A stretch of DNA of 64,000 nt, taken from positions 5,844 through 69,843 of the forward strand of contig CAZDAM010000003.1 in NCBI GenBank assembly GCA_964503595.1, written 5' to 3'. The translations under genes were made by a program, and so were the position numbers. Positions within the stretch are counted from its first letter, which is position 1. The number at the start of each line of letters is the position of its first letter. This stretch comes from an uncultured bacterium (GTDB lineage Bacteria; Muiribacteriota; UBA6191). The notes beneath the pieces were generated by a model that was given only the letters and a program-made list of their open reading frames with translations, searched no databases and was not told the origin of the DNA. This document shows positions 1 to 64,000 of the stretch, piece by piece.

Positions 1-5
1 GGCGC

Positions 6-671
6 ATGACAGGGTGGCATGGGGAAGCTCTCAAGGAACTGGATCCGGATCTGATGAGTCTTGATCTGGTGCGTTTCTTTAAAAGCCTGTCCCGTGAAGA
101 AGCCGGACTGGAACTCAATGATATCGCGACTCTGTTTTTTTCCATGCGCCTCGATTTCAGGGTCTTTGTGGCCAGAAGGCTGAGTGCCTTGAAATGGCTG
201 AAGGAAGTTCTGATTCGGGGGGTGGCAGGATCAAGAGATTTCGGGCTTGAGCTTTCCGAGACTTTTCTGGGTCTGCGCAAAGGATATGAATCCCGTTTGA
301 AATCCATTGGAGAAAGCATGCTGGAGGATTCTTCCGAAGGTTTTCATCACTGGCTTTTCGGGGGGCTCAAGCGTTCCGGGGATTTTGAGAATTCCAAACG
401 GGTTTTTGACGATCTGGAGAGACTGGAAGACGGGCATCTTCTGGCTTCTCTTGCGGGCGTCTTTCGGGACGTGGTTCTGCCGGATGCTGAGGGTCAGCTT
501 CTGAGTGCAGAATACGAAGTCGTTCAGTTGATGCGTCAGCCTTTTTCGGCGACGGATCTGGCATCCTTTTCTCAGCGACTGGTCACTGCCCGCTCCATGC
601 TTTATAATCAGCAACCACTCGAGCAGGTCCTCGATTATCTTGCCGTCTGGCTTCTGGGTCGTCTGGCCTGA
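6..671 (+). CDS. Hypothetical protein fragment; the 5' end probably lies upstream of the window. Possibly DNA polymerase III delta' (HolB) C-terminal helical region, judged only from holB-yaaT synteny.
   Basis: ORF runs from the window edge and ends 20 nt before a PSP1/YaaT gene. The holB-yaaT gene order is conserved in many bacteria. No diagnostic motif visible. Confidence 0.3.
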   Translation: MTGWHGEALKELDPDLMSLDLVRFFKSLSREEAGLELNDIATLFFSMRLDFRVFVARRLSALKWLKEVLIRGVAGSRDFGLELSETFLGLRKGYESRLKSIGESMLEDSSEGFHHWLFGGLKRSGDFENSKRVFDDLERLEDGHLLASLAGVFRDVVLPDAEGQLLSAEYEVVQLMRQPFSATDLASFSQRLVTARSMLYNQQPLEQVLDYLAVWLLGRLA

Positions 672-690
672 AGCCTTTTTTTCTAAACTT

Positions 691-1965
691 ATGAATGAAA
701 CAGAATTTGATCCAAATACCCAGGATGTCAATGACAATACCCTGGTTGCTATAGCTGATGGTCAGGGCAGTGGATTTGAGGAGGAAGACTTTTCCGAATC
801 CTCTCCCGCCCAGGGTGTGATTGCCGGACTCAGTTTCCGCAACAAACGAGGTGTCTTCACTCTGAGACAAAATGAATTTGAACTCAGAGAAGGACAGGGC
901 GTGGTTGTGAAAACCAATCGGGGCCGGGAGTTTGCCACGGTCAAGTACCTCGGACTGAACAAGGAAATCGATCGGGGGCGTGATCTCAGAATCTTTGAGA
1001 TCATCCGTATTGCGGATGAAAACGATCTGGCCACGGAAGAACGCAACCGCGCCCAGGAATTGCACTCCCAGTCCATCTGCATGGGCAGGGTGGAGGCATT
1101 GGGCCTTCGCATGAGGATTGTCCGGACCGAGCAGATCTTTGATGCTTCCCGGATAGTCTTTTATTTCGTAGCTCCCCAGAAAGTCGATTTCAGGGAACTG
1201 GTCAGGCAGCTGGCCTCTGAATTCAGGACCCGGATTGAACTTCGGCAGATCAACTCCCGCGAACATGTCGCCATGATGGGAGCTGTGGGTGCCTGCGGTC
1301 GTCAGACCTGCTGTTCAAGTTTTCTGACCAAAACTCCTTCGGTCAGCATGGACATGGTTGAAACCCAGTCTCTGGGAAAAAATCCGGGCAAGCTCAATGG
1401 AGTCTGTGGTCGCCTGAAATGCTGTATCTCCTACGAAAATGATTTTTATCGCGAGGCTCTGGAAGGAATTCCGACCAAAAGCTCCTGTGTGGGTTGTTCA
1501 AGCGGTAAGAAAGGCCGTGTCTGCGGTGTGAATGTGGTCAAGGAAGAGGTGCAGATCCGTCTGGAAGATGACAGCTACATCACCGTCAGTTTTGATGAGA
1601 TCCGACATAAGAAGAAGATTGATGACGAGCCTCGCAGGCCAAAGGCTGAACCTGAAGCTGAGAAAAAAGCTGTCAGCGTGGAAGAAAAGCCCCTGGAGCA
1701 GCAGGAGGCAAAGGAACCGGCCAGAGAGAAAGAGAATCGGGAGAGTCCAAGACGCCAGCGTCAGCGCAGAACGGAAAACCGTTCGGAAGAAAAAGCTGAA
1801 TCCCAGGTGACTCAGGAAAAGGAAACCGGGGAAAGCCCCCGTATGGAAGCGACTGAAAAATCTGAGGAAGAGAATCGTCCTCCCCGTCGTCGGCGCAATC
1901 GCCGGGGTCCACGCAAAAGCAGAAACCCCGAAGCTGGCAAGCCAGGGAGCGGATCGGAGCAATGA
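691..1965 (+). CDS. ricT: PSP1 C-terminal domain protein (YaaT/RicT family) with a long Lys/Glu/Arg-rich C-terminal tail
   Basis: Central block '...GACGRQTCCSSFLTK...VCGRLKCCISYENDFY' matches the PSP1/YaaT cysteine signature. Likely true start is ATG at 691 (MNETEF); the track start at 640 is an upstream alternative codon. Confidence 0.75.
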   Translation: MNETEFDPNTQDVNDNTLVAIADGQGSGFEEEDFSESSPAQGVIAGLSFRNKRGVFTLRQNEFELREGQGVVVKTNRGREFATVKYLGLNKEIDRGRDLRIFEIIRIADENDLATEERNRAQELHSQSICMGRVEALGLRMRIVRTEQIFDASRIVFYFVAPQKVDFRELVRQLASEFRTRIELRQINSREHVAMMGAVGACGRQTCCSSFLTKTPSVSMDMVETQSLGKNPGKLNGVCGRLKCCISYENDFYREALEGIPTKSSCVGCSSGKKGRVCGVNVVKEEVQIRLEDDSYITVSFDEIRHKKKIDDEPRRPKAEPEAEKKAVSVEEKPLEQQEAKEPAREKENRESPRRQRQRRTENRSEEKAESQVTQEKETGESPRMEATEKSEEENRPPRRRRNRRGPRKSRNPEAGKPGSGSEQ

Positions 1966-2789
1966 GGGAAAGCATGGGAAATCCAGCCAGAGTACTTGGA
2001 TTGATCGCTGGAGCCGGGGATATGCCCCGGGAGATTATTCGGGCAGCCCAGGAAGAAGGGTATGAAATTGCCTGTGTGGCTTTGAGCGGTATGGCCCATC
2101 CTGATTATGCTGAAGTCTGCTCCAAGACTCTTTATGTCCACCTGGGAGAGCTGGATAAGACCATGCTGTTTTTTCAGGAGCATGGGGTTCAGGAGCTCTT
2201 CTTTGCCGGAAAAGTCGAAAAAACCAGACTTTTCTCTACCGGACTCAAGCTGGACGGGACGGCCCAGCAGCTGTTTTCCGGCCTGATGACCAGAAATGAT
2301 GATGCAATTTTAAGCGGAGTCGCCGAACTTCTAGCCAGCAAGGGTCTCAAGGTTCTTGATTCCACCCGTTTTCTGAAGAGCATTCTCCCCCCAAAAGGGG
2401 TTCTGACCGGAGAGGAATTGCCGGATGGAGTGCGCCAGGAGATTGATTTTGGCTATAAAATGGCCAAGTCCATCGCGGATCTGGATATCGGGCAGACAGT
2501 CGTGGTCAAAGACCGTATCGTCCTTGCTGTGGAAGCCATTGAGGGCACCGATGAGGCCATCCTTAGAGGGGGGAGTCTCGGACGGGTGGATACGGTTGTG
2601 GTGAAAGTGGCGAAGCCCTCCCAGGACCTGCGCTTTGATATGCCCACGGTAGGCCCGGTTACGATTCAGCACTGCATTGAGGCGAAGGTGAAGGCTTTGG
2701 CCTTTGATTCCGGAGCGACCATTCTTCTGAATCGTGATGAAGTTCTCAAAATGGCCCGTGAAAACAGCATCCTGATTGTTTCCCTGTAA
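1962..2789 (+). CDS. lpxI: UDP-2,3-diacylglucosamine hydrolase LpxI (DUF1009)
   Basis: 'LGLIAGAGDMP' N-terminus and 'LDIGQTVVVKDRIVLAVEAIEGTDEAILRGG' block match Caulobacter-type LpxI. Lies immediately upstream of lpxB. Confidence 0.8.
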   Translation: MRESMGNPARVLGLIAGAGDMPREIIRAAQEEGYEIACVALSGMAHPDYAEVCSKTLYVHLGELDKTMLFFQEHGVQELFFAGKVEKTRLFSTGLKLDGTAQQLFSGLMTRNDDAILSGVAELLASKGLKVLDSTRFLKSILPPKGVLTGEELPDGVRQEIDFGYKMAKSIADLDIGQTVVVKDRIVLAVEAIEGTDEAILRGGSLGRVDTVVVKVAKPSQDLRFDMPTVGPVTIQHCIEAKVKALAFDSGATILLNRDEVLKMARENSILIVSL

Positions 2790-3926
2790 GTGATGGGTAC
2801 AGCGCAGGGTGGGACAAAGAACCTGCTGATTCTGGCAGGAGAAGACTCCGGAGATCTACACGGAGCCGAGCTTGTACGCGAGCTTTTGAAGCATCCGGGA
2901 ATCCGTGTTTATGCTTACGGTGGGCAGCGCATGCAAAAGGCAGGGGCTCATCTTCTGAAAAATACGATGGATACCGCGGTTGTTGGCGTTTTTGAGGTTC
3001 TGAAAGCCTTGCCCCGCCTGTTAAGTCTGCAGAAAAGAATCCGCCAGTGGGTTGTGCAGAACCTGCCTCAGGCCGTGATCATGATTGATTATCCCGGATT
3101 TCATATGCGCCAGCTTTCCCATCTGGCTGGTCTGGTGTCGGTCTTTTATTATATTCCTCCCAAGGTCTGGGCCTGGAAGCCTGGCCGGGCCCGGCTTCTT
3201 CTTGAGCACTGCCGGAGGATTTACACGATTTTCCCTTTTGAGAACCGCTATTTCCCGGGGGAAAACACCCGTTATTTTGGCCATCCCCTGATGGATACAA
3301 CCAGGCCCTCCATGAATAAAAACGAGTTTTTAAACCTCCTGGGCCTGAAGCCTTCGGAGCGTCTCGTGGGTCTTTTGCCGGGTTCAAGAAAAATGGAAGT
3401 CAGAACCATGCTTCCGGAATTTCTGAAAACGGCTGAGTCTCTTTCCCAGCGTCACCGGGATCTGGTCTTTGCCGTAGCCCGGCCGACGTCCATGCCGGAA
3501 TCCTTTTATACCCAAATCAGAAAATCAAAGCTTCCGATTCGCCTGGTGGAGAATCAGTCTCTGGAACTTATCGGGGCCAGTCACCTGATTCTGGCGACAT
3601 CGGGCACGGTGACTCTTGAGGCGGCAATTCTCAAGACTCCCATGCTGATCTGCAACAAAGTCCATCCGATCACCAAATTTGCTTTTGACAAGCTGGCCCA
3701 GACCAGGTGGGTTGGACTTCCCAACATCATTGCGGGAAGAGAAATCAGCCCTGAATTCCTGCAGCAGAAAATGAAGGCCGAGGAGCTTTTCACCTATGCG
3801 TCCCGTCTGCTTGCGGATGATGTTCTTTGGCAGCATCAGGTCGATGAGCTGGAAAAAGTCGTGAAGCGTCTGGGTGAGCCGGGAGTTGTTTCCAGAGTGG
3901 CTGGGGATATGGTGGCAAGCCTGTGA
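2790..3926 (+). CDS. lpxB: Lipid-A-disaccharide synthase LpxB (GT19)
   Basis: 'LILAGEDSGDLHGAELV', 'DYPGF', 'LPGSR' and 'ATSGTVTLEAA' motifs match the LpxB family. Followed by an msbA-like gene. Confidence 0.85.
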   Translation: MMGTAQGGTKNLLILAGEDSGDLHGAELVRELLKHPGIRVYAYGGQRMQKAGAHLLKNTMDTAVVGVFEVLKALPRLLSLQKRIRQWVVQNLPQAVIMIDYPGFHMRQLSHLAGLVSVFYYIPPKVWAWKPGRARLLLEHCRRIYTIFPFENRYFPGENTRYFGHPLMDTTRPSMNKNEFLNLLGLKPSERLVGLLPGSRKMEVRTMLPEFLKTAESLSQRHRDLVFAVARPTSMPESFYTQIRKSKLPIRLVENQSLELIGASHLILATSGTVTLEAAILKTPMLICNKVHPITKFAFDKLAQTRWVGLPNIIAGREISPEFLQQKMKAEELFTYASRLLADDVLWQHQVDELEKVVKRLGEPGVVSRVAGDMVASL

Positions 3927-5680
3927 GTGATCTCAAGCTTTTATGGCCCTATCTCAAGCGTTACTGGCCAGCCATGGTGGCCTCCCTGATTGGGGCTGCG
4001 ATTGTGGCTTTGGCAACCACTGCCAATGCCGAGGTTCTCAAGCACCTTCTGGATAAGGTGCTGGTTCCACCGGATGCCGGAGATATCCAGGCCTACTATG
4101 CCTCCCAGGAAGCCAATCTCCTGTGGGTGACGGTCATGGCCGTGGTGGTGACTCTGACCAAAGGTGGGGGAGATTTTCTGAAGTCCTACAGCCTAAGCTG
4201 GGTTCAGCAGAAGGCTGTCATGAATCTGCGCAAGGACTTTTTCTGTCACCTGCAGTCCTTGCCCATGAGGTTTTTTGCCACTTCCCGTACCGGGGATCTG
4301 ATTTCCAGGCTGAATGCGGACATCATGGCGATTGAGAACCTGTTTCGTCAGTGCATCAACTCTTTGGCTGAGCCACTGGTCATTCTCTGCCTGATTTCCT
4401 ATATGTTCTGGGTGCAGTGGAAGCTTGCTCTCCTGATTTTTGTGATTGTCCCGATTCTTGGAGTCGTGGTCCGGGCACTTTCCGTACGGTTGAGAAGGGC
4501 TGGAGAGCGTCTTCAGGCCAAAGCCGGAGATATTTCCGCCCTGGTTCAGGAAACTGTCACGGGGATTCGGATTATCAAGGCCTTTGGCTTTGAGAAGCGC
4601 CGCGAAGACTTCTTTGAGACTGAGCTTCAGGCCGGTTTCGGCCACTCCATGAAGGCGGTCAAGTATACGGCCCTGACCAGTCCGGCGGTAGAATTTGCAG
4701 ATTCCATCGGGGTTGCCCTGATGCTCTATCTGGGTTCCAAATCCGTAATTGATGGAGTCATCAGCCCTGGGCAGCTGATTGCTTTTCTGACCTGTCTGGG
4801 GCTTCTGTTTCAGCCGCTCAAAAAAATCACTCAGGCGAATGCGCAGATTCAGGCCTCCCTTGGAGCCATTCGCCGTGTTTTTGAAATTCTGGAAGAGCCC
4901 AGGGAAATCGATTCTGGAACCCGAACAGTGGCAGATCCTTCCGGTGGGGTCATCCTGAATTTTGACAATATCTGCTTTGCCTATTCCGATGATAAGCCGG
5001 TTCTCAAACAGTTGACCTTTGAAGCTAGACCGGGCGAAACCATTGCCCTCGTTGGACCTTCGGGGGCTGGAAAAACCACGGTTCTGGGCCTTTTGCCCCG
5101 CTTTATCCGGGAGGGGTCCGGTAAAATTCTGATCAACGGAGAAGAGGCAGACTCCTATTCTTTGAAGTCTTTACGTTCCATCATGGGAATTGTACCTCAG
5201 GAAGTCGTCCTTTTTTCCGGAACGATTGCGGACAATGTGCGCATGGGTCGTCCAGAAGCAACGGATGAAGAGGTACGTGAGGCCTGTCGTATGGCCAATG
5301 CTCATGAATTCATCGAAAAACTTCCTGAAGAGTACAATTCAAGAGTCGCGGAAATGGGAGTTGGTCTGAGTGGAGGGCAGAGGCAGAGAATCGCCATTGC
5401 CAGAGCCCTGTTAAGGGATCCCGCCCTGCTTTTACTGGATGAAGCGACCTCGGCCCTGGATTCTCAATCCGAAACTCTCGTGCAGGAATCCTTGAAAACC
5501 CTTATGAAGGGGCGTACAACATTGGTAGTCGCTCATCGGATTACGACCATTCGTGATGCGGACAGAATTTTAGTGATGGAACAGGGACAGCTGATTGATT
5601 CGGGAAGGCATGAAGAGCTTTTAGGCCGCTGCTCTCTATATGCAGAGCTTTGCCGGGGACTGAGTGAGGCATGCCCATGA
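3923..5680 (+). CDS. msbA: ABC transporter permease/ATPase, lipid A flippase MsbA-like
   Basis: Six-TM N-domain, Walker A 'GPSGAGKTT', ABC signature 'LSGGQRQRIAIARAL' and Walker B 'LLLDEATSALD'. Embedded between lpx genes. Confidence 0.8.
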   Translation: MSDLKLLWPYLKRYWPAMVASLIGAAIVALATTANAEVLKHLLDKVLVPPDAGDIQAYYASQEANLLWVTVMAVVVTLTKGGGDFLKSYSLSWVQQKAVMNLRKDFFCHLQSLPMRFFATSRTGDLISRLNADIMAIENLFRQCINSLAEPLVILCLISYMFWVQWKLALLIFVIVPILGVVVRALSVRLRRAGERLQAKAGDISALVQETVTGIRIIKAFGFEKRREDFFETELQAGFGHSMKAVKYTALTSPAVEFADSIGVALMLYLGSKSVIDGVISPGQLIAFLTCLGLLFQPLKKITQANAQIQASLGAIRRVFEILEEPREIDSGTRTVADPSGGVILNFDNICFAYSDDKPVLKQLTFEARPGETIALVGPSGAGKTTVLGLLPRFIREGSGKILINGEEADSYSLKSLRSIMGIVPQEVVLFSGTIADNVRMGRPEATDEEVREACRMANAHEFIEKLPEEYNSRVAEMGVGLSGGQRQRIAIARALLRDPALLLLDEATSALDSQSETLVQESLKTLMKGRTTLVVAHRITTIRDADRILVMEQGQLIDSGRHEELLGRCSLYAELCRGLSEACP

Positions 5681-6840
5681 CGAAGCGTGTCTTTGTTTCT
5701 GCCGGAGAGTATTCGGGAAGTCTTTACATGGCTTCCATCTTAAGGCGTTTCCACGAGCTTCATCCGGAAGTGAAGTTTTTTGGGGTTGGTGGCAGTGAAA
5801 TGCAGGAAGCCGGGGTGGAGCTTCTCTACAATTCGGATTCCTGGGGTTCGATTGGTCTGGTTGAGGCTGTCAAGCGCTGGCGCCTGATTCCGGTTAATTT
5901 TCATCTGCGCAGGATTCTGGAAAAAGAGAAGCCGGATCTGCTGCTTCTGGCGGATTATCCGGGCTTCAATATGCCCCTGGTCCGTAAAGGTCAGGGACTT
6001 GGTATCAAAAGCGTTTATCTGTTCCCGCCCCGTAAATTTGCCCGTCGGGCCGAAGATGTTGCGGAAGCAGCCAAAGCCATCACCAGAGTCGCGGCAGAGT
6101 TTGAGCCGACTTATACGGCCTATCTGAAGGCTGGAGCCCAGGTGGATTTTGTCGGCCACCCCATGCTTGATATTCTGCCGCGGGAAGATCGGTACATGCT
6201 TAGGGAAAAGAATGGAATTCAGGCAGATGAAAAACTGGTTCTTGTCATGCCAGGAAGCCGGGCCCAGGAAGTTTCCATGCTCTTGCCCGAGTTTGCCGGA
6301 ACCCTGCCCCTGATTCATTCTAAAGTTCCAAAAGTCCGCTTTGTGATGCTGGGTGCCTCCAATTTTGAGAAGGACTCCTGCATTTGCGAATGTCTCAAGG
6401 CTTTTTGTGAGCGCCAGAGACAAGCGGGTCTTAATATTGAACTGGTCTTTGAAAACCGTTTTCACTGGATGCAGCAGGCTGACTTTGCCCTGGTGAGCTC
6501 AGGAACGGCGACAATGGAACTTCTTGTTTATGGGGTTCCCATGATCATCTGCTACAGGGTTTCTCTTTTGACCGAAGTTCTGGCCCGCGCTCTGACCCGC
6601 GAACTTCCGGACAATATCGGGCTTCCCAATCTTCTGGCCGGAAAGCGGATTGTGCCGGAATTCATTCAGCGTCAGGCAACTCCTGAGGTCATGGCCAAGG
6701 CTGCAATCGAACTTTTATTGAGCCAGGAGATTCAGGATCAGATGCGCCTGGAGTTTGAGGATATTCGGGCCAAACTGGGTGGAACGGGGAGTATCGATCG
6801 TTTGTGCCGGGTACTGGCAGAAGAGCTTGGCTTGCGTTAG
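5671..6840 (+). CDS. lpxB: Second lipid-A-disaccharide synthase paralog (LpxB family, GT19)
   Basis: 'VFVSAGEYSGSLYMASIL', 'DYPGFNMPL', 'MPGSRAQEV' and 'SSGTATMELL' match the same LpxB motif set as the 2790 gene, but the sequence is divergent. Confidence 0.7.
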   Translation: MPMTKRVFVSAGEYSGSLYMASILRRFHELHPEVKFFGVGGSEMQEAGVELLYNSDSWGSIGLVEAVKRWRLIPVNFHLRRILEKEKPDLLLLADYPGFNMPLVRKGQGLGIKSVYLFPPRKFARRAEDVAEAAKAITRVAAEFEPTYTAYLKAGAQVDFVGHPMLDILPREDRYMLREKNGIQADEKLVLVMPGSRAQEVSMLLPEFAGTLPLIHSKVPKVRFVMLGASNFEKDSCICECLKAFCERQRQAGLNIELVFENRFHWMQQADFALVSSGTATMELLVYGVPMIICYRVSLLTEVLARALTRELPDNIGLPNLLAGKRIVPEFIQRQATPEVMAKAAIELLLSQEIQDQMRLEFEDIRAKLGGTGSIDRLCRVLAEELGLR

Positions 6841-7850
6841 CGGGTGCTGTGAAACTTCAGGCGTTCCTGATCTCCGGTTTGTATCTTCTGGCGAGATTCG
6901 TGATTCGTCTGTTTCCCCGAAAGCTCTGGTTGAGGCTTTTCGGCTTTGTGGCCTGGATTCTTGGCTCCTTCCCGCTGGGACCGGCCCATAAAACGCTGAA
7001 TGTGATTCAATCACGCCGTAAGGCCTTGGGGATGCCACTTCTGAATACAAGAAAAGTACTTCGTATCAATATCTTCTATCTTTTCAAGAATTTCGTGGAC
7101 TTCTTTCATCTGTTGGATGGACCACCGCAGAAATTCATGAGTCTGGTGCATTGTTCATCAGAAGAGCTGGTCAGGCTTCATCAGTACAGGGACAGCCAGA
7201 AAGGAACTCTGGTCTGGTCTCCTCACTGGGGAAACTGGGAAGCCGGAGCCATTTTTATGGCAGTGAATGACTGCCCATTGGGCTCCCTTTATTTTGAGCA
7301 GATTGATAAGGGTCTTAATGGCCGGATCAATCAGGTGCGCCAGAATGTCGGAACCCGGCTATTTCACCAGCGAAAGGGGCTCCGCCAGGCAGTGGAGTTT
7401 CTGAAGTCCGGGGGGTTTTTATGTATTCTGGGAGATCAGGATGGAACCAGGGCGGGCTGCTTTCTGGAATTCTGTGGCCTGCTCTGCTCTTTCCCAAGAG
7501 CTTCGGAGCTGTTTCTGAAAAAATCCGATGCGGCTTTTGTGCCCGTTTACTGTGCCCATCGGGGTGATGCCTATGAATTCCGTGTTTTCCCGGAAATTCC
7601 CTTTAGTCAGGAAGAACTCAGGGAAAGCCCCCAGACCTTTCATCGCAGAATTGCCATTCTTCTGGAAACCATGGTGCTTGAGGAGCCCGAGCAGTGGCTG
7701 CTCTTCTACGACCGTTTCAAATTCCGGCACAACTCCCGTTTGCAGGAATGGGGCATTGAGGATTTCTGTCGCAGTTCGTTTCAGAAAGCCTGGAAAGGTG
7801 AAATCCCTCCTAAAGTCTCCGAGCCCTACCAAAGCGGGAGGATTGGCTAG
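6804..7850 (+). CDS. Lipid A biosynthesis late acyltransferase (LpxL/HtrB family, LPLAT)
   Basis: N-terminal TM segment and 'WSPHWGNWEAG' (HX4E acyltransferase motif) typical of LpxL/LpxM. Exact start uncertain because the ORF overlaps the lpxB-paralog end. Confidence 0.65.
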   Translation: MPGTGRRAWLALAGAVKLQAFLISGLYLLARFVIRLFPRKLWLRLFGFVAWILGSFPLGPAHKTLNVIQSRRKALGMPLLNTRKVLRINIFYLFKNFVDFFHLLDGPPQKFMSLVHCSSEELVRLHQYRDSQKGTLVWSPHWGNWEAGAIFMAVNDCPLGSLYFEQIDKGLNGRINQVRQNVGTRLFHQRKGLRQAVEFLKSGGFLCILGDQDGTRAGCFLEFCGLLCSFPRASELFLKKSDAAFVPVYCAHRGDAYEFRVFPEIPFSQEELRESPQTFHRRIAILLETMVLEEPEQWLLFYDRFKFRHNSRLQEWGIEDFCRSSFQKAWKGEIPPKVSEPYQSGRIG

Positions 7851-8240
7851 AGCACTGATCCGATCCGGATTTTCAAGATAAATGGCTATATAGCCTTCCC
7901 CACCGGCTTAAGGGCAGCGCTCCATATAAAGAAGAGAATCAGATAATGATTGAAACGTCTGAGGCTGACACCCTCTCCCCAGGTCTGAAAAACTGAATAT
8001 CCCCGTCTTTTTAGCAGGGGTTCATAGAATTTTCTGGAAACCTTCAGATCAGCAACATAGACTTCGGTGTGATGTACCGTCCCGGACGCATAGTACTAGG
8101 CTGAAACACTTCTGATATGCTGGGTGATGGAGCTTTTCAAGGATTCCGGGTCTGACTGGAGTCTGCCCTGGAATCAAAAGCGATCGGGGGGACGAAAAAC
8201 ATCACATCCTCCTTCTACATGGGTAAAGAGAGGGGTAAAG

Positions 8241-9206
8241 GTGCCAAGAGTTGCAATTATCGGAGCCGGTCTGAGTGGTTCTGTTCTGGCCGGTCGCCTG
8301 AGTCAGGCAGGAATTGTGGCTGATGTATTTGAGAAGTCACGGGGAGCCGGGGGGAGGCTTTCTACCAGACGGACGGACTCAGGCAGGGTCAATCATGGAG
8401 CCGGTTTTGTGCATGCCCATGATCCCGGTTTTCGTGATTTCCTTGCTCGTCAGGAAGGAATGCTCTGCCTTGAACCTGAAAGTGTACGCATCCGCTCAGG
8501 CTTTGGGGTTGTTTCTCAGGGAGAAGGCAGGCAGACATCCCGATTCTGTCATCCGGAAGGGATGAATCATTTATGCCGTAACCTGCTTGTGAATAGCAGC
8601 TTGAAAACGGAAAGCAAGGTGACTTCCGTGAAGAAAAAACTGCTTCGTGGCATTGAGTTGTATTCCAGTGAAGTGTCTCTGGGATTCTATGATTGGGTTG
8701 TTACAACCTGCCCACCGGCTCAGGCAGCCGAGATTCTAGGAGGTGTGGCCAGCTTTTCCCGAGCCATTGCGAGTCAGGAATTTCTCCCGGCCTGGGTTCT
8801 GGTGACTTTTCCGAAGAAAGAGGATCTTCCGGGATGGGATTTTGCCGAAGTCGATGATTCTCCGATCTATCAGATTGAAATCCAGAAATTTGCGGATTCC
8901 GTAGCCCTGAAAGCCACAGCTGCGGTGGATTTCTCCCGAAAATATCTGGATTCTGAACCCGAAGCGATTGAGAGTGAACTTCGTCTGGCCCTGGAAGCAA
9001 TTCTTGGAAGAAAGATCGAGGAGTCCGGATTTTGTCATCGCTGGCGCTATGCCCGTCCAGCTACGCGTAATGAAGAAGGTTTTTATCGGGATGGCAGGGT
9101 TCTGGCCATAGGGGACTGGTGCCGGAACGGTTCTTCCGAGGATGCGTTTTTGAGTGCGAATCAGGCAGCGGATCATATGCTGAAGAAGATGGGGAGACTG
9201 TTTTGA
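8241..9206 (+). CDS. NAD(P)/FAD-dependent oxidoreductase (renalase/amine-oxidase-like Rossmann protein)
   Basis: 'VAIIGAGLSGSVLAGRL' dinucleotide-binding motif sits just after an in-frame GTG at 8241 preceded by 'gagagggg'. The track N-terminal extension from 8124 looks non-native. Confidence 0.6.
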   Translation: MPRVAIIGAGLSGSVLAGRLSQAGIVADVFEKSRGAGGRLSTRRTDSGRVNHGAGFVHAHDPGFRDFLARQEGMLCLEPESVRIRSGFGVVSQGEGRQTSRFCHPEGMNHLCRNLLVNSSLKTESKVTSVKKKLLRGIELYSSEVSLGFYDWVVTTCPPAQAAEILGGVASFSRAIASQEFLPAWVLVTFPKKEDLPGWDFAEVDDSPIYQIEIQKFADSVALKATAAVDFSRKYLDSEPEAIESELRLALEAILGRKIEESGFCHRWRYARPATRNEEGFYRDGRVLAIGDWCRNGSSEDAFLSANQAADHMLKKMGRLF

Positions 9207-10123
9207 AGCCTGTCATTGGGATTACGCTTGGGGACCCGGCCGGCATTGGTCCGGAAATTGTTGCCAGGGCTCTTGAGAATCTTCTGGATAAAATGTCTTC
9301 CAGGATTCTGATTCTGGGTCATCCAGGGCTCTTGCCAGACAGGTATCGTCCTCTCTGTCATAGCAAGGTGGACTGGGATGAAGAAATCCGGATTGGTGAG
9401 GAGAGTCCGGCTTCCGGCAGGATGGCCTGGAGCTGGCTTCAGGAATCTGTTCAGATGGCCAGGGACGGCAAGATTCAGGGCATTGTCAATGGCCCGGTCA
9501 GCAAGAAGGCGATTGCCTTTCATATTTCCGGATTTGTCGGTCAGACCGGCTTCTATGCCGAGGAGCTGGGTACAGAAAAGCCGGTTCTGATGTCCTTTTG
9601 GGGAAAGCGGATGAATCTCTGTCTTCTGACCCATCACATCCCCCTGAATCGGGTTTCCGATGAGATTCAGAAGCTTCCTCTTGTGGAGATGTTCAGAACG
9701 GGGATGGAGGGGTTTGAGGCTCTTCTGGGTTCTTCCATTCAGGCCGTAGTGGCAGGAGTCAATCCGCATGCCGGCGAGGGGGGTCTTCTGGATTGTGGCA
9801 CGGATCGGGAAATTGCCCGAGCGGTTCAGACCTGCCAGCAGCAGGGTTACGCAATTGAGGGACCACTTCCGGGTGACACTCTTTTCACACCTCAGGCACT
9901 GAAGCGTTTCAACCTGATCTTCGCGGCCCATCACGATCAGGGGCTGGCGCCTTTCAAGGCCATGCATCCCTTTGAGGGACTGGGTATCAGCATCGGCCTC
10001 TCTGTTCCCAGAATGACGGTGGACCACGGAACTGCCTTTGAGCTGGCTGGCAAGGGAATTGCCTCTTCGCAGTCCATGGAGGATGCTTTATGGATGATGG
10101 ATCAGATGCTGATGAGAAGATGA
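9203..10123 (+). CDS. pdxA: 4-hydroxythreonine-4-phosphate dehydrogenase PdxA
   Basis: 'KPVIGITLGDPAGIGPEIV' N-terminus and 'HDQGLAPFKA' are PdxA hallmarks. Start taken as in-frame TTG at 9203; the track start at 9119 overlaps the upstream gene. Confidence 0.75.
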   Translation: MKPVIGITLGDPAGIGPEIVARALENLLDKMSSRILILGHPGLLPDRYRPLCHSKVDWDEEIRIGEESPASGRMAWSWLQESVQMARDGKIQGIVNGPVSKKAIAFHISGFVGQTGFYAEELGTEKPVLMSFWGKRMNLCLLTHHIPLNRVSDEIQKLPLVEMFRTGMEGFEALLGSSIQAVVAGVNPHAGEGGLLDCGTDREIARAVQTCQQQGYAIEGPLPGDTLFTPQALKRFNLIFAAHHDQGLAPFKAMHPFEGLGISIGLSVPRMTVDHGTAFELAGKGIASSQSMEDALWMMDQMLMRR

Positions 10124-10125
10124 AC

Positions 10126-11883
10126 TCAGCCGTGCTGCACGGATTTGTGGTGCAGAGCTTTTCGATAGGATCGCATGATGTCTTTCTTGAAGACGAGTCC
10201 GGAGAAGCGCCCCTGGCGGTCCAGAACTCTCAGATATTTGACTTCTTCCATTAGAAACCGGTCGTGGGCCACCAGAATGGGGTCATCCTCACAGACAGAT
10301 TCATCATTGATGACCATGGCCTCGCTGGCCGTGCACCTCAGTCCCTTCTTGGCGTCCAGAATAAAGGGAGTCAGATCGTAATGGGTGATGGTGCCGACTC
10401 GTCCGGTGGATTCATCCTCGACGATCAGATAACCATCCTTGGTCTGGTTCAGCCTGGTCAGAACCTGAAAAAGGGGCAGGTCGCCCCTTACCCGATCAAA
10501 GGCTTTCTCCATCAGATCCCGGACGTGATAGGTCCTCAGGATATCCAGATCGTGTCCGTCCTTGAGGTGAATCCCTTTTTCCCAGAGTTTGATGGAGTAG
10601 ATGGATAGCTCATAGATGCTGCGGGCAGCAATGACGGCGGAGATGCTGCCGGCCATCAGGGGTAGAATGATGGTGTACTGATGGGACATTTCACAAAGAA
10701 CCAGAATCGCGGCAATCGGGCCATGAGTGGTTCCGGAAACGAAGGCGGCCATACCGACCATGACATAGATTTCCAGTTCGGCGACCGGGAGATAGGGGCT
10801 CAGAAAACCGTGGAGGGCGGCACCGGTAATGGCACCCATGACAAGGGATGGAAAGAATACGCCGCCAGAGCCGCCGGAACCCAGGGTGATGGAAGTGCAA
10901 AGAATCTTGAGAAGAAGCCAGACAATCAGAAGAGCTACCGGAACGGCAGGTTCATGCAGAAGCTGGTGCATGATGAGTTCGCCAGGTCCGGCCATATTGC
11001 CGAACTGAAGAACAATGCACCCAAAGATGAGACCACCCAGAGCCGGTTTGAGCCAGTCGGGAATCCGAATCGAGGCAAAGGCTTTTTCGACAACGCTTAA
11101 GGTGCGGATGAAGAGAACGGAGCATGCTCCACAGAGAACTCCCAAAAGGCCGAACAGGGCAACATCAAGCAGGGTTTCGTGATATTCGACCCCGATATGA
11201 AGCAATGGCTGATTGCCCCCCATACGGTGAAAGGTCACCGCTGAGATGACGGATGCGACAATGATGGGAGTGAAGGTATTCGGGGCAAAGGTACCCAGGA
11301 TCACTTCCAGAGAGAAAAGAACCCCCCCGATGGGGGCATTGAAGGTTGCGGCAATTCCAGCCGCTGCTCCACAGCCTACGAGGATTTTGATGGCATTGGC
11401 CGGAATCTTCAGAAACTGCCCGAGTCCGGAACCCAGGGAGGATCCGATCTGGACAATGGGCCCTTCCATTCCGGCTGAGCCCAGAGAACCAAGGGTCATA
11501 ATGGTTGCCATGAGCTTGGCAGCCGCAATTCTTAAACGGATTACACCGCCCTTCATCAAAACGGCATAGATCACTTCAGGAATTCCATGGCCCTTGGCTT
11601 CACGGGCAAAGGTGTAGACAATCATTCCGCAGATCAGGCCACCGATGGCCGGAATCAAAGGAAACAGCCAGGCGGGCTGACTCTGCTGAAGGGAGACGGA
11701 AAATTCCTGCAGGGTATGAATTCCAGTCTTGAAGACCCAGGCACCAAGAGCAGTGGTGTAGCCAATCAGGGCGGCAAGGACAACCAGAAAATAATGGCTT
11801 GGAATGTGCAGACGGCGAAACAGGAGGTGAATGAACACCCGGAATGTTTTCATGCGTCTGGAATGGGCCATAACAGGGGTCAT
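10126..11883 (-). CDS. ClC family voltage-gated chloride channel/H+-Cl- antiporter with C-terminal CBS pair
   Basis: 'GKEGP' (GMEGPIVQIGS), 'GxFxP' (GGVFFPSL) and GSGIP-type motifs, multiple TM segments, C-terminal CBS-like repeats. Confidence 0.8.
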   Translation of the reverse strand: MTPVMAHSRRMKTFRVFIHLLFRRLHIPSHYFLVVLAALIGYTTALGAWVFKTGIHTLQEFSVSLQQSQPAWLFPLIPAIGGLICGMIVYTFAREAKGHGIPEVIYAVLMKGGVIRLRIAAAKLMATIMTLGSLGSAGMEGPIVQIGSSLGSGLGQFLKIPANAIKILVGCGAAAGIAATFNAPIGGVLFSLEVILGTFAPNTFTPIIVASVISAVTFHRMGGNQPLLHIGVEYHETLLDVALFGLLGVLCGACSVLFIRTLSVVEKAFASIRIPDWLKPALGGLIFGCIVLQFGNMAGPGELIMHQLLHEPAVPVALLIVWLLLKILCTSITLGSGGSGGVFFPSLVMGAITGAALHGFLSPYLPVAELEIYVMVGMAAFVSGTTHGPIAAILVLCEMSHQYTIILPLMAGSISAVIAARSIYELSIYSIKLWEKGIHLKDGHDLDILRTYHVRDLMEKAFDRVRGDLPLFQVLTRLNQTKDGYLIVEDESTGRVGTITHYDLTPFILDAKKGLRCTASEAMVINDESVCEDDPILVAHDRFLMEEVKYLRVLDRQGRFSGLVFKKDIMRSYRKALHHKSVQHG

Positions 11884-11979
11884 TCTACAGGGTATATCTC
11901 AACCATCAAGTACAATTTCTGATGGGTGTAAAAAAAGCTTGCGAAAAGAAGAAGTCTTCTGTATTATCGACCTCCTGAT

Positions 11980-12051
11980 GCGAAAGTAGCGCAGTGGTAG
12001 CGCATCTCGTTGCCAACGAGAGGGTCGTGGGTTCAAATCCCATCTTTCGCT
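11980..12051 (+). tRNA. tRNA-Gly (anticodon GCC)
   Basis: Cloverleaf read by hand: acceptor gcgaaag/ctttcgc, D-arm gcgc-agtggtag-gcgc, anticodon stem tctcg/cgaga with loop ttGCCaa, T-arm gtggg-ttcaaat-cccat. Confidence 0.85.
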
Positions 12052-12057
12052 TGCAAA

Positions 12058-12099
12058 CGCCCGCTGAATCCTAAAGGTTTGGCGGGTATTTTTTTATTC
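12058..12099 (+). terminator. Putative intrinsic terminator after the tRNA
   Basis: cccgc...gcggg hairpin followed by 'tattttttt'. Confidence 0.4.
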
Positions 12100-12196
12100 C
12101 AACCAATCGGATCTGCATTATAGTTGGAATTTTATGCGGTAGAAATGCGGCACGAGGCTTTACACAAATCCAGCATGATCCGAGGATAGCCCTATC

Positions 12197-12226
12197 TTGA
12201 TGAAATACACATGATGTGTGTATAAT
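12197..12226 (+). promoter_or_regulatory. Sigma70-like promoter for hicAB with a palindromic operator in the spacer
   Basis: TTGATG (12197-12202), 18-nt spacer, TATAAT (12221-12226). The spacer contains the perfect inverted repeat acacat-g-atgtgt. Confidence 0.5.
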
Positions 12227-12236
12227 AAAAAGGGGC

Positions 12237-12425
12237 ATGAATAGTCGCGAAATCATCAGAATCCTGAAAAAAGCTGGCTGGTACAGGGTTGAGTCTAATG
12301 GTAGTCACCATCAGTTTAAGCATCCTATGAAGCCCGGGCGTGTGACTGTGCCACACCCAAACAAGGACGTGCCAGTGGGAACTCTGAGAAGCATTGAAAA
12401 ACAGTCAGGGGTAAAGTTTCGGTAG
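12237..12425 (+). CDS. hicA: HicA family mRNA interferase toxin
   Basis: 62-aa 'MNSREIIRILKKAGWYRVESNGSHHQFKH...' is typical HicA. Followed within 10 nt by a HicB-like gene. Confidence 0.8.
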   Translation: MNSREIIRILKKAGWYRVESNGSHHQFKHPMKPGRVTVPHPNKDVPVGTLRSIEKQSGVKFR

Positions 12426-12434
12426 GAGGAGTTC

Positions 12435-12830
12435 ATGAAAATCTATTTTGCTCTAATCCACAAAGAAGAAGACTCTGATTATGGGGTTTCGTTTCCAGAT
12501 TTGCCGGGATGTATTTCGGTTGGCTCTAGTATGCAGGAAGCTTTGAAGATGGCAGAAGAAGCTTTGGCCCTTCATATCAAAGGCATAACAGAGGACGGGG
12601 AGAAAATTCCCGAACCATCTTCCGTAGAAAATATTGCAAGAGATAATGGGGATGCGATAGCGATTGTGGGGATTCCGCATAACCCAATGACCCTGGAAAC
12701 CAAGAGAATCAATATCACGATCCGGCAGGATATTCTTAATGAGATTGATGCTGCCGCAGAGCTTGCCGGAATGAGCCGTTCAGGTTTTCTTGCTTTTTGC
12801 GCCCAGAATCAGATTCAAGGCAAAATATAA
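12435..12830 (+). CDS. hicB: HicB family antitoxin (RNase H-like fold plus C-terminal DNA-binding region)
   Basis: 'MKIYFALIHKEEDSDYGVSFPDLPGCISVGSSMQEALKMAEEALALHI' matches the HicB N-domain. Paired with hicA. Confidence 0.75.
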   Translation: MKIYFALIHKEEDSDYGVSFPDLPGCISVGSSMQEALKMAEEALALHIKGITEDGEKIPEPSSVENIARDNGDAIAIVGIPHNPMTLETKRINITIRQDILNEIDAAAELAGMSRSGFLAFCAQNQIQGKI

Positions 12831-12918
12831 GAATGTCATGGTTCCGGTTTAGAGTTGAGAAGTATCCAAAAGATATAGGCTCCTGTCCAAGGCTTCCCGA
12901 AAATGCTAAGGTTCTGGC

Positions 12919-13380
12919 ATGGAAGAACAAAAGAAACCCTCGTATAAAGCAACTTATATTGCCTGGTTCGGCATTCTGACGAATGAGGCCATCTATCTTC
13001 TGGTCCTGGTTGTTCTGGCTTTCAGTGAAAGCAATTTCCAGGATATTTCCCTTGAAGCTTTGCAATCCTGGCAGGGCTTTGGTGATGTGGGTCAATCGGA
13101 AGTTTTTCTTCCTGTACTTGTTGGTCTGGGTGTGGTTTCCCTCCTTTTGACAGGGGCCTTGCATATCTTCGCCGAGCGCCTGATCGGGGAATGCAGCACT
13201 CCGGAGGAGTTGAGCCGCAAGGTGCTGATTGCCTGCGCGGTCGCATCCATTCCAGCGAACATGGGCCTGGTAATGGCATTGCTGGGTGGAAAAATCCTCT
13301 GGGTGATTCCGTTTTTTGTGCTGACCTTTTACGGAAAGCTGAAGTTCTTTCCCGGTTTTTATCTGCCGAAAAGTGCCTGA
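12919..13380 (+). CDS. Small integral membrane protein, unknown function
   Basis: 153 aa with 3-4 hydrophobic helices; good coding look. Confidence 0.45.
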   Translation: MEEQKKPSYKATYIAWFGILTNEAIYLLVLVVLAFSESNFQDISLEALQSWQGFGDVGQSEVFLPVLVGLGVVSLLLTGALHIFAERLIGECSTPEELSRKVLIACAVASIPANMGLVMALLGGKILWVIPFFVLTFYGKLKFFPGFYLPKSA

Positions 13381-13401
13381 AATGCTAAAATTTCAGGAAG
13401 T

Positions 13402-13812
13402 ATGCGGAATTCTCTTCTGAAAAATCCGGTTTTGCTCCTCCTCCTTCTGGGTTCCCTGTTTTTACGACTGGGGCTTGTTCCACTTGTGGGGGAGGGCTAT
13501 TCCCGCTGCCTGAAATCTGCCGTGCAGAAGGATTGCTGTGAAGGAGGGGGTTTTGAAGACTGTGTTTCTTCGCATGCTCATCATGAGTTTCACCCGGAGG
13601 ACAAGAGTTGCCTTGATCTTCCGTTCTGGGCCGAAGCTGAAGCCAGAGAGTTTCACGTTTCTGGTCTTGATGAAGCTCCCTTGGACTTTTCTTTCCGCCA
13701 GCTCCTGGATTTTCCCCTTGGAGTTTCTTTTGGAAGGCTTGTGCCAAGGGGCCCACCTGATGAGGGGAAATCCTCCCTCTGGCAGTTTCAGACTGTCCGC
13801 CTGCTCATTTAG
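13402..13812 (+). CDS. Secreted Cys/His-rich small protein (putative periplasmic metal-binding protein)
   Basis: Signal peptide (LLLLLLGSLFL), 'CCEGGGFEDC', 'SSHAHHEFHPED'. Confidence 0.4.
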   Translation: MRNSLLKNPVLLLLLLGSLFLRLGLVPLVGEGYSRCLKSAVQKDCCEGGGFEDCVSSHAHHEFHPEDKSCLDLPFWAEAEAREFHVSGLDEAPLDFSFRQLLDFPLGVSFGRLVPRGPPDEGKSSLWQFQTVRLLI

Positions 13813-13894
13813 ATCAGTACAGAGTTTAGCTTTTTGCCAACAATGTACTGACTGACCGGCTCTGGTCCGGTTCCTTATCGAAAATGAGTGGTTC

Positions 13895-14212
13895 ATGAAA
13901 AATTTTCTTCCCGTTCTTGTGATTGTTCTGGCTGGTTTTGCAGCCTGGTTTGTTCCCATGTCTTCGAGTGTGCAGGCTTCAGAGGTCTGTTCGGTTCATC
14001 ATGTTAAGGAGTGTCCTTTCTGCAATCAGGAGCTTGCCCTTAAAAAGGGGATCTGCAAAGAGCATAAAGCTGCTGGCAAGGATATTCCTGAAGCTCTTTG
14101 TTACCTGTGCAACAAGGAACTGAAAAAAGTCTTTATTCAGGAAAAGGACTGGTGCAAAGGCCATTCTGTTCCTGAATCCCAGTGTACGACCTGCCTGATT
14201 CACGGTCACTGA
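13895..14212 (+). CDS. Secreted Cys/His-rich small protein with three CxxC pairs (putative periplasmic metallochaperone)
   Basis: Signal peptide 'MKNFLPVLVIVLAGFAAWFVPMSSSVQA', then 'ECPFCN', 'CYLCN', 'CTTCLIHGH'. Immediately upstream of the RND adaptor gene. Confidence 0.5.
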   Translation: MKNFLPVLVIVLAGFAAWFVPMSSSVQASEVCSVHHVKECPFCNQELALKKGICKEHKAAGKDIPEALCYLCNKELKKVFIQEKDWCKGHSVPESQCTTCLIHGH

Positions 14213-14224
14213 TTCGGAGACAGC

Positions 14225-15463
14225 ATGAAAAACGCCCTGACAATTTTCGGGGCCATGCTGGTCTTTCTGGGAGTTCGTTATATCAAGACTTCCAGAGGGC
14301 CGGAAATGGTTCCTCCTGTACAGAAAACAGAAGAAAATTCCTATGTAAAAATTCCATCGATTGCACCTTTGAGGGCCCGTCGCTCGGAAAGAAAACCAAA
14401 CCCTGACTGTACCCGTGCCATGCAGGTAGTAAGGATTGAGGATCCCGATCTGATCCCAGAGCGCCTTCAGACAATTCTGATTTCCAGTGGGGATTTTTCG
14501 ATTCAAAGATCCTATCCGGCAGAACTGGATTTTTTGCCCAGCAGGCTCAGGCTGATGACAGCTCGCACTGCTTTGACGGTTCTGAATCTCTTTGTGACGG
14601 ATGGAGAGGAAGTTCTAAGTGGTGATGCCCTGCTTGAAGCGGAAAGCCGCGAACTCGCGGATGCCCAGTCAGCCTGGCTGAAGGCCCAAAGAGCCCTTGA
14701 AGTCCAGAAGGAATCTCTTTTTAGAGAAGAAGAGCTGCTCAAGTCCAGTGTGGGTAATCAGAGGGATCTGAGTCAGGCCAGACGGGACTTCATTCAGACC
14801 CAGTTGAACCTGGAGATTGCCGGGCAGAAGCTGGCCTGGTTTGGCTATCAGAAAGAAGAATACGAAGAGCTTGAGAAGCGGCGAACTGTGGATGCCCGCT
14901 TTGTACTGAGGGCAGCTTCACCGGGGAGGGTTCATTCCCTTGAAGTTGTTGTGGGAACCCATGTTGAAGAAGGGCACAATCTGTTAAAAATTGCGGATTC
15001 CTCCCGCTTGAGGGCTCGCATCTGGGTGCCTGTTGGTCAGGCTGACTCCTTTCATAAAGGTCAGCGCTTTGTGGTTCAAAGCCAGAATCGTCAGACCGAA
15101 GGCAGGATTACCGCTGTGCCCTCATTTCTGGACTCCCATACACGCCAGATTGCCGTTTGGGGTGAGTTTGAGAATCAGGATTTTCTCGCCGGAGAATTTG
15201 TAACCGCCGAACTTCAGGAAGAGCTGAAAAACCGGGTTGCGGTTCCTCTTGGGGCCATTCAGTGGGATGGTTGCTGCAATCTGGTCTTTGAGAAAATCGG
15301 GGAGGGTGAATTCCAGCCCCACAAGGTTGTGCTTTATGAGCGGGGGGATTACAAGCAGGTGGTTTCCGGTCTTCAGGAAGGCATGGAAATTGTGACAGAC
15401 GGCGCTTTTGTTCTCAAATCCATTCTGATGCAGTCAGAAATGGGTGATGCCTGCTGCGGGTAG
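14225..15463 (+). CDS. Efflux RND periplasmic adaptor (membrane fusion protein, CzcB/CusB-like)
   Basis: N-terminal TM anchor, coiled-coil hairpin, beta-barrel region, C-terminal 'MQSEMGDACCG'. A 4-nt gap to the downstream CzcA-type pump. Confidence 0.75.
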   Translation: MKNALTIFGAMLVFLGVRYIKTSRGPEMVPPVQKTEENSYVKIPSIAPLRARRSERKPNPDCTRAMQVVRIEDPDLIPERLQTILISSGDFSIQRSYPAELDFLPSRLRLMTARTALTVLNLFVTDGEEVLSGDALLEAESRELADAQSAWLKAQRALEVQKESLFREEELLKSSVGNQRDLSQARRDFIQTQLNLEIAGQKLAWFGYQKEEYEELEKRRTVDARFVLRAASPGRVHSLEVVVGTHVEEGHNLLKIADSSRLRARIWVPVGQADSFHKGQRFVVQSQNRQTEGRITAVPSFLDSHTRQIAVWGEFENQDFLAGEFVTAELQEELKNRVAVPLGAIQWDGCCNLVFEKIGEGEFQPHKVVLYERGDYKQVVSGLQEGMEIVTDGAFVLKSILMQSEMGDACCG

Positions 15464-15466
15464 ATT

Positions 15467-18400
15467 ATGAAGCGCCTGATAGATTTTTCCCTGAAACAGA
15501 AAGCCGCTGTCGTCGTGATTGCTCTTCTGATTATGCTCATGGGGGTTCATTCGGCCCTGAATCTTCCTCTGGACGCCTTTCCGGATACGACACCGGTTAT
15601 GGTCCATGTCAATGCTGAGGCTGAGGGGCTTGGGCCCCTGGAAATTGAAGAGCAGATTCTAAGACCCCTCGAAAGAACCCTGCTGGCCACAGCAGGAGTT
15701 TGGGAAATCAGATCTCTGGCCCGTTTCGGCTTTGGCCAGATCATTCTGATTTTTACGGATGGCACAAAACTCATGCATGCCCGTCAGTCAGTCCTGGAGC
15801 GGTTGAATGGATTTCAACTGGTGGATGGTCTGGCTCCCCCTGAGCTTGGACCACCAGCAACTGGAATGGGCGAGGTTTTCCATTACACCTTAAGTTCTCC
15901 AATCCGGGATTTGAAGAGTCTGATGGATCTTCAGCGTTATGAGCTTGAACCCCGCTTGGCTTCTGTTTCAGGAGTCGCCGAGATCAATGCCTGGGGAGGC
16001 CTTCTGAGGCGGGCTGAAGTTCTTGTGGATCTCAAGAAACTTAGAAAATACGACCTGCGTCTGAAGGATGTCTTTGAGGCGATTCGGAGCCAGGTATCTG
16101 CCCGGGGAGGGGGTGGAATTGCTCTTGGAGGGGAATATCACCTGATCCAGGGTGATACCCGGTATCGAAAACTGGAAGACATTGAGAACGCGGTTGTGAG
16201 CACGGTTGAAGGTATTCCAGTTCTGGTTTCAGATATTGGCCAGGTGATCGACGGGCATGCCCTCAGAAGGGGGGCGGTTTCCATGAACGCAGAGGGAGAG
16301 GTATTGCTTGGACTGGGTTTCATGAGCTTCGAACAGAATGGCCGTGAAGTCAGCAGGGGGTTGGAACAGGCCCTGGAAAGTGCCCGCGATATTCTTCCGG
16401 AAGATGTGAGTACCCAGGTGATTTATTCCAGAGAAACCATCGTGAATGCGGTCTTGCAGACAGCCGGGAGCAATCTGGTTTTTGGTTCAGCTCTGGTATT
16501 TGTCGTTCTTCTGGTGTTTCTGGGAGATCTTCGTGCCGGGTTGATTGTGGCTTTGAGCATGCCCTTCTGTCTTCTGTTTGCCTTCTGTGGAATGAGGGTT
16601 ATCGGGATTCCGGGAACCCTGATGTCACTGGGGGCCATTGATTTTGGGCTGGTGGTGGACTCCAGTGTGATTCTGGTGGAAAACACCTGGCGAAGGCTCA
16701 GGGGAAAACAGGATTGCAATCGGGATGAAACTGTTTCTGAAGCTTCCATGGAAATGCGTCAGGCAACCATCTTCGGAGAGCTGATTCTGATTCTGACCTA
16801 TCTGCCCATTCTCTTTATGGCCGGGGCAGAAGGAAAGCTTTTCAGGCCCATGGCAATCACCATCATGCTGGCATTGGCGGGTTCTTTTCTGTGGTCGATC
16901 TTCATTGTCCCGGTACTTTCCTCCTGGTTTTTGAAGCCCGGGGTTCAGAAAGAAGCCCGTTTTTTGAAACCGCTCAAAATCCTTTACCTGTACTGTCTCA
17001 AGAGTCTTCTTCCCCGCAGGAAAATAGCTGTTGCCTGTGCTTTTCTTGCCCTTATCGGTGGCGGCTTTATGGCATCCCGGTTGGGAGCACGTTACCTGCC
17101 CAGACTGGAAGAAAATACTCTGGTGCTGTCTACAGTAAGAATGCCGGGAATTTCTCTTGAGGAGAATCTGGTGCAGTCGCGGGATCTGGAAGCATATCTG
17201 CTCAGGCGTTTTCCCCATGAAATTCGGGCAGTTTTAACCCGGATAGGGTCGGCCGAACTGGCTACGGATCCCATGGGTCTGGAGCAGGCCGATGTCTTTT
17301 TGGATCTTTTTGATAAAAAGCATTGGAAAAGGGCTCACTCTCAGGTAGAGCTTCAGGAGCTTGTCCGCAGTGAACTGGAGTCTTTTCCGGGCATTAAAAT
17401 CGTGATGACTCAGCCCATTGAAATGAGAATGAATGAGATGGAGGCGGGGATTCGTTCCGATGTGGGGATTCTGATCTATGGAGAAAACTTTCAGGAGTTG
17501 GCCCAAAGAGCATTGGAAGTGGAAGCTCTGGTCAAGACATTGCCGGATGCAGTGGATGTCAGCGCCGAAAAAATCACCGGTGGACCGATGGTAAGAATTC
17601 AGGCCCATCCTTCAGAGCTTGGACGTTATGGTCTGATGGGGGAAGATGTTCTGAATCTGGTGGAAGCGATCGGAGGAGTTCCGGTGAATCTTCTGATACA
17701 GGGAGAAAAGCGCTATGACGTTGTAGTTCGACTGCCTGAAGAGATGCGCCAGGATCCCGAGAAACTCGGGGGTTTGCAGTTGATGACAGAGGCTGGAGGC
17801 CAGATTCGCCTGGATGCTGTTTCTGATGTTGTCATGGAAGATGGGCCAGTGCTGATTTCCCGGGAAAGAACCCGCAGAAGAGTTGTCGTACAAGCTTCTG
17901 TAGCTCATTCGGATGTGGGCGGTTTTGTTACAAGACTCAAGGAACAGCTGGAGCGCTCCCTGGAGTGGAATACGGGGCTTTCCTTTGAGCTTGGAGGTCA
18001 GTTTCGCCATTACGAAAGTGCCCGCAGGGGATTGGTTTTCAGTATTTCCCTGACACTGATTCTGATTTTTTTTCTGCTTCAGGCCAGCACAGGAAATCTT
18101 CGGGATACCTTCTGCATCATGAGCGGGGCTCCGTTCGCTGCTCTTGGAGGTATTCTGGCCCTTTCCCTTATGAATCTTCCCTTTTCGATTTCAGCAGGAG
18201 TCGGTTTTGTGATTGTCTGCGGAGTTTCCATGCTCAATGGCCTGGTGATGATTTCCACTCTTAGAAGAAGAGAAAGGAAATTCCTGAATCGCAGCCTGAT
18301 TCTGGCGGCACTGGAACGCTTGCAGCCGGTTTTGATGACGGCTCTGGTAGCATTCTTCGGGTTTCTTCCGATGGTTTTCAGCAGTGGGATCGGTGCAGAA

Positions 18401-18511
18401 ATTCAGCGACCTCTGGCGGTAGTGGTTGCCGGTGGGGTCATTTCGGATACCTTGCTGACTCTGCTCATTTTGCCCTGTCTTCTGGGGCTTTTTCACAAGG
18501 AGGTGGAATGA
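15467..18511 (+). CDS. czcA: Heavy-metal efflux RND transporter (CzcA/CusA family, HME-RND)
   Basis: 1014 aa, 12-TM RND topology with two large periplasmic loops. HME-type conserved blocks 'AIDFGLVVDSSVILVEN' and 'GAPFAALGGILAL'. Confidence 0.8.
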   Translation: MKRLIDFSLKQKAAVVVIALLIMLMGVHSALNLPLDAFPDTTPVMVHVNAEAEGLGPLEIEEQILRPLERTLLATAGVWEIRSLARFGFGQIILIFTDGTKLMHARQSVLERLNGFQLVDGLAPPELGPPATGMGEVFHYTLSSPIRDLKSLMDLQRYELEPRLASVSGVAEINAWGGLLRRAEVLVDLKKLRKYDLRLKDVFEAIRSQVSARGGGGIALGGEYHLIQGDTRYRKLEDIENAVVSTVEGIPVLVSDIGQVIDGHALRRGAVSMNAEGEVLLGLGFMSFEQNGREVSRGLEQALESARDILPEDVSTQVIYSRETIVNAVLQTAGSNLVFGSALVFVVLLVFLGDLRAGLIVALSMPFCLLFAFCGMRVIGIPGTLMSLGAIDFGLVVDSSVILVENTWRRLRGKQDCNRDETVSEASMEMRQATIFGELILILTYLPILFMAGAEGKLFRPMAITIMLALAGSFLWSIFIVPVLSSWFLKPGVQKEARFLKPLKILYLYCLKSLLPRRKIAVACAFLALIGGGFMASRLGARYLPRLEENTLVLSTVRMPGISLEENLVQSRDLEAYLLRRFPHEIRAVLTRIGSAELATDPMGLEQADVFLDLFDKKHWKRAHSQVELQELVRSELESFPGIKIVMTQPIEMRMNEMEAGIRSDVGILIYGENFQELAQRALEVEALVKTLPDAVDVSAEKITGGPMVRIQAHPSELGRYGLMGEDVLNLVEAIGGVPVNLLIQGEKRYDVVVRLPEEMRQDPEKLGGLQLMTEAGGQIRLDAVSDVVMEDGPVLISRERTRRRVVVQASVAHSDVGGFVTRLKEQLERSLEWNTGLSFELGGQFRHYESARRGLVFSISLTLILIFFLLQASTGNLRDTFCIMSGAPFAALGGILALSLMNLPFSISAGVGFVIVCGVSMLNGLVMISTLRRRERKFLNRSLILAALERLQPVLMTALVAFFGFLPMVFSSGIGAEIQRPLAVVVAGGVISDTLLTLLILPCLLGLFHKEVE

Positions 18512-19374
18512 AAGGAAAATTCTTCTGGATGCAGGCTTTCGAGGCCCATCCCTTCAGCGGAAACCCCTGTCCGGTCTACCTGTTGCCAAAGCCTCTCGAA
18601 GAGGTCAGGATGCTGGCGATTGCAAAAGAAATGAATCAGTCGGAAACGGCTTTTGTCCATCGGGAAAAGGGCAGGATTCATGCCCGCTATTTTACCTGCC
18701 TGGAGGAAATTCCCATGGCTGGACACCCGACTCTCTGCACGGCTAAAGCCCTGGTAGAAGCGGGCTGGGTTGAGGCCGGGAGCCGCATAGGGCTTCATCT
18801 GCCGGCAGGTGTCTATTTCTGTGGAGCTGATCAGAATGAGGCTTACATGGAGCAGGAGCCGATTGCTTCCGGAAACCGGCTCTCAAAGGAGTCTGCCGCG
18901 GAGTTGGGAGGCCTGAATGCGGATGATTTCTTTGCTCCTCCCCAGATTTTCAGCACCGGGACTCCGATGCTGATGGTTCCTCTAAAGCCGGGAAGGCTTG
19001 CCGGGATTCATTTGAACCGGGAGGTCCTGACCCGTTTGAAAGCCGAGATGGACTTTTTCTCCGTGCATTTTTTTGAGTGGGATGAAGAGAATCGGATCAC
19101 CCAGGCTCGTCATCTTGGTCATGATGGAGAGGATTCCTTCACCGGTTCGGCAACCGGAGCCATGGCAGCCTGGCTGGCAGCTCATGGTTATGTGAAGGAT
19201 AGATTTACCGCCCTTCAGGGGGAGTTTGTGGGTCGCGAAGGCCGGGCCGATGTAAAAATTCTATCGGATTCCATCAGAATCCAGGGCAGGGTTCGTACTC
19301 TGGTTTCGGGGGAATTCAACCTTGACGGTTTGTCAGGTGAATCAGAAGCATCCCGCAGATCATTCCAGCCATAA
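18508..19374 (+). CDS. PhzF family phenazine-biosynthesis-like isomerase
   Basis: 'MQAFEAHPFSGNPCPVYLL' and 'NQSETAFV' are PhzF/YddE hallmarks. Start overlaps the czcA stop; the true start may be ATG at 18529. Confidence 0.65.
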   Translation: MKGKFFWMQAFEAHPFSGNPCPVYLLPKPLEEVRMLAIAKEMNQSETAFVHREKGRIHARYFTCLEEIPMAGHPTLCTAKALVEAGWVEAGSRIGLHLPAGVYFCGADQNEAYMEQEPIASGNRLSKESAAELGGLNADDFFAPPQIFSTGTPMLMVPLKPGRLAGIHLNREVLTRLKAEMDFFSVHFFEWDEENRITQARHLGHDGEDSFTGSATGAMAAWLAAHGYVKDRFTALQGEFVGREGRADVKILSDSIRIQGRVRTLVSGEFNLDGLSGESEASRRSFQP

Positions 19375-19729
19375 CCGTGAGGGATGGAATCTGAAGGGTT
19401 CCTGTTGAGACAATGGCAGGTCCGGGACAATAGCCGCCAAGACCCCATCCCATGCCAAAGAGGATGGCTCCAAGAATCAGTCTGGAATCAATCCGACTTG
19501 CCGTGGGCAGATGGAATTTCACATCGCAGACCGGACGGCTGCGCTTTTTGGTGAGATGCCATAGGGGAGTATTGATCAGAAGGGCTCCACCCATGACGAA
19601 GGCAAGAGTCGGATCCCACTGGCCGAAAATATCCAGAAAGCCAATGACCCGATCTGGTCGGACCATACCGGAGACAATCAGTCCTGAGGCAAAAAGAAGG
19701 GCGCTGAAAACCGTGATGAGAAGCTGCAT
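19316..19729 (-). CDS. YeeE/YedE family membrane protein (sulfur-compound transporter component, half-size)
   Basis: 'GWGLGGYCPG' motif with 4 TM segments. Adjacent to a second YeeE/YedE half. Confidence 0.65.
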   Translation of the reverse strand: MQLLITVFSALLFASGLIVSGMVRPDRVIGFLDIFGQWDPTLAFVMGGALLINTPLWHLTKKRSRPVCDVKFHLPTASRIDSRLILGAILFGMGWGLGGYCPGPAIVSTGTLQIPSLTVMAGMICGMLLIHLTNRQG

Positions 19730-19730
19730 G

Positions 19731-20156
19731 TCAGACTCCCTGCATGATAAACATGCGCACAAGGGTTGCGGTGATCATTCCTGAAGCCATGAAGGTGAGA
19801 ACGGCGGCAATGGAACGGGGTGAGAACCGGGCCAGACCACAGATACCGTGTCCGGAGGTACAGCCGCTTCCAAGGCGGGTTCCTGCGCCGACCAGAACAC
19901 CTGCGGCAAAGAGATGTATCAGATTTCTGCCGGTGTCGGCGGATTGAAAGAACTCGGGTCTGATCTGATGAACCAGTAGTCCTGTGAGCAGGATGACAGT
20001 CAGAAACAGGAGACTGGGCATGCGGTTGTCCCCCCTGGAAAACAGGGAGCCCATCATTCCGGAAACACCCAGAATACGGCCACGTCCAAACATCATGAGA
20101 GCGGCGGAAAGCCCAATAAGAATTCCTCCGATTAGACCAAGAATCCAGGGGTGCAT
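19731..20156 (-). CDS. YeeE/YedE family membrane protein (second half-size paralog)
   Basis: 'GSGCTSGHGICG' motif characteristic of the YeeE/YedE thiosulfate/sulfur transporter family. Confidence 0.65.
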   Translation of the reverse strand: MHPWILGLIGGILIGLSAALMMFGRGRILGVSGMMGSLFSRGDNRMPSLLFLTVILLTGLLVHQIRPEFFQSADTGRNLIHLFAAGVLVGAGTRLGSGCTSGHGICGLARFSPRSIAAVLTFMASGMITATLVRMFIMQGV

Positions 20157-20167
20157 ATCTGATCTCC

Positions 20168-20908
20168 TTATAGCTGAATGATCTGGATGAAGGTAATGAG
20201 AGAAGCCATCGCGAGCAGGATGGCGAGAAGCTTTCTGAGGATGGTTTCAGGAATCTTGCCCGCAAGCATGCGGCCAGTGAAAGCTCCCAGAAGACAAAGC
20301 AGAATCAGTTCGATGGAGGGGTGAAGCAATGGAGTCAGAGTTTGCATCCATCCGAAAAGACCCGCGGTGGAATTCATGCCAATGATCAGAAGGGAAGTCG
20401 AAGAGGCAATGTGGGCAGGGAGAGAATTCAGGCTCATCAGAACAGGTACGGCCAGAAATCCTCCTCCGACTCCGGCGATTCCGGTGAGAATTCCGACGCC
20501 GAATGCTCCCGGCAGGAACCATTTTTTCCGGTTTGTGGCTGAGGAGGAAGGGGCAGAAAACATTTTGAAGGAAGCATAGCCAGCCGCAGTCCCGAAAATG
20601 GCGAGACGCATAGAGTCCGGGAATTCAGATCCGAGCTTTCCTCCCAGGGCTGCTCCAGTCATGGAAGGAGGCATGAACATGAGTGCTGCCTTCAGATCGA
20701 GCTTACCATCGAGCCAGGCTTCAAAAGCACCCCCAAAGCTGGCAATGCCAACAATGAGAAGGCTGTAGACAACGGCTTCAGCGGAATTCATTCCGGCCAG
20801 GGTGAGAATTGGAATGGCCAGAATGGAGCCGCCTCCACCGGTAAGTCCAAGCAGTATGCCGGCACCAAAGATCCCGAATCCGGCATATGTCAGACTGATT
20901 TCGCTCAT
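20168..20908 (-). CDS. TauE/SafE family sulfite/organosulfonate exporter (DUF81)
   Basis: Gly-rich TM repeats 'GILLGLTGGGGSILAIPIL' and 'GIAGVGGGFLAVPVLM' are typical of TauE/SafE. Confidence 0.7.
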   Translation of the reverse strand: MSEISLTYAGFGIFGAGILLGLTGGGGSILAIPILTLAGMNSAEAVVYSLLIVGIASFGGAFEAWLDGKLDLKAALMFMPPSMTGAALGGKLGSEFPDSMRLAIFGTAAGYASFKMFSAPSSSATNRKKWFLPGAFGVGILTGIAGVGGGFLAVPVLMSLNSLPAHIASSTSLLIIGMNSTAGLFGWMQTLTPLLHPSIELILLCLLGAFTGRMLAGKIPETILRKLLAILLAMASLITFIQIIQL

Positions 20909-21594
20909 TTCTCGCCTTCAAGTCCGCAAACAAGGTTGGCAGGGACAGATTCCCTGATTTTTTTGGGCTGGGCCAGATTGAGGTTGGCCATGAACTGAAC
21001 AAAACCGTCCTCACTGAGTGTCAGGCGTGGATTCAGCTTTTTCTCCTGTCCAACTGTGGAGCTGGTATGGCCTTTGTAATCGTGGGCCGGGTAGATCCGT
21101 GTTCCTTCGGGTAGAGTGAAAATCTTGCTGTGCACGGACTGATAGAGCCTGTGGCTGTCTCCCTGCTGGAAATCCGTACGGCCACAGCCCCGAATCAGCA
21201 GGGCATCTCCGGTAAAGACCATATCTTCGCAGGCATAGCTCATGCAGCTGTTGGTATGTCCGGGAGTCATCAGTCCCCGGATTTTATGTTTCCCGAAAGA
21301 AAGTTCCTCTTCATCCTTTAAAAGAATGTCTGCAAGCTCCACCCCACTGGCGTGGCTCAGAACAATTTTAGCTCCGGTTTTCTGGCGGATGTGACCTGAG
21401 GCGGTGATGTGATCAGCGTGAACATGGGTGTCCAGGATATAAAGAAGCCGGATGCCGAGTTCATCGATCAGTTTGAGATCCCTCTCCATGGTTTCACGAA
21501 CGGGGTCGATCAGAATGCCTTCCAGGGTTGTTTCGTCTGCGAGCAGGTAGGTATAGGTGGATGATTCGTGTTCAAACAGCTGATGGAAGATCAT
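20905..21594 (-). CDS. MBL-fold metallo-hydrolase, persulfide dioxygenase (ETHE1/Blh)-like
   Basis: 'LDTHVHADHITASG' (HxHxDH) metal site, about 229 aa. Co-located with TauE and YeeE as in sulfur-detox clusters. Confidence 0.65.
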   Translation of the reverse strand: MIFHQLFEHESSTYTYLLADETTLEGILIDPVRETMERDLKLIDELGIRLLYILDTHVHADHITASGHIRQKTGAKIVLSHASGVELADILLKDEEELSFGKHKIRGLMTPGHTNSCMSYACEDMVFTGDALLIRGCGRTDFQQGDSHRLYQSVHSKIFTLPEGTRIYPAHDYKGHTSSTVGQEKKLNPRLTLSEDGFVQFMANLNLAQPKKIRESVPANLVCGLEGEK

Positions 21595-21700
21595 GGGAGT
21601 CTCCTTTTTACCCGGTTTTCATTCTGATTCTGCCACAGCCAGGAAGGAGGCAATATGACCGGGATCAGGATTTGAATTTTTTTTTCATGAAAATCCAGGA

Positions 21701-21728
21701 TTGACATCTGGGAATTGGGTCTTAGGAT
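21701..21728 (+). promoter_or_regulatory. Putative promoter of the S1 protease gene
   Basis: TTGACA at 21701-21706, 16-nt spacer, TAGGAT. RBS ggaaagga upstream of the ATG at 21758. Confidence 0.3.
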
Positions 21729-21757
21729 TTCGGGAAATTCTAGGAAAGGATTACCTG

Positions 21758-22624
21758 ATGCGTAAACTTGCTGTGTCTTTGATGGTGGCTTTCTCTGCCG
21801 CTGTTCCTTCTTTTGCTGATTCGGAAGCTCTTGCTCCTACACTTGAAGGCTCTCTGCGCCATAGTGGGGCAATTTCCCGCATGAACCGTATTGTCGGCGG
21901 TGTCGAAGCCCAAAAGGGAGAATGGCCTTTTATCGTAGGTCTGATCCAGAAAGGCAAGCCCACTTATGATGGTCAGTTCTGTGGCGGCTCCCTGATTGCT
22001 CCCCAATGGGTTCTGACTGCTGCCCACTGTGTAAAAAGTGGCAACAACACGGCAAGTCCCCGTTCCATGGAAGTCTATCTGAATGGTCATGATTTGACCG
22101 ACGATTCTTCCGGATACCGGGTGAATGTGTCCAAGGTCATTCCGCATTCCCGCTACAATGAGAACAATATGGACAATGATATTGCTCTTCTGAAGCTGTC
22201 CCGCCCGGTGACGGATGTCACTCCTGCTCCTATTCTGGAAAGAGGCAGCCGCCTGGACGCTCCTCCTTATGTTTCCCGGGTCATGGGCTGGGGCAATATG
22301 AAGGAACAGGGCAGCAACTTCCCGGCGAAGCTTCAGAAAGTCGATGTGCCTTTTGTCGATCGCCAGACCTGTGATCGGGCGATTGGGAATCTGGTGAACC
22401 AATCCGGAATCATCAGTGCCAATATGCTTTGTGCCGGTTTTTCCCAGGGTGGCAAAGATAGCTGCCAGGGCGATTCCGGAGGTCCACTGGCAGTTCAGGA
22501 TGGCAACACCTGGAAACAGGCTGGGGTTGTCAGCTGGGGAATCGGCTGTGCCCGCCCGAATGCCTATGGAGTTTACACCCGTGTGCAGAACTATCACGGC
22601 TGGATAGAATCCCAGATGCGCTGA
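21758..22624 (+). CDS. Secreted trypsin-like serine protease (chymotrypsin fold, S1A) with zymogen-type propeptide
   Basis: Signal peptide, 'NR|IVGGVEA' activation junction, 'CGGSLIAPQWVLTAAHC' (His57), 'DIALLKLS' (Asp102), 'DSCQGDSGGPL' (Asp189 and Ser195). Confidence 0.85.
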   Translation: MRKLAVSLMVAFSAAVPSFADSEALAPTLEGSLRHSGAISRMNRIVGGVEAQKGEWPFIVGLIQKGKPTYDGQFCGGSLIAPQWVLTAAHCVKSGNNTASPRSMEVYLNGHDLTDDSSGYRVNVSKVIPHSRYNENNMDNDIALLKLSRPVTDVTPAPILERGSRLDAPPYVSRVMGWGNMKEQGSNFPAKLQKVDVPFVDRQTCDRAIGNLVNQSGIISANMLCAGFSQGGKDSCQGDSGGPLAVQDGNTWKQAGVVSWGIGCARPNAYGVYTRVQNYHGWIESQMR

Positions 22625-22646
22625 TTGCCATCAGAAAGCAGAAGGT

Positions 22647-22674
22647 AAAAGCCCCGCTTCGGCGGGGTTTTTTC
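22647..22674. terminator. Bidirectional intrinsic terminator (GC stem with UUCG tetraloop, flanked by an A-run and a T-run)
   Basis: aaaa-gccccgc-ttcg-gcggggc... -tttttt lies between the convergent protease (+) and acr3 (-) genes. Confidence 0.7.
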
Positions 22675-22677
22675 ATG

Positions 22678-23682
22678 TCAGGAAAAACGGTGACGGGTGC
22701 GGTTGGCAATGGCTACCAGGGAAAGCATGACAGGGACTTCGACGAGTACCCCGACCACGGTGGCAAGGGCAGCACCGGAGTGGAGTCCGAAAAGGGAAAT
22801 GGCGACGGCCACAGCCAGTTCAAAGAAATTGGATGTCCCGATCAGACAGGCTGGAGCAGCAATCGAGTGGGGCAGTTTCATTTTCCAGGCTGCCAGATAG
22901 GAGATTGCGAAGATGCCGTAGGTCTGAAGAGTCAGGGGAATGGCAATCAGCAGAATGATGAAGGGTTCCTTAAGAATGGTTTCTGCCTTGAAACCAAACA
23001 GAAGAATGACGGTGAGGAGAAGCCCGATGATGGAAAAGGGTTTGAGTTTCACAAGCAGGTTTTCAAGCTTTGGAGCAGGCAGGGCCTTTCGGGTGAGAAC
23101 TCCGGCAATCAGGGGCAGAACCACATAAAGCAAGATGGAAATCAGAAGCGTTTCCCAGGGGACCTGGATATCACTGACGCCAAGCAGAAATGCCGAGATG
23201 GGGGCAAAGGCAAAGACCATGATCAGATCGTTTACCGAAACCTGAACCAGGGTGTAGTTGGGATCTCCCTTGGTGAGCTGACTCCAGACAAAGACCATGG
23301 CGGTACAGGGAGCCACCCCTAAGAGGATCATCCCGGCAATGTATTCCTGGGCTTTGTGGGCCTCTACCCAGGAGCTGAAAAGAACCCGGAAGAACAGCCA
23401 GCCCAGAAAGGCCATGGTAAAGGGCTTGATCAGCCAGTTTACGATCAGGGTCAGGGCGAGTCCTTTGGGCTTTTTCTTTATGTCCCGGATAGCGCTGAAA
23501 TCAATCTGAATCATCATGGGATAGATCATGAGCCAGATCAGAACCGCAACAATCAGATTAACGTGAGCAAATTCGAGAGAGGCGATTTTCTGGAATCCAT
23601 CAGGCGAGAGAATGCCCAGAAGCACTCCAAGTCCAATGCTTAGCGCTACCCAGATGGATAGATATCTTTCAAAGAGTCCCAT
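22678..23682 (-). CDS. acr3: Arsenite efflux transporter, ACR3 family
   Basis: '[23 protein letters not shown]...' is an ACR3-type N-terminus with 10 TM segments. In an operon with arsC and arsR. Confidence 0.8.
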
Positions 23683-24154
23683 ATTCTTTCTGCTCCTCCA
23701 GATTTTCAAGGACCTGAATTCTGGCTTCATGTGACAAAAGGGCTACTTCACAAAGTTGCCCGACTCTTTTCTGAATCATGTCGATCACTCTTTCAAATGC
23801 CTGATCGATTTCTTCCGGGCTACCCTGAATCCGGGATGGGTCAGGCAGCTCCCAATGAATTTTTAACCCATTGCGAAGAACCAGTGGGCAGGATTCCCGG
23901 GCAGCCTGATCACAGACTGTGATGATGGCGTCGAATTCCTGGTTTTCAAAATCATCCCAGGACTGACTTTTCAGACTCTGGGTGGGAATGCCAAGAGCTC
24001 TCAGGTGTTTCAAGGTCAGTGGATGGACTTCTCCACTTGGTTGAGAGCCTGCGCTGAAGGCCTGGATGAGACCCTTTCCACAGTGATTGGTCAGGGCCTC
24101 GGACAGAATGCTGCGACAGCGGTTATGGGTACAGACGTAAAGGATTTTCAGCAT
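23669..24154 (-). CDS. arsC: Arsenate reductase ArsC (LMW-PTP family, thioredoxin-coupled)
   Basis: '[21 protein letters not shown]' is the CX5R P-loop of LMW-PTP ArsC. 161 aa. Confidence 0.85.
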
Positions 24155-24498
24155 GAGGTTTCCTGGCACAGTTCGTAATTCAGCTTTGCCAATTGGGATT
24201 GAATGGTGTCGGTTTGGGACTCGATGATCTGCATCAGGACGCTGTGAGCCCAGGAAGGGAGATCCGGGTGTAGTTTGTAGTAAACCCATTTTCCTTTTCG
24301 TTGGTCCAAAAGCAGATTGCAGTTTCTGAGTTCGGCCAGGTGACGGGAAATTTTGGGCTGACTCAATTCCAGACAGGTTTGAATTTCGCAGACACAGAGT
24401 TCCCCGCTAAACCCGATTAGAAGGATGGATTGCAGGCGGGTTTCGTCTGCCAGACATTTGAAAAAGGTCAGAGGTTCCAGAAGAGATGGTTCAGTCAT
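24148..24498 (-). CDS. arsR: ArsR/SmtB family metalloregulator
   Basis: 'ELCVCE' metal-binding motif within a winged HTH. TGA overlaps the arsC ATG. Confidence 0.85.
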   Translation of the reverse strand: MTEPSLLEPLTFFKCLADETRLQSILLIGFSGELCVCEIQTCLELSQPKISRHLAELRNCNLLLDQRKGKWVYYKLHPDLPSWAHSVLMQIIESQTDTIQSQLAKLNYELCQETSC

Positions 24499-24504
24499 AT
24501 GCGA

Positions 24505-24535
24505 AATATCGTATATATGAAAAATCGTATATGAT
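24505..24535. promoter_or_regulatory. AT-rich tandem direct repeats (atcgtatat x2) in the arsR/chrA divergent promoter region; candidate ArsR operator
   Basis: 'aaatATCGTATATatgaaaaATCGTATATgatc' lies immediately upstream of the arsR start at 24498. Confidence 0.3.
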
Positions 24536-24572
24536 CAAGTAGGATAGGTGCCGTGTTTGAAAACAGGAGTTT

Positions 24573-25712
24573 ATGGGCGAGATTTTTCTGACTTTTCTCA
24601 GGCTTGGCTGTACATCTTTTGGTGGTCCAGCGGCTCATCTTGGGTATTTTCAGGATGAATTCGTCAGAAGGAGGGGTTGGATTTCCAATGAAACCTATGC
24701 CGATCTTCTGGCTCTGTGTCAGTTTCTTCCTGGACCGGCCAGCACCCAGCTGGGCATTTCCATCGGACATTTAAGGGGTGGATACCCTGGCGCATTTCTG
24801 GCCTGGCTGGGTTTTACCCTGCCCTCTGCCCTTGTCCTGATTGGATTTGCCCTATCCGTGAAAAGCTTTTCCCATCCGGCTTTGGAGGGAGCTCTGCATG
24901 GCCTGAAGATTGTTGCGGTAGCGGTGGTAGCCAAGGCCATTCTTGCCATGGGAAAAAAACTGTGCCCGGATGCTCCACGGATTGCCATGATGGTACTGAG
25001 TGCGGTGATTCTGCTTTTTTGGCCAGATGCATCTGCCCAGTTTGTCGTGATTGGAACCGGGGCGGCACTGGGCTGCATTTTTTTACCGGGGGGTCAGTCC
25101 GGTGTGGCCCGGCCTGAATCTCCCGGTTCGCGTCGTATTGGCTTTGCCTGGCTGCTTTGCTTTGGAGGACTTTTGCTGTTTCTGCCTCCGTTGGCACAGA
25201 GCTCAGTGCTTGCCCAAAATCTGGAAGTATTCTATCGCACCGGAGCTCTGGTCTTCGGGGGAGGTCATGTTGTCCTGCCTCTGCTGGAAAAATCACTGGT
25301 ACCACATCAAATCAGCCAGGATCTGTTTTTAGGAGGATATGGGGCAGCTCAGGCTGTGCCGGGACCACTTTTTACGCTGGCGGCATATCTGGGAGCAGTG
25401 TCTTCCGGTTTTGCCGGAGGTGTTTTTTGTCTGATGGCGATTTTTCTGCCTTCGTTTCTGCTCATTTTTGGGGTGATGCCTTTCTGGCAGAATCTGCGTG
25501 GTTATCCCCGTGTACGTCAGGCTCTTTCAGGAGTGAATGCTTCTGTAGTAGGACTCCTGGTAGCAGCTTTCTACGATCCGGTGTTCACAGGGGCCATTTC
25601 AGTTCCACAGGACTTTGCTCTGGCTCTGATGGCTTTCTGCGCTCTGCATTTTTTCCGTACTCCTGCCTGGCTTACGGTACTTCTCTGTGGGGCTGTTGGG
25701 GCCTTCCTATAA
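24573..25712 (+). CDS. chrA: Chromate ion transporter ChrA (CHR family, long two-domain form)
   Basis: 'FLRLGCTSFGGPAAHLGYF' and the second-half 'ALVFGGGHVVLPLL' repeat are typical ChrA. 379 aa. Confidence 0.8.
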   Translation: MGEIFLTFLRLGCTSFGGPAAHLGYFQDEFVRRRGWISNETYADLLALCQFLPGPASTQLGISIGHLRGGYPGAFLAWLGFTLPSALVLIGFALSVKSFSHPALEGALHGLKIVAVAVVAKAILAMGKKLCPDAPRIAMMVLSAVILLFWPDASAQFVVIGTGAALGCIFLPGGQSGVARPESPGSRRIGFAWLLCFGGLLLFLPPLAQSSVLAQNLEVFYRTGALVFGGGHVVLPLLEKSLVPHQISQDLFLGGYGAAQAVPGPLFTLAAYLGAVSSGFAGGVFCLMAIFLPSFLLIFGVMPFWQNLRGYPRVRQALSGVNASVVGLLVAAFYDPVFTGAISVPQDFALALMAFCALHFFRTPAWLTVLLCGAVGAFL

Positions 25713-26300
25713 AATCCGGGCAATCATCAGCCTGAGCCAGAGTCCGACCGGGGACAGAATCCCGGTCGTTATCAGTTTGATTTTTCCTTCGTGAAGGATA
25801 TGGATGGTGGGAAAGACCTGAACCTGCCACTGCTTTGCCAGCAGGGCCTCTTCATCGCTGATTAGATGAAATCTGTAGCCCTTCTTGCGAGCGTACTCGC
25901 TCACCTTGCTATCCGGGCCGGATTTTACGGCGATTCCGATTGCAGTATAGCTGGAAGAAAAGGCACTGATGGTTGGTGATGTCGTGAGACAGATGCCGCA
26001 CCAGGTTGCCCAGGTATAAAGAATCACCGGCTTGTCATGACTTGCTTCCAGCAGGTTTATTTTTTCTTTATCGATAGTTTCAAGAATGGAATGTTCGGGG
26101 CTTAGGGGGACTGTCTGATTGCTGTATCGAAAGGCTTCGATGAGGCCAACACAGAAGCTGAGCCCCAGGAAAATGCCCACAGCTTTCAGGGTTGTCTTAA
26201 GGGCGGATGATAAAGAGGTAAGTCGTGACAGATTGGTTCTCCTGATATAGAGCTTTGCAGGGGCTACTTTTGGATGAAAACCCCAAATAGGGTACAGCAT
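25707..26300 (-). CDS. TlpA/ResA-like thiol-disulfide oxidoreductase (membrane-anchored thioredoxin fold)
   Basis: N-terminal TM anchor plus 'WATWCGIC' CxxC active site. Confidence 0.65.
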   Translation of the reverse strand: MLYPIWGFHPKVAPAKLYIRRTNLSRLTSLSSALKTTLKAVGIFLGLSFCVGLIEAFRYSNQTVPLSPEHSILETIDKEKINLLEASHDKPVILYTWATWCGICLTTSPTISAFSSSYTAIGIAVKSGPDSKVSEYARKKGYRFHLISDEEALLAKQWQVQVFPTIHILHEGKIKLITTGILSPVGLWLRLMIARIL

Positions 26301-26484
26301 TTAGTTGAACATCCGGGAGTTCGGTGAGGATGCCCAAGATGGATTGTTCTGCTTTGAGTGTATATGTCTTAAAGAAACCGACCCTTTCATACGACAAATT
26401 CTGTCGTATAAAATACCCTGTTTTCAGGAGATATATATCCTATCAGAGATGAGATCCAAAATCAGGATTTCTCTGTTCAGTGCT

Positions 26485-27879
26485 CTAGATCCCACTTAAA
26501 GCCTGAAATTCACTTTGAGCAAAATCATCTGTCATACCGGCCAGAAAGTCGACGACGAGGCGAATTCTGAGGCCGAGTTCCCGCCTTTCCTCCGCGGCGT
26601 CAACCTGCTCGCGGTAAATCTGGACATATCGGTTGGGAAGACGGCGCAACAGTCTGGCCTCAATCGGGAAACCGCGATCCTTGCCCTTTAGAATGTCCTC
26701 CATGTCGGCTTTTTTCAGGGTCAGGAGGGGGCGGTAGAGATTGAGCAGTCCGTGAACCACCGAATAGCCCCTTAATTCGAGGGTTTCCACGTCACGATGG
26801 GCGAAGATGTGGTTGCGGGCGACTTTTAAGAGAGTGCTTAGGGCGGTGTGTTCCGGGGCTGGAGCGGCAATCAGGGGTTCAAGCATTTCACCGCTTAGAA
26901 TACGAGGCAGGCAATCAACAAAACGTCGGGCGGCGAATTCACAGAGACTGTGCTGAAGGGCAGTCCTGAATCTTACAAAGGAGGGGACGTTCCCCTGTCT
27001 TTGCAGAAGGGTGAGAAACCGATCGAGAAAACCCTGTTCCTCAGGTTTCAGATGACGGCCGAGATCCTGCCAGGTTTCTTCCAGCAATCGTCGGGTTTCA
27101 TGGACTGTAATCATGTTTTTGTCCATGCCGTCTTCCAGATCGCTCACGCAGTAGGAAATATCATCTGCGGCTTCCATGATGAATGCCAGTGGATAGCGGG
27201 CATGATTGGGAATTCCGAGCTTTTCCCGGGCGGCGACAATGACCGGCTCCTCGGTCTGAAACCAGCCTGCCTTGCGGCGGAATGGGCCCTGGGTTGAGGC
27301 CCCGGCACTTCGGATATATTTCTGGGTTGCCAGAATCTGGGGATAGGTCAGGTTCAGCCTGTGAAGTGTGATGATGATGCGCTGGGTGTGGGCATTGCCA
27401 TCAAATTCCATCAGATCGGCTTCCATCATTCCGGGTTCTTTGCCTCGTCTGCGAAAAGGTTCGTAAAGGCGGGGAACCTCGGTTTTAAGCCACTTCATGA
27501 GTGAGGCTTCGCCGAAATGCCCGAAGGGAGGATTTCCCAGATCGTGCAGAAGGCAGGCCATTTCCACGATGGAGACAAAAGGGCCCTTGAGTTCTTCGGG
27601 AACGGCAAAATCCGTGTTGCCCAGAAGCCTGATGACCTTGAGAGCAATGAAACGCCCGGTTTGTTCCACTTCGAGTGAGTGGGTCAGGCGGGACCGCACC
27701 GCAGCATTTTTTTCCAGAGGATGCACCTGGGTTTTGAGCTGAAGTCTTCTAAGGGCAGGAGAGCCGATGATTCGGCCTCGGTCGGATTCTAGCTCTTCCC
27801 ACAGTTCTCTGGGTTCTGTGGAAGGGGGGCGGTATCTTAGGGGCTGGATGAGGCGGTGCCAAAGGCTTGATGATTGCAT
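26485..27879 (-). CDS. dgt: Deoxyguanosinetriphosphate triphosphohydrolase-like protein (dGTPase, HD domain)
   Basis: 'RSRLTHSLEVEQTGR', 'HDLGNPPFGH' HD motifs and the Dgt-type C-terminal region. Confidence 0.8.
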   Translation of the reverse strand: MQSSSLWHRLIQPLRYRPPSTEPRELWEELESDRGRIIGSPALRRLQLKTQVHPLEKNAAVRSRLTHSLEVEQTGRFIALKVIRLLGNTDFAVPEELKGPFVSIVEMACLLHDLGNPPFGHFGEASLMKWLKTEVPRLYEPFRRRGKEPGMMEADLMEFDGNAHTQRIIITLHRLNLTYPQILATQKYIRSAGASTQGPFRRKAGWFQTEEPVIVAAREKLGIPNHARYPLAFIMEAADDISYCVSDLEDGMDKNMITVHETRRLLEETWQDLGRHLKPEEQGFLDRFLTLLQRQGNVPSFVRFRTALQHSLCEFAARRFVDCLPRILSGEMLEPLIAAPAPEHTALSTLLKVARNHIFAHRDVETLELRGYSVVHGLLNLYRPLLTLKKADMEDILKGKDRGFPIEARLLRRLPNRYVQIYREQVDAAEERRELGLRIRLVVDFLAGMTDDFAQSEFQALSGI

Positions 27880-28047
27880 GGCTCAAGTTTACCCAAAGCA
27901 GGTCAAAAGGGCAGCATTCGGGCTTAAGTGTTCTTTCCGGGTGAATTCGGCACATGCAGATGGATGACGAAATAAAGTCTTCGTCTCGGGATTGCCGATA
28001 ACAAATTCAGGGTATAAAATCCTTTTTTTGTTCGAGAGGGGGACCAC

Positions 28048-28410
28048 ATGGCAATAGAGAAAGTCCGCGCTGCATATACTCGTCTGGAAGAATTGGCTGC
28101 CAGGCTTGAAGAGCTTCGTAATCATCGGGCCCAGGAGCGCTATGAATGGGTGAATCAGGCACGTGAGTTTGTGGAAACATCTTCGGTAGCTCGTTCCGAG
28201 GCTTTAGGGCAGTTCCGTACCATGCACCCGGAGCCGGTGGAGATTGCAGTTCCTGAAGAGCATCGCAATCCATGTCTTCAGTTGCATCCGGCCAGGGTTG
28301 AAGCCCTGATTGCAATCTATGAGGAAATGGTTTCAGAGAATCGCGGACCGTTGTCCCGTCAGGAAATTGAGTTTTTCTTTGAGGATTGCGATCTGGTAGA
28401 AACAGCCTGA
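28048..28410 (+). CDS. Hypothetical protein
   Basis: 120-aa ORF with a coiled-coil-like N-terminus. Heads a three-ORF, closely spaced string. Confidence 0.35.
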   Translation: MAIEKVRAAYTRLEELAARLEELRNHRAQERYEWVNQAREFVETSSVARSEALGQFRTMHPEPVEIAVPEEHRNPCLQLHPARVEALIAIYEEMVSENRGPLSRQEIEFFFEDCDLVETA

Positions 28411-28440
28411 AATGTCAATTCTCTGAAATGAGCTGCTGGT

Positions 28441-28803
28441 TTGTACACCAGCGGCTCATTCCGTTTTATCGGGCTTGGCAGTCTGGAGCGTTTTGAAGGT
28501 ACGGATTTGTATCTCTACCAGTTTGCCGGCAAACCGATGGCCGTCGAAGAGCTTGAGGTTCTCAAGCAGATCTTAAACACCAATGAAAAAACCCAGGCCG
28601 AAATTGTGACGCCGGTTTTAGAGCGGGGGACGAGCGGCAAGATTTACTTTCGTCTGCAGGATGAAGAGGATCGGAACAAAGCTGAAGTTGGGGAAACCGA
28701 ACCGTTGGTACAGCTGACTTCACGGGGTTTGGAAGTCTGGCGCTGGTTCAATCCAAGAGAAGAGTTCAACCTCATGTTCAAACTGAATCTGGAGAAAAAA
28801 TGA
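28441..28803 (+). CDS. Hypothetical protein
   Basis: 120-aa ORF whose stop overlaps the next ORF start (ATGA). Confidence 0.35.
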   Translation: MYTSGSFRFIGLGSLERFEGTDLYLYQFAGKPMAVEELEVLKQILNTNEKTQAEIVTPVLERGTSGKIYFRLQDEEDRNKAEVGETEPLVQLTSRGLEVWRWFNPREEFNLMFKLNLEKK

Positions 28804-29342
28804 AACAGCTCCTGGCGCTTGTTTTGCTGGCCTCACCGTTCCGGGCTTCGGATCGCATTCTGGATTATGTCAATCATCCGGAAAATCTTCAGAAGACCAT
28901 GGAAAAAAATGCCTTGGAATCGATCGGGGAAATGAGGATGCTGGAACTGATTCAGGGAATTCTGAATCAGGCTGGACTGGGGGTTTCCTATTCGGTTGTG
29001 CGAAAAATCCAGGGCTATGATGTTCATGAAGTGAAGCACGAGAATGGAACCTCGGCATGGATTTCGCCGTTTGCGGGTGAATACCCTTTTCCTTCAGAAA
29101 CTCCCCGGAGTCCAGGTTTTCAAAGAGTTGGGAAAAATCCCATCCGCCGGTTTTTGCCGGCTTTTCTCCGGGCTTCAGGCCAAGGCTTAAATGATAGGTC
29201 ATTCCAGCCAGGCTCAGATAGATCTCCCGGATGTCATAGGGGTTGTGCGGGGAAAGAAATTCCCTTTCCTCTGTTTCAAGTTCAAAGTCAGGATCCAGCC
29301 ATAGCCCGAAATCTCCCAGGACGAAAAGCTCTCCATTGGTGA
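28800..29342 (+). CDS. Hypothetical secreted protein; 3' extent doubtful
   Basis: Signal-peptide-like 'MKQLLALVLLASPFRA'. Good coding look only to about 29080. Overlaps antisense with the kinase-like ORF. Confidence 0.25.
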   Translation: MKQLLALVLLASPFRASDRILDYVNHPENLQKTMEKNALESIGEMRMLELIQGILNQAGLGVSYSVVRKIQGYDVHEVKHENGTSAWISPFAGEYPFPSETPRSPGFQRVGKNPIRRFLPAFLRASGQGLNDRSFQPGSDRSPGCHRGCAGKEIPFPLFQVQSQDPAIARNLPGRKALHW

Positions 29343-29777
29343 GAAGATTCATGAAATGGGCATCCCGATGAAGAATTCCCTGCTGCTCCAGAAACTGGCA
29401 GGCGGATTCAAGCTGCCCAAGACATTCAGGGACCTGGGCCTGATTTTGGGGAAGCCAGCTGTAAAGACTGTAGGGGAAAAAATCCAGAATCAGCAGAATT
29501 TCCTGGGTCGTATCATGTCGGGCTTCCACATAGTTTCGGATGGAGGTCTGATTTCCCCAGTATTCAAAATAAGAATCCGGATGCTTTTGCAGGTTCTGCT
29601 TCACCTGGGCAGGGAATAGAGATTTCGGGTTGAATCGGGGTGGCCGCTTTCCAGATCCGTCAAGGGAATGCCTTCCAGAAAAACAGGCATTCCCTCAATC
29701 TGGACAATCTGATTCCAGCCCCAGCCGGGTTTGACCGAATCAAAGTCCGCCAGCCCAAGAATTTCCTCCTGGCTCAT
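28870..29777 (-). pseudogene. Small protein-kinase-fold (Kdo-kinase/APH-like) gene, apparently split by a frameshift near 29604
   Basis: Downstream ORF carries the catalytic loop 'ILHRDAHFMNLL' and 'LGDFG' but has no N-lobe. A 58-aa ORF (29777-29601, frame shifted) with a good coding look abuts it immediately downstream of sodC. Confidence 0.4.
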
Positions 29778-29834
29778 GCCAAGAAGCTTGTTGCGGATGG
29801 AATGAAATCTCAGGTGGCGATCTGATATGGGTTC

Positions 29835-30380
29835 CTAGTTTTCTGCTCGGATCACACCACAGCCAATGCGCCCTCCCGAGCCTCCGATGGGCTGGGTAAA
29901 GTGATCATCGGGCTGGGCGTGGATCATCAGGGTAGAGCCGTCACTGTCCAGCAGTGCGGGCTGATCCTGTGTTCCATGAAGGCTGACGAGTTCGGTGTAG
30001 ACTTCGGTTTCCACGGTTCCGTCACGGTGAACAATCAGATTTGGAAGGTTACCTTCGTGAGGGCCTTCGGGATTCAGGAAGCCGTGCGGTTTGCCCGAGG
30101 GCATGATGTGACCTCCGGCAAGCTTGAAGCCGGCTGAGGTGTCTTCACAGGTGCCTACATGATGGAAATGCATGCCGTGTTTGCCGGAAGGCAGCCCTCC
30201 GGCCTTGATGTGAATCAGGACGCCGTGGGATCCCTGAGTGTATTTGGCATGACCAATGATACGGCCATTATTGTCGATGATATTGCTGTAGGCCTGGGAG
30301 CCAAGATGAGCCTTATCAGCAAAATTTGTGGTGAGCAGGCCACTGATGGCCATTGTTGCAAAGGCTATTTTTTTGAGCAT
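29835..30380 (-). CDS. sodC: Periplasmic Cu/Zn superoxide dismutase
   Basis: Signal peptide, 'HGMHFHHVGTCE', 'GGHIMPSGKPHG', 'GGSGGRIGCGVI'. Confidence 0.85.
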   Translation of the reverse strand: MLKKIAFATMAISGLLTTNFADKAHLGSQAYSNIIDNNGRIIGHAKYTQGSHGVLIHIKAGGLPSGKHGMHFHHVGTCEDTSAGFKLAGGHIMPSGKPHGFLNPEGPHEGNLPNLIVHRDGTVETEVYTELVSLHGTQDQPALLDSDGSTLMIHAQPDDHFTQPIGGSGGRIGCGVIRAEN

Positions 30381-30523
30381 ATTCTCTCCCGTTCACAAAT
30401 GAGACCCGAGTCTACCCCAGAGGCTTGAAAACTGACAGGAATGTTCGAAAATCTAAAAGGCTGGAGTCAGTTGGTTTCTTTAATTGATGCATGAAGTTTA
30501 TTTTTGAGGCAGAATGGAATCTT

Positions 30524-30994
30524 ATGCAAATCAGCCAGCAGACAGATTATGCAATGCGCATCCTGATTTTTCTGGGGACCATGCCTGCCTCCCAGGGGCC
30601 TTGGCCTGCTAGGCATATTGCTGATGTTTATCAGATTCAGCTTTCTCATCTGAATAAGGCCATTCAGGCATTGGCAGATAAGGGATATGTCCGCTCCACT
30701 GCCGGACGCAATGGCGGGATTTCTCTGAATATTCATCCCTGGGAGCTCTCCCTTGGGGATGTGATGCGCTGCACCGAACCGGAATGGAATCAGAGTGACT
30801 GTCTGCGCGGATGCGAGGATACCTGCATTCTGGCAACCATCTGCCAGGTCAAAAAAGAATTTCTGAAAAGTATGGGAGTGTTTCTGGAGCGGCTGGATCA
30901 GGTGACTCTTGAAGATGTCCTGATCAATCGCAAGGAACTCTCGGATGTTTTCTGGGATCGCCTGGAAGCCAACGGGCATGTCACTCTTGTCTAG
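30524..30994 (+). CDS. Rrf2 family transcriptional regulator (IscR/NsrR-like, probable Fe-S sensor)
   Basis: 'MQISQQTDYAMRILIFLG' Rrf2 HTH and the Cys cluster 'DCLRGCEDTCILATIC'. Confidence 0.75.
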   Translation: MQISQQTDYAMRILIFLGTMPASQGPWPARHIADVYQIQLSHLNKAIQALADKGYVRSTAGRNGGISLNIHPWELSLGDVMRCTEPEWNQSDCLRGCEDTCILATICQVKKEFLKSMGVFLERLDQVTLEDVLINRKELSDVFWDRLEANGHVTLV

Positions 30995-31001
30995 GCCCTG
31001 A

Positions 31002-31637
31002 ATGAAGACCCGTAATATTGCTTTGGGAGGTTTTGCCCTTGCTTCCCTGGCAGGTTATATCAATGCTTCCATGCTTCAGGTGTTTCATGTTCCGGTCAGT
31101 CATATGAGCGGAGCGGCCACCAGGCTGGGAGGCGCTCTTGGGACAGGGCATCTGGCGGATGTTGCTGCCGGGTTCAGTATTCTCCTGTCCTTCTTTCTGG
31201 GAGCTGCCTTAAGCGGTTATCTGATCGACTCCCGAGTCCTGGAGCCCTCCCCCCGCTATGGCATGGCCCTGATGCTGGAAGGAATGCTTCTGGCTGGGGT
31301 CTGTCTGGTCCATCACGAGCTTCTGGGGGCTTCGATGGCAGCTTTTGCCTGTGGTCTTCAGAATGCCATGGCAACATCTTTTCGGGGGCTGGTCCTCAGG
31401 ACAACCCATGTAACCGGGATTCTGACGGATCTGGGTCTTTATGCGGGGAGATTTCTGCATGGGGAAAGACCCTCCCGATCCAATGTCTGGATTCTGGTTT
31501 CCCTTTTGACTGGATTTGTGGGTGGAGGGTTTCTGGCTCTTTATCTGATGCCCTTGCTTAGACAGGCTCTTCTGTGGCCTTCGGCAGCAGCGGCCTTTTT
31601 AGGTGGTCTGGGGTATTTTCTATGGATTCGCCGGTAG
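31002..31637 (+). CDS. YoaK/DUF1275 family membrane protein
   Basis: 'THVTGILTDLG' signature with 6 TM segments. Confidence 0.65.
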   Translation: MKTRNIALGGFALASLAGYINASMLQVFHVPVSHMSGAATRLGGALGTGHLADVAAGFSILLSFFLGAALSGYLIDSRVLEPSPRYGMALMLEGMLLAGVCLVHHELLGASMAAFACGLQNAMATSFRGLVLRTTHVTGILTDLGLYAGRFLHGERPSRSNVWILVSLLTGFVGGGFLALYLMPLLRQALLWPSAAAAFLGGLGYFLWIRR

Positions 31638-32329
31638 TTCCTGCCCTTGTTCCTCAAACTGCCCGATTGCCGGATGACGAAACTCTGGATCGCCTGTCGC
31701 ATGATTTGGGCTATGGTCCTGGCTTTGCGGTTCTTGAGAATTGCCCGGCTTCTGATCTGGCAGAAAGACTTTATCGTGAGGCCAGGGAGCTGCTTCCTGA
31801 GTTTCAGCCGGCGGGAATCGGAAGGGGACAGGACAACACGGTGGTATCTCAGATTCGGCGTGATCAGACCTTCTGGCTCGATGGAACGACTGAGCCCCAG
31901 CTTGAGTTTCTGTCTCTTCTGGAAGCCCTCCGGCTGGAATTGAACCGGCGCCTGTTTCTGGGGATTTTTGACTTTGAGTCCCACTATGCCTGCTACAAGC
32001 CCGGAGCCTTTTACAAGAGGCATTTTGACAGCTTTCGCGGAGCGAAGAACCGGGTTTTGTCAGTGGTTACCTGGCTGAACCCGGACTGGAAGCCCGGAGA
32101 TGGGGGCGAGCTGAGAATCTGGCCTGAAAATCAGGACGCGCTGGATATCGCACCGACTTTTGCCCGGACCATCGTTTTTCTGAGTGAAGAGATGGAGCAT
32201 GAAGTGCTGGTGACCCACAAGCCCCGCTTCTCGATTGCAAGCTGGTTTCGGGTCCGGGCAGCCAAGGTCAAAACCCCTGGGGTTCTGCCTTCTTCTATTG
32301 CCGGTTCATTTCGATCGGGCCCCAGCTGA
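31622..32329 (+). CDS. 2OG-Fe(II) oxygenase superfamily protein (PKHD-type hydroxylase-like)
   Basis: 'YKRHFDSF' (HxD), distal 'HEVLVTHKPRFSIASWFR' (His and RxS). Confidence 0.65.
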   Translation: MDSPVVPALVPQTARLPDDETLDRLSHDLGYGPGFAVLENCPASDLAERLYREARELLPEFQPAGIGRGQDNTVVSQIRRDQTFWLDGTTEPQLEFLSLLEALRLELNRRLFLGIFDFESHYACYKPGAFYKRHFDSFRGAKNRVLSVVTWLNPDWKPGDGGELRIWPENQDALDIAPTFARTIVFLSEEMEHEVLVTHKPRFSIASWFRVRAAKVKTPGVLPSSIAGSFRSGPS

Positions 32330-32506
32330 AGCCGCTGCTCTCAAGAGTCATCGGCAGGCTGAAAAAAGAAACTCCGATCATAAGCACCATCAAAAGACCG
32401 TAAAACTGATCCCAGGTCCATCCGTTTTTCATGGTTTCCTCCTTGCCATTCAACTCATTATCGAGAAATTCCGGCTAGGAAAACAGGGCCAGATCCGGGA
32501 GAGTTT

Positions 32507-33331
32507 TCAGGGAACAGAAGGGACCAGTTTATGGATTTCCTCCTGAAGGATGCGCATTCCCCGGTTCCAGTCCTTATCGCAGTGAGCCGAGATATTGAGA
32601 CGGAAACAGTTGGCATGGCGGCCGGAGGTAGAGAAGACGGTGCCGGGAAGAATGAACACTCCCCGTTCGCTGAGTCTCCAGAAAAGAGCCTCGGCATCCA
32701 GATCCGGGACTTCCACCCACAAAAAGACTCCTCCGGAAGGCATGGTCATGCGGGAATTTCCCGGCAGTCGGGAGGGGAGATCCAGAAGGATTTCATCCAG
32801 GGCCAGATTCATGGCTTCCATGCAGCCGCTGGTGACGAGAATTTCCTCCGGGTTGATGGGAGTGCCGCCTTCCACCATGTGGGCGGCCAGAATGGTTCGA
32901 AGTTCGGTGAGACCGGCGACCGGGGCATAGGAGAGGAGACTTGGCTGAAGCATGGCCTCCCGGAGAAGATCGGCCAGGGTCTTCTGGGGCATCAGGCTGA
33001 GATGAAGGCTGGCGGAGCCCAGATCGAGCATATCGGGCTTGCGGAAAAACTCGGTGATGCCTTCATTTTTGGGTTCGGGACGGGTGGCAATCGGAGAGCT
33101 GGGTCTGTGTTCGGCCCGCCTGACGAAAAAGCCGGAGTGTTCACGGGTTTCGATTTTTCCGAGACTCTCCAGTTCGTAGTAGGCCTTGAGGATGGTGTTG
33201 CGGCTTACTCCCTGCTGATACATCAGATCCCTGACGGAGGGCATGCGGCTTCCGATGGGATAAACTCCCTGTTCGATGCCTTTCAAAAGCGTGGAGGCAA
33301 GGCGCTGCCAGGCAAAACCATCCGTTCCCAT
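32507..33331 (-). CDS. MocR-like GntR-family regulator with an internally deleted aminotransferase domain
   Basis: GntR wHTH 'SVRDLMYQQGVSRNTILKAYYELESLG'. An AAT-like N-part then joins directly to the C-terminal small domain 'GGVFLWVEVP...NCFRLN'. Only 274 aa against about 470 expected. Confidence 0.55.
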   Translation of the reverse strand: MGTDGFAWQRLASTLLKGIEQGVYPIGSRMPSVRDLMYQQGVSRNTILKAYYELESLGKIETREHSGFFVRRAEHRPSSPIATRPEPKNEGITEFFRKPDMLDLGSASLHLSLMPQKTLADLLREAMLQPSLLSYAPVAGLTELRTILAAHMVEGGTPINPEEILVTSGCMEAMNLALDEILLDLPSRLPGNSRMTMPSGGVFLWVEVPDLDAEALFWRLSERGVFILPGTVFSTSGRHANCFRLNISAHCDKDWNRGMRILQEEIHKLVPSVP

Positions 33332-34470
33332 CAGCCTCCCATGGCCAAAGCCAGAGTCTCAACCTGCTTTTTGGTGTTGAACATGTGAAAAGAGAGCCTC
33401 AGGTTTCCCTCGCGAACGCTGGCATCAATTCTTTCCTGCCTGAGTCTTTCTTCCAGAAGAGCGGATTCCATGTTTTTGAGCTTAAGGCAGACAATGGAAG
33501 ACTGTCCACTGGGCTCACAGACTTCGACATTGCCAGAGGGGACAATATCAAGAAAGTGCCGGACCAGAGCCATATTATGCTCTTCAATCTGTTTCAGGCC
33601 GATTTCAAGAAAGAGCTGAAGGCTTCCTTTCAGAAGGGCCATGGGAAGCATGTTCGGGGCCTGTCCGCGATCAAAGCGCCGGGCGCCGGGCAGGGATTCG
33701 GTGGTGTATTTCACCAGGCTGCCGACTTCCTTGCTGTTGGGGCTGGAAAGCCAGGAGGCATGGGTACGCCGAATCTGGTCCAGGGCGTTGGGAGAGAAGC
33801 GGGCAAAGGCATGACCATAGGGGCCGAGCATCCATTTATAGCTGACGCAGGCCAGAATATCGATCACTTCCAGCTCTTCCTTGCGGATCCCGCGTGAGCC
33901 CAGACACTGTGAGGCATCGACCAGAAACAGGATGCCCCGCTTCTTGAGCTCTCTGCCAAGTCCGACAATATCCAGGCAGGTTCCGGTATCAAAACGCACC
34001 AGACTCAGATCCACGAGTCTGGTCTGTGGTGGCAGGTTCTGGATAAGCTGGCCGATATCGGTGAAATCGGCGGGCTTCTGACGATGCAGGGTGAATCCCA
34101 GCTGCTCTTCATTGATCATCCAGGGCAGAATATTGGAAGGGTAGTCTCCTTCCATGACAACGATGGCATCGCCGGGCTGGTAGGTGATGCCGTTGACCAC
34201 ATGGGAGATGATTTCGGATACCGAGGTGGAATGGGCGACTTCATCGGCAGGACAGCCAATCACCTGGGCCAGAAGAGTCCGCATTTCTTCTGTCAGATCG
34301 ACCCAGGCCCGGTAAGGATAGCCGGAAGGATCCATTTCTCTTTCCAGAGCTTTCAGGGCCAGAGTTTTGGCACGGGCCGGAGAGGGGCCGAAGTAGGCGC
34401 TGTTAAAAAACAGGGTGGAGAGATGGGCAAATTCCTGCTGTACGGTCTCAGACTCCAGTGCGGCCATCAT
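33331..34470 (-). CDS. Aminotransferase class V-fold PLP-dependent enzyme (cysteine desulfurase/epimerase-like)
   Basis: 379 aa with class V fold blocks 'GDAIVVMEGDYPSN' and 'ILFLVDASQCLG'. Start/stop abuts the MocR-like gene. Confidence 0.6.
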   Translation of the reverse strand: MMAALESETVQQEFAHLSTLFFNSAYFGPSPARAKTLALKALEREMDPSGYPYRAWVDLTEEMRTLLAQVIGCPADEVAHSTSVSEIISHVVNGITYQPGDAIVVMEGDYPSNILPWMINEEQLGFTLHRQKPADFTDIGQLIQNLPPQTRLVDLSLVRFDTGTCLDIVGLGRELKKRGILFLVDASQCLGSRGIRKEELEVIDILACVSYKWMLGPYGHAFARFSPNALDQIRRTHASWLSSPNSKEVGSLVKYTTESLPGARRFDRGQAPNMLPMALLKGSLQLFLEIGLKQIEEHNMALVRHFLDIVPSGNVEVCEPSGQSSIVCLKLKNMESALLEERLRQERIDASVREGNLRLSFHMFNTKKQVETLALAMGG

Positions 34471-34817
34471 TCCTTTTATCCTTTCTTATCCCCCGGCCTC
34501 ACTGTAACACCGTTAATCCATAGGGATCCAGATCTGAAAAACAGGCAGCAAAATGTTTGGTAGTCAACGATTAGATGAAGCTGATTTTTTACTCTCTGGC
34601 CTTGTGATAGGATCTTTGGGCTGGTGCACCCACCATTATTTCTTTCACTCTTCACACAGAGCTAAAAGCATCAAGTCCTGTACTTTTCTACTGCATCTGA
34701 AGGCTGCTCTGGCCGATAAGGGTGTGCAAAAGTTACAAAAGTTCTTGTTTGTTTTCATCTGTTTTTCTACTGGGCGTTATGTGCGGAATGTAACCTATTT
34801 TCAATGGAGAATGTGTA

Positions 34818-35747
34818 GTGTTTTCTTGCAAGCTGTGTGATGCTCATCAAGCAAAGATCTCTGAGCATAAAGATGCAAAAAGCGGCGAGATCCTGTCGAT
34901 CGCTTTTTGTCAGTCCTGTGGTTTGGTGCAACAGACCGAAATTGCCTCAGATGAAGCGCTAAAAATTTATTATTCACATCATTATCGAACGGATTACAAG
35001 AACACTTACAAGCCTAAACTTAGATACGTTTTTCGTGCAGGCAATGCGGCGTTGAAACGCCTGGAATTTCTGCAAAGAGTGATCTCGAAGCCAGAGGCGA
35101 AGTCGCTCATTGACATAGGTGCGGGTGGCGGCGAATTTGTCTATCTGGCCCAGAAGAGTGGATTCCTGGCGCGTGGGATAGAGCCGAATCAGGGTTATTC
35201 GGAATATGCGCGTGACGAATATGGTGCTCGCGTGGATACCCTTATGCTGGATACATTAGAAAACGCATCTGCAGATGTTGTTACGCTGTTTCATGTATTT
35301 GAGCATATGGCCAAGCCGCTAGAAACCATGCGTAAGATTTCAGACATCCTGACCAAGGATGGCTATCTCTTTATTGAAGTTCCGAATATTCTTCAGGCTG
35401 ATGCTTCGCCGCATAACATCTTCTTCAAGGCGCATTTGTTTTACTACAGTCGCTACACGCTTGAGGCTGCAGCTGCGCCGTTTTTTGAAACATTGTTGGT
35501 AGAGGATGGTGGCAACCTTAAGATGCTATTTCGAAAGAAGTCCGTTGCCTTGCCCGCAGTTGTGTCACAAAACTCTGAAGCGGTTATCCAGACACAGCTG
35601 CGACTACACCACAAGGGGTGGATTGAATACTTATTCAAAGCTGGAGGAGCTCTCAAGCTTTTCCGGAGAATTGTTCAGTCTCGACAGGAGAGCACTCTGG
35701 CGGATCCAAGTGCTAAAGCATTGCTTGACCGCTTATTTTTGCAATAG
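34818..35747 (+). CDS. Class I SAM-dependent methyltransferase with N-terminal zinc-ribbon (C-methyltransferase-like)
   Basis: 'CKLCDAHQ...CQSCG' Zn ribbon and 'LIDIGAGGGEF' motif I. The gene and its 350-nt upstream region are visibly lower in GC than the flanks. Confidence 0.65.
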   Translation: MFSCKLCDAHQAKISEHKDAKSGEILSIAFCQSCGLVQQTEIASDEALKIYYSHHYRTDYKNTYKPKLRYVFRAGNAALKRLEFLQRVISKPEAKSLIDIGAGGGEFVYLAQKSGFLARGIEPNQGYSEYARDEYGARVDTLMLDTLENASADVVTLFHVFEHMAKPLETMRKISDILTKDGYLFIEVPNILQADASPHNIFFKAHLFYYSRYTLEAAAAPFFETLLVEDGGNLKMLFRKKSVALPAVVSQNSEAVIQTQLRLHHKGWIEYLFKAGGALKLFRRIVQSRQESTLADPSAKALLDRLFLQ

Positions 35748-35791
35748 CAGGACTGCCTCACTGCTTCCCATCATGGAATTCCTCTCTCAGG

Positions 35792-37753
35792 CTACCTCAA
35801 ACTGAAAGACATCATCTCGTTCAGGCTGAAGTCACGGTTGAGAACGCGCAGGCGGATGGAAGAAGTGCGGCTTTCAATCCGGCGCTGAATGAGATGCATG
35901 ATCAGGCGGGAGAGGCGGTTTCCCCAGGGGGTTTTGCAGGACCTGTGCAGGAAGTTCTGCAGAAACTGGGGGCAGTGTTTACGAAACAGGTCATCTTCAA
36001 GGCTTAGAACCAGTTTGACGCTTCCGGGCTGACCCTGGCGTGAAGTCCTTCCATAAAGCTGAAGATCAATCCGGCAGGATTCATATTTCTGGGTGGCCAC
36101 GACATGAAGTCCGCCAAGTTCCTCGACCTCGCGATCCACATGAATATCGGTACCCCGGCCCGCCATATTCGTGGCAATCGTAATGCCGCCGAGTTCTCCG
36201 GCCTTTGCCACAATCTGGGCTTCCTCTTCATGCTTCAGGGCATTTAAGATTGTGCAGGAGAGATCGGAGGCGGCGAGTTCATTGGCCAGCCATTCGCTTT
36301 CTTCTACGGAACGGGTTCCGACAAGAACGGGCTGGTTTTTGCGATGGACTTCGCGAATATGCTTGAGGATGAAGGACCATTTCTCATCAAGGGTGGCGCA
36401 GACGGTGACAGGTTCAAACTCGTAGGTCCGGGGAATGCGCTTGGGGATTTTCATGGTAGGCAGACGGTAGATCTGCCACAGTTCTTCCTGAAGATTCTGA
36501 AGGGTTCCGCTCATGCCTGAGAGGCGCTTGTACAGGCGGAAGTAGCGCTGAAAACTCATGCGGGTATGGGTTTCGGTTGGATCTGATAATTCGAGTTCTT
36601 CCTTGGCTTCAATGGCCTGATGAAGGCCTGAGCCCCAGTTGCGGTGTTCCATGATCCGGCCTGTTGCTTCATCGACAATCACGACTTTGCCTTCTTCATC
36701 AATCAGATACTGCTGGTTGAGGTGATAGAACTCACGGGCAGCCAGGGCCTGATGCACCAGAAACTGGCGTCTTTCCTTGGCTTTCCACATGGCGGGAAGG
36801 GGTCGTACCAGTTCATCCACAAAGCTTTCACCAGCTGGAGTCAGGCGAATGTCCTGGAATTTACGGTTGACGGTGTAGTGTTTGTCGGGTCGCATCTTGC
36901 GGGCGATTTCACAGGCAATCTGGCTGGCTTCCTTGAGAAGTTCGTTTTCTGAGGGGATGGAAATGATCAGCGGGGTGGTGGCCTCATCGGCCAGAACGCT
37001 GTCAGCCTCATCAATGATGGCGGTGTGAAGGCCGCGCATGACCATGGGTTTTGGGGGTCTTCCCTGAAGATTCCGGATTAGAGAACGGTCCCAGTCCAGA
37101 TCCTCCTGGCCCATCCGATCCCGTAGAAAGTCGGCCAGAAGCTCTTTGCTGGTGGTATAGACAATATCGCGGGAATAGGCTTCCTTTCTTTCCCGGGGGC
37201 TCATGGAGCCCGTAACAGAGGCTCCTCTTAGCTGGCAAAGAGAAAACAGGGGCTGCATGAGTTCGGCATCGCGGGAAGCCAGGTAATCATTTGAGGTGAC
37301 AACATGACAGGGAAGGCCGCTCCAGCCTGCCAGAACCGCCGTGATGCCGGCGACGATGGTTTTTCCTTCTCCCGGTTTCATTTCGATCAGGTAGCCATCA
37401 AACTGGGCCAGCACTCCCATGAGCTGAACTGGGTAGGGGCGCATTCCAAGAGAGCGAAAGGATGCTTCGGCCACCAGAGCCAGGGAGTCGGCCAGATTCT
37501 GTTCTTCCGGATTGGGATTTCCACGAAAGATCTTGCGCGCCGATCTGATTTTTTCCTGAAGCTCTTCGGGGGACAGATGGGCATGCTGAAGGGAAATCTG
37601 GTGGATGGCTTCGGCTTTTTTGCGAAAAACCCGCGGGCTTTTGCGCAGGCGGTGGATCAGGCGGAAAAAGGAATGAACCCAGGCATCAAGGCCCTCATAG
37701 GACTTTTTTTCCCTTGGGACGTGAAAGCGCTGGAATTCGGCGGAAAGATCCAT
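35792..37753 (-). CDS. SecA-like translocase ATPase paralog (motor domains only, lacks SecA C-terminal scaffold/wing/CTD)
   Basis: 'MKPGEGKT' Walker A, 'VVTSNDYLASRD', 'IIDEADSVLADEATTPLIIS', 'ATNMAGRGTDI' and 'GGLHVVATQKYESCRIDLQLYGRTSRQGQPGS...SLEDDLFR' are all canonical SecA blocks. Only 653 aa. Confidence 0.8.
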   Translation of the reverse strand: MDLSAEFQRFHVPREKKSYEGLDAWVHSFFRLIHRLRKSPRVFRKKAEAIHQISLQHAHLSPEELQEKIRSARKIFRGNPNPEEQNLADSLALVAEASFRSLGMRPYPVQLMGVLAQFDGYLIEMKPGEGKTIVAGITAVLAGWSGLPCHVVTSNDYLASRDAELMQPLFSLCQLRGASVTGSMSPRERKEAYSRDIVYTTSKELLADFLRDRMGQEDLDWDRSLIRNLQGRPPKPMVMRGLHTAIIDEADSVLADEATTPLIISIPSENELLKEASQIACEIARKMRPDKHYTVNRKFQDIRLTPAGESFVDELVRPLPAMWKAKERRQFLVHQALAAREFYHLNQQYLIDEEGKVVIVDEATGRIMEHRNWGSGLHQAIEAKEELELSDPTETHTRMSFQRYFRLYKRLSGMSGTLQNLQEELWQIYRLPTMKIPKRIPRTYEFEPVTVCATLDEKWSFILKHIREVHRKNQPVLVGTRSVEESEWLANELAASDLSCTILNALKHEEEAQIVAKAGELGGITIATNMAGRGTDIHVDREVEELGGLHVVATQKYESCRIDLQLYGRTSRQGQPGSVKLVLSLEDDLFRKHCPQFLQNFLHRSCKTPWGNRLSRLIMHLIQRRIESRTSSIRLRVLNRDFSLNEMMSFSLR

Positions 37754-37757
37754 TTCG

Positions 37758-39902
37758 TCAGAATTGGTAGCGCTTCTGAAGAAGCTGTTTCAGAAAGAGC
37801 ATGAATTGACCCATCACGGAGGAATCCGCCAGCTCGATACGGATTTCCCCGGTGCGCCCGTGCAGGGTTTTGAGGTTCTCGTGAGGATGGAAGACGGCCC
37901 TGGCTTCAAAGAAGGATTCCTGGGTCTTGAGCCCGTCTTCTCTTTCCACGGCAATATCACCGCCACCGTACCAGCCCAGAGCCATGGAGGGAAGTTCATC
38001 CTTTTCATGGGGAATAACAGTAAACTGGGTGACGGGCAGGGTGATTTCGGACTGCCCCCTGAATTTGAGGCTGGCCTGGGGCTCTTTGAGTTCGAACAGG
38101 TCGTAGGCGTTTTCCTGGGAAACAACGGCCACGAATTCAAGATCCTGAGACGGAAGGATGGCCCCGAGTTCGGCTCCAGCCTTGGCCCAGGTGCCGAGGT
38201 AGCGACGTAGATCCGGGGCAATCCAGGTGCCATTGGTTTTGGCCCGCACGGTAAGTTTGTCCCTGCGATCCTTTAGAAGATCCAGCTTGCGGCCGAGAAA
38301 GGCAATGCGTTCGGAGATGGGCTTCAAATCGGCAACCCGGTTTTCGCGGGCCTTGATTTCAAGCGCTTTGGATTCCTGAATCTGGGCCCCTACCAGCAGA
38401 ATTTCCACGTCCAGATCCGGGTTTTCCAGGCGGGCCAGAATCTGATCCGTCTGAACCACGCTGCCACTGGGGGCAATGATTTCCTTAAGAATACCGGGGG
38501 TCTGATTGTGGATGCGGGTGTAGTCACGAGCATGGATAACACCGGGAGCCCGGATGGAATTGGACATGGGGACATAGAAGAGGAGTCCGATCAGAAGGGA
38601 GATGGTCAGAATGGCGAGGCTTACGGCCCTGAGCCGGACCATTTCCAGGGCCGGATCAAAAAACAGGTAATGTATGAGGTTGTAAACAGGCTTGAGGAGC
38701 CAGGTCCAGGCGGAGATGGCCACGATGATCAGACCGACTTCAAACCACTGGTCCAGAACAAACAGGGCAATCCCGGCAGAAAGCAGAACCCGGTACGCCT
38801 GGGAGGCGAAGCCATAGGAAAGGAGCCAGAAGGACTCGGTGGCACTTGAGGCGGCTCTTTCGATATCCGGCATTCCCAGGATTTTACTTTCCAGAATATA
38901 GCGCCATTCCTCGCGGGATCTCTGGGCCAGATTCGGAATTTCGAGAACATCAGAGAGGATGTAATAGGAATCCAGACGGGTCAGGGGATTTCCATTGAAA
39001 AGAAGGCTTGAAACGGAACCGATGAACATCAGGTTGAAGGCCAGGCTGTTGATGACTCCGGGGCCGGTATGAGACCAGACAATCGTGGCCAGAGCAGCAA
39101 TGAAGAGTTCGACAATCATGCCGGCGGCACCAACCAGGGCTCTTTGCCAGCGGTTTCGGAAGGCCCAGCTTGAAGTGGCATCCATATAGGGCAGGGGAGT
39201 CAGAATCAGAAACATGACCCCCATGGTGTGAACTTCCCCCCCGAAGCGGCGGGTAGCCATGGCATGACCCATTTCATGCAAAAACTTCAGTCCGGCCAGA
39301 CAGATGTAAAGCAGAAAGATATTGGATGGGGCAAGGACTCCCTGGCCACTCTGATAAAGGGCCTGGGGGTTTTCCAGGGCGTACCAGAACCCGGTGAAAA
39401 CCACTAGGGCCCAAACCAGAAACCCTCCCCTGGAGAAAATCATTCTGGTGACATTGTCGTAGCGGACAAGCCAGGTGTGGGGATCCCACAGGGGCATGCG
39501 AAAGAACAGGAAGGACTGGATCTTGCTGGTCAGCTCCTTCTGTTTGGTGCGGGAATAGCGCTCAAAAACGGCCTCTGTATCCGGGGAGTTTTCCACATAA
39601 AGCAGGTTTGAGAGATGAAGCTGGGAGAGGAGACGGATGACGGCGTCCTGGGATGGGGTGTCATCCGGGTTTTCCCGGAGGGATTCTTCCCAGAGATCAT
39701 GCACGGTGGATTTGGGGTTCAGGCGCATGACAAAGCGGTAGGCCTCAGGAGAGAGGCGAAAAAAGCGGGAATTGAAGGGGTCTCTTAAGACGTAGCACAT
39801 TTCCCCACGAAAGAACTGTTTGTGGCTTTGGATGGCGCTGTGAATTCCGGCCCGAAGTTCGGCAACCCGATACCAGGATTCACTGAATAGATTCCCGATC
39901 AT
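37758..39902 (-). CDS. Fusion protein: polytopic M50 (site-2-protease-like) zinc metalloprotease domain plus C-terminal HlyD-like periplasmic adaptor
   Basis: 'HEMGHAM' HExxH sits inside a hydrophobic segment with multiple TMs. The C-terminal 300 aa has biotin-lipoyl-like 'VQTDQILARLENPDLDVEIL', a coiled coil and a beta-barrel. A 4-nt gap to the neighbouring genes. Confidence 0.7.
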   Translation of the reverse strand: MIGNLFSESWYRVAELRAGIHSAIQSHKQFFRGEMCYVLRDPFNSRFFRLSPEAYRFVMRLNPKSTVHDLWEESLRENPDDTPSQDAVIRLLSQLHLSNLLYVENSPDTEAVFERYSRTKQKELTSKIQSFLFFRMPLWDPHTWLVRYDNVTRMIFSRGGFLVWALVVFTGFWYALENPQALYQSGQGVLAPSNIFLLYICLAGLKFLHEMGHAMATRRFGGEVHTMGVMFLILTPLPYMDATSSWAFRNRWQRALVGAAGMIVELFIAALATIVWSHTGPGVINSLAFNLMFIGSVSSLLFNGNPLTRLDSYYILSDVLEIPNLAQRSREEWRYILESKILGMPDIERAASSATESFWLLSYGFASQAYRVLLSAGIALFVLDQWFEVGLIIVAISAWTWLLKPVYNLIHYLFFDPALEMVRLRAVSLAILTISLLIGLLFYVPMSNSIRAPGVIHARDYTRIHNQTPGILKEIIAPSGSVVQTDQILARLENPDLDVEILLVGAQIQESKALEIKARENRVADLKPISERIAFLGRKLDLLKDRRDKLTVRAKTNGTWIAPDLRRYLGTWAKAGAELGAILPSQDLEFVAVVSQENAYDLFELKEPQASLKFRGQSEITLPVTQFTVIPHEKDELPSMALGWYGGGDIAVEREDGLKTQESFFEARAVFHPHENLKTLHGRTGEIRIELADSSVMGQFMLFLKQLLQKRYQF

Positions 39903-39905
39903 GTT

Positions 39906-41753
39906 CTACCACCAGAGGTACAGACGCATGGTGTCCGTAATGCGGTGAAACAGAATCCAGCCGACACTGCGTCTTCCGGCCTTGATGCGGGCCAGGCCGC
40001 TCATGCCGGGTCGCCACCAGCTTTCCGGGCTCTCTACGAACCGGGCCTTCAGTTCGAAGGTGTTCCCGCTTCTGGGGTCTACTCTGGCAACAGGGACCAG
40101 GGTTTCGATTTCAAAGGGGTATTTCATCTGGGGATTGCTCAGAAGAGCCATTTCTCCCTGTCCGGGAACGGTAATCTCATCAATATCTCTTTCGGGAACC
40201 TTCAGGATGAGATACATGGCCTCAGGCTGGGCAATCTGGTACAGAAGATCGCCTTTGTTGATGGGGGCGCCCATCAGCTTTTCCTTTTCCCCCTCAACAA
40301 TGACTCCATCCTGAGGGGCCTTGAGATCGGCCCTGTTCAGGTAGAACCGGACCCGTTCCAGCTCGGCTTTGGCCTGAGCCAGACGGGCTTCGGAGATATT
40401 CATGTCTGCGAGTCGGCCATCGGCACGGGCCTTCTGGGTTTCCCTCTCATAGCGGGTGACTTCGGCCTGGGCTTCGGTGATTTTGAGATGGATTTCCTCG
40501 GTGTCGATCTGAATCAGGGTCTGGCCTTTGGTGACGGTATCCCCGCTATGGGCCAGTACATTCAGAATCACTCCGTCCATGGGGGAGGAAATGTAGGAAA
40601 TCAGATCGGTTTTGAGTTCGGCTCCGACTTCCACATCATAGTCCCAGGTGCCAAAAGTCAGAAACAGAACAGAGGCGAATCCAATCAGGGCCAGGAGCTT
40701 GGCAAAGGAGTTCTCCGGGCCCAGAAGCCACTGAACCTTGTCCTTCAGATAGTTTTTGAGGCGCTCGCCAGCCCATTGATCGTCGGCATGAAGGCGGGCC
40801 AGAACCGGGGCGCTTTGATTGGCAATCAGTCTCAAGGCCATGATTTCCTGGGGGTGGAACCGGCTTGAGGCCTTTTCAATGGTCAGAACTCCGGCGGGCT
40901 CATCCCTGAATCTTAGGGGGAGGCTGATCACCTGAAAGGCACCGCACTGGGACAGAAACTGCTGGTGGGCAGTCTGAATGGTTCCGGGATCCTCATGTCC
41001 GGGGCAGAGGATCTCTTCGTTCTGATCCAGGCTCTCTTCCATGGCATTGGCCAGACGGACACAGGCTTCGGTCTGGGAGTCAAAGCGCTCGAGATGGCTG
41101 ATGGCCTGAATTTTGATATAGGGGTTCTCATGCCAGCCAAGGCTGACCCGGGATACCTGAAACCGGGAGCAGAGATCGTTGACCAGGCTCATGGAGGCCA
41201 GCTGAAACCGCTCGGCCTTCAGAAGCTGGCTGATGACTTCAAGGGAAGAACCGATCATGCCCTGTTCGCGGGTTTCCCCTGTGTCAGGCAGATTTTCCTC
41301 ACTGATCATGGCCAGCAGTCTGGTGCGGATCAGGAGCTCATTCAGGGCTCTTGAGGGCAGGGGGCCCAGAGCCAGAATGATCAGGTGAGGGGTCTGGGAA
41401 CGTTGAGTTTCGTAGGCGATCACGTTCTGAAGTTCGGGAACTTCGGTGCGGATTTTTTCCAGGGCACAGCCTTTTTCCCTCACCCTGGGCAGCATATCCC
41501 GTCCCGATTCGGCGAGCTGTTCCATGAGGGAATTGGCGTGTTCCTTCGGGTTGAATACGGCATCGACCTGAATCTGCTCTGGGCCGGGAGAAAGAATCAG
41601 TCCGGTGTCAGCGCTACAGATTCCACATACGATTCGCAGATAATCGGACCAGAATGCCTCACTTTTTGGCATCTGGCGCAGGGTTTGAAGTTCTGAAAAA
41701 TACTGGGTCTGGTTCATGGGGAACTCGATTCTTCCGGTTCCGAATTTTCTCAT
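39906..41753 (-). CDS. HlyD-family membrane fusion protein with a roughly 330-aa cytoplasmic N-terminal (GAF-like?) domain
   Basis: Single TM 'LLALIGFASVLFLTFGTW'. Then 'GDTVTKGQTLIQIDTEEIHLKITEAQAEV' lipoyl-like, a coiled coil, and a C-terminal beta-barrel 'ARIKAGRRSVGWILF'. Confidence 0.65.
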   Translation of the reverse strand: MRKFGTGRIEFPMNQTQYFSELQTLRQMPKSEAFWSDYLRIVCGICSADTGLILSPGPEQIQVDAVFNPKEHANSLMEQLAESGRDMLPRVREKGCALEKIRTEVPELQNVIAYETQRSQTPHLIILALGPLPSRALNELLIRTRLLAMISEENLPDTGETREQGMIGSSLEVISQLLKAERFQLASMSLVNDLCSRFQVSRVSLGWHENPYIKIQAISHLERFDSQTEACVRLANAMEESLDQNEEILCPGHEDPGTIQTAHQQFLSQCGAFQVISLPLRFRDEPAGVLTIEKASSRFHPQEIMALRLIANQSAPVLARLHADDQWAGERLKNYLKDKVQWLLGPENSFAKLLALIGFASVLFLTFGTWDYDVEVGAELKTDLISYISSPMDGVILNVLAHSGDTVTKGQTLIQIDTEEIHLKITEAQAEVTRYERETQKARADGRLADMNISEARLAQAKAELERVRFYLNRADLKAPQDGVIVEGEKEKLMGAPINKGDLLYQIAQPEAMYLILKVPERDIDEITVPGQGEMALLSNPQMKYPFEIETLVPVARVDPRSGNTFELKARFVESPESWWRPGMSGLARIKAGRRSVGWILFHRITDTMRLYLWW

Positions 41754-41910
41754 GGATATCCGGATTTGACCAGTTTCGCTTTATCGATTCATAAAGTTCA
41801 TTTAAGGTATTGAAAATAGATCATTTCTATTCTTACGTATGGTAGAATTGTCCCCTGAATTTGCCGATTTTTCAGGTGTTAGAGATAAATTTAGGTAGTA
41901 CAGGAGTCCT

Positions 41911-42660
41911 ATGTTTAAAAAGATTGTGCCGATCACTAAAGATGCCCATAAGAAAACAAAGATCAAAGCGTTGGCAAATTTCGAGTTTGCGAAGGACGTC
42001 AACCTTGCGGCCGTGATGGTCCATGAGTTTTCCCGTGCGGCAGCGACTTACCCGATTGTGTTTCTGGAAGACAAGGAAAAGGACCAGTTCCGTCCTACGG
42101 TTCTTCTGGGCCTTGAGCAGGGCGAAAACCTGTTTGTGAAGGAAGGAAAGTGGGAGGCTTCGTACATCCCGGCCATCATCCGCCGCTATCCTTTTGCCCT
42201 GGCAAATACAAACGAAGCGGATAAGTACACAATCTGCCTCGATGAAGGCAGCGATCTGGTTAATGATAAAGACGGCCAGGAGCTTTTCGACGGCAAGGGC
42301 GAACCAAGTGAGCTGATGGAGCGCGTGAAGCGCTATCTGGGCGAGCTTCAGCAGATGGAGCGTTTCACTCAGGAGTTCTGTGCAGCGATGTCCCATCTGA
42401 ACATGTTCACTCCCCTGAATATGAAAGTGCGCCTTGGCAATGAAATCAAAAACATCAATGGGGCCTATGTCATCAATGAAGAGCGCCTGGGCTCTCTTTC
42501 GGATGAAAAATTCATCGAGCTTCGCAAGAAGCAATACATTCCGGTGATTTACTCCCACCTGAGCAGTCTGTCCCAGATTGAGCGTCTTCTGACCTTCAAG
42601 GACAAGAAGGGTGGAGTGACTCCAGATGCCATCGAACAGTTCTCGGAGACCGTGAATTGA
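41911..42660 (+). CDS. SapC family protein
   Basis: About 250 aa with 'YPIVFL' and 'PAIIRRYPF' blocks, which I recognise as the SapC family (named from the Campylobacter fetus S-layer secretion locus). Divergent from the HlyD/SecA-like operon. Confidence 0.6.
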   Translation: MFKKIVPITKDAHKKTKIKALANFEFAKDVNLAAVMVHEFSRAAATYPIVFLEDKEKDQFRPTVLLGLEQGENLFVKEGKWEASYIPAIIRRYPFALANTNEADKYTICLDEGSDLVNDKDGQELFDGKGEPSELMERVKRYLGELQQMERFTQEFCAAMSHLNMFTPLNMKVRLGNEIKNINGAYVINEERLGSLSDEKFIELRKKQYIPVIYSHLSSLSQIERLLTFKDKKGGVTPDAIEQFSETVN

Positions 42661-42680
42661 GTTTGGTTCTCTTCTGTATC

Positions 42681-42739
42681 CCTCCGCCGTGCCAGGCGGA
42701 GGAATGAAAACAATCGGGATTCCGCTACAGGTGTAGCGG
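42681..42739 (+). other. Two tandem GC-rich hairpins between sapC and the giant gene (possible attenuator/terminator)
   Basis: cctccgcc-gtgcca-ggcggagg (8-bp stem) and ccgctac-aggt-gtagcgg (7-bp stem) followed by a T-rich tract. Confidence 0.4.
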
Positions 42740-42788
42740 GGTCCCTTTGGTGTTTCTTGGCAATTTTCGAAAAACGCAGGAAAAACTT

Positions 42789-45700
42789 ATGAGCTCAAAA
42801 ATGAAAAGCCTTGTCAGAACCCAGACCTACATGAAAGCACGCCGCTTTTTTCAGAAATTTACGAAGAAGAAGGAGGCCGCTCCTCAGGTGCTTGATGGCA
42901 GACGGGAACGCTTCCGTCTGGACAGCCTTGAAGAGAGAGTTCTGCTTTCAGCAGATCCGGTTACGGAGACGGCTCATGCGATTTTGCACGAACCTCAGAA
43001 GAACGAGTCCCGAATTGAGCTTTTAAGTGAGGCTTCCCTGCGTCAGCCTACCCTAAGCCTTCAGGAACAGCACCCTCAGGCCGCAATTGTTCTGGATGCC
43101 GGCACGCTTTCCCAGAACAGAAATTCCCTGGAATCCTCCCTTGTGATCGGCGAGAACGAAGTTCTTGGCGGCAGTGGAAATCTGGGCATTCACCTGATGA
43201 ATGATGGCACCGTTGCTCCCGGATATTCTCCCGGAGTTCAGAATGTAGCCAGCTTCACCCAGGCCGAAGGTGCGACCCTTGAAATCGAAATCGGGGGCAG
43301 TGGGGTTGCCGGGGCCTCCGATGGTTTTGATCAGCTCAATGTCTCCGGTCTGGCAAGCCTTGGTGGCAAGCTTGAAGTCACCCTTCTGAATGACTACAAA
43401 CCTCAGGTCGGAGACACTTTCGACATCCTTACCTTTGGCTCGGTGAGCGGAGAATTTGATTCGGTAGGCGGTCTTTACGGATTTTATGCAGATTATTACT
43501 TCGATGTGGTGCAAAAATCCGATCGCATTCAGCTGGTCGTCAAGGAGCTTTTGCCCGGAGATACCTTCGAGATTGCCGCTGACGAGGCCTTTCGAGATGC
43601 CATGTCGGAGTTTCTGGCTCAGGATTATCTCAAGAAGCCGACTTCCATTACCTTTACCGGCTCCATTGATCTTGGAGATGCCTTTTCGGTTGGAGGCACC
43701 TTTACCCTGAATCAGGTCAGCACCGGTCAGGATGTCACTTTAAGTGATGGGTCCACAGTCAATGTTTCGATCAAGACTCTGGGGATGCGGGGCGCTTCAG
43801 CTTCTTTGGGTGGAAGCTTCGGCCTTCAGTTCGGCGGAGCTGATCTGGGAATTGCCATTTTTGATGCAACTTCCGAAGAAGATGGCCGCAGTTGGGTTGG
43901 AGCCCAGGGAAGTCTGGAAAGCGTTTCTCTTTTGAATCTTGGAAGCTACGGCATCCAGGGAGAAAACCTTCAGCTTGACATCTTCCAGGCCCTGGGAGAA
44001 GACAATGATGTTTTAATCGATTTGTCGGAAACCCCGTTGAGTATTTCTGATGGCAGTGGAACACTGGCTGAATTCTCCAATGACGGAGTTTTTGGGGAGT
44101 ATCTGAACGTGGCTGGAAATCTCCAGCTCACCATGCCTTTTTTGAATGTCTCCGGAGATTTCTTTGTCTCCGCGGATGATGCCTCCCTGTTTCTGGCCGG
44201 AGAAAATGTCACCGCTAGCTTTGAAGCCGGAGGCATGACTCTGGGTGTAAACAATGCCCGCTTTGGGGCCTACATTTTTGAAGATCAGAGCATGGTTCTG
44301 GAAGCAACCGGTGGCCTTGTCATGAGTGGAGGCGATTTCACGCTTCCTACTGGCGATTCTGTGAGCCTCAAATACAACACCACTGGCATCGAATTCACCG
44401 ATCTGGAAATGGCGATTGGGGAGAGATCCTTCACTTTTGGAACCATCGAAGCTTCCGAAGAACTCCTGGAATTGAGCATCAGTGGCTTTGAAGCCAACCT
44501 GGGCGGAGTGTTCGGGCTGTCCGGAGACTTCGGTTTCCGCAAAAACGGGGAAGATCTGAATGTGGTGGCTCAGAATGCTGCCGTAAGCCTGAATGCTGGC
44601 GGCTTCAAGGCTGGAGTGAAAGACGCCACCCTGGGTCTGAAAATGAGCGATCTGGGAACCGCCATGGAAGCAACCGGCGCGGCCTGGTTTGAGCTTGGAG
44701 ATGCAGTTTCCCTGAGTGCTGACAGTGTCCAGGTGCTCTATAACGAAACCGGAGAAGACCTGATTGGAACCAGTCTCTCGGCTGCTTCTCTGGAATATAC
44801 CTTTACAGCAATTGAGGGTTCGACGACCCTTCAGCAAGTGGCTGTAAGTGGGGCCAGCCTGGAAGTGGCCGGCTTTGTGCAGGCCAGCGGTAATCTTGCC
44901 GTCAAGCGGGATGAAGTTGCTCTGGAGCTTTCGGATGAGTCCCTGGTTCTGGCCGAGCTTTTGACCATTGGTGGCAAGAATGTAAGCGCCTTTGCCGGCC
45001 TGAATGGTGGCTCTTCCTCCGCTTTGGGCCTTCAGATCAGCGCCCTGACTTTCGGGGTCGCCCTGATGAGCGAAATCGATGGTGAGGAGAGAAGCTGGAC
45101 AGCCGTCTACGGGGAAGCCGAATCCGCCGGATTTGTCGGTCCAGACAGCCTCACGATTTCTGCCAGTGCCCTGAAACTCGAACTGAATCTGGCCTCAGAA
45201 GACGGCCTGGTAGTGGATTTCTCGGAATTCAGTCACAGCGTTCCCGTTGGTGTGGGCGAAAGCCTCAGCCTTACGATGGACGCTCAGCGGGGCGAACTGA
45301 TCAGTGTCAGTGGCAACCTGAACATCCGCATCTTTGATTTCTTCGCCGTCTCCGGAGGCTTTGCCCTGGAAAAATCCACAGAAACTCTGAGGCTTTCGGA
45401 TGAAAGCGAAGTGGAAGTGGAGCTTCTGACTCTGGGAACCCAGGGAGTCTCGGCTTTTGCCGGTCTGAATCATGGCAGTGACAATGCCTTTGGTTTCTCT
45501 TTGGGAGATGTGAGCCTGGCTTTGGTCATGGCCACAGAAAAAGAGGATTCCTCCCAGTCCTATGTGAGCCTGAAAGCTCAGGCTGGCAGCGTAGCCTTTG
45601 AAGGAATCCCCGGAATCACCATTGCCGCAGATACCCTGGCCGTGGAACTGAACCTGGCATCAACAGAAGGTCTTTTGGTGGACTACTCCACCAAAGCCCT

Positions 45701-48700
45701 TACCGTACCCACGAGTTCTTCCACCAATATGAGCCTCACTATGGATTCCGAGGATGGCGAGCTGGTACGCGCTTCCGGAAATATGGATCTGGATCTCTTC
45801 GGCTTTGTGCAGGTTTCCGGGGGCTTTGGTTTTGAAAAGAAAACTGAAGTGGTGACTCTGGCTGATGGCAGCGAAGCCGAAGTCGATCTGATGACACTGG
45901 GGGCAAATGATGTCTCCGCATTCGCCGGAATCGCAGCTTCAAGCTCAAGTCGGGTGGGCCTTGCCTTAAGCGGACTGAATTTCGGTCTGGCCCTGATGTC
46001 CGATAAAAGCCGGGATGATCGCTCCTGGCTGGCCCTGAAAGGAAATGTAGGGGCTGCCAGTTTTGAGGGAATTCCTGGAATGGAGCTGGCCGCAGAATCC
46101 CTCAAGCTTGAAATCAACCGCTATACCGGAGAAGAAGGCGCATCCACAACCGAAACGATTGTGGAAACCTCCACGGAAACGGTCACGACGGAAAATACTC
46201 AAACCACCACAACAACAACCAAAACCGACACGATCTACAAACTGGATCTGAATGGGGTTGTGGCTCCGATTACTTTGAAACTGGGCGGAGAAACAGCCAC
46301 GATTCAGGTAAGCAAAGGGGCCGATTCGGATTCATTGCTGACCTCGATCAGGCAGGCTCTGGAAGGTTTTGCTGCCATTGGCGAAGGCAATGTTACCGTA
46401 AGTGGCAATCTGGTGGCGGGCTTTGAAATCCGCTTTCTGGGCGATCTGGCGGGAACTTCGGTGGAAGGCCTGAGTGTTGAGACCAGCTTCTTTGAAGTTT
46501 CCACAAACAGCTCGGAAACAAAGAATGCTCTGGTGGGCCGAAGTGAAAGCCAGACTCTGACTATTTCCAATCCAACCCTCAAGGGTTCGGGACGCTACAC
46601 CTTAAGTCTGGATGGCAAGAGCACCGGCGAAATCCGTTTTGCCGGATCCGATGTGGGCAACAATGCCCGCTATATCCGTGAGGCTCTGGAAAAAGTTTCC
46701 GGTATTGGAGCGGGTAATGTGAAGGTGGTCTACGACCAGAACTCCTCCACAACCAGCCAGCGCTATATCATCACCTTCAAAAAAGGTCTGGCCTACACCG
46801 ATATCAGCCTGCTTCAGGCCAATAACAATGGTTTGAAGAATGCGATTGTGGCCGTGACTCCGGGGCAGGATGGTTCCGTTGCCAGAGGAGAAACCAACCG
46901 GGTTTCCATCAATACCCTCGGCGATGTGGATCTGAACCTGCGCTTCACGATCAACGGCAAGGAATACCGCACGGATTATTTTGAGTCTGACTCTTCCGCC
47001 GACAAAGTGAAGTTCATGATTGAGCGGGAAGTCTACAGGGATGATATTGAAGTCCAGGTGACCGAGATCGCCAAAGGCACCTGGGACATCACCTTTGGAG
47101 GGGCTGCAACTGGGGTTTCCCTGGATGATTTTCTGGTGAATACATCGCAAAGCATTGAGTCTGCCAAGCTTCTGGTTTCCCAGATGGGTAAGACGGATGT
47201 AGAGACGGAGACGACGACTACCAGCAGCACGGAAACCATTGAGGTGGAAGAGACCACGGTTCTGGAATATCCGGCAGATGTGGTGGTGGACTTCTCTGAG
47301 AGCAATCTTGATGTTCTCACCGGACCCGACGCGACCATTGGGATTGATTTTGACGGAGATCTTGGAAATCTCCTGAGAGCTTCCGGAAATCTGAATATCA
47401 ATCTGTTCAATTTCTTCTCGGCATCCGGGGCTTTTGCTCTGGAAAAGTATGCCAGCGAAGTGACCCTGGATGATGGAAGCACCCTGGAAGTGGATATGCT
47501 CACCATCGGCGGGCATGGAATTGATGCTTTCGCGGGCCTTAACGGAGGAAGCCCTTCCCGTGTTGGCTTTGAGCTCGAGGCTGCTGATTTTGCCCTGGCG
47601 ATTATGACTGGCGTGGAAGACCCGGCTCTTCAATACACCAGCCTTCATGCCAGTGCCGGAAGTGCGGCTTTTGTTGGCTTTGACAATCTCAGAATTGCGG
47701 CAACCGACATCGAGATCCAGATCAATCAGGCTGATGAATACGGCTTTGTCGTGGACTGGCTGAAATCTCCTCTGGCCCTGACGACTGGCCCTGATTCTTC
47801 CACAGAAATGAATATGGATGGCTCGCGTGGAGAGCTTCTGAGCCTGTCGGCCAATATGGAAATCGATGTGGCCGGATTCTTCATGGTCAACGGACGCCTG
47901 GCCTTTGAAAAGTATGAATCCGTTGTGAAGCTTTCGGATGGCAAGGAAGCCGCAGTCAATCTGATGACGATTGGCGGCAAGAATCTCAATGCCTTTGCCG
48001 GAGTCAACGGAGGCAGTTCCGATCGGATGGGGATTGCCATCGACAATACGGAATTCGCCCTGGCCATGCTTCAGGAAAAAGGCGAAGGAGGCCGTAGCTG
48101 GACTTCTTTGAAAGCAACGTCTGATTACGCTGGCCTGGTGGGCCTTGATGGAATTCTGACGCTGAACGGGCAGGGCATTGCCGTCAATATCAATGACAGT
48201 GCTGAGGATGGCACGGTTGTGATGTATGGCGAAGAGGGCATGGCCATTCGGACCAGCGCGGATACCTCGCTGATTCTTGATATGAACCACCCAGGCAAGA
48301 TCATGCGGGCTGAAATCTATCGGGCTACTCTGGATATTGGTGGTTTCATCCAGATTCTGGGTGGAATCTATTTTGAGAAGGCCGAAAACGTCGAAGTGGA
48401 TGTTCGTACCGGCCTGCCGCTGGACTTGAGTGCCAATACTGGTTTGAGCTCCATCAGCTCGGATCTGCAACGTCTTAAGAATGATGGAATTCTGAGTGAG
48501 GACAATCAGACTCTGACCAATCTGAAGGTGGATTCCCTGACTTTTGGAGCCGGAGACGTTGATGTCTTCGTTGGCTACGGCCCTTATTTTGTGGATTCCA
48601 ACAATGATGGTGTCATCGATAGTCATGACACCCCCAACGAGGATGCATTCGGGTTTTCCCTGGAAAATATCGATGTTGGCTTTGTCACCATGCAGGCGGC

Positions 48701-51700
48701 CAAATCGGTGGATCCGAACGGCGTCATTCCCAAGATGTTTGCCCTGAAGGCGTTCTGGGCGGATCCGCTTGATATTGACTGGGGTTTCTTCAAATTTGAT
48801 ATCGATAATCTGATAGTTGAAGCGAACCAGGGTTCCAAGTGGAAGGGCACCCAGGCCACTCCATTCATTGATTTTGCCTCAAGCTTTGAAAACGGCTATG
48901 CCATTCCGACCCCAGGCGGCGATTCGGACATCGTTCTGGATTACAGCTCCTCCGTGATCGGAGCGTCTTTTGGACATACGCTTCTATCGATTGAGAATTT
49001 CTTCACGATTGAAGGTTCCTTCGCATTCTACAAATACGGTGGCATCACCGTTGATATCGCTACCGGACTTCCCGGAACCCTGCCTACCGGAACTGACGGA
49101 AATACCCGTACCGGTCTTCAGCAGCTGAAGAGTGCGGGCTATCTCTCGGATGACAATTCCCGCATCATGGCAATGCCGATGAATGTGATCACCATTGGTG
49201 GAGATCAGGTCAATATCTATGTGGGCGATGTGGATGATCCATTGCTCTCCTTCACCGACATTGATTTTGGAATTGCCCTTTATACCGCTGATAAGGGAAT
49301 TGATACCAAAGGGATCATTCCCCGCATGTATTCCATGCGCGCTTCCATTCCGGATGCCGTTGATATCGACTGGGGCTTTTTGCAGCTTGAAGTCAAGGAT
49401 CTGGTCCTAAAGGCCAATTCCGGAAGCCAGTGGAAGGGCCTGACCGGTCTGAAGCCCTATGTGGATTACACCACAAGTTTTGAAGAAGGCTTTGCCATTC
49501 AAACCGGAAATGAGCCCGTTATTCTTGATTATAACCGTGGCTTTTTGGGCGTGGAAATGGGTTATGCCCTGGTGAATATCGGGGACTTCCTGTTTCTGAA
49601 CGGCTCCTTCAATCTGGAAAAGACCGACAACGTTGCGATCGATATCGTAACCGGATATACCTCATCTTCCTTCTGGACCGCTCCTTCCAAGGTTCAGGCC
49701 GGTCTTCAGAAGATGGGTGGATTGTCTTCGGACAAAACCCGCATTGAAGATATGACGATGTCCGGCTTTGTTCTGGGCGGGGACAGTGTCAATGCCTTCA
49801 TTGGAATGGGTCCTTACTTTGAGGACACCAACGGGGATGGCCGGATCAATTCGGATGATGTCAGAAATGATGGTGCCATTGGCTTTGCCGTGGACAATCT
49901 TGATATTGGTCTGTCCATTTTCAAAAGCATCAAGGCTCTGGATCCGGACAAGGTCCTGCCGACATTCTATGCCCTGAAAGCCAGTGTGGATGCGATCGGT
50001 CTGGTTGGAATCGATTTCTTTGAACTCTCAGCCGAGGGCGTGACCCTCAAGGCCAATTCCGCGAGCAAGTACAAAGGTGCCCAGGTCAGTCCCTGGATTG
50101 ACTTCACTCAGAATTATCCTGATGGATTTGAAGTTTCCAAGGGCAACGGGGAATCCGTCTTCCTGGACTTCAGGGATCCGATTCTGGGGATCAATGTTGA
50201 ACGGGCCACCTTCATCATTGATAAATTCATTCATATCCAGGGAGCCTTCTCCTTTGAGCAGGGAGCCCGTCACCGTGTCAGTGTCGATACGGGAGTGAAT
50301 ACCTTCACAGGCTCTGCTCTGGCGGGCACTCTTGCCCAGCTGGAGCTCAAAACCGATGCTGAGGTCTCTTCCGACTGGACCCGGATTGAAAACCTGGAAG
50401 TGATTTCCACCACGATTGCCCTGAGTGATGTGGATGTTTTCGTAGGCTTCGGGGAACCTGATTTTGATCAGGACTTCAAAGAGCAGGACGATCTTTTCGG
50501 CTTTGGTATCAAGGACGTGGATCTGGCCATCGGCATGTTCAAGATTGCTGCCGACGTCAAAAACTTCCCGACTTTCATGGCCCTTTATGGGGCATCCAGC
50601 CAGTTTGAACTGTTCACCGGTCTTGATTTCTTTGAGTTCTCAGGGGAAGCCCTTCAGATCGAGCTGAACAAGGGAACCAAGTGGAAGGGCTCCGTTGCAG
50701 CTCCGACCATCAATTTCAAGGACAGTTTCCTGCCAGTTGGTGATAAGCCGGCTGGAATGGAGACGGTTGCCGGAACCGAAAGTTTCTACCTAGATTTTGC
50801 CGGTCCGGTCATTGGAGTCCAGGTCTTTGATGCTGTCATGAGAATTGACGGCTTTTTGCACATCGCTGGTGATTTTGCCTTCCGCAAGGAAACCACCAGG
50901 CAGACCATTAAAACGACTCTGGGATCCTATGAGGATGTAAACCTTGAGGCCATGAGCATTGCGGCCAATGATGCCTACCTGTTTGCCGGTCTGAGCTATT
51001 ACGATTTCTCTTCCGGGGAAATGGAGACTCTGGTCGGGGTTGAACTGGAGAATGTGAATGTCGGAATCGGTATGTTCAAGCCGACTCTGGACAATTCTCC
51101 CCTGATTACATCCCAGAAATTCCAGTTCACCACGGTCAAAGCCCATGCCGATCGGGCGGCCCTGGTAGGAATTGAAGATCTTCTGACTGTGGATCTTCGT
51201 GATATCACGATTGAAGCCAATCTTGGCAAAGGCAGCAATCCACTTCTGAAGCCTTTCATTGATTTCTCGGAAGATCCCTATGTGATTGAAGTTGGTGGAG
51301 AAGAAGTCGTCTTTGATTATGACAACAGCTGGCTTCTGGCATCTGTTGGTCTGGCCCATCTTCAGCTTTCCCAGTTTCTTTACCTGCATGGCTCTCTTGC
51401 TATCAGCAAAGCTGGAGCCCGTGAAGTCAAGGTCAATGCCGGGGAGTTCTCCTCTCTTCTGGGTGGAGATACGGTGACCCAGAGTGTTGAAACCATCACC
51501 ATCGGCGGACAGGATCTTTACGGTTTTGCCGGAATCGGCGGACCTTACCGCGAGGATTCCAACGGGGATGGTGTGATTGATGATCAGGACGGGGTCAATG
51601 ACTCTGCTCTTGGGGTCAGTCTGGAGGATGTGGATTTTGGGGTTGCCGTGATGACAACGGTTCTTCCCGGAGGCCTTCCTGCCAAGGGTCTGCCGACCTA

Positions 51701-54700
51701 TGTCGCGACCAAGGCCCATGTTGGACGGGCTGCCCTGATTGGTATGGAAGAGTTTCTGGATGTGGAACTCAACAAGGTGGAAGTCAATATCAACACTTCC
51801 ATCATCAAGGGACTGCCACCTCAGGCAGCTCTGGTGGCCCGCCTTCCGAACATCAATTTTGAAGAGTCCTTTGAAGAGGGTTACTACGCTGTTCCTACCG
51901 GGGCGGATGATGTCCTCATGGACTTCAATAATGAGCTGATTGAAATTTCGATTGGCTATGCAGAAGGAAACCTGGCCGGAATTCTTCAGCTCAGCGGTTC
52001 CATGGCCTTTTCCAAGCGGGGCTCGGAAGAAGTGACCTTAACGGATGGAACCAAGAAAACGGTTTCCACTCTGAGTCTGGGGATTGGAAATGCCTACGGC
52101 TTTGTCGGCTACGGAGGTTACTGGAGAGATTCCGATGGCAACGGCAAGATCGATGAAAACGATATTCCGAATACCTCAGCTGTAGGCCTTGCCATTGAAG
52201 ATTTGAATGTTGGCGTTGTATTCATGCGCGCCATTGACAATACGGATGTCTATGTCGGAGCCCAGGCCGATCTGACCAAGGCCGGATTCGTCGGAATTCC
52301 GGGAGTTACCTTTGAAGGCCGTGATTTCAGCCTCAGCCTGAATGCTTCCGTGACCGGTCCTGCCGTGGATTTCTCGGTATCCGGTGCAGATGGTGGGGCA
52401 TATCATGTGAAAACCGGTGAATTTGATCCGGAAACAGAAGAAGAAATCGATATCCTTCTGGAGCATGATGAGAAGCTTCTGGCAGCCCAGGGTGTTGCTG
52501 AAATCAACTTCTTTGATGTGGTTCAGATTGACGGAGCCTTCGATATCACAGTCGCAGAGTCCGGCATTGTGCTGTTTGCGGATGGCGATGCCTTCATCGG
52601 TGCGGGTGGCATTGGAATGTCCACCAGTGTGACCGGTCTTGTGGCCATTGAAGATGGTATGGCCATGCGTCTGAATCTGGAGCAGGGTCTGGATCTTGGA
52701 CCTCTGGCTTCCTTTGATGCGGAATTTGAATTCCGGATGAATACCTTTGGCCGGGACTATGTCTATGTGGTTCCGGAAAAACTCAGGGAGAAAACCGGAT
52801 TCGATGAATTCGTGGTTTCAGCCAAAGCACCCGGACAGGATGAGGTTTCCGATTTCTATGTCTCCCTGACCGGAGAAGGACACCTGAGTCTTCTGAGTGC
52901 TCTTGATATTGATGGTGAATTTGCAATTGTCTTCACCGAAGACAGTGCCCGTCTGGAAATCGGCGGCATCATCGATATGCCTCTGTTTGAACCTATCGGT
53001 GTTACCGGAACTCTCGGGTTTGAGGATGGCGGGCTTTACGGAGCTCTTCAGCTCGGACATCCATCCGGTTCGACTCTGATTGATGCGGGAGTTTTCTCCA
53101 TCAGCGGTTCTTTCCTGCTTCAGATCAATACGACATCGGAAACCCAGACCGTCAAGGCTCTGGACTTTTCTGAAGACGGAACCATCATTGGTTTCACTAC
53201 CAGAGAGATTGCCGCGGAAGAACTCTATATCGCCGGAACTGCATCGATTGAGCTGGCCGGATTTCTGGAAATGTCCGGCTCCGCAAGCCTGAGGCTGAGT
53301 TCTGAAGGAGTGGAAGCCGATCTGGCCATGAGCCTGGATCTGGGAGCCTTCGGAAGCCTGGAATTCAAAGGTGCTGCCGCAATTCTGAATACTGAGGATG
53401 AGGGCGCGGTCTTTGCCCTGAGCGTGGAAACCAATGTTGTCCTGGGCATGGATATTGTCGGAATTCAGGCTGGAGCCCTGCTTCAGATCAATACCAGCTC
53501 CATGCACGAATATGCAGGTGTTCAAGCCGGAACCACCTTCCTTCTGGAGCTCGACGGGGCCCTGAAGCTTCTGGCCTTCAATATCGATTTTGCCGGATCG
53601 ATCAGCGTGATTGACGGCATCTTTGAACTCCGAGTTGATGAAGCCAGTCTGAGCTTCTTCAATTTCGTGAATATTGAAGTCAGCGGATATTTCCGCTCGG
53701 ATGGAAAATGGAGAGTCAGTGGCGAAGCCCATATGAACATTGACATGGGTCCACTGGAACTCAGTGCCGGCTTTGAACTCACGGTCGGGCACGACATCTT
53801 CCGGGCAAGGGTCTATGGTTCTTTGGATATCAATATCGATATGGGGCTTTTCTCCATCAATGAAACCCTGGCAGGTTTTGAGGGTCTGATTGAAATCACG
53901 GAAGCCTCGGCCCACCTGAAAGCATCCGTTACCATTGTGGGAATCAGTGTCTCCGGTTCCATGACCTGGAGCTGGGGTGCTCCTCCGGTGATTGCTTCCC
54001 AGGTTGGCGACACCGTCATCCTTCACATGGGTGATGATGCTGACAAACGGGGCGATCTCTATCTCGACATCGTCAACGAGACCTATCACATCGAGGAACA
54101 GAAGGGAGTCCTGACAGTCCGCGCCATGGGTGAAACCATGGAATTCCGCAACGTGAAGCGGATTGTCGCCAAAGGTGGCAATGGCAATGACACCATCATT
54201 GTTGGCACGGGTGTTACCGCCAAGCTCGAATTTGATGGAGAAGACGGAACGGACACTCTGCTGATTGCCGGAGGTGCTGAGGGCTCTGTCATTCGTGGTG
54301 GTGCCGGCAATGACTATATGGTTGGTGGAAACGGCGGCATCTACTATTACGGGGATGGTGGCAATGACACCTTCATCGGGGGCGATGGCGGCGAAATCAT
54401 TGACATGGGTACCGGCAAGAACACAATTACAGCTGCCGGTGGAAATGACGTTATCTATATCGGAGCCGGGAATAACACGGTAGATGCCGGTTCTGGCAAT
54501 GACACCATGTATGTGGGCTGGAACGGGTATCTGGAGCTCACTGCCGGATCCGGAGAAGACATTGTCATCATGGATACCCTGGCTTCCAACGAGTCCCTGA
54601 AATTCAAGGATCACAGTCTGGAATACAGCTTAAGGGCCATGGACTTCGGTGATGATCTCGAACTGATTCAGATCAGGGATACCGCGGCGACCACAAAAAT

Positions 54701-57700
54701 CGAGAACAATGGTGTGGACAGCTGGGGTTCCACCGGGCTTTATCTGGAGTCGTCCGGAGTGCTGGATGTCACCGAAGCAAGTCTGATCATGCCCAAAGGG
54801 CAGGTTACCCTGATTTCTCAGGGCATCAACGGGGTTCTGAACACCCAGATCGACACGCTTACGGTTGTAAACCATGCCACAGGTTCTTACGCGGACATTG
54901 TCATTCGTGAAGTCGATGATCTGAAGATTGTGAAGAATGGTCTGGCCCAGGGAGGCATCTATACAGCCGGGGGTCAGATTGATATTCAGCTGAATGCCCA
55001 CGAAGCCAATCTTCATCTCGAATCCGGAATCATCCGGACCCATGGAGCCGGAAAAGGCATTCGCATTGTTGCCGATGATGTGGACTTCAATTCCGGTAAA
55101 GACATGGTTACGGCTTCGGGGCAGTTTGAGCTTCTGACCCGTTCCCAGTCTCAGGGTTACCGAATCGGTGGCGCTGGTCAGTCCTCCTTTGGCAATGACT
55201 ATACCCTCGGCTGGGATAACGGCTACCTGAATTTCTCCATGAAAGACGTGGAAGCTCTGACTGACGGCTTCAGTCTCCTGAAATTCGGCACCGAAAATTC
55301 CACGGCCCTGATGTTTGTCGGGGATCTGGAAAATGCTGACGTGGATGTGAAGCATTTTGATGCCAAAATCACGGATGTTGCGGAATTCCATGCCCGCCGG
55401 ATCAATATCGTCGGGGATGTTCAGGCTTCCCAGAAGGTGACTTTTGCCTCCGAACTCCTGGAAATCTGGCGAACCAATATCAACAATCCGTTCGGACAGC
55501 CGGACTCAGGGATTACAGGCACCGAACTTGTCCTGAATATCAGTGAGCAGATGCTGGTGACCGGCTACATCCGGGCCGAGGACAGCCTGAAAATCCGGGT
55601 GAATGGATCGACGGGTCAGGGTGCCATGGTGACCTATGGAGCCGAGCCGAATTCCTTCACGGCCGATCAGGGCAGTTCGATTGTGACCCTGAATGATGGT
55701 GCCGTCCTTGATATTGAAACGTCCGGCTCCATTTACAGCGCCACGAATATCGAGGTCATGGGCAAGAACTCCCAGCTGAAGATGAAGGCGGGAACAGGAC
55801 TTACCATCCTGGAAGGAGCCGTGGTCGCGGCCCGTTATGACAACAGCTCGATTCTTCTTGAATCCAGCAAGTATCTCCACATCAATTCTGGTGGAGCGGT
55901 TACTGCGGGAGCCCGCTTTGATGATATCAACGGGGAACCGGTTGCCGTAAAAACCGGGGCAAATGCTTCCATGACCCTGAAAACTTCCGGGGAAATGAAG
56001 CTTTCCGGCTCGATTACAGCGTCGGGAAGTATGGAACTGAGTGGGGGCGGGGCAGAATCCGACTACAAAGATTACTTTGATACGATTCCCGGAAAAGTAC
56101 TTGGAAAAATGGTGGCATCGGATACGGTGCTGGCAGCTCTTCAGGCTGGAAACATTGATTCAGCCTTAAGGCAGCTTTTCGCTGAAAATCATCTGGATCT
56201 TGGCAACAGTGTCAGCGTGAACGGAGTCGGTTCCTACACTTCTTTCAATGATCTGACTCCGGAACAGAAAGCTCTGGTGGCTCAGGCTCTGGGCTATACC
56301 GTCTATGAGGGCACCAATTACTACAATCCGGATGCGCCTGCTGGAAGACAGCTGATTGATGCCTTCATTGAAGGCAACAGTCCATTCCTGCAACCGGGAC
56401 AGACTCCCGCGGATCTGGGCTATACCTGGCATGCAGGCACTTTCTTTTACAACCCGCTCACCGGAGAAATCCTCAGTGGTTTCAAACAGGGTGTGTCCGC
56501 AGACTATGACAATGCGGATATCAACTGGGGCAGTGCGGGAGCTCCCGCTTCCGGCACCGGTTTTGATGCCCTTACCGCAGATCAGAAACTCAAGGTTGCA
56601 GCTCATCTGGGATACCAGACCGATGATGGCAAGGATTTCTATAACTTCAATGCTGTTCAGGGTAAGAAAGTGGTTCGCACCTTCACCCAGGGACTGGTAA
56701 CCCAGTACCGCAATGCGGATATCTACTGGGGCAATGTTGCCAAGCCGTCGGATTCCCAGTCATTTGCAAGTCTGAGCGCTGAACAGAAAGCTGTTGTAGC
56801 CAGAACTCTTGGTTTTGAGATGGTCACTGGGGGCGCCTATGTAAATCTCAATGCCAGTGCCGGCTTACAGGTGGTTTCACAACTGACAACGGCTCCAGCG
56901 GATTACCGGTTGTCCCAGATTGATTTTGCGGGAGTTCCGGCTCCTCAGGAAGGGACAGCCTTTGAATCCCTGACTCTGGAACAGCGCAATCATGTGATCA
57001 GCGCACTGGGATACGAAGTCTTTGAAGGTCTGCTCTATATCAATCCTGAGAGCGGATCTCTGGTCACGACATTTACCAGCTACAACGGGGTTGAGTGGGG
57101 CGATGATCTGGCGGCTCCGGCCGAAGGCACGCCATTTGAAAAACTGTCCGGCCAGCATCAGCAGAAGGTTCTTGAGAGTCTTGGCTACAGGGTTTTCACC
57201 GGAACGGCCTACTACAATTCCGACGCAATCCCAAGCAAGCAGTTTGTGCAGGGTTTTGTCGAGGGAGTGGACTATCTGAATTCGGCCATAACCTGGTCCA
57301 GGGTAGAGATTCCGGATGCAGGCACAGCCTTTGAGGACATGACTGCCAATCAACAGAATGCCCTCCTCAAGTCCCTGGGCTATGAAGTCCACAACAACAC
57401 GGTCTTTTACAAGGCAGGAGCTCCGCTTGAGACCCGCCTGATGACAAATTTTGTGGAAGGTCTTCATTACAATAATGCTGATATGCCTTGGGGCGAGTCC
57501 GGAACGGCCGTGACCAACCGCTACATTGTGAATGACGGAACAAATCAGTACGTCATCTACACTCTGGATCAGGAAAATGATGGAATCATCGATGAGATCC
57601 AGATCCAGAAACCGCATGAGCTTCTGGGCCAGCGTGGGTATGGATTCCTGCTGACCGGTACGATTACAACACTGGAAGATGGCCGGGATCTGGTCATTGC

Positions 57701-60700
57701 CAGTGAAGATGACACCATCATCCGGGGCAATATCAACCTGTTGGGAGCAAACTCGGATCTTACGGTTCAGTCCGACAAATGGGTCTTCTGGGAAGGGGCT
57801 GCGAACGTAACCGGAAATATCACGGTTCAGGGTGGAGTTTCTCTGGATGGAACCAGTCTGAATGGTGCCCGTGCCGACGGGACCAGTGTTCTGATTACGG
57901 CAACTTCCAAACTGGTTACCAGTGGCGCTGGAACTTCGATCACCATTCAGGGTGGTCAGGATGTGGACATCATTGGCCGCATCATTGCCGGTGGAGCCGC
58001 AAACAGCAATGGAGTCCAGTTTGCCGGGGATGATTCCCGTGTGGATATCACGGCCGGGCAGCAGATCTATGTTGACAGTGTCGTAACGGCCGCCAAAGCG
58101 GTGACCTTGACCACAACCGGTGTTCCTGGAGCCGATGATGCCTCCCAGGGAGTGATTGTCACTACCGCGGCTGGCCTGACCACGGCTGGTGAAACCAGTG
58201 ACAATTCGGGTGGACTGGTAAAAATTGATGCTGTGGGTGGCGTTCAGATTATGGGGATTGTTCTCTCCGGAGGCACGATTTCCCAGACCTTTGATGCCAA
58301 TGGTGTCCTGACAAGTGAAACGATTGCCTATTCTACCGAAAGGTCATCTGTTGAAATTTCCAGCCAATCCCAGACCTATATTGGCGGGATGGCCCGTACG
58401 GAAACCGGGAATATGGTTGAAGTCGGTGGTGTGATTCGGGCAACCCAGAATATTACTCTGAGCGGAGGAACAAGCTCGGACGATATCGGAGTCAAGCTCC
58501 CCGGTTCCGCCAAGGTGGTCACCACGAACCGCGACAGCAGCATTGTTGTGAATTCCGCTCAGGATGCAGAAATTTATGGCCTCCTGATTGCCGGTGGAAT
58601 TATTACGGATCACCGGGATTCGCTGGGCCTTTATCTGGGGACGACTGTTGAGACTCTGGATGGAAACTCCACAATTTCCGTAGAAGCAGGACATCAGATC
58701 CGGCTTGGTCGTGATCTTTACGCTGGCAAGCTGATTGATCTGAGGGGCGGAACGGATCCTGCCGATGGATCCTCGGAATTTGCCGGTCAGGGCGTTGTTG
58801 TGGGTGGAGCCGTCCATCTGAAGACTTCCCAGGCTGGTTCGACCATCAATCTGAGTGCTTCCGGGGATACCTCCATTCTGGCTCCGGCCTGGACCCAGGA
58901 AATCATTGCGGATGGTTTTGCCGAGTTTGCCAGTGGCAAGCTCAGCCAGGATGTCAGCCTGCATCTGATTGTGAATCTGGGAACCCATACGGTGGAAGGT
59001 ACGGTTCAGCTCAGCGCTCAGGAAACCCAGAACAATACCGGGCTGGCTTCTTTGGTTGCCGATCTGAATGCGGCACTTCTGGCCACCAACTTTACGGTGA
59101 CGGCTTCTCCAGGTGGAAATCCCGTGGTTGGATCCACCCAGCTTTTCAATGCCAATGATCCCGAGGTAACCATCCGTCTGACGGACGGTCGCCTCATGCT
59201 GACTTCGGCCTTTGAAATGACTCTGAAAGGGGATTCCAGCGATTCCCTGATTGGTTTCACCCAGAGTGGGGATGTAGCTTCCACCCGAAGCTACACCATG
59301 GATGCTTCAGCCAGTGGCTCCGTCATCAACATTGGTAAAAAAGATGCCCCCAACGGTCAGATTTATGTGGCAGGCAATCTCAGGGCTCATTCTGCCATCA
59401 ATCTCTATTCCGGTACTGAAGGGGACGGTTCCCAGAATTTCACTCTGGGAGCAACCGGGATTCTGGAAACCCTGAGTGGCAGCGTGGAACTCAATCCGGG
59501 AGATCATGGGGTCATTACCGGGACAATCATTGCCCGCGGTCGCGGTGCCGACATTATCGTTCATTCCAAGCATACCCTTGAAATCAAGGGAACCCTGAAA
59601 GCTCAGGATGACATCACGATCACGGCAGGCTCAATTGAGAAGGCCGGAGAGGAAAGCATCCGAACCCATGGAACCAGTGAACTGATCACTTTTGATGATG
59701 ACGGCCGGATTCTGATTCAGGGTCTGAATGATGTTGTCATCAACAGTGTTGTTGGAACCGGGGGCGGAGCCTTAAGGGAAGTAACGGTTGAATCCACAAC
59801 GGGTACCCTGACTCTGGAAAAAACCTCGGGTCAGATTGAAACCGGTGGTCAGCTGAACCTCAAAGGCAAGAATATCGATCTGGCAGGTACGATCACCAGT
59901 ACCCGCGCGACAGATGCGACTTACGATCATGAAATTTCCATTCAGGCTGAGAATGATGCCAAGGTTCATGGAAACCTGACTCTGGCTGGCTCACTTCTGA
60001 TTGAAACTGGTGGCAATCTTGAGATTTACAACACCAGACTGATGATCAACGGTGAGGGGCAACGGCTGAAAATCCAGAGTACGGGTGATGTCCGTCTGGG
60101 TACAACGGCTCCGGTTCAGGGCCAGGCCAGTGATCGTGCAGTCATTCTTCAGGCCAATCAGCTCATGGATATTCGAACGGATGGGGCCTTCCTTCTGGGA
60201 AGTGATGCCCAGCTCTATACAACCGCGAATCTGAGCGAGATGAAAATTCAGGCTCTGAGCGCGTCGATCGTCGGCTCCATGAGAGCCGGAGCCAGCTTTG
60301 ATGGAACTTCGTCCTATACTTATACAGGGAAAAATTCCAGTCTCAAGCTGAGCACGGATGCTGCTGTTTCCGTTGGAGGCCAGGGCCTTGATGAAAATGC
60401 CAATCTGGTCTCAAGGGGTGGAGATATCTTTGCAACCGGCAAGGTGGATCTGCGCACTGGTATTGGGACCAACGGTCTGGGCATGACGGTTTCCACTTTA
60501 AGCTCCATTCAGGTGGATGCGACTGGTGGCGGGGCTCTGGCAGATGATATTGATGGCCAGATCAACCTGAGATCCGACGGCAGCATTCAGCTTTACGGTA
60601 CTGTCCTTGCCAAGGACAGCGGATCGGATATCAAGATCCAGTCCGAAGGCCTGCTTCTGATCGACAATCTGGTATCCGCTCAGGATCACCTGGAAGTCAT

Positions 60701-63700
60701 CGGCGGAACTTCCTCCTCTGGTGGTCTGATTGTGAACAGCTTTGCCTTTGATGGCAATGATCAGAGAATCGCGGGGGGAACCCTGAATACGGCTCTGAAT
60801 GGCACGATGGTGATCGAGGCTGTTGGCACGATTTACCTCAAAGGGGTTATAGGTCAGCTGGATGGAAGCAACAACGCGATCACTTCCTCGATTTCGGTGG
60901 ATTCCACTGCCGGCGATGTCACGGTAACCGGTCTGGTGGATGCCAGAGATTCCGTAACCATGCTTGGAACGGATCTGAACATCATGCAGGATGCCCACGT
61001 ATTCGCTCAGAATACAGGGGCTCAGGTTCTGATGGATGCCCGCGATGAGCTCTATGTCCAGTCTTCTCAGGCCAGCGGGAATTCCGATGGTCTGGTTTAC
61101 GCTGACAATCTGCTTCATTTAAGAGGCGGGAGCGTTCAGATTGACGGGATTGTGAAGTCGCTTGCGGCCAATTCCCAGATGTTCATTCATTCCGCAGATG
61201 ATCTGATTGTACGTGGACTGGCTCAGTCCGCCGGTAGCGCCACTCTGGCAGCCGGCGTTTCCAGAGACGCTACTCTTGCGACCCTAAGAGCCGGTGTGAC
61301 GACCTCAAACCTGCTTGGAGGAAATGTCCGCATTCTTGGTCAGGGCATGGTGGAAGCCGTTGGCAATGCCAGTGTCCAGGCAGGCCAGGATGTCATTATC
61401 AGTGCCGATTCAACGGTGGCAGGAACCCGGGTCGTTCAGATTCCGGTCATTACAACGGTCGAAGAAACCATCACGGTAACTGTGGGTTACCAGGAAGTTG
61501 CTATCGGGACTGTTTCTGTGCCCGTAATCAGCTGGGAAACCAGTTCGATCACCGAGCAGATTGGAACCGAGAAGGTCAAGGTGGGTGCCGAGAATCTGCG
61601 CATGGATGTCACCCTGCGCCAGACCGGTTACTACAACCCGAATGCTCCGGAAGGTCAGAAATTCCGTGAGATTCTGATTGAAGGCATTGATTACCATAAT
61701 GATGAAGTGAACTGGAACAATGCCGGGAATGAGGCGACTCCAGGTCGTACTTCCGAAGCGGTAACAGCGAATTATAAAGATGCCAGCTATAAGGGATTTA
61801 CCAGCCTGAACGATGCTCAGCGTCAGGCCGTTTTGAACCATACGGGCTACATGAAGCTCTATCAGTTCACCTATGCCAATGCCATCCTGGAAAAAACCCT
61901 GAATGGAAATTACACCGAAACTGCCGTGACTCCTCAGTGGGCAGGCAACGAGCAGGTAATCTACCGTATCGAGGTCGATGGCTGGAAAGACAAATATATC
62001 CAGATGCCCAAAGGTGCCCAGAACGACATTCTGAATGTGGTCACTCAGGGCGAGGCCAAATACCTGACTGGTGATACCACCCGTAACGGGAATAATGATG
62101 GAACCTGGGTCAGTGCTTCTTCCAATCCGGGAGGAGAGCTGGTAGGTCGTTACAAGGATCAGTCCGATGTGAATTACACTCAGGATCGTTCCGACTATTA
62201 CTTCCCAAATGATGGCTACCCTTCCGGGTATCTGAGTCCACATGATGCGGAAGAAGATGGAGAAGCCCGCTGGGATGTGAACTATTCCTCGAATTCCGGA
62301 TATCGTCATTTTGATGTGGAAAGCCGCAATGACAATAAATCCATGATGCGGGATCCAAACTGGTTCTGGCAGGGTACGGCCAAAGCTGACGGCGATGATG
62401 ATTACACAACCGGTTTTGACAATGATCGCTATACCCAGTACATCTGGGCCCAGCAGGATTTCCTGAGCACGCTGTCAGCCGATACGGCGACCTTTGAAGA
62501 AAAATCGACCTCGGTCCGTCAGGATCAGGAAGCTTTCAAGTTCAAGTACTGGAGCAGCTGGTACGGTCTTGGCGGCTACTGGATGGACAATGACGATGGT
62601 TCTGAGATGCCCTATGGTGAAGAGGAAGATGTTCCGACCTGGGGCTGGAGGGATCTGACTGCTGGTGATGAGTCTGTTCTGAAAAGTGTCTGGACGGGTC
62701 ATGATGTCTCCGGTGATAACAACTGGCATCACGATGGGATGAATTTTTCCCACAATTACCTGACAGCGGGCAATTTTTCGAACTGGAAGTCCAATTACCA
62801 GTGGCTGCAATCGACCAGTGTTTACACCACCCAGTTCGGTGGGGATGATGTCGGAGGGTTTGTTCGGGGTAAGTTCGAATACACCCCGGATGACTACGTC
62901 CATGTCGGTGGAGATGGCATCCATAAACGTCCGGTCGTTCTGCAGGATTACAACGACTATGTCTATGACTGGATTTCCGATTGGCATGATATCTATGATC
63001 AGAGGATTCAGCTTCAGTATGAGCTGGTGACTCAGTCTCAGGATATCTTTGACTACCGGCCGATTTATGAGACCAGCACCAAGCAGGTCAAAATCACCCA
63101 GTTTGAAAATCAGACGGTCTGGGAACGTCAGGCGATCACGGATACGGAAACGATTACCTGGACCCAGCGGGATTTCCAGAACGGGGATACCCGTTCCTAC
63201 GGGGAATTTGATGGGGAGTCTCTGAAAGGCTCTGCCATCACGATTTCCACAAACCGTGATGTGACGGTCAGCGGTCTGGTCACGGCAACAGACAGCCTGC
63301 TTGTGAACAGCGGGCGCAATGCTACGGTTCAGGGGACGGTGGCAAGCGGTGCTGAACTGGCTTCCCAGTCCCGTTTAACGGCGGCAAACAGCATCACGGT
63401 CGAAGCTGAGAGCAAGCTGAATCTCATGGATTCAGCCAAACTTGAAGTGACGGCAGCTGACAGTGATATTGTTCTGAAAAGCTCTGGCACTATGAAGGCC
63501 GGCGGTGAAATCCTGGCCAAGGATACAGTGACTTTGAAAGCTGCTACCGATCTGGAGCTTTCAGCATCCATTCAGGCCGGAAATCTGGTAGAGATTAGGG
63601 CAGGGGATTCGACTGTCGGAGATATTCTTGATGGAGACATCACGGCCAATATCTCGGCTCAGATTATCGTGACAGAGGCAGGCTCTGACATTGTCATGAG

Positions 63701-64000: not shown

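Follow-up and report, generated by a model that had tools for sequence, protein, structure and literature searches.

The GAF-MFP gene is the first of three consecutive minus-strand genes that are separated by gaps of 3-4 nt and form an operon within the window, that is, the whole 64,000-nt stretch of DNA analyzed here (Table 1). The two genes that follow encode a fusion of an M50-type metalloprotease with an MFP-like domain (M50-MFP) and a SecA-like ATPase. On the other strand are a SapC-family gene and the gene for a giant protein; the source contig runs about 13 kb beyond the window.

Table 1. Features of the GAF-MFP locus, with positions in the window
Feature	Coordinates	Strand	Description
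GAF-MFP gene	39906..41753	minus	615 codons from the ATG at 41753; ORF call
GAF-A domain	41304..41711	minus	Residues ~3-138 (603-aa form); divergent, poorly conserved, GAF-like; models and Foldseek
GAF-B domain	40776..41276	minus	Residues ~148-314; best-conserved segment of the whole protein
Single TM helix, FAKLLALIGFASVLFLTFG	40650..40706	minus	Residues 338-356 (603-aa form); hydropathy and flanking charges
Periplasmic MFP body	39909..40649	minus	Residues 357-603; lipoyl and β-barrel domains, short α-hairpin, no membrane-proximal domain
M50-MFP fusion gene	37758..39902	minus	714 aa; second gene, starts 3 nt past the GAF-MFP stop codon
SecA-like ATPase gene	35792..37753	minus	653 aa; third gene; Pfam SecA_DEAD, SecA_PP_bind and P-loop_SecA
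SapC-family gene	41911..42660	plus	249 aa; divergent from the operon, directly upstream of the giant gene; Pfam E 4e-73
Giant gene	42789..64000	plus	>7,070 codons, cut by the window end; stop-free frame 42708-63998

The GAF-MFP gene probably begins with the ATG at 41717, which gives a protein of 603 aa, matches the NCBI/ENA gene call (P0001, start at Met13) and is the position at which the N-termini of homologues line up in the alignment; the 12-residue difference from the longer form has no bearing on the finding. In the 615-aa form Pfam detects a GAF domain at residues 190-315 (PF01590; 31.4-32.9 bits, cutoff 22.4), as well as HlyD_D23 (55.3 bits) and HlyD_3 (54.1 bits). In the AlphaFold model (pLDDT 80.8) the TM helix spans residues 337-355, and its flanks carry four K/R residues on the N-terminal side against one on the C-terminal side, a bias that fits an N-in topology. 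One TM helix with this charge bias implies that some 337 residues, or 349 if the longer start is used, are cytoplasmic. K340, at the cytoplasmic end of the helix, is invariant in 129 of 129 aligned family representatives. The fold of the MFP body matches MacA, MexA, AcrA and EmrA in a Foldseek search of the PDB (E 7e-17 to 1e-12), the helices of its α-hairpin occupy residues 407-433 and 436-461 in the secondary structure of the AlphaFold model, and its C-terminus is a conserved amphipathic helix (585-602, ending in ...LWW) in which W602 and R598 are conserved. With lipoyl, hairpin and β-barrel domains in a periplasmic body behind an N-terminal TM anchor, GAF-MFP is a bitopic inner-membrane periplasmic adaptor of the HlyD family with an HlyD/EmrA-like body. 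RefSeq names the gene 'efflux RND transporter periplasmic adaptor subunit'.

The cytoplasmic N-terminus of GAF-MFP is a tandem of two GAF domains, of which GAF-A evolves fast and GAF-B is strongly conserved. GAF-A shows an α/β pattern in models, and its mean identity to 128 relatives is 16%; Pfam does not detect it in the window protein, while among homologues GAF_3 scores at or above its cutoff of 27 on GAF-A in P0021 (27.2 bits) and P0036 (27.0 bits), with sub-cutoff matches to GAF_3/GAF_2 in P0026 and P0081. A search of PDB sequences with a profile of the cytoplasmic region returned marginal matches only (RhlR at E 0.008, GAF domains at E 0.07-0.9), so that fold comparison was needed. In Foldseek the module aligns over 330-440 columns with tandem-GAF and GAF-PHY proteins, and the structures closest to its GAF fold, an antiparallel sheet with helices on its flanks, are the ligand-binding GAF domains of PDE2A GAF-B, PtsP, NifA and CodY. 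GAF-B carries near-invariant charged and polar residues across phyla. Its most conserved element, the helix at 217-232 (AMEExLDQ), sits between β2 and β3, which in GAF topology is presumably away from the usual pocket side. A D313-x-W315 motif reads DQW in the window protein and DRWFG in most relatives, and the C-terminal helix of GAF-B (289-332) continues towards the TM helix. The window protein deviates at several near-invariant family positions (E223A, R249T, R282K, H336N and T337S). An earlier note on this DNA had placed a large cytoplasmic N-terminus, possibly a sensory GAF-like module, ahead of a single TM helix and an HlyD body. Profile search and hydropathy confirm that this arrangement is real and conserved, and Pfam (for GAF-B), models and Foldseek bear out a sensory-type fold; the single module of the note is in fact two domains in tandem, and the strand of the gene is corrected to minus.

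The family is large and widespread. Searched against 50%-identity cluster representatives, the cytoplasmic-region profile retrieved 5574 proteins at E<=1e-3, of which 948 also passed E<=1e-30, and almost all of the best 150 of these 948 are 600-650 aa long with the module at residues ~1-355. A genome scan located at least 516 related loci in species-representative genomes of more than eight phyla; the closest relatives, about 43% identical, come from Nitrospirota, Desulfobacterota and 'Proteobacteria' MAGs. A word-indexed search that found 13 full-length relatives had pointed to a rare family, a reading overturned by the exhaustive profile search and the genome scan. The probability that the extension is an artefact, either of a mis-called start, which the earlier note had raised against itself, or of a fusion created by a frameshift or an assembly error, is practically nil. 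Only the 12-codon uncertainty in the start speaks for it, and it is refuted by the alignment of homologue N-termini at Met13, by a continuous frame that the model spans with confidence across the junction, and by the wide recurrence of the 600-650-aa architecture in the profile search.

M50-MFP consists of a PqqD-like (RRE-type) N-terminal domain, a polytopic M50-type metalloprotease and a C-terminal MFP-like domain, with six or seven hydrophobic helices. It matches Pfam Peptidase_M50, NCBIfam RND_mfp and, below cutoff, daptide_HExxH (E 2e-45), and its search against PDB sequences gave no matches. The PqqD match is sub-threshold in the window protein (E 0.12) and above cutoff in the homologues of loci L001 and L083. 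Both catalytic motifs, HEMGH and NGNPLTRLDS, are found in 76 of 76 homologues. In the SecA-like ATPase, NBD1, PPXD and NBD2 are present and the GEGKT, DEAD and GRGTD motifs are kept in 65-66 of 66 homologues, so that this ATPase and the M50 protease are both predicted from their conserved motifs to be catalytically competent. Pfam reports no scaffold or wing family in the ATPase, and the protein aligns to residues 18-604 of the ~800 of Bacillus subtilis SecA. Given the established structure of SecA, an alignment that stops at ~604 implies the absence of the two-helix finger and the wing; the ATPase lacks the helical wing, most of the scaffold (two-helix finger included) and the C-terminal tail.

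The order of the operon is conserved. An M50-MFP gene follows GAF-MFP in 82 of 84 related loci and a SecA-like gene is present in 71 of the 84, most of the loci without one or the other stopping at a contig edge. The Thalassospira marina plasmid locus retains the tandem-GAF MFP and has no SecA-like gene. The usual cassette also holds a TolC-like OEP and a short MFP (in most related loci) and sometimes SapC, which adjoins the cassette in L004 and L083 as well, or DUF3467. A TolC-family channel gene, present in most related cassettes, was not found in this window: tblastn (E<=1e-6) detected no homologues of the short MFP and OEP in the 64 kb, where two cassette-type OEP queries could nevertheless miss a divergent TolC-family gene. 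The conserved cassette contains no ABC, RND or MFS gene in the window or in the loci inspected; an RND pump (14225-18511) and an ABC exporter (3923-5680) in the window lie far from the GAF-MFP operon in contexts of their own. A promoter scan of 35500-43000 performed no better than on shuffled sequence.

The giant protein begins with an N-terminal LEPR-XLL leader, whose motif FRLDSLEERVLLSADP is encoded at nt 42912-42980 and which matches NCBIfam NF012209 (LEPR-8K; 25.5 bits, cutoff 17) and has no hydrophobic Sec-type core. The protein is acidic and rich in G, S, T and D, has one Cys in 7,097 residues, and contains one RTX block at about residue 3,870-3,910. The only Pfam family matched in the giant protein is HemolysinCabind, and the C-terminus lies beyond the window. 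No tandem DNA repeats were found in the gene, and minus-strand 'ORFs' of up to 674 aa at 43-62 kb are shadows of the giant plus-strand frame rather than genes. LEPR-XLL giant ORFs adjoin the cassette in 22 loci (the window and 21 others) from at least six phyla, often starting 190-950 nt past the end of the SecA-like match, and RefSeq independently labels one such giant 'LEPR-XLL domain-containing protein'. Of the 47 loci whose sequence continues for 1.5 kb or more past the SecA-like gene, 16 have a LEPR-XLL ORF within ~10 kb flanks and 31 have none, indicating that the link is frequent and not universal in cis. The giant LEPR-XLL protein is probably the substrate of the cassette, a link supported by this adjacency, by the RefSeq annotation, by a leader with no Sec-type core and by the acidic, nearly Cys-free make-up of the protein.

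The operon is a member of a conserved locus described by Kamneva, Poudel and Ward (2015, PLoS One, PMC4452313) as a 'secondary SecA_DEAD / type-I-secretion-like' locus that includes a GAF-HlyD protein. As here, that locus encodes together GAF plus HlyD/biotin_lipoyl, Peptidase_M50 plus HlyD, and truncated SecA_DEAD proteins, and its phyla (Verrucomicrobia, Proteobacteria, Nitrospirae and others) overlap with those of the related loci found here. SecA was proposed as the ATPase supplier and the GAF protein as 'regulatory/sensory', with no substrate named and the 'biological role completely unknown'. The GAF-HlyD architecture alone is therefore not new, having been reported in 2015. In that description, however, the GAF domain is single rather than tandem and a PqqD-like domain is not mentioned, while the window cassette differs in having SapC rather than an OEP gene and an additional short HlyD gene. 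What is new relative to the 2015 description is the LEPR-XLL giant beside the cassette, in the window and the 21 loci; none of the literature searched ties the cassette to LEPR-XLL or giant proteins. Neither the 2015 publication nor the operon context (M50-MFP fusion, SecA-like ATPase) figured in the earlier note.

The GAF fold raises the question of a ligand. The NKFDE signature of cNMP-type GAF domains was found in none of 129 aligned family representatives, with GAF-A and GAF-B both checked, and adenylate or guanylate cyclase genes lie near the cassette in only 2 of 87 loci; a cNMP-sensor hypothesis is thus unsupported. A full-length response-regulator-GGDEF-EAL gene lies directly beside the cassette in one subclade only (L001, L010, L014 and L075, the last three labelled Nitrospirota). 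Apart from one tRNA, no Rfam family reaches gathering score in the window, so that no known riboswitch lies near the operon or the giant gene, and a c-di-GMP hypothesis is therefore not general. The earlier note's sensory GAF-like module accordingly stands as a fold, while the ligand or nucleotide sensing that it attached to the fold is not supported. It had also likened the protein to LapD. LapD is a c-di-GMP receptor with degenerate GGDEF-EAL and HAMP domains and a periplasmic LapG-binding domain, and it is not an MFP. The likeness to LapD/LapG-LapA is one of concept only, a cytoplasmic signal controlling surface display of a giant protein; none of the LapD domains occurs in GAF-MFP, in which Pfam and NCBIfam report only GAF and MFP domains, and the LapD mechanism, sequestration of a protease after secretion, is unrelated. 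The LapD system also involves the periplasmic cysteine protease LapG and an adhesin with an N-terminal retention module, whereas the giant protein here has a LEPR-XLL leader at its N-terminus. The analogy thus fails on every defining feature of LapD itself, yet the giant-protein context it evoked is real, since a giant secreted-type protein is encoded next to the operon.

The best explanation, in which we place about even confidence, is that the operon encodes a giant-protein exporter in which the tandem GAF serves as a cytoplasmic docking and coupling platform. The cassette would form an envelope-spanning exporter for the neighboring LEPR-XLL giant. The PqqD-like domain would bind the N-terminal leader, which the M50 site may cut; the SecA-like motor would feed the unfolded chain, N-terminus first, into a periplasmic conduit built by the MFP paralogues and leading to a TolC-family channel. 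The tandem GAF would dock onto a conserved component, the likeliest being the SecA-like motor, whose SecY-docking parts are missing, the substrate leader, or both, and this engagement would be passed through the GAF-B helix and the TM helix to the periplasmic adaptor. The cytoplasmic domain of E. coli HlyD (~60 residues) recognizes substrate and triggers recruitment of TolC in type I secretion, and the tandem GAF may play an enlarged form of that role. Docking is preferred to small-ligand sensing because GAF-B is the best-conserved segment, NKFDE is absent and cyclase neighbors are rare.

Several observations run counter to the exporter and docking reading. Binding of small ligands is the classical role of GAF domains, and the conservation of GAF-B would also be explained by a ligand that is conserved throughout the family. 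The version in which SecA is the dock is weakened by the T. marina locus with no SecA-like gene. In Methylobacterium extorquens AM1 (META1p2399-2402) expression was reported for the GAF gene and not for the remaining operon genes (PMC4452313), a hint that the GAF protein may have a separate regulatory role. Further counterpoints are the LEPR-XLL ORFs near only 16 of the 47 sufficiently long loci, the lack of OEP and short MFP in the window cassette, the sub-threshold PqqD match and the deviant residues at conserved positions. A more far-reaching reading, which we advance tentatively as having a less than even chance, is that the cassette is a distinct, so far unrecognized one-step diderm secretion pathway for LEPR-XLL giants, powered by a SecA-type motor without SecYEG. 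It would comprise a TolC-like OEP, a short MFP, the tandem-GAF MFP, the PqqD/M50-MFP, the SecA-like ATPase and sometimes SapC or DUF3467. The intramembrane M50 domain would stand in for the ABC membrane domain. As a cytoplasmic gate, the tandem-GAF adaptor would link engagement of motor and substrate, or of a ligand, to the opening of the periplasmic conduit.

Two other roles for the tandem GAF have to be weighed against docking. It is possible, if on the unlikely side, that the module is a sensor: a cytoplasmic metabolite or second messenger would occupy GAF-B or GAF-A and so control whether the exporter assembles or is active. The fold is truly that of a GAF domain and its closest structures bind ligands, signaling proteins such as PDE2/5/6 and CyaB2 likewise combine a tandem GAF with an uninterrupted output helix, RR-GGDEF-EAL genes adjoin four cassettes, and a regulatory or sensory role was proposed in PMC4452313. 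Such a sensor has no nameable ligand, however, and it is opposed by the missing NKFDE signature, the scarcity of cyclase neighbors, the absence of a known riboswitch, a PDB sequence profile with only marginal GAF or LuxR-type matches (E >= 0.008) and the presumed position of the most conserved helix off the usual pocket side. It is rather improbable that the module is a passive scaffold that only di- or oligomerizes the adaptor and sets the subunit ratio in a mixed MFP ring. Parallel dimerization through GAF domains is common in tandem-GAF proteins, three MFP paralogues in one cassette imply a hetero-oligomeric ring in need of order, and a freely evolving GAF-A would fit, but the near-invariant charged and polar residues of GAF-B, the invariant juxtamembrane K340 and the D313-x-W315 motif exceed what self-association usually needs.

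It is very unlikely that the cassette exports or processes some other cargo, for instance a small molecule or a peptide of the RiPP type, with GAF-MFP an efflux adaptor and the giant gene incidental. The resemblance of M50-MFP to the daptide RiPP protease family, its PqqD-like RRE, the 31 adequately long loci with no LEPR-XLL ORF and the RefSeq name of the GAF-MFP gene all point that way. Against this, no RiPP-type modification enzyme stood out among the genes of loci L001-L004, L085 and L086, a preprotein-translocating SecA-type motor with a PPXD belongs to the cassette, and chance does not account for 22 independent co-localizations with the same leader across six or more phyla.

GAF-MFP shares features with several known systems. 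Like E. coli HlyD and other T1SS MFPs it is N-in and bitopic, with a lipoyl/hairpin/β-barrel body and no membrane-proximal domain, whereas its folded tandem GAF of ~337 aa contrasts with ~60 cytoplasmic residues in HlyD and its hairpin is much shorter. Classical T1SS has an ABC partner, which the cassette does not, and a C-terminal cargo signal, whereas the signal here appears to be N-terminal (LEPR-XLL). An N-terminal cargo leader, a PqqD-like recognition domain and a membrane protease with MFPs are shared with leader-cleaving peptide exporters (PCAT-type ABC exporters and their HlyD partners) and with RiPP machinery (PqqD-like RRE domains and the daptide M50-type protease). The cargo here is nevertheless thousands of residues long rather than a peptide, the motor is SecA-like, and the protease is an M50 domain fused to an MFP, with putative leader cleavage, rather than a C39 domain on an ABC transporter. 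Two GAF folds in series with a long C-terminal output helix also characterize PDE2/5/6, CyaB2 and the GAF-PHY phytochromes, to which identity is 8-18%; GAF-MFP has neither NKFDE nor bilin-binding features, and where those proteins have an enzyme as output it has a TM helix followed by a periplasmic adaptor.

The cassette bears on how bacteria export proteins of 5,000-35,000 residues with no Sec signal peptide or recognized C-terminal T1SS signal, among them LEPR-XLL giants in Chlorobium chlorochromatii and many giants encoded by MAGs. GAF-MFP marks a cassette of hundreds of species in at least eight phyla that is repeatedly found beside giants, and to our knowledge a SecA-type motor, an M50 protease, three MFP paralogues and TolC have never been shown to work together. 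If the substrate link is true, it identifies the machine itself, the signal in the leader and hosts that can be cultured, and the tandem GAF is an obvious handle on how the exporter switches on. Culturable carriers of the cassette are Vreelandella andesensis DSM 19434 (L083, which has both SapC and a LEPR-XLL giant), T. marina CSC3H3 (on plasmid pCSC3H3) and M. extorquens AM1. West-Roberts et al. (2023, bioRxiv 10.1101/2023.11.21.568195) described SecA-like domains inside giant proteins of Omnitrophota and Actinobacteriota and proposed that they aid export. Like the cassette motor, these domains have the DEAD and preprotein-binding parts without scaffold and wing and are associated with giant proteins; there the SecA domains are built into the giants, whereas here the motor is a separate 653-aa protein encoded in an operon with MFPs and a protease.

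The gene for the GAF-MFP, a tandem-GAF protein joined to a HlyD-type adaptor (membrane fusion protein, MFP), is a 615-codon open reading frame with an ATG start. A public gene call of identical sequence (P0001) begins at Met13 and yields 603 amino acids; the N-termini of homologues align with the Met13 start, and residues are numbered here by the 603-amino acid form. Pfam profiles for GAF (PF01590, 31.4 bits versus a cutoff of 22.4), HlyD_D23 (55.3 bits) and HlyD_3 (54.1 bits) match the protein, and its C-terminal half groups with RND/HlyD-type adaptors in NCBIfam, where all curated cutoffs are missed. The single hydrophobic helix (residues 338-356) is flanked by four Lys/Arg in the 20 residues on its N-terminal side and one in the 20 residues on its C-terminal side, which places the first ~337 residues in the cytoplasm and the MFP body in the periplasm. 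The periplasmic part resembles MacA, MexA, AcrA, and EmrA, and consists of a lipoyl domain, a short hairpin, and a beta-barrel without a membrane-proximal domain. Pfam, hydropathy and flanking charges thus bear out the earlier note's description of a large cytoplasmic N-terminus, a single transmembrane (TM) segment, and a HlyD body. The C-terminus is a conserved amphipathic helix ending in LWW (W602 97%, R598 91%). By eye, the C-terminus of the M50-MFP encoded next to it (GQFMLFLKQLLQKRYQF) is similar; an amphipathic C-terminal helix is not a standard MFP feature.

AlphaFold2 models of the full-length protein (13-sequence alignment, pLDDT 80.8) and of residues 1-337 (12-sequence alignment, pLDDT 79.4) predict two N-terminal alpha/beta domains (~3-138 and ~148-314) joined by a disordered linker (140-149), with a continuous helix (289-332) leading into the TM helix. 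In the models these domains form a tandem GAF module; at sequence level, Pfam GAF_2 or GAF_3 also matches the first of them (GAF-A) in several homologues. A profile built from the cytoplasmic region alone and searched against 1.84 billion cluster representatives matched 5,574 proteins at E ≤ 1e-3, of which 948 reached E ≤ 1e-30. Among the best 150, nearly every protein is 600-650 amino acids long and has the module at its N-terminus. Because these best matches share the architecture and the fold is that of GAF, two reservations of the earlier note, that the N-terminal domain might show no sensory fold or might result from a mis-called start, fall away: the models contain GAF-like domains, and the large N-terminus is real.

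The GAF-MFP gene is the first of a tightly packed operon with intergenic gaps of 3-4 nt. The second gene product, the M50-MFP, is a fusion of a PqqD-like N-domain of the RiPP-recognition-element type, a polytopic M50-type metalloprotease with the motifs HEMGH and NGNPLTRLDS, and an MFP-like C-terminal region; PqqD scores below threshold in the window protein (E 0.12) and above the Pfam cutoff in homologues. The third is a SecA-like ATPase in which Pfam identifies NBD1, the preprotein cross-linking domain, and NBD2. Its alignment is confined to residues 18-604 of Bacillus subtilis SecA; by the known SecA architecture, the wing, the SecY-entering two-helix finger and the C-terminal tail are missing. 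A SapC-family gene (Pfam) lies divergently upstream of the operon. No homologue of a TolC-like outer-membrane efflux protein (OEP) or of the short MFP was found in the window.

Coordinates of features in the window and in related loci
Feature	Locus	Position	Strand	Remark
GAF-MFP	window	39906-41753	-	615 codons; 603 aa from Met13 (39906-41717)
GAF-MFP C-terminal helix	window	39909-39962	-	
M50-MFP	window	37758-39902	-	714 aa
M50-MFP C-terminus	window	37761-37811	-	
SecA-like ATPase	window	35792-37753	-	653 aa
SapC-family gene	window	41911-42660	+	
Hairpin	window	42716-42745	+	
LEPR-XLL giant	window	42789-64000	+	to window end
Probable shadow ORF	window	46602-48626	-	inside giant frame
Probable shadow ORF	window	52818-54614	-	inside giant frame
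Probable shadow ORF	window	50790-51719	-	inside giant frame
GntR/MocR-like	window	32507-33331	-	274 aa
Class-V aminotransferase	window	33331-34470	-	
RND efflux pair	window	14225-18511	+	412 and 1,014 aa
tRNA	window	11980-12051		
DUF3467	L085	19555-19851		between giant and GAF-MFP genes
DUF3467	L086	19097-19417		between giant and GAF-MFP genes
DUF3467	L052	~12095-12325		Chitinispirillaceae
DUF3467	L079	~21417-21677		Chitinispirillaceae
SecA-like	L086	23575-25491		WP_244635385.1
RR-GGDEF-EAL	L001	4055-5815		
RR-GGDEF-EAL	L010	16051-19525		
RR-GGDEF-EAL	L014	15514-17217		
RR-GGDEF-EAL	L075	15703-19174		

Beyond the SapC gene, a single reading frame stays open for more than 7,070 codons up to the window end, and is missing from ORF lists because the window end cuts it. 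As the source contig measures 77,270 nt, a further ~13 kb at most may follow. The N-terminus of this giant protein combines a basic stretch with the motif FRLDSLEERVLLSADP, matches the NCBIfam 'LEPR-XLL domain' (NF012209) above cutoff, and contains no hydrophobic signal-peptide core. The protein is acidic and G/S/T/D-rich, with one Cys in 7,097 residues, and Pfam matches almost nothing in it except one RTX block. Minus-strand 'ORFs' of odd composition and up to 674 amino acids (43053-62987) are probably shadows of the giant frame rather than genes; the one scanned, 46602-48626, had no Pfam or NCBIfam match. Between the SapC stop and the giant's ATG sits a strong hairpin resembling a terminator (13-bp stem, 8 G-C pairs, then TTTGGTGTTT) that could terminate or attenuate SapC read-through into the giant gene.

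At least 516 loci encoding GAF-MFP relatives turned up when one genome per species was scanned; their labels include Desulfobacterota, Verrucomicrobiota, Nitrospirota, Omnitrophota, Spirochaetota, Lentisphaerota, Chitinispirillaceae (Fibrobacterota), Latescibacterota, and Gammaproteobacteria, and Vreelandella andesensis DSM 19434 is a cultured carrier. Among 84 loci compared for synteny (80 from the scan and four metagenome contigs), the M50-MFP gene follows in 82 and the SecA-like gene in 71, most loci without one or the other stopping at a contig edge, and in most a TolC-like OEP and a ~280-amino acid short MFP lie just upstream. All 76 M50-MFP homologues carry the M50 catalytic motifs, and 65-66 of 66 SecA-like homologues carry the ATPase motifs. 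In 22 loci, among them the window and one (L085) of two separately retrieved RefSeq plasmid loci, the cassette is adjoined by a giant ORF that shares this N-terminal leader (consensus F-x-L-E-x-L-E-[PQE]-R-x-L-L-S-A-D); these ORFs commonly start 190-950 nt past the end of the SecA-like match. Where at least 1.5 kb lay beyond the SecA-like gene, 16 of 47 loci had such a giant within the retrieved flanks; the link is strong, though not universal in cis.

RefSeq annotation of the two alphaproteobacterial plasmids agrees with a giant beside the cassette. Thalassospira marina pCSC3H3 (L085, 193606-212571) encodes a 4,033-amino acid 'LEPR-XLL domain-containing protein', DUF3467, GAF-MFP, M50-MFP, short MFP, and TolC; the SecA-like gene is absent from this locus, whose motor may be dispensable or come from a gene elsewhere. 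Methylosinus sp. C49 pMSC49a (L086) encodes a giant of more than 8,800 amino acids, DUF3467, GAF-MFP, a 'PqqD family protein', a SecA-like protein, short MFP, and TolC. Its SecA-like protein is named 'prepilin peptidase', likely a mis-annotation given its 41% identity to the window ATPase over 606 residues. The small DUF3467 protein, also encoded in two Chitinispirillaceae loci but not found in the window, is possibly an accessory or chaperone-like component.

Conservation was assessed in 129 representatives of at most 50% pairwise identity. GAF-B, the second GAF domain, is the most conserved part of the whole protein and GAF-A the least; mean identity to the window protein is 16% for GAF-A, 33% for GAF-B, and 35% for the periplasmic body. 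Near-invariant residues include N180, R190, G194, S207, P239, R249, P267, R269, E281, R282, and R296, six on one helix of consensus AMEExLDQ (E223, M226, E227, E228, D231, Q232), and a D313-x-W315 motif of the connecting helix that reads DQW in the window protein and DRWFG in most relatives; all 129 share K340, at the cytoplasmic end of the TM helix. The window protein departs from consensus at sites 85-93% conserved (E223A, R249T, R282K, H336N, T337S), and is the only one of the 129 with Ala at 223. It is a somewhat atypical member, and with neither OEP nor short MFP its locus may be a derived variant.

Beyond the established domain architecture, topology, synteny, catalytic motifs, and LEPR-XLL co-localisation, we infer that the cassette would be an envelope-spanning exporter of the neighbouring giant. 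The PqqD-like domain would recognise the giant's leader, which the M50 site might remove, the SecA-like motor would drive the chain, and the MFP paralogues would link up with a TolC-type channel. We favour a cytoplasmic docking and coupling role for the tandem GAF module, as an enlarged counterpart of HlyD's cytoplasmic domain, because GAF-B is conserved across phyla like a protein-protein or fixed-ligand interface, and because a motor without SecY-docking parts needs a membrane dock. That the Thalassospira locus keeps the GAF-MFP but has no SecA-like gene beside it speaks against docking to SecA as the sole role.

A serious rival is that the module senses a small molecule, as the earlier note proposed. 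The GAF fold and the layout of tandem GAF plus output helix are those of signalling proteins, and in one subclade (L001 and three loci labelled Nitrospirota/Thermodesulfovibrionia: L010, L014, L075) one or two response-regulator-GGDEF-EAL genes, orthologous at ~50% mutual identity, directly adjoin the cassette, perhaps indicating a c-di-GMP link specific to that lineage; L001 encodes a hybrid histidine kinase as well. The cyclic-nucleotide NKFDE signature occurs in 0/129 representatives and no cyclase neighbour recurs, which likewise favours docking and coupling. The sensory interpretation is supported in part: the fold is that of GAF, a sensing role is possible, and the accompanying analogy with LapD was wrong.

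Exactly this conserved locus was described computationally by Kamneva, Poudel and Ward 2015 (PMC4452313), and the GAF-MFP is a new member of that family. They reported a secondary SecA_DEAD protein co-encoded with Peptidase_M50/HlyD, HlyD/biotin_lipoyl, and GAF+HlyD proteins, sometimes with an OEP, and proposed that SecA takes the place of the ABC ATPase with M50 as the membrane part; the biological role was 'completely unknown' and no substrate was named. A 2026 Chlorobium chlorochromatii preprint describes LEPRxLL leaders on two giants flanked by SapC and TolC genes and makes no connection to the cassette, and West-Roberts et al. 2023 (10.1101/2023.11.21.568195) found SecA domains without scaffold and wing inside Omnitrophota giant proteins. 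Our literature search found no paper connecting the cassette with LEPR-XLL proteins. The additions made here are the recognition of the GAF region as a tandem, the PqqD-like domain of the partner protein, and the recurrence of LEPR-XLL giants beside the cassette; together they give a hitherto orphan cassette a secretion hypothesis that can be tested.

Elsewhere in the window, the GntR/MocR-like protein matches the aminotransferase domain only in fragments and therefore appears truncated relative to ~450-amino acid MocR regulators; a class-V aminotransferase gene abuts it. About 20 kb from the cassette, and unrelated to it, is a conventional RND efflux pair of an MFP and an AcrB-family pump; a PhzF-like gene comes after the pair. 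The window has a single tRNA.

Follow-up and report, generated by a model that had tools for sequence, protein, structure and literature searches.

Giant reading frame at the locus

At the locus analysed in the present study, a single plus-strand reading frame runs to the downstream edge of the window (the whole stretch of 64,000 nucleotides of DNA). This frame is preceded by a SapC-family gene and by a divergent operon encoding a GAF-HlyD protein, an M50 metalloprotease fusion, and a truncated SecA paralogue (Table 1). Several observations reveal that the frame is a single functional gene, with its 5' two-thirds or less lying within the span. First, translation from the ATG at 42789 to 63998 yielded 7,070 codons and zero stops, and the remaining five frames over the same span contain 46-370 stops each. 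Given the approximately 4.3-5.2% of stops in the out-of-register frames, we infer a probability of about e^-340 for such a stop-free run by chance. The closest in-frame stop upstream of the ATG is at 42705, and a Shine-Dalgarno-like AGGA is located 9 nt 5' of the start. Second, the frame ranked top in 14 of 14 consecutive 1.5-kb windows by codon-usage log-likelihood (trained on 19 further genes from the window); the in-register antisense frame came second. Third, the 46 stops in that antisense frame exactly equal the number of TTA, CTA, and TCA sense codons of the giant ORF (13, 5, and 28), indicating that the long minus-strand ORFs are shadow ORFs. These results confirm an earlier sequence-only reading, which had claimed one giant unterminated coding frame from 42789 and had regarded the minus-strand ORFs, e.g. 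46602-48626 and 52818-54614, as antisense artefacts. The in-frame stop that this reading had named as grounds for rejecting the frame was sought by translation between 42789 and the window edge, and none was found. The frame was indeed missing from the program-made ORF list, as that list omits ORFs running off the window. As to taxonomy, the closest named match of the MsbA encoded in the window is 62% identical (a 'Ca. Cloacimonetes' MAG), followed by unnamed sequences at ~53% and, below ~40%, by named sequences of several different phyla, and on these matches we assign no phylum.

The gene is also supported by independent DNA. A collinear relative on an independent contig (L086) shows 50% identity over 3,976 residues, demonstrating purifying selection on the giant gene, and runs at least 3,333 residues beyond the equivalent of the window edge. 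The metagenome scan recovered this one relative (46-50% identical), with a frame open throughout the 23 kb fetched. In addition, an independent 6-kb Logan contig, found via SapC, carries the identical 5' end. The giant product itself was absent from the large protein database searched. With a metagenome-type contig of 77,270 bp, one might suspect a pseudogene in decay, repeats joined wrongly during assembly, or an artefact that codes for nothing, considering that assemblies often break at giant repeat genes and that the long-read relatives look fragmented. However, the stop-free codons with uniform coding statistics, the lack of near-identical DNA repeats to cause mis-assembly, and the two independent contigs described above make this explanation extremely improbable.

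Table 1. Genes and features of the locus, with the parts of the giant protein.
Feature	Residues (aa)	Position (nt)	Strand	Description
Truncated SecA paralogue	653 in total	35792..37753	-	DEAD motor, preprotein cross-linking domain, second P-loop domain; without scaffold/wing domain and without TM helix
RRE-M50-adaptor fusion	714 in total	37758..39902	-	Putative N-terminal PqqD-like RRE, ~6-TM M50 metalloprotease, C-terminal adaptor-like domain
GAF-HlyD protein	615 in total	39906..41753	-	First gene of divergent operon; cytoplasmic GAF, one TM helix, periplasmic HlyD-type adaptor
SapC-family gene		41911..42660	+	Directly 5' of giant gene; PF07277, E=4.4e-73
Terminator-like hairpin, strong		42716..42745	+	Between SapC and giant gene; 13-bp stem, 8 GC pairs, T-rich tail
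Giant ORF	at least 7,070 codons	42789..64000	+	5' complete, 3' cut by window edge
N-terminal leader	1-97	42789..43079	+	Basic, hydrophilic, predicted disordered
LEPR-XLL motif	42-64	42912..42980	+	FRLDSLEERVLLSADP; NF012209
Right-handed beta-helix module	~105-258	43101..43562	+	Resembles autochaperone/passenger end of autotransporters
First long-strand antiparallel beta-sheet repeat block	~290-1115	43656..46133	+	155-aa type
Insert	1116-1497	46134..47279	+	Thr/Glu-rich linkers at both ends; two to three ~90-aa modules
Second block, same long-strand repeat family	1498-3270	47280..52598	+	Units lengthen from 155 to ~218 aa
Internal RTX block	~3790-3925	54156..54563	+	About nine GGxGxD-type nonapeptides
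Six units	~4470-4910	56196..57518	+	Motif F..L[ST]..Q......LGY.V; spacing 58-106 aa, mostly ~65
Putative solenoid-like region	4911-6229	57519..61475	+	Thr/Ser/Gly/Asp-rich composition; weak self-hits; no strong periodicity
Repeat-free Trp/Tyr/Asp-rich region	6230-6800	61476..63188	+	
Start of further putative solenoid-like region		63189..64000	+	Runs on for at least 3,333 aa in collinear relative L086

Architecture of the encoded protein

The giant product is acidic and rich in Gly, Asp, and Thr, and contains no cysteine among its 7,070 residues, which fits an extracellular protein. A hydropathy scan revealed a single marginal TM-like segment, and an integral-membrane giant was rejected on this basis. 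Pfam recognises almost nothing in the product, and neither Pfam nor NCBIfam gave a match to Ig-like, cadherin, or other adhesin repeats. The LEPR-XLL motif of the leader is matched by NCBIfam NF012209 (23.4 bits vs a cutoff of 17), a model with the short name 'LEPR-8K' for very large proteins; the window giant has at least 7,070 residues. The alignment of this motif gives the consensus F-x-[LIV]-[ED]-x-LE[PQE]R-x-LLSAD, common to at least 20 giants from several phyla. The predicted disorder of the leader is reflected in a pLDDT below 50 at residues 1-31 and 33-97. No Sec signal peptide or hydrophobic core was found in the leader, and hydropathy over 12 aa ahead of the motif peaks at -0.55 in the aligned N-termini of cassette-linked giants. 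We read the product as a LEPR-XLL giant that lacks cysteine, consists almost wholly of beta structure, and would be destined for the cell surface or exterior.

Behind the leader and the beta-helix module, approximately 16 divergent copies of a long-strand beta-sheet repeat were observed, with lengths of 155-218 aa. The predicted fold of these repeats differs from Ig-like and cadherin-like extender domains, and the family comprises hundreds of cluster representatives, unannotated and without a Pfam model. A Foldseek search of the PDB with a 1,100-aa model returned barrel walls and ApoB at a TM score of ~0.1, taken as generic beta-meander similarity and not homology. Judged from the sequence, the mosaic of repeats is genuine but ancient, as the copies are 25-48% identical at the protein level and Tandem Repeats Finder detected no DNA-level tandem repeats in the giant gene. 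Among the modules of the insert, one pair alone is significantly similar (z 5.6); the remaining similarities are weak, and the third ~90-aa module is not significantly like the other two. The RTX block matches the RTX region of CyaA (7rah_E, E=3.9e-7) and scores 22.3 bits with HemolysinCabind, slightly below the cutoff of 23. A stretch related to the ~65-aa units was also found by BLAST at aa 6279-6408. The Trp/Tyr/Asp-rich region is rare, with 5 relatives alone in a word-indexed search of 5.8 billion proteins, and an AF2 model of residues 6200-6810 was discarded (mean pLDDT 34). Periodicity analysis found no strong periodicity in the putative beta-helix-like residues 3925-4430, 4911-6229, and 6801-7070.

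The mosaic of repeats and RTX regions described in the sequence-only reading therefore holds with respect to several repeat types, one RTX block, and solenoid-like stretches, and needs correction in that the RTX region is a single short block inside the protein. The further claim of a typical biofilm/host-adhesion giant found no support: adhesin repeats are lacking in Pfam and NCBIfam, and a LEPR-XLL leader takes the place of a LapA-type retention module. Moreover, the window contains neither a type I ABC transporter gene nor one for TolC, and the neighbours point to an ABC-less SecA-like/M50/HlyD apparatus. An adhesive or cell-contact role of the giant protein is nevertheless plausible.

The autotransporter-like beta-helix module and the long Thr/Ser/Gly-rich solenoid-like stretches might recall a beta-helical exoprotein of type V secretion (two-partner or autotransporter), similar to FhaB. 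However, no Sec signal peptide is present, no TPS domain or haemagglutinin repeats were detected by Pfam or NCBIfam, and the window contains no gene for a TpsB/Omp85 partner. The autochaperone-like module is located at the N-terminal and not the C-terminal end of the passenger, and the C-terminus lies beyond the window. Type V secretion is disfavoured and appears highly improbable.

The adjacent cassette and LEPR-XLL giants

The active sites encoded by the divergent operon are conserved. The truncated SecA paralogue has an intact Walker A motif (GEGKT) and DEAD box; of 63 homologues, all retain the DEAD box and 59 retain Walker A. This protein scores below all SecA and SecA2 family cutoffs (522 bits, where the SecA equivalog requires 814). 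The HExxH (209-213) and NxxPxxxxD (303-311) motifs of the M50 fusion are intact, and all 76 homologues carry both. The assignment of the RRE is based on the family: the PqqD profile matches 20 of 28 members (best 7.5e-8), with the window copy below threshold (E=0.099), and the top PDB profile match is PqqD (3g2b, E=0.093). The gene set corresponds to the cassette that Kamneva et al. 2015 (PMC4452313) described as 'secondary SecA_DEAD' and interpreted as a type-I-like secretion module in which SecA would be the ATPase and M50 might serve as the pore. Genes META1p2399-2402 of Methylobacterium extorquens AM1 are named in that paper, and the Fibrobacter loci bearing the cassette in the present comparison come from MAGs.

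The cassette keeps its gene order across the 211 species-representative genomes in which it was found, and the order in the window is that of 80 related loci. An OEP/TolC gene adjoins the cassette in 21 related loci, and an ABC exporter is present in just 1 of 81 cassette loci. The cassette is associated with LEPR-XLL giants in these genomes. An ORF of at least 1,500 aa was observed in 19 of the 25 cassette loci whose flanks total 18 kb or more. The N-terminus of the giant is visible in 12 such loci, and LEPRxLL is present on it in 10. The motif occurs in 12 of 15 giants running off the locus end, compared with 4 of 417 ordinary ORFs; the three giants without the motif comprise a variant (VEPRLLF), a continuation of a LEPR gene, and a spurious Arg/Pro-rich ORF. 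The only recurrent large neighbours of the cassette are giant LEPR-XLL genes, OEP, and SapC. The bodies of the cargo proteins vary and the leader is constant, with beta-sheet repeats in the window, cadherins and a C-terminal membrane anchor without RTX in L071, and a beta-propeller in L003. A SapC gene also precedes giant relatives in L002, L003/L004, and L087, and the cassette, SapC, and giant genes are all present at the L003 locus. Among relatives of the giant gene, the cassette lies on a different contig of the same MAG for P0001, and no cassette was found inside the 10 kb available upstream for the close relatives P0002, P0004, P0006, and P0007.

Candidate export route and related systems

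Herein, we propose, with a confidence somewhat better than even, that the window encodes a new giant of the LEPR-XLL class, like Cag_663/665 of Chlorobium chlorochromatii, which would be exported N-terminus first by the adjacent cassette. The SecA-like, protease, and adaptor set is probably a dedicated exporter of the giant protein; from there on, we infer how the leader is bound and cleaved, which way the chain travels, that the product lies outside the cell, and any part it plays in adhesion. First, the LEPR-XLL motif of the unfolded leader would be bound by the cytoplasmic PqqD-like domain of the M50 fusion, encoded 3 kb upstream. The truncated SecA paralogue could then supply an ATP-driven push on the unfolded chain, and the M50 membrane domain might provide the inner-membrane passage and probably also clip the leader, for which a site near LLSAD would be expected. 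The two HlyD-type adaptor domains would join a TolC-like duct encoded elsewhere in the genome, so that the giant protein might exit N-terminus first in a single step. The autochaperone-like beta-helix after the leader would emerge first and might give the long beta-sheet repeats a nucleus on which to fold; the position of such a fold right behind the leader fits N-first emergence. The RTX block and the solenoid regions would fold outside, where calcium is available. SapC might be a co-encoded accessory, to which we assign no role, and the GAF domain suggests that export is gated by a small ligand.

Against this route stand the close relatives of the giant with no cassette in the 10 kb upstream, the lack of a TolC gene in the window, and the sub-threshold RRE match of the window copy. 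Architectures combining RRE, M50, and HlyD are otherwise typical of the maturation and export of small peptides (RiPPs), which counts against the export of a giant. The cassette might accordingly serve another substrate, e.g. a small leader-bearing peptide, with adjacency reflecting co-regulation or island structure and the giant surfacing by another route. The putative PqqD-like RRE with an HExxH intramembrane protease does resemble RiPP machinery, PqqD matches occur in the family, and NCBIfam daptide_HExxH gives 155 bits, below its cutoff. However, no conserved small ORF was noticed beside the cassette on casual inspection, the recurrent large neighbours are those listed above, and the conserved motif on the cargo side is located exactly at the position of a leader. 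We consider this possibility improbable.

Export of the giant by the cassette must also be weighed against classical type I secretion, in which an RTX giant adhesin would leave C-terminus first via ABC, HlyD, and TolC proteins encoded elsewhere, with SapC as an accessory. In that case, the SecA-like, M50, and GAF-HlyD proteins would form a processing and release system acting on the LEPR-XLL segment, like LapG/LapD on LapA, and an M50 protease with a GAF sensor could serve as such a release switch. SapC is named for the type I operon sapCDEF of Campylobacter fetus, which supports this explanation. The RTX block, the zero cysteine count, and the acidic, Gly/Asp/Thr-rich composition are consistent with type I substrates. 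In addition, a LEPR-XLL giant of Vibrio has been reported with RTX and serralysin domains at the C-terminus (PMC10868602), and a C-first route through SapC, TolC, and HlyD has been proposed for Cag_663/665 (bioRxiv 10.64898/2026.03.19.712371). However, the sole ABC exporter in the window is MsbA, within a lipid A cluster, and ABC exporters are nearly absent from the cassette loci. The sole RTX block seen is internal and short, and the LEPR-XLL cargo of L071 ends in a membrane anchor instead of RTX. The C-terminus of the window giant, which may carry a classical type I signal, lies beyond the window, where at most 13 kb of the source contig remain. Moreover, a release switch would have no need of a SecA motor whose preprotein-binding domain is intact. 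Type I secretion is less likely in our view.

Returning to export by the cassette, we suggest more tentatively, at slightly less than an even chance, that LEPR-XLL might be the leader of a distinct and widespread ABC-independent pathway for giant proteins in diderms. In this pathway, the RRE-M50-adaptor protein would recognise and clip the leader, and the truncated SecA would drive N-first export via HlyD-type adaptors and a TolC-like duct. If true, the pathway would merit a number of its own among secretion systems, with its signal and its class of cargo both defined. A growing body of work ties giant bacterial proteins to cell-cell contact, predation, and symbiosis, and the window suggests a testable answer to the export of signal-less proteins of more than 10,000 residues across two membranes, as the cargo, the conserved leader, and a complete candidate set of motor, protease, and adaptors are together within 7 kb. 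The comparison of 80 loci also joins two mutually uncited literatures, namely the cassette described in 2015 without cargo and the LEPR-XLL giants described without an exporter.

Several known systems resemble parts of this locus. The Cag_663/665 proteins are LEPRxLL giants without a known export signal, co-expressed with an acquired secA (bioRxiv 10.64898/2026.03.19.712371). Compared by their features, these proteins and the window giant share an N-terminal LEPRxLL of ~24 aa, no recognised export signal, SapC directly upstream, and an extended beta-sheet N-terminal region; a very long C-terminal beta-helix-like region might also be shared, judging for the window giant from L086 alone. In contrast, no TolC gene adjoins the window giant, whose available part showed no haemagglutinin-type repeats, HK97-like inserts, or MtxA-like C-termini. 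The window giant adjoins a SecA-like cassette, on which the preprint is silent.

The locus of Kamneva et al. likewise contains a truncated SecA_DEAD, a Peptidase_M50-HlyD, and a GAF-HlyD in one operon without an ABC transporter, and its patchy distribution across phyla suggests horizontal transfer. However, no cargo was named and giants were unmentioned in that report, whereas the window and the 80 related loci link the cassette to LEPR-XLL giants, and the M50 fusion described here has a putative PqqD-like recognition domain. Some loci of this type also have a fourth gene (HlyD/biotin-lipoyl) and an OEP gene, both missing from the window.

Type I RTX adhesins (LapA, SiiE, and MpIBP type) are similarly giant, repeat-rich, cysteine-free, and acidic, with calcium-binding RTX nonapeptides, HlyD-type adaptors nearby, and a TolC-type duct, here adjacent in related loci. 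The window giant differs in having no Ig-like repeats, a small internal RTX block, no ABC transporter, and an N-terminal leader where those adhesins have a retention module. In Gram-positive bacteria, the accessory SecA2 systems that export serine-rich repeat adhesins also place a specialised second SecA beside a very large surface protein ill-suited to general Sec. These systems operate in monoderms with SecY2, Asp proteins, and a Sec-type signal peptide, whereas the cassette has M50, HlyD-type adaptors, TolC (in related loci), and a SecA without scaffold/wing domain in a diderm. The Omnitrophota giants (bioRxiv 10.1101/2023.11.21.568195) share the SecA DEAD and preprotein-binding domains without scaffold/wing and unusual large antiparallel beta structures, and self-export has been suggested for them; however, those giants themselves contain the SecA domain along with many TM helices, whereas the SecA of the window is a separate protein. 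Finally, peptidase-containing ABC exporters and PqqD-type RRE systems resemble the proposed route in that a dedicated domain recognises a leader and a protease fused to the export machinery removes it. The route proposed herein would differ from these systems in using a substrate of thousands of residues, an intramembrane M50 protease, and a SecA-like motor in place of an ABC domain.

The open frame and its product

An unterminated giant ORF from the ATG at 42789 had been claimed in the sequence-only reading, and this is borne out by translation of the span, in which 7,070 codons through base 63998 contain zero stops and no in-frame stop was found within 42789-64000. The remaining five frames of the span hold 46 to 370 stops each, and, given how often stops occur in the out-of-register frames, so long a stop-free run would be expected by chance with a probability of about e^-340. 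The closest in-frame stop 5' of the ATG is located at 42705, and an AGGA is observed 9 nt 5' of the ATG. When codon-usage likelihood, trained on 19 of the window's other genes, was scored in consecutive 1.5-kb windows, the frame of the giant gene was top-ranked in 14/14 and the in-register antisense was always second. The stops in this antisense frame number 46, exactly matching the TTA, CTA and TCA sense codons (13+5+28), and therefore the long minus-strand ORFs are shadow ORFs, in agreement with their earlier description as antisense artefacts. The giant gene is absent from the ORF list because ORFs running past the window edge go unlisted.

The product is abundant in Gly, Thr, Ser, Asp and Ala and contains no cysteine over its 7,070 residues. 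Pfam gave nothing beyond one sub-threshold RTX match, the sole NCBIfam match was the N-terminal LEPR-XLL motif (NF012209, residues 42-64, 23.4 bits vs a cutoff of 17), and a PDB sequence search returned only RTX blocks (CyaA and related proteins; residues ~3804-3925, E=3.9e-7). Self-comparison together with a register motif revealed ~16 divergent copies (25-48% identical) of one repeat unit, the length of which rises from 155 to about 218 residues along the protein. No DNA-level tandem repeats were found in the gene, indicating that the repeats are ancient. The repeat mosaic with an RTX block proposed in the first interpretation was recovered; its assignment to a "typical" adhesion giant protein was not upheld. 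In an AlphaFold2 model of residues 1-1100 (alignment of eight orthologous partial proteins; mean pLDDT 76.7), residues 1-97 are disordered, and an all-beta fold with antiparallel strands of 15-20 residues is predicted thereafter. At E<=1e-30, an exhaustive HMMER search with the N-terminal architecture gave 284 cluster representatives, many being fragments of several thousand residues, and thus the family sharing this architecture is sizeable yet unannotated.

A metagenomic relative on an 82-kb contig (L086) is collinear with residues 3191-7070, showing 50% identity over 3,976 residues, and runs at least 3,333 residues further in Thr/Ser/Gly-rich repeats, with the frame open across all 23 kb fetched and no Pfam match in the continuation. 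As the source contig of the window measures 77,270 bp, no more than 13 kb of additional giant-gene sequence is assembled. The full protein is probably longer than 10,000 residues.

The locus and its closest relatives

The window comes from the chromosome of a diderm bacterium, with genes for LpxI, two copies of LpxB, MsbA and a lipid A acyltransferase located at 2-8 kb. Among named sequences, the homologue closest to its MsbA, from a "Ca. Cloacimonetes" MAG, is 62% identical; the lineage is poorly sampled. The trypsin-family gene is surrounded by metal and oxidative-stress genes, including an ACR3-type SBF transporter, an ArsC-like low-molecular-weight phosphatase, a chromate transporter, a Cu/Zn SOD and a Czc RND pump.

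Features of the window and repeat regions of the giant product
Feature	Position	Strand	Remarks
LpxB (lipid-A-disaccharide synthase) paralogues	2790-3926 and 5671-6840	+	On either side of MsbA, single lipid A cluster
Trypsin-family gene	21701-22624	+	307 aa; chymotrypsin/trypsin family, PF00089 E=1e-65
SecA paralogue	35792-37753	-	653 aa; DEAD motor, preprotein cross-linking domain, second P-loop domain
M50 fusion	37758-39902	-	714 aa; ~six TM helices, intact HExxH and NxxPxxxxD, then adaptor-like domain
GAF-HlyD protein	39906-41753	-	Cytoplasmic GAF, one TM helix, periplasmic HlyD-type adaptor
SapC-family gene	41911-42660	+	Directly 5' of giant gene, same strand; PF07277 E=4.4e-73
Terminator-like hairpin	42716-42745	+	13-bp GC-rich stem, T-rich tail; between SapC stop and giant ATG
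Blocks of 155-218-residue unit	residues ~290-1115 and 1498-3270		Thr-rich-bounded insert between
Six ~65-aa units	residues ~4470-4910		Separate repeat set

The hairpin is strong and could act as a terminator or attenuator uncoupling SapC from the giant gene. A three-gene operon encoding the GAF-HlyD protein, the M50 fusion and the SecA paralogue (the cassette) is divergent from SapC. The SecA paralogue is without the scaffold/wing domain and falls under all SecA and SecA2 family cutoffs. Neither a TolC gene nor a type I ABC exporter was found within the window.

Of the giant gene's closest relatives, one locus (L003) combines the cassette, a TolC-like outer-membrane (OEP) gene, SapC, a LEPR gene and an 8,608-aa gene. 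In this locus, the 1,718-aa LEPR-XLL protein (10001-15157) stops mid-repeat ('...SEKAGTQRKWTAL') and the 8,608-aa gene (17511-25157) opens in the same repeat ('...SEKAGTERKWTALQ...'), and two small genes separate them; the pair resembles a single giant gene interrupted by an insertion, or by a break in the assembly or in gene calling. In P0001, SapC is upstream and the MAG carries the cassette on a different contig, P0002 has SapC and no cassette found within 10 kb, and neither was found within the available sequence of P0004, P0006 and P0007. The MAG labels of these relatives (Pedobacter, Arcobacter, Rhodoferax) are mutually inconsistent, suggesting mis-binning or horizontal transfer of giant-bearing loci.

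Cassette loci across genomes

A scan of one genome per species, using an alignment of two M50 fusion proteins as the query, gave 211 relatives. The 80 loci fetched cover Verrucomicrobiota, Planctomycetota, Fibrobacter, several proteobacterial classes, Nitrospirota, Lentisphaerae and Acidobacteriota, and the gene order of HlyD-type gene, M50 fusion and ~650-aa SecA paralogue is conserved. The M50 motifs were present in 76/76 complete homologues and the DEAD box in 63/63. Pfam PqqD, a RiPP recognition element (RRE), was matched over its full length in 20 of the 28 M50 fusion homologues (best E=7.5e-8), the window's own protein reached only E=0.099, and the top PDB match of the family profile was PqqD 3g2b (residues 12-94 of 95, E=0.093). 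A putative PqqD-type RRE in the first ~130 cytoplasmic residues of M50 fusions is thus supported for the family. The domain, a candidate in the window's protein (residues 1-130), is missing from whole-protein Pfam matches and from the 2015 description of the cassette.

ORFs of at least 1,500 aa were observed in 19 of the 25 loci having at least 18 kb of total flank, and a LEPRxLL-type motif lay within 120 residues in 10 of the 12 such loci with a big ORF and a visible N-terminus. As a control over all loci, the motif was present in 12/15 giants running off the locus end vs 4/417 ordinary ORFs; the three motif-less giants comprise a variant (VEPRLLF), the continuation of a LEPR gene and a spurious Arg/Pro-rich ORF. 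An alignment of the N-termini shows a common short lead-in, basic, hydrophilic and lacking a hydrophobic core, ahead of F-x-[LIV]-[ED]-x-LE[PQE]R-x-LLSAD. The bodies behind this leader differ widely (beta-sheet repeats in the window, DUF4347 with cadherins and a C-terminal hydrophobic anchor in L071, beta-propeller repeats in L003), so that the leader acts like a portable tag. The cassette-linked protein of L071 (15241-20856) is complete at 1,871 aa, with the leader, DUF4347 directly behind it, cadherin repeats and, at the C-terminus, a hydrophobic segment whose tail is Lys-rich; RTX is absent. In L059, too, the leader seems to be followed by DUF4347.

In the Fibrobacter loci L026, L045, L060 and L064, an ORF of ~3,300 aa or more (about 1-9970), on the same strand as the M50 fusion gene, stops ~10-40 nt 5' of it, and no GAF-HlyD gene was detected; this is a different cassette layout, with the giant gene in the upstream position. 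A response-regulator-GGDEF-EAL gene is near the cassette in seven loci (L040, 344-2125, and six others), and this, along with the adaptor's GAF domain, is a hint that export is under second-messenger control.

Proposed export model and known systems

Clustering of neighbouring ORFs placed a TolC-like OEP gene adjoining the cassette in 21 loci, SapC near it in 7 and an ABC exporter in just 1 of 81. The main rival explanation is classical C-terminus-first type I secretion via a distant ABC system, the cassette being a LapG/LapD-like processing switch; in its favour, a Vibrio LEPR-XLL giant reportedly has RTX and serralysin domains at its C-terminal end (PMC10868602). The best-supported model is that the cassette exports the LEPR-XLL giant N-terminus first. 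The gene, the domains present, the conservation of the active sites and the association seen in the genomes are directly established, and every transport step we infer. First, the LEPR-XLL segment would be a leader bound by the RRE domain of the M50 fusion. Second, the SecA paralogue would drive the unfolded chain through an inner-membrane passage formed or guarded by the M50 domain, which probably removes the leader, and both adaptor domains would couple to a TolC-like duct. Third, the chain would emerge N-terminus first, the autochaperone-like beta-helix would fold first outside as a folding nucleus, and the RTX block and solenoid regions would fold in extracellular calcium. Taken alone, the giant gene is moderately interesting; greater interest attaches to the locus, a compact and testable case of what is probably an export pathway dedicated to giant proteins.

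The giant gene belongs to an already known class. No statement was found in the searchable literature of a connection of cargo class with leader and cassette, of the RRE domain or of an autochaperone-like module at the N-terminus. The cassette was described as a "secondary SecA_DEAD" locus by Kamneva, Poudel and Ward in 2015 (PMC4452313), who suggested type-I-like secretion in which SecA would be the ATPase and M50 might form the pore; no cargo was named, and the words "giant" and "large protein" are absent from that paper. In a 2026 Chlorochromatium preprint (10.64898/2026.03.19.712371), the giants Cag_663 and Cag_665 carry an N-terminal LEPRxLL, are preceded by sapC, have an N-terminal filamentous beta-sheet and a C-terminal beta-helix of 12-14 thousand residues, and carry no transport signal of a known type. 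Co-expression with a horizontally acquired secA and transfer of the giants into the partner cell are also reported; a SapC/TolC/HlyD route is proposed there, and the SecA_DEAD cassette is not mentioned. In Omnitrophota giants, similar truncated SecA domains are found inside the giant protein itself (10.1101/2023.11.21.568195).

Follow-up and report, generated by a model that had tools for sequence, protein, structure and literature searches.

The giant gene that runs off the end of the 64,000-nucleotide stretch of DNA analyzed here (the window) carries an N-terminal LEPR-XLL tag, and we put at roughly 60% the probability that its product is a client of the machinery encoded divergently from it, by which its leader is recognized and cut and the protein is exported via an HlyD/TolC duct. 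We establish the tag, which domains each protein contains, and a strong genomic linkage, in both directions, between tag and machinery. The gene set probably recognizes, clips and exports LEPR-XLL giants, and it is the binding, the cleavage and the direction of export that we infer. On a wider scale, the odds are about even that LEPR-XLL proteins, together with a truncated SecA (SecA2), an RRE-M50-HlyD protein, a GAF-HlyD adaptor, a small adaptor, a TolC-like channel and, in many cases, SapC, make up a separate secretion pathway that is widespread among diderm bacteria, which would combine a RiPP-style leader, a SecA motor detached from SecY and release by an intramembrane metalloprotease, and whose cargo would be giant and sometimes small. 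Such a pathway joins two open questions, namely how bacteria export proteins without a known signal whose length runs from 5,000 to over 30,000 residues, and what purpose is served by the truncated second SecA of Gram-negative bacteria.

The 5' part of the giant gene occupies positions 42789..64000 of the forward strand. Its ATG, at 42789, has an AGGAAA Shine-Dalgarno-like site on its 5' side and an in-frame stop further 5' at 42705-42707, and the ORF stays open to base 64000, with 7,070 codons, zero stops and zero cysteines, so that the protein exceeds 7,070 aa and its C-terminus falls beyond the window. Divergent repeats of 150-215 aa each fill aa 290-1115 and aa 1495-3270. A single RTX-like GGxGxD calcium-binding block follows at aa 3796-3905 (54174..54503, forward strand), its motifs recognized by eye and its Pfam HemolysinCabind score of 22.2 bits lying just below the gathering score of 23. 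Homology to machinery-adjacent LEPR ORFs from other genomes reaches far past the motif (987 bits to L071 and 730 bits to L064).

The sequence-only reading had described the N-terminus encoded by 42789-42980 of the forward strand as strongly basic, with no hydrophobic H-region and with an LEPR-XLL-like motif, and both parts of this description stand. By charge and hydropathy, aa 1-41 (42789..42911, forward strand) form a basic N-region without a hydrophobic core: residues 1-45 contain 14 K/R versus 4 D/E (net charge +10), and every 11-residue window in the first ~95 residues scores 0.75 or less on the Kyte-Doolittle scale. An LEPR-XLL domain, FRLDSLEERVLLSADPVTETAHA, begins at residue 42 and extends to residue 64 (42912..42980, forward strand), close to the N-terminus of this very large protein. 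When the NCBI model was searched, it was matched by NCBIfam NF012209.1 ("LEPR-8K / LEPR-XLL domain-containing protein"), a 24-position model with a curated cutoff of 17, at 28.8 bits (E 6e-7), with model positions 1-23 aligned. An HMM built from 23 LEPR-XLL N-termini gave the giant ORF 29.7 bits, against 8.1 bits for the next best match among the six frames of the window and 8.2 bits for the best among reversed sequences; the match is therefore not a chance one. The giant carries LEER, a rarer variant of LEPR; of 87 distinct leaders, 2 have glutamate there.

The same pattern recurs in other genomes. The extended leader consensus is [FY]xLExLEPR[VLI]LLS[AG]D, the 15 aa preceding the motif have a mean net charge of +1.9 over the 87 distinct leaders, and the maximum 15-residue hydropathy averages 1.25 over the same set. 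The NF012209 cutoff was passed by all 25 N-termini taken from machinery-adjacent loci. LEPR proteins span 147 to more than 16,000 aa, the small ones measuring 147-282 aa, and are otherwise unrelated in domain content. Three known export signals were considered for the giant and rejected. A Sec (type I) signal peptide would share the basic n-region, but the H-region is missing in the giant and across the 87 leaders. The RR pair of GRRERFRL is wrongly spaced relative to the Tat consensus S/T-R-R-x-F-L-K, and no H-region comes after it. As for two-partner secretion of the FHA-like kind, there is no signal peptide, no Pfam TPS or haemagglutination domain, and no Omp85-type gene nearby.

The SecA-like and M50-HlyD neighbors named in the sequence-only reading were confirmed by domain search, which found SapC, GAF+HlyD, M50+HlyD and a truncated SecA. 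A SapC family protein (41911..42660, forward strand; PF07277, 245.9 bits) is encoded directly 5' of the giant gene and in the same orientation. Between the two, the spacer contains a terminator-like 13-bp hairpin with a T-rich tail (42716..42755, forward strand; spacer fold z = -4.3), an observation that counts against the client model, and a second GC hairpin at ~42681-42702. The GAF-HlyD adaptor (39906..41753, reverse strand) consists of a cytoplasmic N-part with a GAF domain at aa 190-315, one transmembrane segment at aa 350-368, and a periplasmic HlyD part.

The RRE-M50-HlyD protein (37758..39902, reverse strand) has a cytoplasmic N-domain, ~6-7 transmembrane segments with the M50 site, and a periplasmic HlyD-like C-part at aa 445-714. 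Fold search assigned to its aa 1-105 (39588..39902, reverse strand) a RiPP-recognition-element (PqqD-like) fold, a three-strand/three-helix winged helix like that of known RREs, including lasso B1 proteins. These matches came from fold search alone, as searching PDB by sequence with the RRE profile gave none. Pfam PqqD (PF05402) does not match the protein of the window and matches 7 of 20 homologues weakly (best E 0.00096); homologues are named "PqqD family" by PGAP. The M50 domain (Pfam, 33.4 bits vs. 27.2) contains an HExxH zinc site (H209, E210 and H213; 39264..39278, reverse strand) followed by NPLxxxD (N305, P306 and D311), and all six residues lie in membrane segments and are invariant in 20 homologues. 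Its nearest curated relative is the daptide HExxH family, a RiPP leader protease (155 bits). Among 8,000 candidates scored, at least 5,609 were homologous to M50-HlyD at E<=1e-10, those listed being ~716 aa long.

The third gene of the triad (35792..37753, reverse strand) codes for a SecA paralogue of 653 aa made up of NBD1, the preprotein cross-linking domain and NBD2 only. Its Pfam content is SecA_DEAD, SecA_PP_bind and P-loop_SecA with no SecA_SW, and by sequence it retains the clamp and the ATPase motifs, with GEGKT, DEAD and TNMAGRGTDI all present. All NCBIfam SecA2 models score it far under cutoff. Alignment to Bacillus subtilis SecA covers residues 18-607 only; what is missing are the parts that dock on and insert into SecY, namely wing domain, two-helix finger region and C-terminal tail.

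The cognate machinery that the sequence-only reading had suspected was supported by a neighborhood survey carried out in both directions, as well as by an annotated RefSeq operon. In the forward sample, 80 genomes of many phyla were picked solely by their M50-HlyD protein. GAF-HlyD precedes this gene in 76 of the 80 and SecA2 follows it in 72, while the triad is preceded by a TolC-like gene in 56 and by a third-adaptor gene in 60. An LEPR-XLL ORF stands beside the triad at 23 of the 80 loci, at 16 of these 3' of SecA2 and on the same strand. Where at least 1.7 kb was available past SecA2, the motif occurs 126-980 nt downstream on the same strand at 14 of 52 loci (P ~1e-17). The reverse sample came from a DNA-pattern scan of metagenomes, built on a 7-sequence leader subset and covering only the canonical LEPR[VIL][LM]LS[AG]D variant. 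In the resulting 43 loci chosen by the LEPR motif alone and with at least 2.5 kb upstream, which passed a similarity filter based on a single machinery-adjacent leader and include a few duplicates, the triad lies directly upstream in 14 (P ~4e-22, taking a crude null rate of 0.005 for each locus) and SapC upstream in 3. No machinery is within reach of 26 of the 43, so that ~60% of these LEPR genes are non-adjacent, and among the remaining reverse loci no other recurrent family was found upstream of LEPR genes lacking machinery. Adjacency of LEPR gene and machinery is frequent, not a rule. On a 266-kb contig, three LEPR genes surround one single operon; this we read as one machine with multiple clients.

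Several other genomes have comparable arrangements, among them two cultured isolates in which the layout is seen in RefSeq annotation. In Pseudosulfitobacter sp. DSM 107133 (RefSeq/PGAP), a 12,918-aa "LEPR-XLL domain-containing protein" heads an operon that continues with HlyD, site-2 protease, SapC, SecA2 and MFP. In Methylosinus sp. C49, the other isolate, the giant is 8,847 aa long, its N-terminus reads "...IIFDTLEPRVLLNAD", and after it come an adaptor, a "PqqD family protein", SecA2, MFP and TolC. SapC lies immediately 5' of the LEPR giants of Arcobacter roscoffensis (16,191 aa) and of locus L165 (13,932 aa). Distant M50-HlyD homologues of Azospirillum (27% identity) are solitary and have no SecA2, and the linkage accordingly holds for the closer M50-HlyD subfamily only.

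We propose that the leader, a short basic stretch and then the LEPR-XLL motif with no hydrophobic core, would be captured in the cytoplasm by the RRE domain at the N-terminus of M50-HlyD; its size and its conserved short motif fit the expectation for an RRE ligand. The truncated SecA, with its ATPase motor and preprotein clamp kept and its SecY-engaging parts lost, would then thread the unfolded chain, N-terminus first, into an inner-membrane complex, where the M50 metalloprotease would cut the leader off. The periplasmic HlyD-like parts of M50-HlyD and GAF-HlyD may join a TolC-like outer-membrane channel, a link in which the third small adaptor would share in most genomes, and with the adaptors so joined the giant would exit in one step. 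SapC may be a conserved cytoplasmic accessory. No protein-conducting inner-membrane channel is evident among the parts of the machinery, nor are M50 domains known to act as one. Processing by such proteases has precedents: there is documentation of M50 proteases that cut, and perhaps export, RiPP peptides, and the leader peptidases of lasso systems depend on an RRE (PMC10885120).

The same linkage data would fit equally well if export were type I-like and began at the C-terminus, because the pairing of RRE and leader is kept. The true signal would then be C-terminal, and the leader would arrive last and be held by the RRE, with the fiber tethered through the duct until M50 cleavage frees it, much as LapA-type adhesins have an N-terminal retention module and are cleaved by LapG. 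We regard this as unlikely, though likelier than the other alternatives. In its favor, an RTX-like block is present in the giant, type I secretion has HlyD and TolC parts as its hallmarks, and the Chlorochromatium authors also favor this direction (bioRxiv 10.64898/2026.03.19.712371). Moreover, the giant ORFs of seven to nine loci have a motif in common at their very C-terminus, [FV]E[YW]W[IV]E[DN]xx[LIF]-stop. These ORFs end just upstream of SapC or a TolC-like gene, and the motif leaves room for a C-terminal signal in some machinery-adjacent giants; however, these may be other proteins than those with LEPR-XLL, and the C-terminus of the giant under study lies outside the window. Against C-first export, no ABC transporter was found in the triad of the window or in the operon of any locus inspected (the sole ABC gene of the window is MsbA-like and belongs to a lipid A cluster), and LEPR proteins of 147-282 aa would make poor tethers. 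SecA-type motors, besides, thread chains beginning at an N-terminal signal, as in the N-first route preferred here.

A two-step route, in which LEPR-XLL acts as an unusual Sec-type signal, SecA2 feeds the housekeeping SecYEG, and HlyD/TolC serve the outer membrane only, appears improbable. It would account for the lack of an evident alternative channel in the inner membrane and for the nature of SecA2, a true SecA paralogue with a preprotein cross-linking domain, and accessory SecA2 systems of Gram-positive bacteria do export very large adhesins. However, gating of SecY requires a hydrophobic H-region, which the leader does not have, the B. subtilis residues covered by SecA2 exclude those that engage SecY, and no secY2 was found in the loci. 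That the giant is not cargo at all, with RRE-M50-HlyD/SecA2 handling a small peptide or acting as a signaling protease and adjacency reflecting co-regulation or co-transfer, is very improbable: the combination of RRE and M50 elsewhere marks RiPP systems, GAF suggests regulation and many LEPR genes are non-adjacent to machinery, but no conserved small ORF accompanies the operon, the motif recurs at a fixed position on proteins of such disparate size and content, and the leader looks as an RRE ligand should.

The triad itself has been described before. A conserved "secondary SecA_DEAD" locus was described by Kamneva, Poudel and Ward in 2015 (PLoS One, PMC4452313), who suggested that it works like a T1SS, with its ATPase being SecA, and named no substrate, signal, SapC, or PqqD/RRE domain. 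That locus comprises a SecA_DEAD protein without the scaffold/wing domain, Peptidase_M50+HlyD, GAF+HlyD and sometimes OEP. By those features the locus of the window is of the same kind: a SecA_DEAD/PPXD protein lacks the scaffold-wing part, and M50+HlyD and GAF+HlyD adjoin on the same strand. It differs in the OEP/TolC-like gene, found in some of the described loci only; no TolC-like/OEP or third-adaptor homologue exists anywhere in the 64-kb window. Two things are added here, the RRE domain of M50-HlyD and the association with LEPR-XLL proteins; no paper linking SecA_DEAD/M50-HlyD machinery to LEPR-XLL was found. The nearest functional data concern the giants Cag_663 and Cag_665 of the Chlorochromatium aggregatum epibiont, LEPRxLL proteins that are exported and were detected outside the producer (bioRxiv 10.64898/2026.03.19.712371). 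These likewise have the motif at the N-terminus and no known signal, sapC lies immediately 5' of them with tolC next to it or close by, and a horizontally acquired secA (Cag_1676) is co-expressed. In contrast to our proposal, their authors suggest SapC, TolC and one HlyD working C-first, and M50 and a truncated SecA go unmentioned.

Type I secretion of RTX proteins and giant adhesins (HlyB-HlyD-TolC) shares the periplasmic adaptors, the TolC-like channel and cargo that is very large, repeat-rich, putatively calcium-binding and without a Sec signal peptide. Here, however, a SecA-like ATPase and an M50 protease replace the ABC transporter, the conserved signal is N-terminal rather than C-terminal, and there are two or three adaptors instead of one. 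The likeness to the PCATs of bacteriocins is one of logic only, in that a core-less N-terminal leader is recognized by an exporter domain and cut during export; PCATs have a C39 cysteine peptidase, an ABC motor, a double-glycine leader and cargo of tens of residues, whereas here their places are taken by an RRE, an M50 metalloprotease and SecA2, with cargo that may be longer than 16,000 residues. RiPP systems are closer in parts, with the RRE fold of lasso B1 in the N-domain and an M50 part most like the daptide leader protease. EpeP, TglG and the daptide HExxH protease are the RiPP M50 proteases for comparison, and EpeP may both cut and export (PMC10885120). In contrast to these, the RRE-M50 unit here is fused to an HlyD adaptor and partnered with SecA2 and TolC, the proteins are giants instead of small peptides, and modification enzymes are absent. 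Finally, SecA2/SecY2 systems of Gram-positive bacteria also devote a second SecA to very large adhesins, but that SecA2 is full length, its partner is SecY2 or SecY, and its signal peptides have an H-region.

For the pathway proposed here, a signal of ~24 residues, a candidate receptor domain of ~100 residues and a protease site can be named from sequence, as can a motor and a duct, and cultured carriers for genetics include Pseudosulfitobacter sp. DSM 107133, Methylosinus sp. C49, Arcobacter roscoffensis and Methylobacterium extorquens AM1. Should the proposal hold, leader-peptide recognition, so far known for small natural-product peptides, would be reused for the largest bacterial proteins, in what would be a new numbered secretion system with signal, receptor, motor and duct all nameable from sequence. 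Very large engineered proteins could then also be secreted by means of a portable tag, and the annotation of thousands of "hypothetical" giant genes would improve. The host of the window is a diderm, because lipid A genes are present, and among the matches listed, the closest named relatives of its SapC and M50-HlyD are proteins of Cloacimonadota MAGs.

The giant gene of the window begins at ATG 42789 on the plus strand, with an AGGAAA site 6-11 nt upstream and an in-frame stop ahead of it at 42705-42707, and its frame stays open to the window's final base (7,070 codons, zero stops). The peptide quoted by the sequence-only reading is the exact translation of 42789-42980 (+). Its description of a basic N-terminus without a hydrophobic H-region was borne out by a K/R versus D/E count and a Kyte-Doolittle scan: residues 1-45 carry 14 K/R against 4 D/E, and no 11-residue window among the first ~95 residues exceeds 0.75, so that a basic n-region stands there without an H-region. 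The LEPR-XLL-like motif that it had pointed out likewise passed the curated model, since NCBIfam NF012209.1 ('LEPR-8K', LEPR-XLL domain-containing protein) matches residues 42-64 with 28.8 bits (E 6e-7; curated cutoff 17). An HMM built in this analysis from 23 such N-termini scores the giant at 29.7 bits; the runner-up in the window reaches 8.1 bits, and reversed-sequence controls peak at 8.2 bits. The motif reads LEER, a rarer variant of LEPR. Judged by sequence, the giant is a member of the LEPR-XLL family, every testable feature agreeing with this assignment. Cysteine is absent from its 7,070 translated residues (42789-64000), and G, L, A, S, T, D and V are abundant.

SecA-like and M50-HlyD genes had been named as neighbors of the giant, and domain matches place them in a triad on the minus strand, divergent from it. 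The triad comprises GAF-HlyD (39906-41753), Peptidase_M50-HlyD (37758-39902) and a 653-aa SecA paralogue (35792-37753; SecA2) with DEAD, preprotein cross-linking and P-loop matches and no scaffold/wing domain. These three genes are a member of the 'secondary SecA_DEAD' locus family of 2015. SapC (41911-42660 (+); PF07277, 246 bits) lies directly upstream of the giant, and neither a TolC-like gene nor a third adaptor was found within the 64-kb window.

A survey of LEPR-XLL neighborhoods agreed with the earlier proposal that tag and machinery belong together: SecA-like/M50-HlyD genes were enriched, the two coinciding in 23 of 80 forward loci (chosen by M50-HlyD alone) and 14 of 43 reverse loci (chosen by the motif alone). 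Among 8,000 candidates scored, 5,609 were relatives of M50-HlyD at E<=1e-10; the 120 listed measure ~716 aa and share 42-53% identity with the query. The forward loci, one genome per species, span Verrucomicrobiota, Desulfobacterota, Gamma-, Beta- and Alphaproteobacteria, Campylobacterota, Spirochaetota, Planctomycetota, Chlorobiaceae, Elusimicrobia, Fibrobacter and others. Six-frame analysis placed GAF-HlyD before M50-HlyD in 76/80 loci and SecA2 after it in 72/80. Ahead of the triad a TolC-like gene (56/80) and a ~300-aa third adaptor (60/80) are common, so the usual unit is a five-gene operon. The LEPR HMM gave 25 matches of at least 29.7 bits in the 23 loci and the window, all 25 of which passed NF012209. 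The LEPR ORF lies on the same strand downstream of SecA2 in 16 of the 23 loci and is divergent from GAF-HlyD, like that of the window, in the other 7. Where at least 1.7 kb follows SecA2, the motif occurs 126-980 nt past it in 14 of 52 loci (P about 1e-17 under a generous null). Nearly all forward LEPR ORFs extend beyond the 10-kb flank, 11 are homologous to the window's giant outside the motif too, and in many more loci the 3' end of a huge ORF enters from beyond the flank.

The reverse sample came from scanning metagenomes for the peptide pattern LEPR[VIL][LM]LS[AG]D alone; its 80 loci represent the canonical motif variant only, the candidates were filtered by similarity to one leader, and a few duplicate one another or forward loci. 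All 80 contain a LEPR match of at least 22 bits (next best 5.0). Counts were taken over the 43 loci where 2.5 kb or more precedes the motif, the giant gene itself hiding the downstream side. SecA2, usually with M50-HlyD and GAF-HlyD, is directly upstream on the same strand in the 14 linked loci (P about 4e-22, the null being one triad per genome at random, at most about 0.005 per locus), and SapC is directly upstream in 3. The other 26 have neither, and no recurrent family was found among their upstream genes.

SapC homologues formed a separate sample. In the complete genome of Arcobacter roscoffensis, a 16,191-aa gene with the N-terminus '...KKQKKLFKEGNSLFEIEPLEQRTLLSADP' comes next after SapC, and on a second contig a 13,932-aa gene with '...DDVFMVDSLEERILLSADP' does. 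A 266-kb contig carries, in order, a 4,886-aa giant (N-terminus outside the locus), a 147-aa LEPR protein, OEP (TolC-like), MFP (adaptor), GAF-HlyD, M50-HlyD, SecA2 and a 3,524-aa LEPR giant, and ~29 kb away it encodes a third LEPR protein (3,201 aa); such an arrangement would be expected of one machine serving several clients. Contexts in cultured strains were read from RefSeq-annotated plasmids. In Pseudosulfitobacter sp. DSM 107133, a 12,918-aa 'LEPR-XLL domain-containing protein' is followed on one strand by genes for a HlyD adaptor, a site-2 protease family protein, SapC, SecA2 and a further adaptor. In Methylosinus sp. C49 the order is an 8,847-aa giant (N-terminus '...IIFDTLEPRVLLNAD'), DUF3467, an adaptor, a 'PqqD family protein', SecA2, a further adaptor and TolC. 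RefSeq/PGAP labels SecA2 'prepilin peptidase' in both (NZ_AP022333.1 174172-176088, NZ_CP085155.1 317513-319537; sampled loci L167 and L169); the Methylosinus protein matches the window's SecA2 with 452 bits, so the annotation is mistaken and conceals the system. The 106-aa DUF3467 protein (L167:17744-18064) lies after the LEPR giant and before the adaptor genes, SapC's place elsewhere, and may be an alternative accessory. Partial tblastn matches to M50-HlyD (E<=1e-20) in PLSDB fell on 17 Escherichia and 8 Citrobacter plasmids; in Azospirillum, distant M50-HlyD homologues stand alone, without SecA2.

Across 87 distinct N-termini the leader consensus is [FY]-x-L-E-x-L-E-P-R-[VLI]-L-L-S-[AG]-D, the first three conserved positions of which (F/Y in 73, L in 67, E in 82) all lie outside the search pattern. 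The 15 residues ahead of the motif are basic (mean +1.9; 68/87 positive), the 40 behind it acidic (mean -5.5; 81/87 negative), and hydrophobic cores are lacking. Where a start codon is assignable, ~12-46 residues separate the motif's start from the first methionine. The proteins that carry it vary in length between 147 aa and over 16,000 aa and are unrelated in their domains. Beside the machinery it also heads short ORFs (147-282 aa; L163:4561-5145, L028:14294-15112, L158:1560-2405, L081:1564-2097), which indicates that the tag is not confined to giant proteins; some of these ORFs may be frameshifted fragments.

Alignment of SecA2 to Bacillus subtilis SecA is confined to residues 18-607. Walker A (GEGKT), DEAD and TNMAGRGTDI are retained, so motor and clamp are present; the wing domain, two-helix-finger region and C-terminal tail are absent. 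In M50-HlyD the N-domain (aa 1-150) is soluble, ~6-7 hydrophobic segments follow at aa 154-444, and the C-terminal part is HlyD-like. The protein's HExxH (H209, E210, H213) and NPLxxxD (N305, P306, D311) motifs are invariant in 20 homologues, and among curated families it comes closest to the daptide RiPP intramembrane metalloprotease (155 bits, under that family's cutoff). GAF-HlyD has a single TM segment (aa 350-368).

We conclude, with a probability of roughly 0.8, that LEPR-XLL proteins are clients of the SecA2/M50-HlyD machinery. From the established points (the tag itself, linkage in both directions, the protein compositions, the intact catalytic and ATPase motifs, and the RiPP-recognition-element (RRE) fold of the M50-HlyD N-domain), a route may be drawn in which the leader would be captured in the cytoplasm by the RRE domain, the unfolded chain gripped and pushed by SecA2, the leader removed at the M50 site, and the duct made up of a TolC-like channel together with the periplasmic parts of HlyD type. 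Taken as a whole, this model appears somewhat favored. Recognition and cutting have precedents, in that an RRE is required for lasso-peptide leader proteolysis and the M50 protease EpeP is thought to cleave and export its own peptide (PMC10885120).

An unlikely but best-surviving alternative is C-first export resembling type I secretion (T1SS), in which the leader is a tether held by the RRE and freed by M50. The RTX-like block in the giant speaks for it, as does an extreme C-terminal motif, [FV]E[YW]W[IV]E[DN]xx[LIF]-stop (e.g., ...LFEYWTEDVVL, ...VFEYWIEDINL), common to giant ORFs ending just upstream of SapC or a TolC-like gene (L001:1-4719, L022:2-3742, L029:3-233, L030:1-3213, L042:14567-17257(-), L057:2-2944, L073:2-1762; variants in L026 and L051). 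This motif may be a C-terminal sorting or secretion signal. However, the machinery contains no ABC transporter in any of the loci inspected. That SecA2 feeds SecYEG, with HlyD and TolC serving the outer membrane only, is quite improbable given a leader without an H-region and a SecA2 without the SecY-engaging parts. That the giant is not the cargo at all hardly accords with a motif fixed in position on otherwise unrelated proteins.

Kamneva, Poudel and Ward (2015; PMC4452313) described the gene set (a secondary SecA_DEAD protein, M50/HlyD, GAF/HlyD and sometimes OEP) in PVC bacteria, Proteobacteria, Nitrospirae and one Chlorobi member. They suggested that it works in the manner of a T1SS, SecA being the ATPase, named no substrate, and called the biological role 'completely unknown'. 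In the searchable literature, subscription journals lying outside its scope, three papers use the term LEPR-XLL/LEPRxLL; only one of them was found to treat it as a feature of giant proteins, and none was found to tie it to SecA2/M50-HlyD genes. That paper, a Chlorochromatium preprint (bioRxiv 10.64898/2026.03.19.712371), reports an N-terminal LEPRxLL on two giant epibiont proteins, with sapC directly upstream of the giants and tolC between them, and proposes C-first export via SapC, TolC and one HlyD. A horizontally acquired secA (Cag_1676) shares the giants' co-expression cluster, a connection that the preprint does not draw. Against this literature three points are new: the signal-machine pairing, the RRE domain in the role of probable receptor, and the regular company of SapC, a TolC-like gene and a third adaptor. 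Readings of the locus as a T1SS, as a Sec or Tat substrate and as a two-partner system were rejected, the first for want of an ABC transporter and the second because the leader has no H-region. The nearest working analogue is the peptidase-containing bacteriocin exporter, although no part is homologous. We class the system with the tripartite TolC-dependent exporters, from which it departs in its engine and its N-terminal leader, and give even odds that it merits separate secretion-system status.

The host is diderm; the window carries lipid A genes at 1962-7850 (LpxI, two LpxB, an MsbA-like ABC protein and a lipid A acyltransferase) and an AcrAB-like pair at 14225-18511. The two LpxB (lipid-A-disaccharide synthase) paralogues (2790-3926 and 5671-6840) flank the MsbA-like gene within one cluster. 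The 274-aa ORF at 32507-33331 (-) pairs a GntR domain with no more than the C-terminal part of a class I/II aminotransferase domain; it resembles a MocR-type regulator shortened internally and adjoins a class V aminotransferase gene. The 128-nt spacer between SapC and the giant (42661-42788) has an unusually strong fold (z = -4.3). It contains a GC hairpin of 8 bp and, at 42716-42755, a hairpin of 13 bp with TTTGGTGTTT behind it; the latter combination looks like a terminator or attenuator ahead of a 21-kb-plus gene.

Follow-up and report, generated by a model that had tools for sequence, protein, structure and literature searches.

Few parts of bacterial genomes are as poorly annotated as their giant proteins, and the locus described here raises the question of what a series of repeats inside one such protein is and what it may do. 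A sequence-only reading of the window (the whole stretch of 64,000 nucleotides that was analysed) had proposed seven calcium-loop modules at 48500-52400. This region lies inside a single uninterrupted frame on the + strand. In a reading-frame scan, the preceding stop was found at 42705 and the frame was still open at 64000, the end of the window, so the product exceeds 7,070 aa and the 3' end of the gene lies past the window. This size agrees with that of LEPR-XLL giants (several thousand residues), and aa 42-64 score 23.4 bits with the model of the LEPR-XLL N-terminal domain (NF012209), above its curated cutoff of 17. The N-terminus carrying the LEPRxLL motif is basic and non-hydrophobic. Overall, the protein is acidic, with D+E far above K+R, and contains no cysteine in 7,070 aa. 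A further conserved N-terminal domain was used as the query that yielded 52 genomic loci.

42789..64000, + strand: giant ORF; first ATG at 42789, frame free of stops from 42708 up to the end of the window
42912..42980, + strand: LEPR-XLL N-terminal domain, aa 42-64, LDSLEERVLLSADP (NCBIfam NF012209)
43146..43625, + strand: conserved N-terminal domain, aa ~120-279, 'PGYSPGVQN...DQLNV...GDTFDILTF', 51-59% identical to relatives

The seven repeats proved to be real. By module HMM hits and MAFFT alignment, they are long homologous modules of 174-218 aa at nt 48324-52499, which are 29-37% identical to module 1 and match one another at 64-127 bits in pairwise BLAST. Their starts lie at aa 1846, 2064, 2260, 2473, 2682, 2856 and 3058. 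The proposed unit of ~195 aa and period of ~590 nt held as an average (about 199 aa, or 597 nt), but the actual spacing varies from 174 to 218 aa. Likewise, the seven modules cover the region 48500-52400, but the array reaches well beyond it: a series of 13-14 modules starts at aa 291 and spans aa ~290-3240, the front third of the giant protein, with the seven long ones coming last. The six or seven earlier modules (aa 291-1845) are about 155 aa each and carry no loops. The fourth of these short modules is interrupted by an insert of ~290 aa (roughly aa 1163-1450), and aa 446-688 form a divergent stretch within the same region.

43659..48323, + strand: six short ~155-aa modules of the same family (module HMM domain hits, MAFFT), at aa 291-445, 689-844, 844-999, 999-1162 plus 1451-1535, 1535-1690 and 1690-1845
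48324..48977, + strand: long module 1, aa 1846-2063; helix insert, DxDxDG loop, DIDWGF...NQGSKWKG
48978..49565, + strand: long module 2, aa 2064-2259; helix insert, DIDWGF...NSGSQWKG, GDVDDP turn, no DxDxDG
49566..50204, + strand: long module 3, aa 2260-2472; DxDxDG loop, LVGIDFF...KANSASKYKG
50205..50831, + strand: long module 4, aa 2473-2681; DxDxDG replaced by an acidic loop, PDFDQDF; FTGLDFF...ELNKGTKWKG
50832..51353, + strand: long module 5, aa 2682-2855; no DxDxDG, SYYDFSSGE turn
51354..51959, + strand: long module 6, aa 2856-3057; DxDxDG loop
51960..52499, + strand: long module 7, aa 3058-3237; DxDxDG loop, final module of the array

The fold was modelled with AlphaFold (pLDDT 93, pTM 0.85-0.87; pLDDT 93.7 for module 1) from shallow alignments of 48 and 28 rows that were partly paralogous, and an independent coevolution analysis agreed on the topology, in which long antiparallel strands form a meander that does not stop at the module boundaries. 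Each block has about five long strands (A-E) of roughly 15-20 residues, followed by a C-terminal stretch of shorter strands. Because the last strand passes directly into the next block, the array is predicted to form a rigid ribbon and not beads on a string. The long modules consist of the basic ~155-aa block plus insertions at hairpin turns. For example, the A-B turn carries an amphipathic helix in modules 1-4, and the B-C turn carries a 12-residue DxDxDG/EF-hand-like acidic loop in four blocks, which is located at the hairpin tip on one edge of the sheet. In the model, the loop region (segment 86-108) contains no helix and has strands on either side. Across the family, conservation falls on Gly, Asn and hydrophobic residues of the core and not on residues of the loops. 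No specific fold resemblance was found among solved structures.

The strict 12-residue loop pattern, D-x-[DN]-x-[DN]-G-x-[ILV]-[DN]-x-x-[DE], was matched four times, compared with 0.0025 matches expected from 2,000 shuffles of the protein.

48594..48629, + strand: DxDxDG loop 1, DSNNDGVIDSHD, in the B-C hairpin turn of module 1
49824..49859, + strand: DxDxDG loop 2, DTNGDGRINSDD, module 3, strict pattern match
51555..51590, + strand: DxDxDG loop 3, DSNGDGVIDDQD, module 6, strict pattern match
52128..52163, + strand: DxDxDG loop 4, DSDGNGKIDEND, module 7, strict pattern match

All four have D/N at positions 1, 3 and 5, G at 6, I/V at 8, D/N at 9 and D/E at 12. Since they also share one alignment position, the possibility that the matches arose by chance is excluded. 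A loop had been claimed for each module, but only modules 1, 3, 6 and 7 carry one, and modules 2, 4 and 5 have other turns at this place. As a result, the loops are irregularly spaced (1230, 1731 and 573 nt from loop to loop) and do not recur every ~590 nt as the sequence-only reading had stated. Whether a given module slot has the loop is mostly the same in orthologues of ~40% identity, with some gains and losses between them; the slot of module 5, for example, lacks DxDxDG here and has it in orthologue P0003. Family-wide, the loop is present in ~26% of modules and absent from ~74%, with 154 occurrences at HMM positions 59-61, the same insertion point, and a second hotspot of 65 past position 149. 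The absence from three of the seven modules and from ~74% of the family means that calcium cannot be essential to the fold. The loops nevertheless fit the DxDxDG/EF-hand-like consensus, which makes them, at the level of the motif, putative Ca2+ sites as had been suggested, and the giant protein is probably calcium-stabilised.

The other proposed hallmark, 'DIDWGF...KANSGSKWKG', had also been assigned to each module. It is literal in modules 1-2, but it is weakened in modules 3-4 and degenerate in modules 5-7, where it has shrunk to the family-wide 'VG...N' core. All seven noted motif positions (48770 to 52290) fall on one aligned column block, at the D-E turn. Motifs that are specific to single slots, two tryptophans among them, are kept in orthologues.

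The view that the repeats belong to an unrecognised family was borne out. No sequence match to the module was found in Pfam, NCBIfam or the PDB, and for Pfam this holds for the modules within the giant protein (E <= 0.1) as well as for 48 individual modules (E <= 1). In an exhaustive profile search, 1,992 cluster representatives were matched at E <= 1e-3, and 629 of them at E <= 1e-30. The matched clusters are mostly pieces of giant proteins from many phyla, and many module-bearing proteins have 5,000-7,900 aa and up to 32 modules. At 38 of the 52 genomic loci, which cover at least six phyla, the modules directly follow the conserved N-terminal domain, and 22 of 147 module-bearing relatives have the LEPR-XLL N-terminus. 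Among cultured strains, the module is present in Pseudacidovorax intermedius DSM 21352, Pigmentiphaga litoralis E30, Polaromonas sp. CG9_12 and Poseidonocella pacifica DSM 29316.

The surroundings of the giant gene suggest how its product may leave the cell. A sapC-family gene lies immediately upstream, and a divergent three-gene cluster lies beyond it. SapC is also found upstream of the module-bearing genes at 14 of the 38 related module-carrying loci.

35792..41753, - strand: divergent three-gene cluster, consisting of the next three features
35792-37753, - strand: SecA-like ATPase
37758-39902, - strand: M50/HExxH metalloprotease fused to a membrane-fusion-protein-like region
39906-41753, - strand: HlyD-family adaptor with a GAF domain
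41911..42660, + strand: sapC-family gene (Pfam SapC, E = 4e-73)
54198..54563, + strand: RTX-type nonapeptide block at aa 3804-3925, past the end of the array (phmmer, Pfam)

In Polaromonas, Azohydromonas, Pigmentiphaga and Pseudacidovorax, homologues of the three-gene cluster lie beside LEPR-XLL genes that encode modules. The RTX-type block matched the RTX block of CyaA (7rah_E) with E = 5.4e-7 in phmmer and scored 22.3 bits against Pfam HemolysinCabind, under the cutoff of 23; the modules themselves gave no match to this profile. Lipid A genes are found within the window, which indicates an outer membrane. From these features, together with the acidic, cysteine-free composition, the giant protein is probably secreted, although neither an ABC transporter nor a TolC gene was seen beside its gene and the C-terminus of the protein, where a type I signal would be located, lies beyond the window.

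Taken together, we consider it somewhat probable that the seven repeats are consecutive blocks of a continuous antiparallel beta-sheet ribbon which acts as the calcium-rigidified stalk of a secreted filament protein. The giant LEPR-XLL protein of this diderm bacterium would be exported unfolded by a type-I-like route with the SapC, HlyD-family, M50 and SecA-like proteins, and once outside, it would encounter millimolar Ca2+. Calcium could then occupy the DxDxDG loops, as well as the RTX block that follows the array, and lock the ribbon stiff, and the stiffened ribbon may serve as an extracellular stalk or spacer bearing the C-terminal filament parts. A purely structural role is the default assignment, and it leaves the conserved Trp-containing motif in slots 1-2 unexplained.

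That motif gives some weight to a different use of the same ribbon, in which the DxDxDG loops and the Trp motif (DIDW...W.G) would be Ca2+-dependent sites for a ligand such as carbohydrate and the array would be adhesive and not a passive stalk. The loops do sit at hairpin tips along one sheet edge, the slot-specific motifs with two tryptophans are conserved in orthologues, and the analogous Cag_663 brings about contact between the cells of a consortium that depends on Ca2+ (bioRxiv 10.64898/2026.03.19.712371). However, the loops are optional, being present in about a quarter of modules and gained or lost between orthologues, the family-conserved positions belong to the core and not to the loops, and similarity to known lectins or carbohydrate-binding modules was looked for and not found, so that we regard ligand binding as unlikely. 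The amphipathic sheet could also be an open trough through which lipids or other hydrophobic molecules move along the filament, as a functional analogue of AsmA/TamB and VPS13 bridge-like lipid-transfer proteins, or it could dimerise via that face, but we hold this to be distinctly improbable. We are similarly doubtful of a wider proposal, in which the array is the cargo-proximal part of an undescribed LEPR-XLL export system: the LEPRxLL N-terminus would be recognised by a dedicated SecA-like ATPase, processed by the M50-type metalloprotease-membrane-fusion protein and handed on towards the outside through the GAF-HlyD adaptor and SapC, and the modules would then form, outside the cell, an amphipathic trough with a fold unseen in solved structures, which dimerises or conducts hydrophobic molecules between cells.

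It is very improbable that the long amphipathic hairpins enter a target or outer membrane and assemble there into a beta-barrel or pore of very large size, as part of an RTX-type cytotoxin. The sequence-only reading had suggested that the modules could be diversified by recombination; it is hardly credible that they are variable surface repeats whose similar DNA would allow unequal crossover or gene conversion to produce variants. The modules are tandem and homologous, and their number varies among relatives from few to 32, as this suggestion would expect, but it is already contradicted by the comparisons of DNA repeats and orthologues. No tandem DNA repeats were detected, and the longest direct DNA matches cover 21-56 nt at 61-86% identity. 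Moreover, the best match of each of the seven modules is the collinear module in orthologues P0001-P0003 (up to 183 bits and 51% identity) and not a sister module (at most 127 bits and 34%), which means that the divergence of the copies is older than the split of the lineages and that no homogenisation has followed.

The finding itself amounts to a structural repeat and does not establish any new principle of biology. An uncatalogued module of 155-215 aa fills thousands of residues per protein in ~2,000 clusters of many phyla, and with its boundaries, topology and optional Ca2+-type loops defined, such giants could be annotated and modelled. In addition, the recurrent neighbourhood of SecA-like, M50-fusion and GAF-HlyD genes provides a testable lead on the exit of giant proteins from the cell.

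Compared with known calcium-loop repeats, the modules share with TSP_3 and Dockerin_1 the loop consensus DxDxDGxxDxxD / DxNxDGxIN, and they had been likened to both. Thrombospondin type-3 repeats form Ca2+ wires that are contiguous, rich in Cys and locked by disulfides, and dockerins consist of paired loop-helix 'F-hands' of ~70 aa with a duplicated segment of about 22 residues, whereas here there is at most a single loop per ~200-aa beta module. The likeness to thrombospondin type-3 was rejected because no TSP_3 profile match was obtained, the protein is free of cysteine and the loops are 573-1731 nt apart; dockerin was rejected because no Pfam match to Dockerin_1 was obtained, each module has one loop at most and the modelled loop is flanked by strands and not by a helix. 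DxDxDG EF-hand-like calcium loops were reportedly described in many structural contexts by Rigden and Galperin in 2004. The present loops have the same 12-residue ligand pattern, which defines a motif class and not a homologous family, and they differ in being an optional expansion of a beta-hairpin turn with no flanking helices.

Giant type I adhesins (e.g. MpIBP, LapA, SiiE) are built of ~100-aa Ig-like sandwiches with Ca2+-binding linkers between them. Like these, the protein described here is giant, acidic and Cys-poor, with tandem beta-rich repeats, an RTX block and a HlyD-family gene nearby, and Ca2+ may stiffen its modules as it does their repeats. Unlike these, its units of ~155-215 aa are fused into one continuous sheet. 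Ig-like adhesin repeats (BIg, cadherin-like) were also considered and rejected, with no Pfam match and with units of 155-218 aa in a continuous long-strand meander.

A close parallel in architecture is offered by Cag_663 and Cag_665 of Chlorobium chlorochromatii (formerly Cag_0614 and Cag_0616), giant 'symbiosis' proteins of 20,647 and 36,806 aa (bioRxiv 10.64898/2026.03.19.712371). At its N-terminus, Cag_663 has the LEPRxLL motif and an extended beta-sheet without structural match, from which HK97-like domains protrude; sapC lies upstream, and the C-terminal part of the protein is a filament that binds Ca2+. The two Cag genes have a TolC gene between them, consortia carrying Cag_663 disintegrate under EGTA, and it has been speculated for Cag_663 that it dimerises or conducts hydrophobic molecules between cells (bioRxiv 10.64898/2026.03.19.712371). 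The protein described here differs in its known size (>7,070 aa), in that no TolC was seen, and in its DxDxDG hairpin loops, which are not described for the Cag sheets. As no protein of more than 7,902 aa was among the 150 best profile matches, any sequence similarity to the Cag sheets is not strong, and the likeness is drawn from architecture and context. Both have in common the LEPRxLL motif, the upstream sapC, giant size, a predicted N-terminal extended sheet with inserted domains (here the insert splits the fourth short module), Ca2+-binding beta-rich C-terminal parts, which are predicted here, and a proposed export in the unfolded state followed by Ca2+-driven folding. The module may also link the proteins of this family to the Chlorochromatium symbiosis proteins, the sole LEPRxLL giants that have been studied.

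Six-frame translation of positions 48000-53000 left a single stop-free frame, on the + strand, versus 10-108 stops in each other frame. This frame is open from a stop at 42705 through the window end, and from its first ATG at 42789 it encodes a giant LEPR-XLL protein of more than 7,070 aa, the gene being truncated by the window end. Minus-strand ORFs (e.g. 50790-51719) were discarded, since they only shadow the 21-kb + frame. The giant protein is free of cysteine over 7,070 residues (42789-64000) and acidic (D+E 13.4% versus K+R 6.0%), with abundant Gly, Ser and Thr. No match was returned from Pfam for aa 1-3600 or from the PDB sequences for the N-terminal 1,845 aa. The first 41 residues (42789-42911), ahead of the LEPR-XLL motif, are highly basic and K/R-rich without a hydrophobic signal-peptide core, and a basic, non-hydrophobic N-terminus was also seen in several relatives.

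Features of the giant gene and its upstream neighbours
35792-41753, - strand: divergent three-gene cluster (GAF-domain HlyD-family adaptor; M50/HExxH metalloprotease-membrane-fusion fusion; 653-aa SecA-like ATPase)
41911-42660, + strand: sapC, 128 nt upstream of the giant gene
N-terminus of the giant protein: LEPR-XLL domain (NF012209, score above cutoff)
C-terminal of the LEPR-XLL domain: conserved domain of ~160 aa, from alignment with relatives
aa 999-1162 and 1451-1535, + strand: module 4 of the whole array, interrupted by a ~290-aa insert
aa ~1163-1450 (~46275-47138), + strand: the insert, with Thr-rich linkers and internally repeated ~95-aa domains
aa 3804-3925 (54198-54563), + strand: RTX-type nonapeptide block (Pfam 22.3 bits versus a cutoff of 23; CyaA RTX block, E = 5.4e-7)
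aa 4470-4892 (~56196-57464), + strand: five repeats of ~60-110 aa ('LT.EQ...LGY...YYN...NADI.WG'), no Pfam match
aa 5000-6190 (~57786-61358), + strand: long self-similar stretches, ~23% identical, no Pfam match

The RTX-type block is placed mid-protein and not near the C-terminus. The self-similar regions at aa 5000-6190 are possibly beta-helical, and the repeat within the insert is visible as 31% identity between aa 1162-1249 and 1271-1354.

The sequence-only reading had proposed repeated modules at 48500-52400, and seven homologous modules were confirmed by alignment at nt 48324-52499, with lengths of 174-218 aa (mean ~199 aa, or 597 nt) and 29-37% identity of modules 2-7 to module 1. A 'G.F.F.K' anchor is repeated at aa 1858, 2076, 2272, 2485, 2694, 2868 and 3070, and all seven motif coordinates of that reading fall on one aligned block, but the 'DIDWGF...WKG' motif assigned to each module is literal only in modules 1 and 2. 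The whole array exceeds the region first named: using the module HMM, six or seven short copies of ~155 aa were found at aa 291-1845, and alignment showed a long module to be a short module with insertions at turns. Because the E-values of this HMM on the window's own modules are circular, the evidence that the repeats are real is taken from pairwise BLAST and from matches in other proteins. The stretch of aa 446-688 (44124-44852), which separates the first two detected modules, shows module-like strand patterns below the HMM threshold, e.g. 'GDFGFRKNGEDLNVV', and probably contains degenerate modules.

The structure prediction suggested in the same reading gave a confident prediction for the module, of a fold without any solved relative. 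For module 1, AlphaFold2 with a 48-row module alignment returned a model (pLDDT 93.7, pTM 0.85) with long strands at 9-28, 63-85, 109-125, 138-152 and 156-170 (A to E), an inserted helix at 39-53 and shorter C-terminal strands. In a two-module model of aa 1846-2259 (pLDDT 93.2, pTM 0.87), the strand 210-223 spans the module boundary at 218/219, pointing to a rigid, continuous sheet. Since the AlphaFold alignments were shallow, mean-field DCA was used as an independent check of topology, with 747 non-identical modules from 156 proteins in the zero-sum gauge and with the gap state and gap-rich columns excluded; when gaps were included, gap/indel couplings around the loop dominated. The top couplings formed antiparallel ladders, A(8-25)/B(36-53), B(38-57)/C(72-90), C(72-90)/D(94-112), D(100-114)/E(118-130) and E(124-130)/(171-177), in agreement with the strand order and lengths of AlphaFold, and residues ~143-168 also contact strands C-E. 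Insertions, in HMM coordinates, cluster at four turns (after 31, 60-65, 95 and 149); the first of these, the A-B turn, holds the helix of modules 1-4, and the second, the B-C turn, holds the DxDxDG loop.

This 12-residue loop had been attributed to each of the seven modules and is present in four of them. The strict pattern D-x-[DN]-x-[DN]-G-x-[ILV]-[DN]-x-x-[DE] occurs in modules 1, 3, 6 and 7 and nowhere else in the protein of more than 7,070 aa, against 0.0025 occurrences expected from the shuffled protein; together with the alignment, this excess shows repeats and motifs alike to be real and not random. Across the family, a DxDxDG-type motif was found in 196 of 759 full-length modules (26%) from 156 proteins; 154 occurrences fall at HMM positions 59-61, and 65 form a second hotspot after position 149. 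Short modules carry a turn of 6-12 residues at the loop site (e.g. 'GLNGGSSSAL'). The state of the loop in each slot is largely kept in orthologues of ~40% identity.

Loop state by module slot
Slot 1: loop in 3 of 3 proteins compared
Slot 2: 'GD..DP' in 4 of 4 proteins
Slot 3: loop in 3 of 4 proteins
Slot 4: acidic 'PDFD' loop in 4 of 4 proteins
Slot 5: loop lost in the window protein, kept in the orthologue P0003
Slots 6 and 7: loop in 2 of 2 proteins compared

Such slot-wise conservation points to loops that are under selection and are occasionally gained or lost. By sequence, the loops belong to the DxDxDG class of motifs, but the modules themselves tested negative as thrombospondin type-3 repeats and as dockerin, to whose Ca2+ sites they had been likened.

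That the repeat family is unrecognised was borne out, as no match to the module was found in Pfam (48 members, E <= 1), NCBIfam or the PDB sequences, and no useful Pfam match was found in the family members P0045 and P0131. A word-indexed search gave only eight relatives at up to 38% identity, all of them partial MAG proteins made of module arrays and one of them named 'LEPR-XLL domain-containing', and a word-prefiltered search with the module profile gave only two short fragments. A word prefilter is ill-suited to so divergent a family, and the informative search was the exhaustive profile search of 1.84 billion representatives, in which 1,992 proteins were found at E <= 1e-3, 1,353 at E <= 1e-10 and 629 at E <= 1e-30, with up to 7,902 aa and up to 32 modules per protein. 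The LEPRxLL motif stands at the start of 22 of the 147 proteins retrieved, the remainder being mostly fragments. With the N-terminal domain as query, 52 loci were found in GTDB genomes, 38 of them with modules immediately downstream, in taxa including Cloacimonadota, UBP17, Geobacteraceae, Desulfuromonadaceae, Methylococcales and Campylobacterota, as well as many Burkholderiales and one Rhodobacterales isolate. UBP17 and Cloacimonadota MAGs carry the closest relatives of SapC (74-78% identity) and of the N-terminal domain (58-63%). The module is genuine, and uncatalogued yet widespread, in giant proteins of a class that has received little study.

The gene neighbourhood is partly shared by these loci. 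Of the 38 module-bearing loci, 14 have SapC upstream of the module genes. Both the adaptor and the M50 fusion turn up again in ~7 loci and a SecA-like gene in four, including Pigmentiphaga and Pseudacidovorax isolates. Homologues of the cluster adjoin module-bearing LEPR-XLL genes in distant Burkholderiales (loci L020, L026, L028, L029, L034 and L035). The SecA-like/M50-fusion/GAF-HlyD/SapC cluster is a candidate system dedicated to export or processing; no gene for an ABC transporter or for TolC was observed adjacent to the giant gene. Lipid A genes in the window (LpxI, two LpxB, an MsbA-like ABC transporter and a lipid A acyltransferase) show that the host has an outer membrane. Within the lipid A cluster (1962-7850), the LpxB paralogues (2790-3926 and 5671-6840) flank the MsbA-like transporter, and such a duplication of LpxB is unusual. 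In the Logan data, a 6.1-kb contig of ERR4674194 (L053) carries an identical SapC, the same neighbouring GAF-HlyD gene and the beginning of the giant gene, and an identical SapC is also present on a second contig of 50-200 kb, which may hold the full giant gene.

The anatomy, family and topology of the modules are shown by the analysis. In the best-supported reading, which we consider somewhat probable, they form a Ca2+-stiffened structural ribbon of a secreted filament protein. Ca2+ binding, export and a stalk role are inferred from the motif, composition, RTX block, neighbourhood and the published analogue, and the modules would then belong to a known kind, tandem beta repeats with Ca2+ sites in giant proteins that are secreted. 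Heading the rivals is the reading of the modules as Ca2+-dependent ligand-binding units, which seems unlikely; a hydrophobic trough or dimer interface, ranked second, is more doubtful still, and a membrane-inserting sheet, ranked third, is improbable. Last comes the proposal that the repeats are diversified by recombination, and we consider it very improbable. TRF detected no tandem DNA repeat in the giant gene, and the longest direct DNA matches are of 21-56 nt at 61-86% identity, located at conserved motifs. For all seven modules, the top-scoring match is the collinear module of the orthologues P0001, P0002 or P0003 (84-183 bits, 31-51% identity), whereas the best matches to sister modules of the same protein are weaker (64-127 bits, 27-34%), so the copies are ancient and positionally orthologous, and not homogenised.

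In the literature, giant LEPRxLL proteins have been treated in depth in one study only (bioRxiv 10.64898/2026.03.19.712371), and a Vibrio paper makes passing mention of a LEPR-XLL/RTX protein of ~8,000 aa. In that study, Cag_663 and Cag_665 of Chlorobium chlorochromatii are described with a LEPRxLL N-terminus, sapC upstream, N-terminal extended beta-sheets without known structural match and Ca2+-binding C-terminal filaments, and inserted domains protrude from the Cag_663 sheet, which also contains a hydrophobic cleft. Unfolded export via a Sap-like type I system and Ca2+-driven folding outside the cell were proposed for them, and the C. chlorochromatii consortia disintegrate upon addition of EGTA (bioRxiv 10.64898/2026.03.19.712371). 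The window protein shares the overall plan of Cag_663 and Cag_665 on a smaller scale, the sheets being likened by published description, and its ~290-aa insert is reminiscent of the protruding domains described for the sheet of Cag_663.
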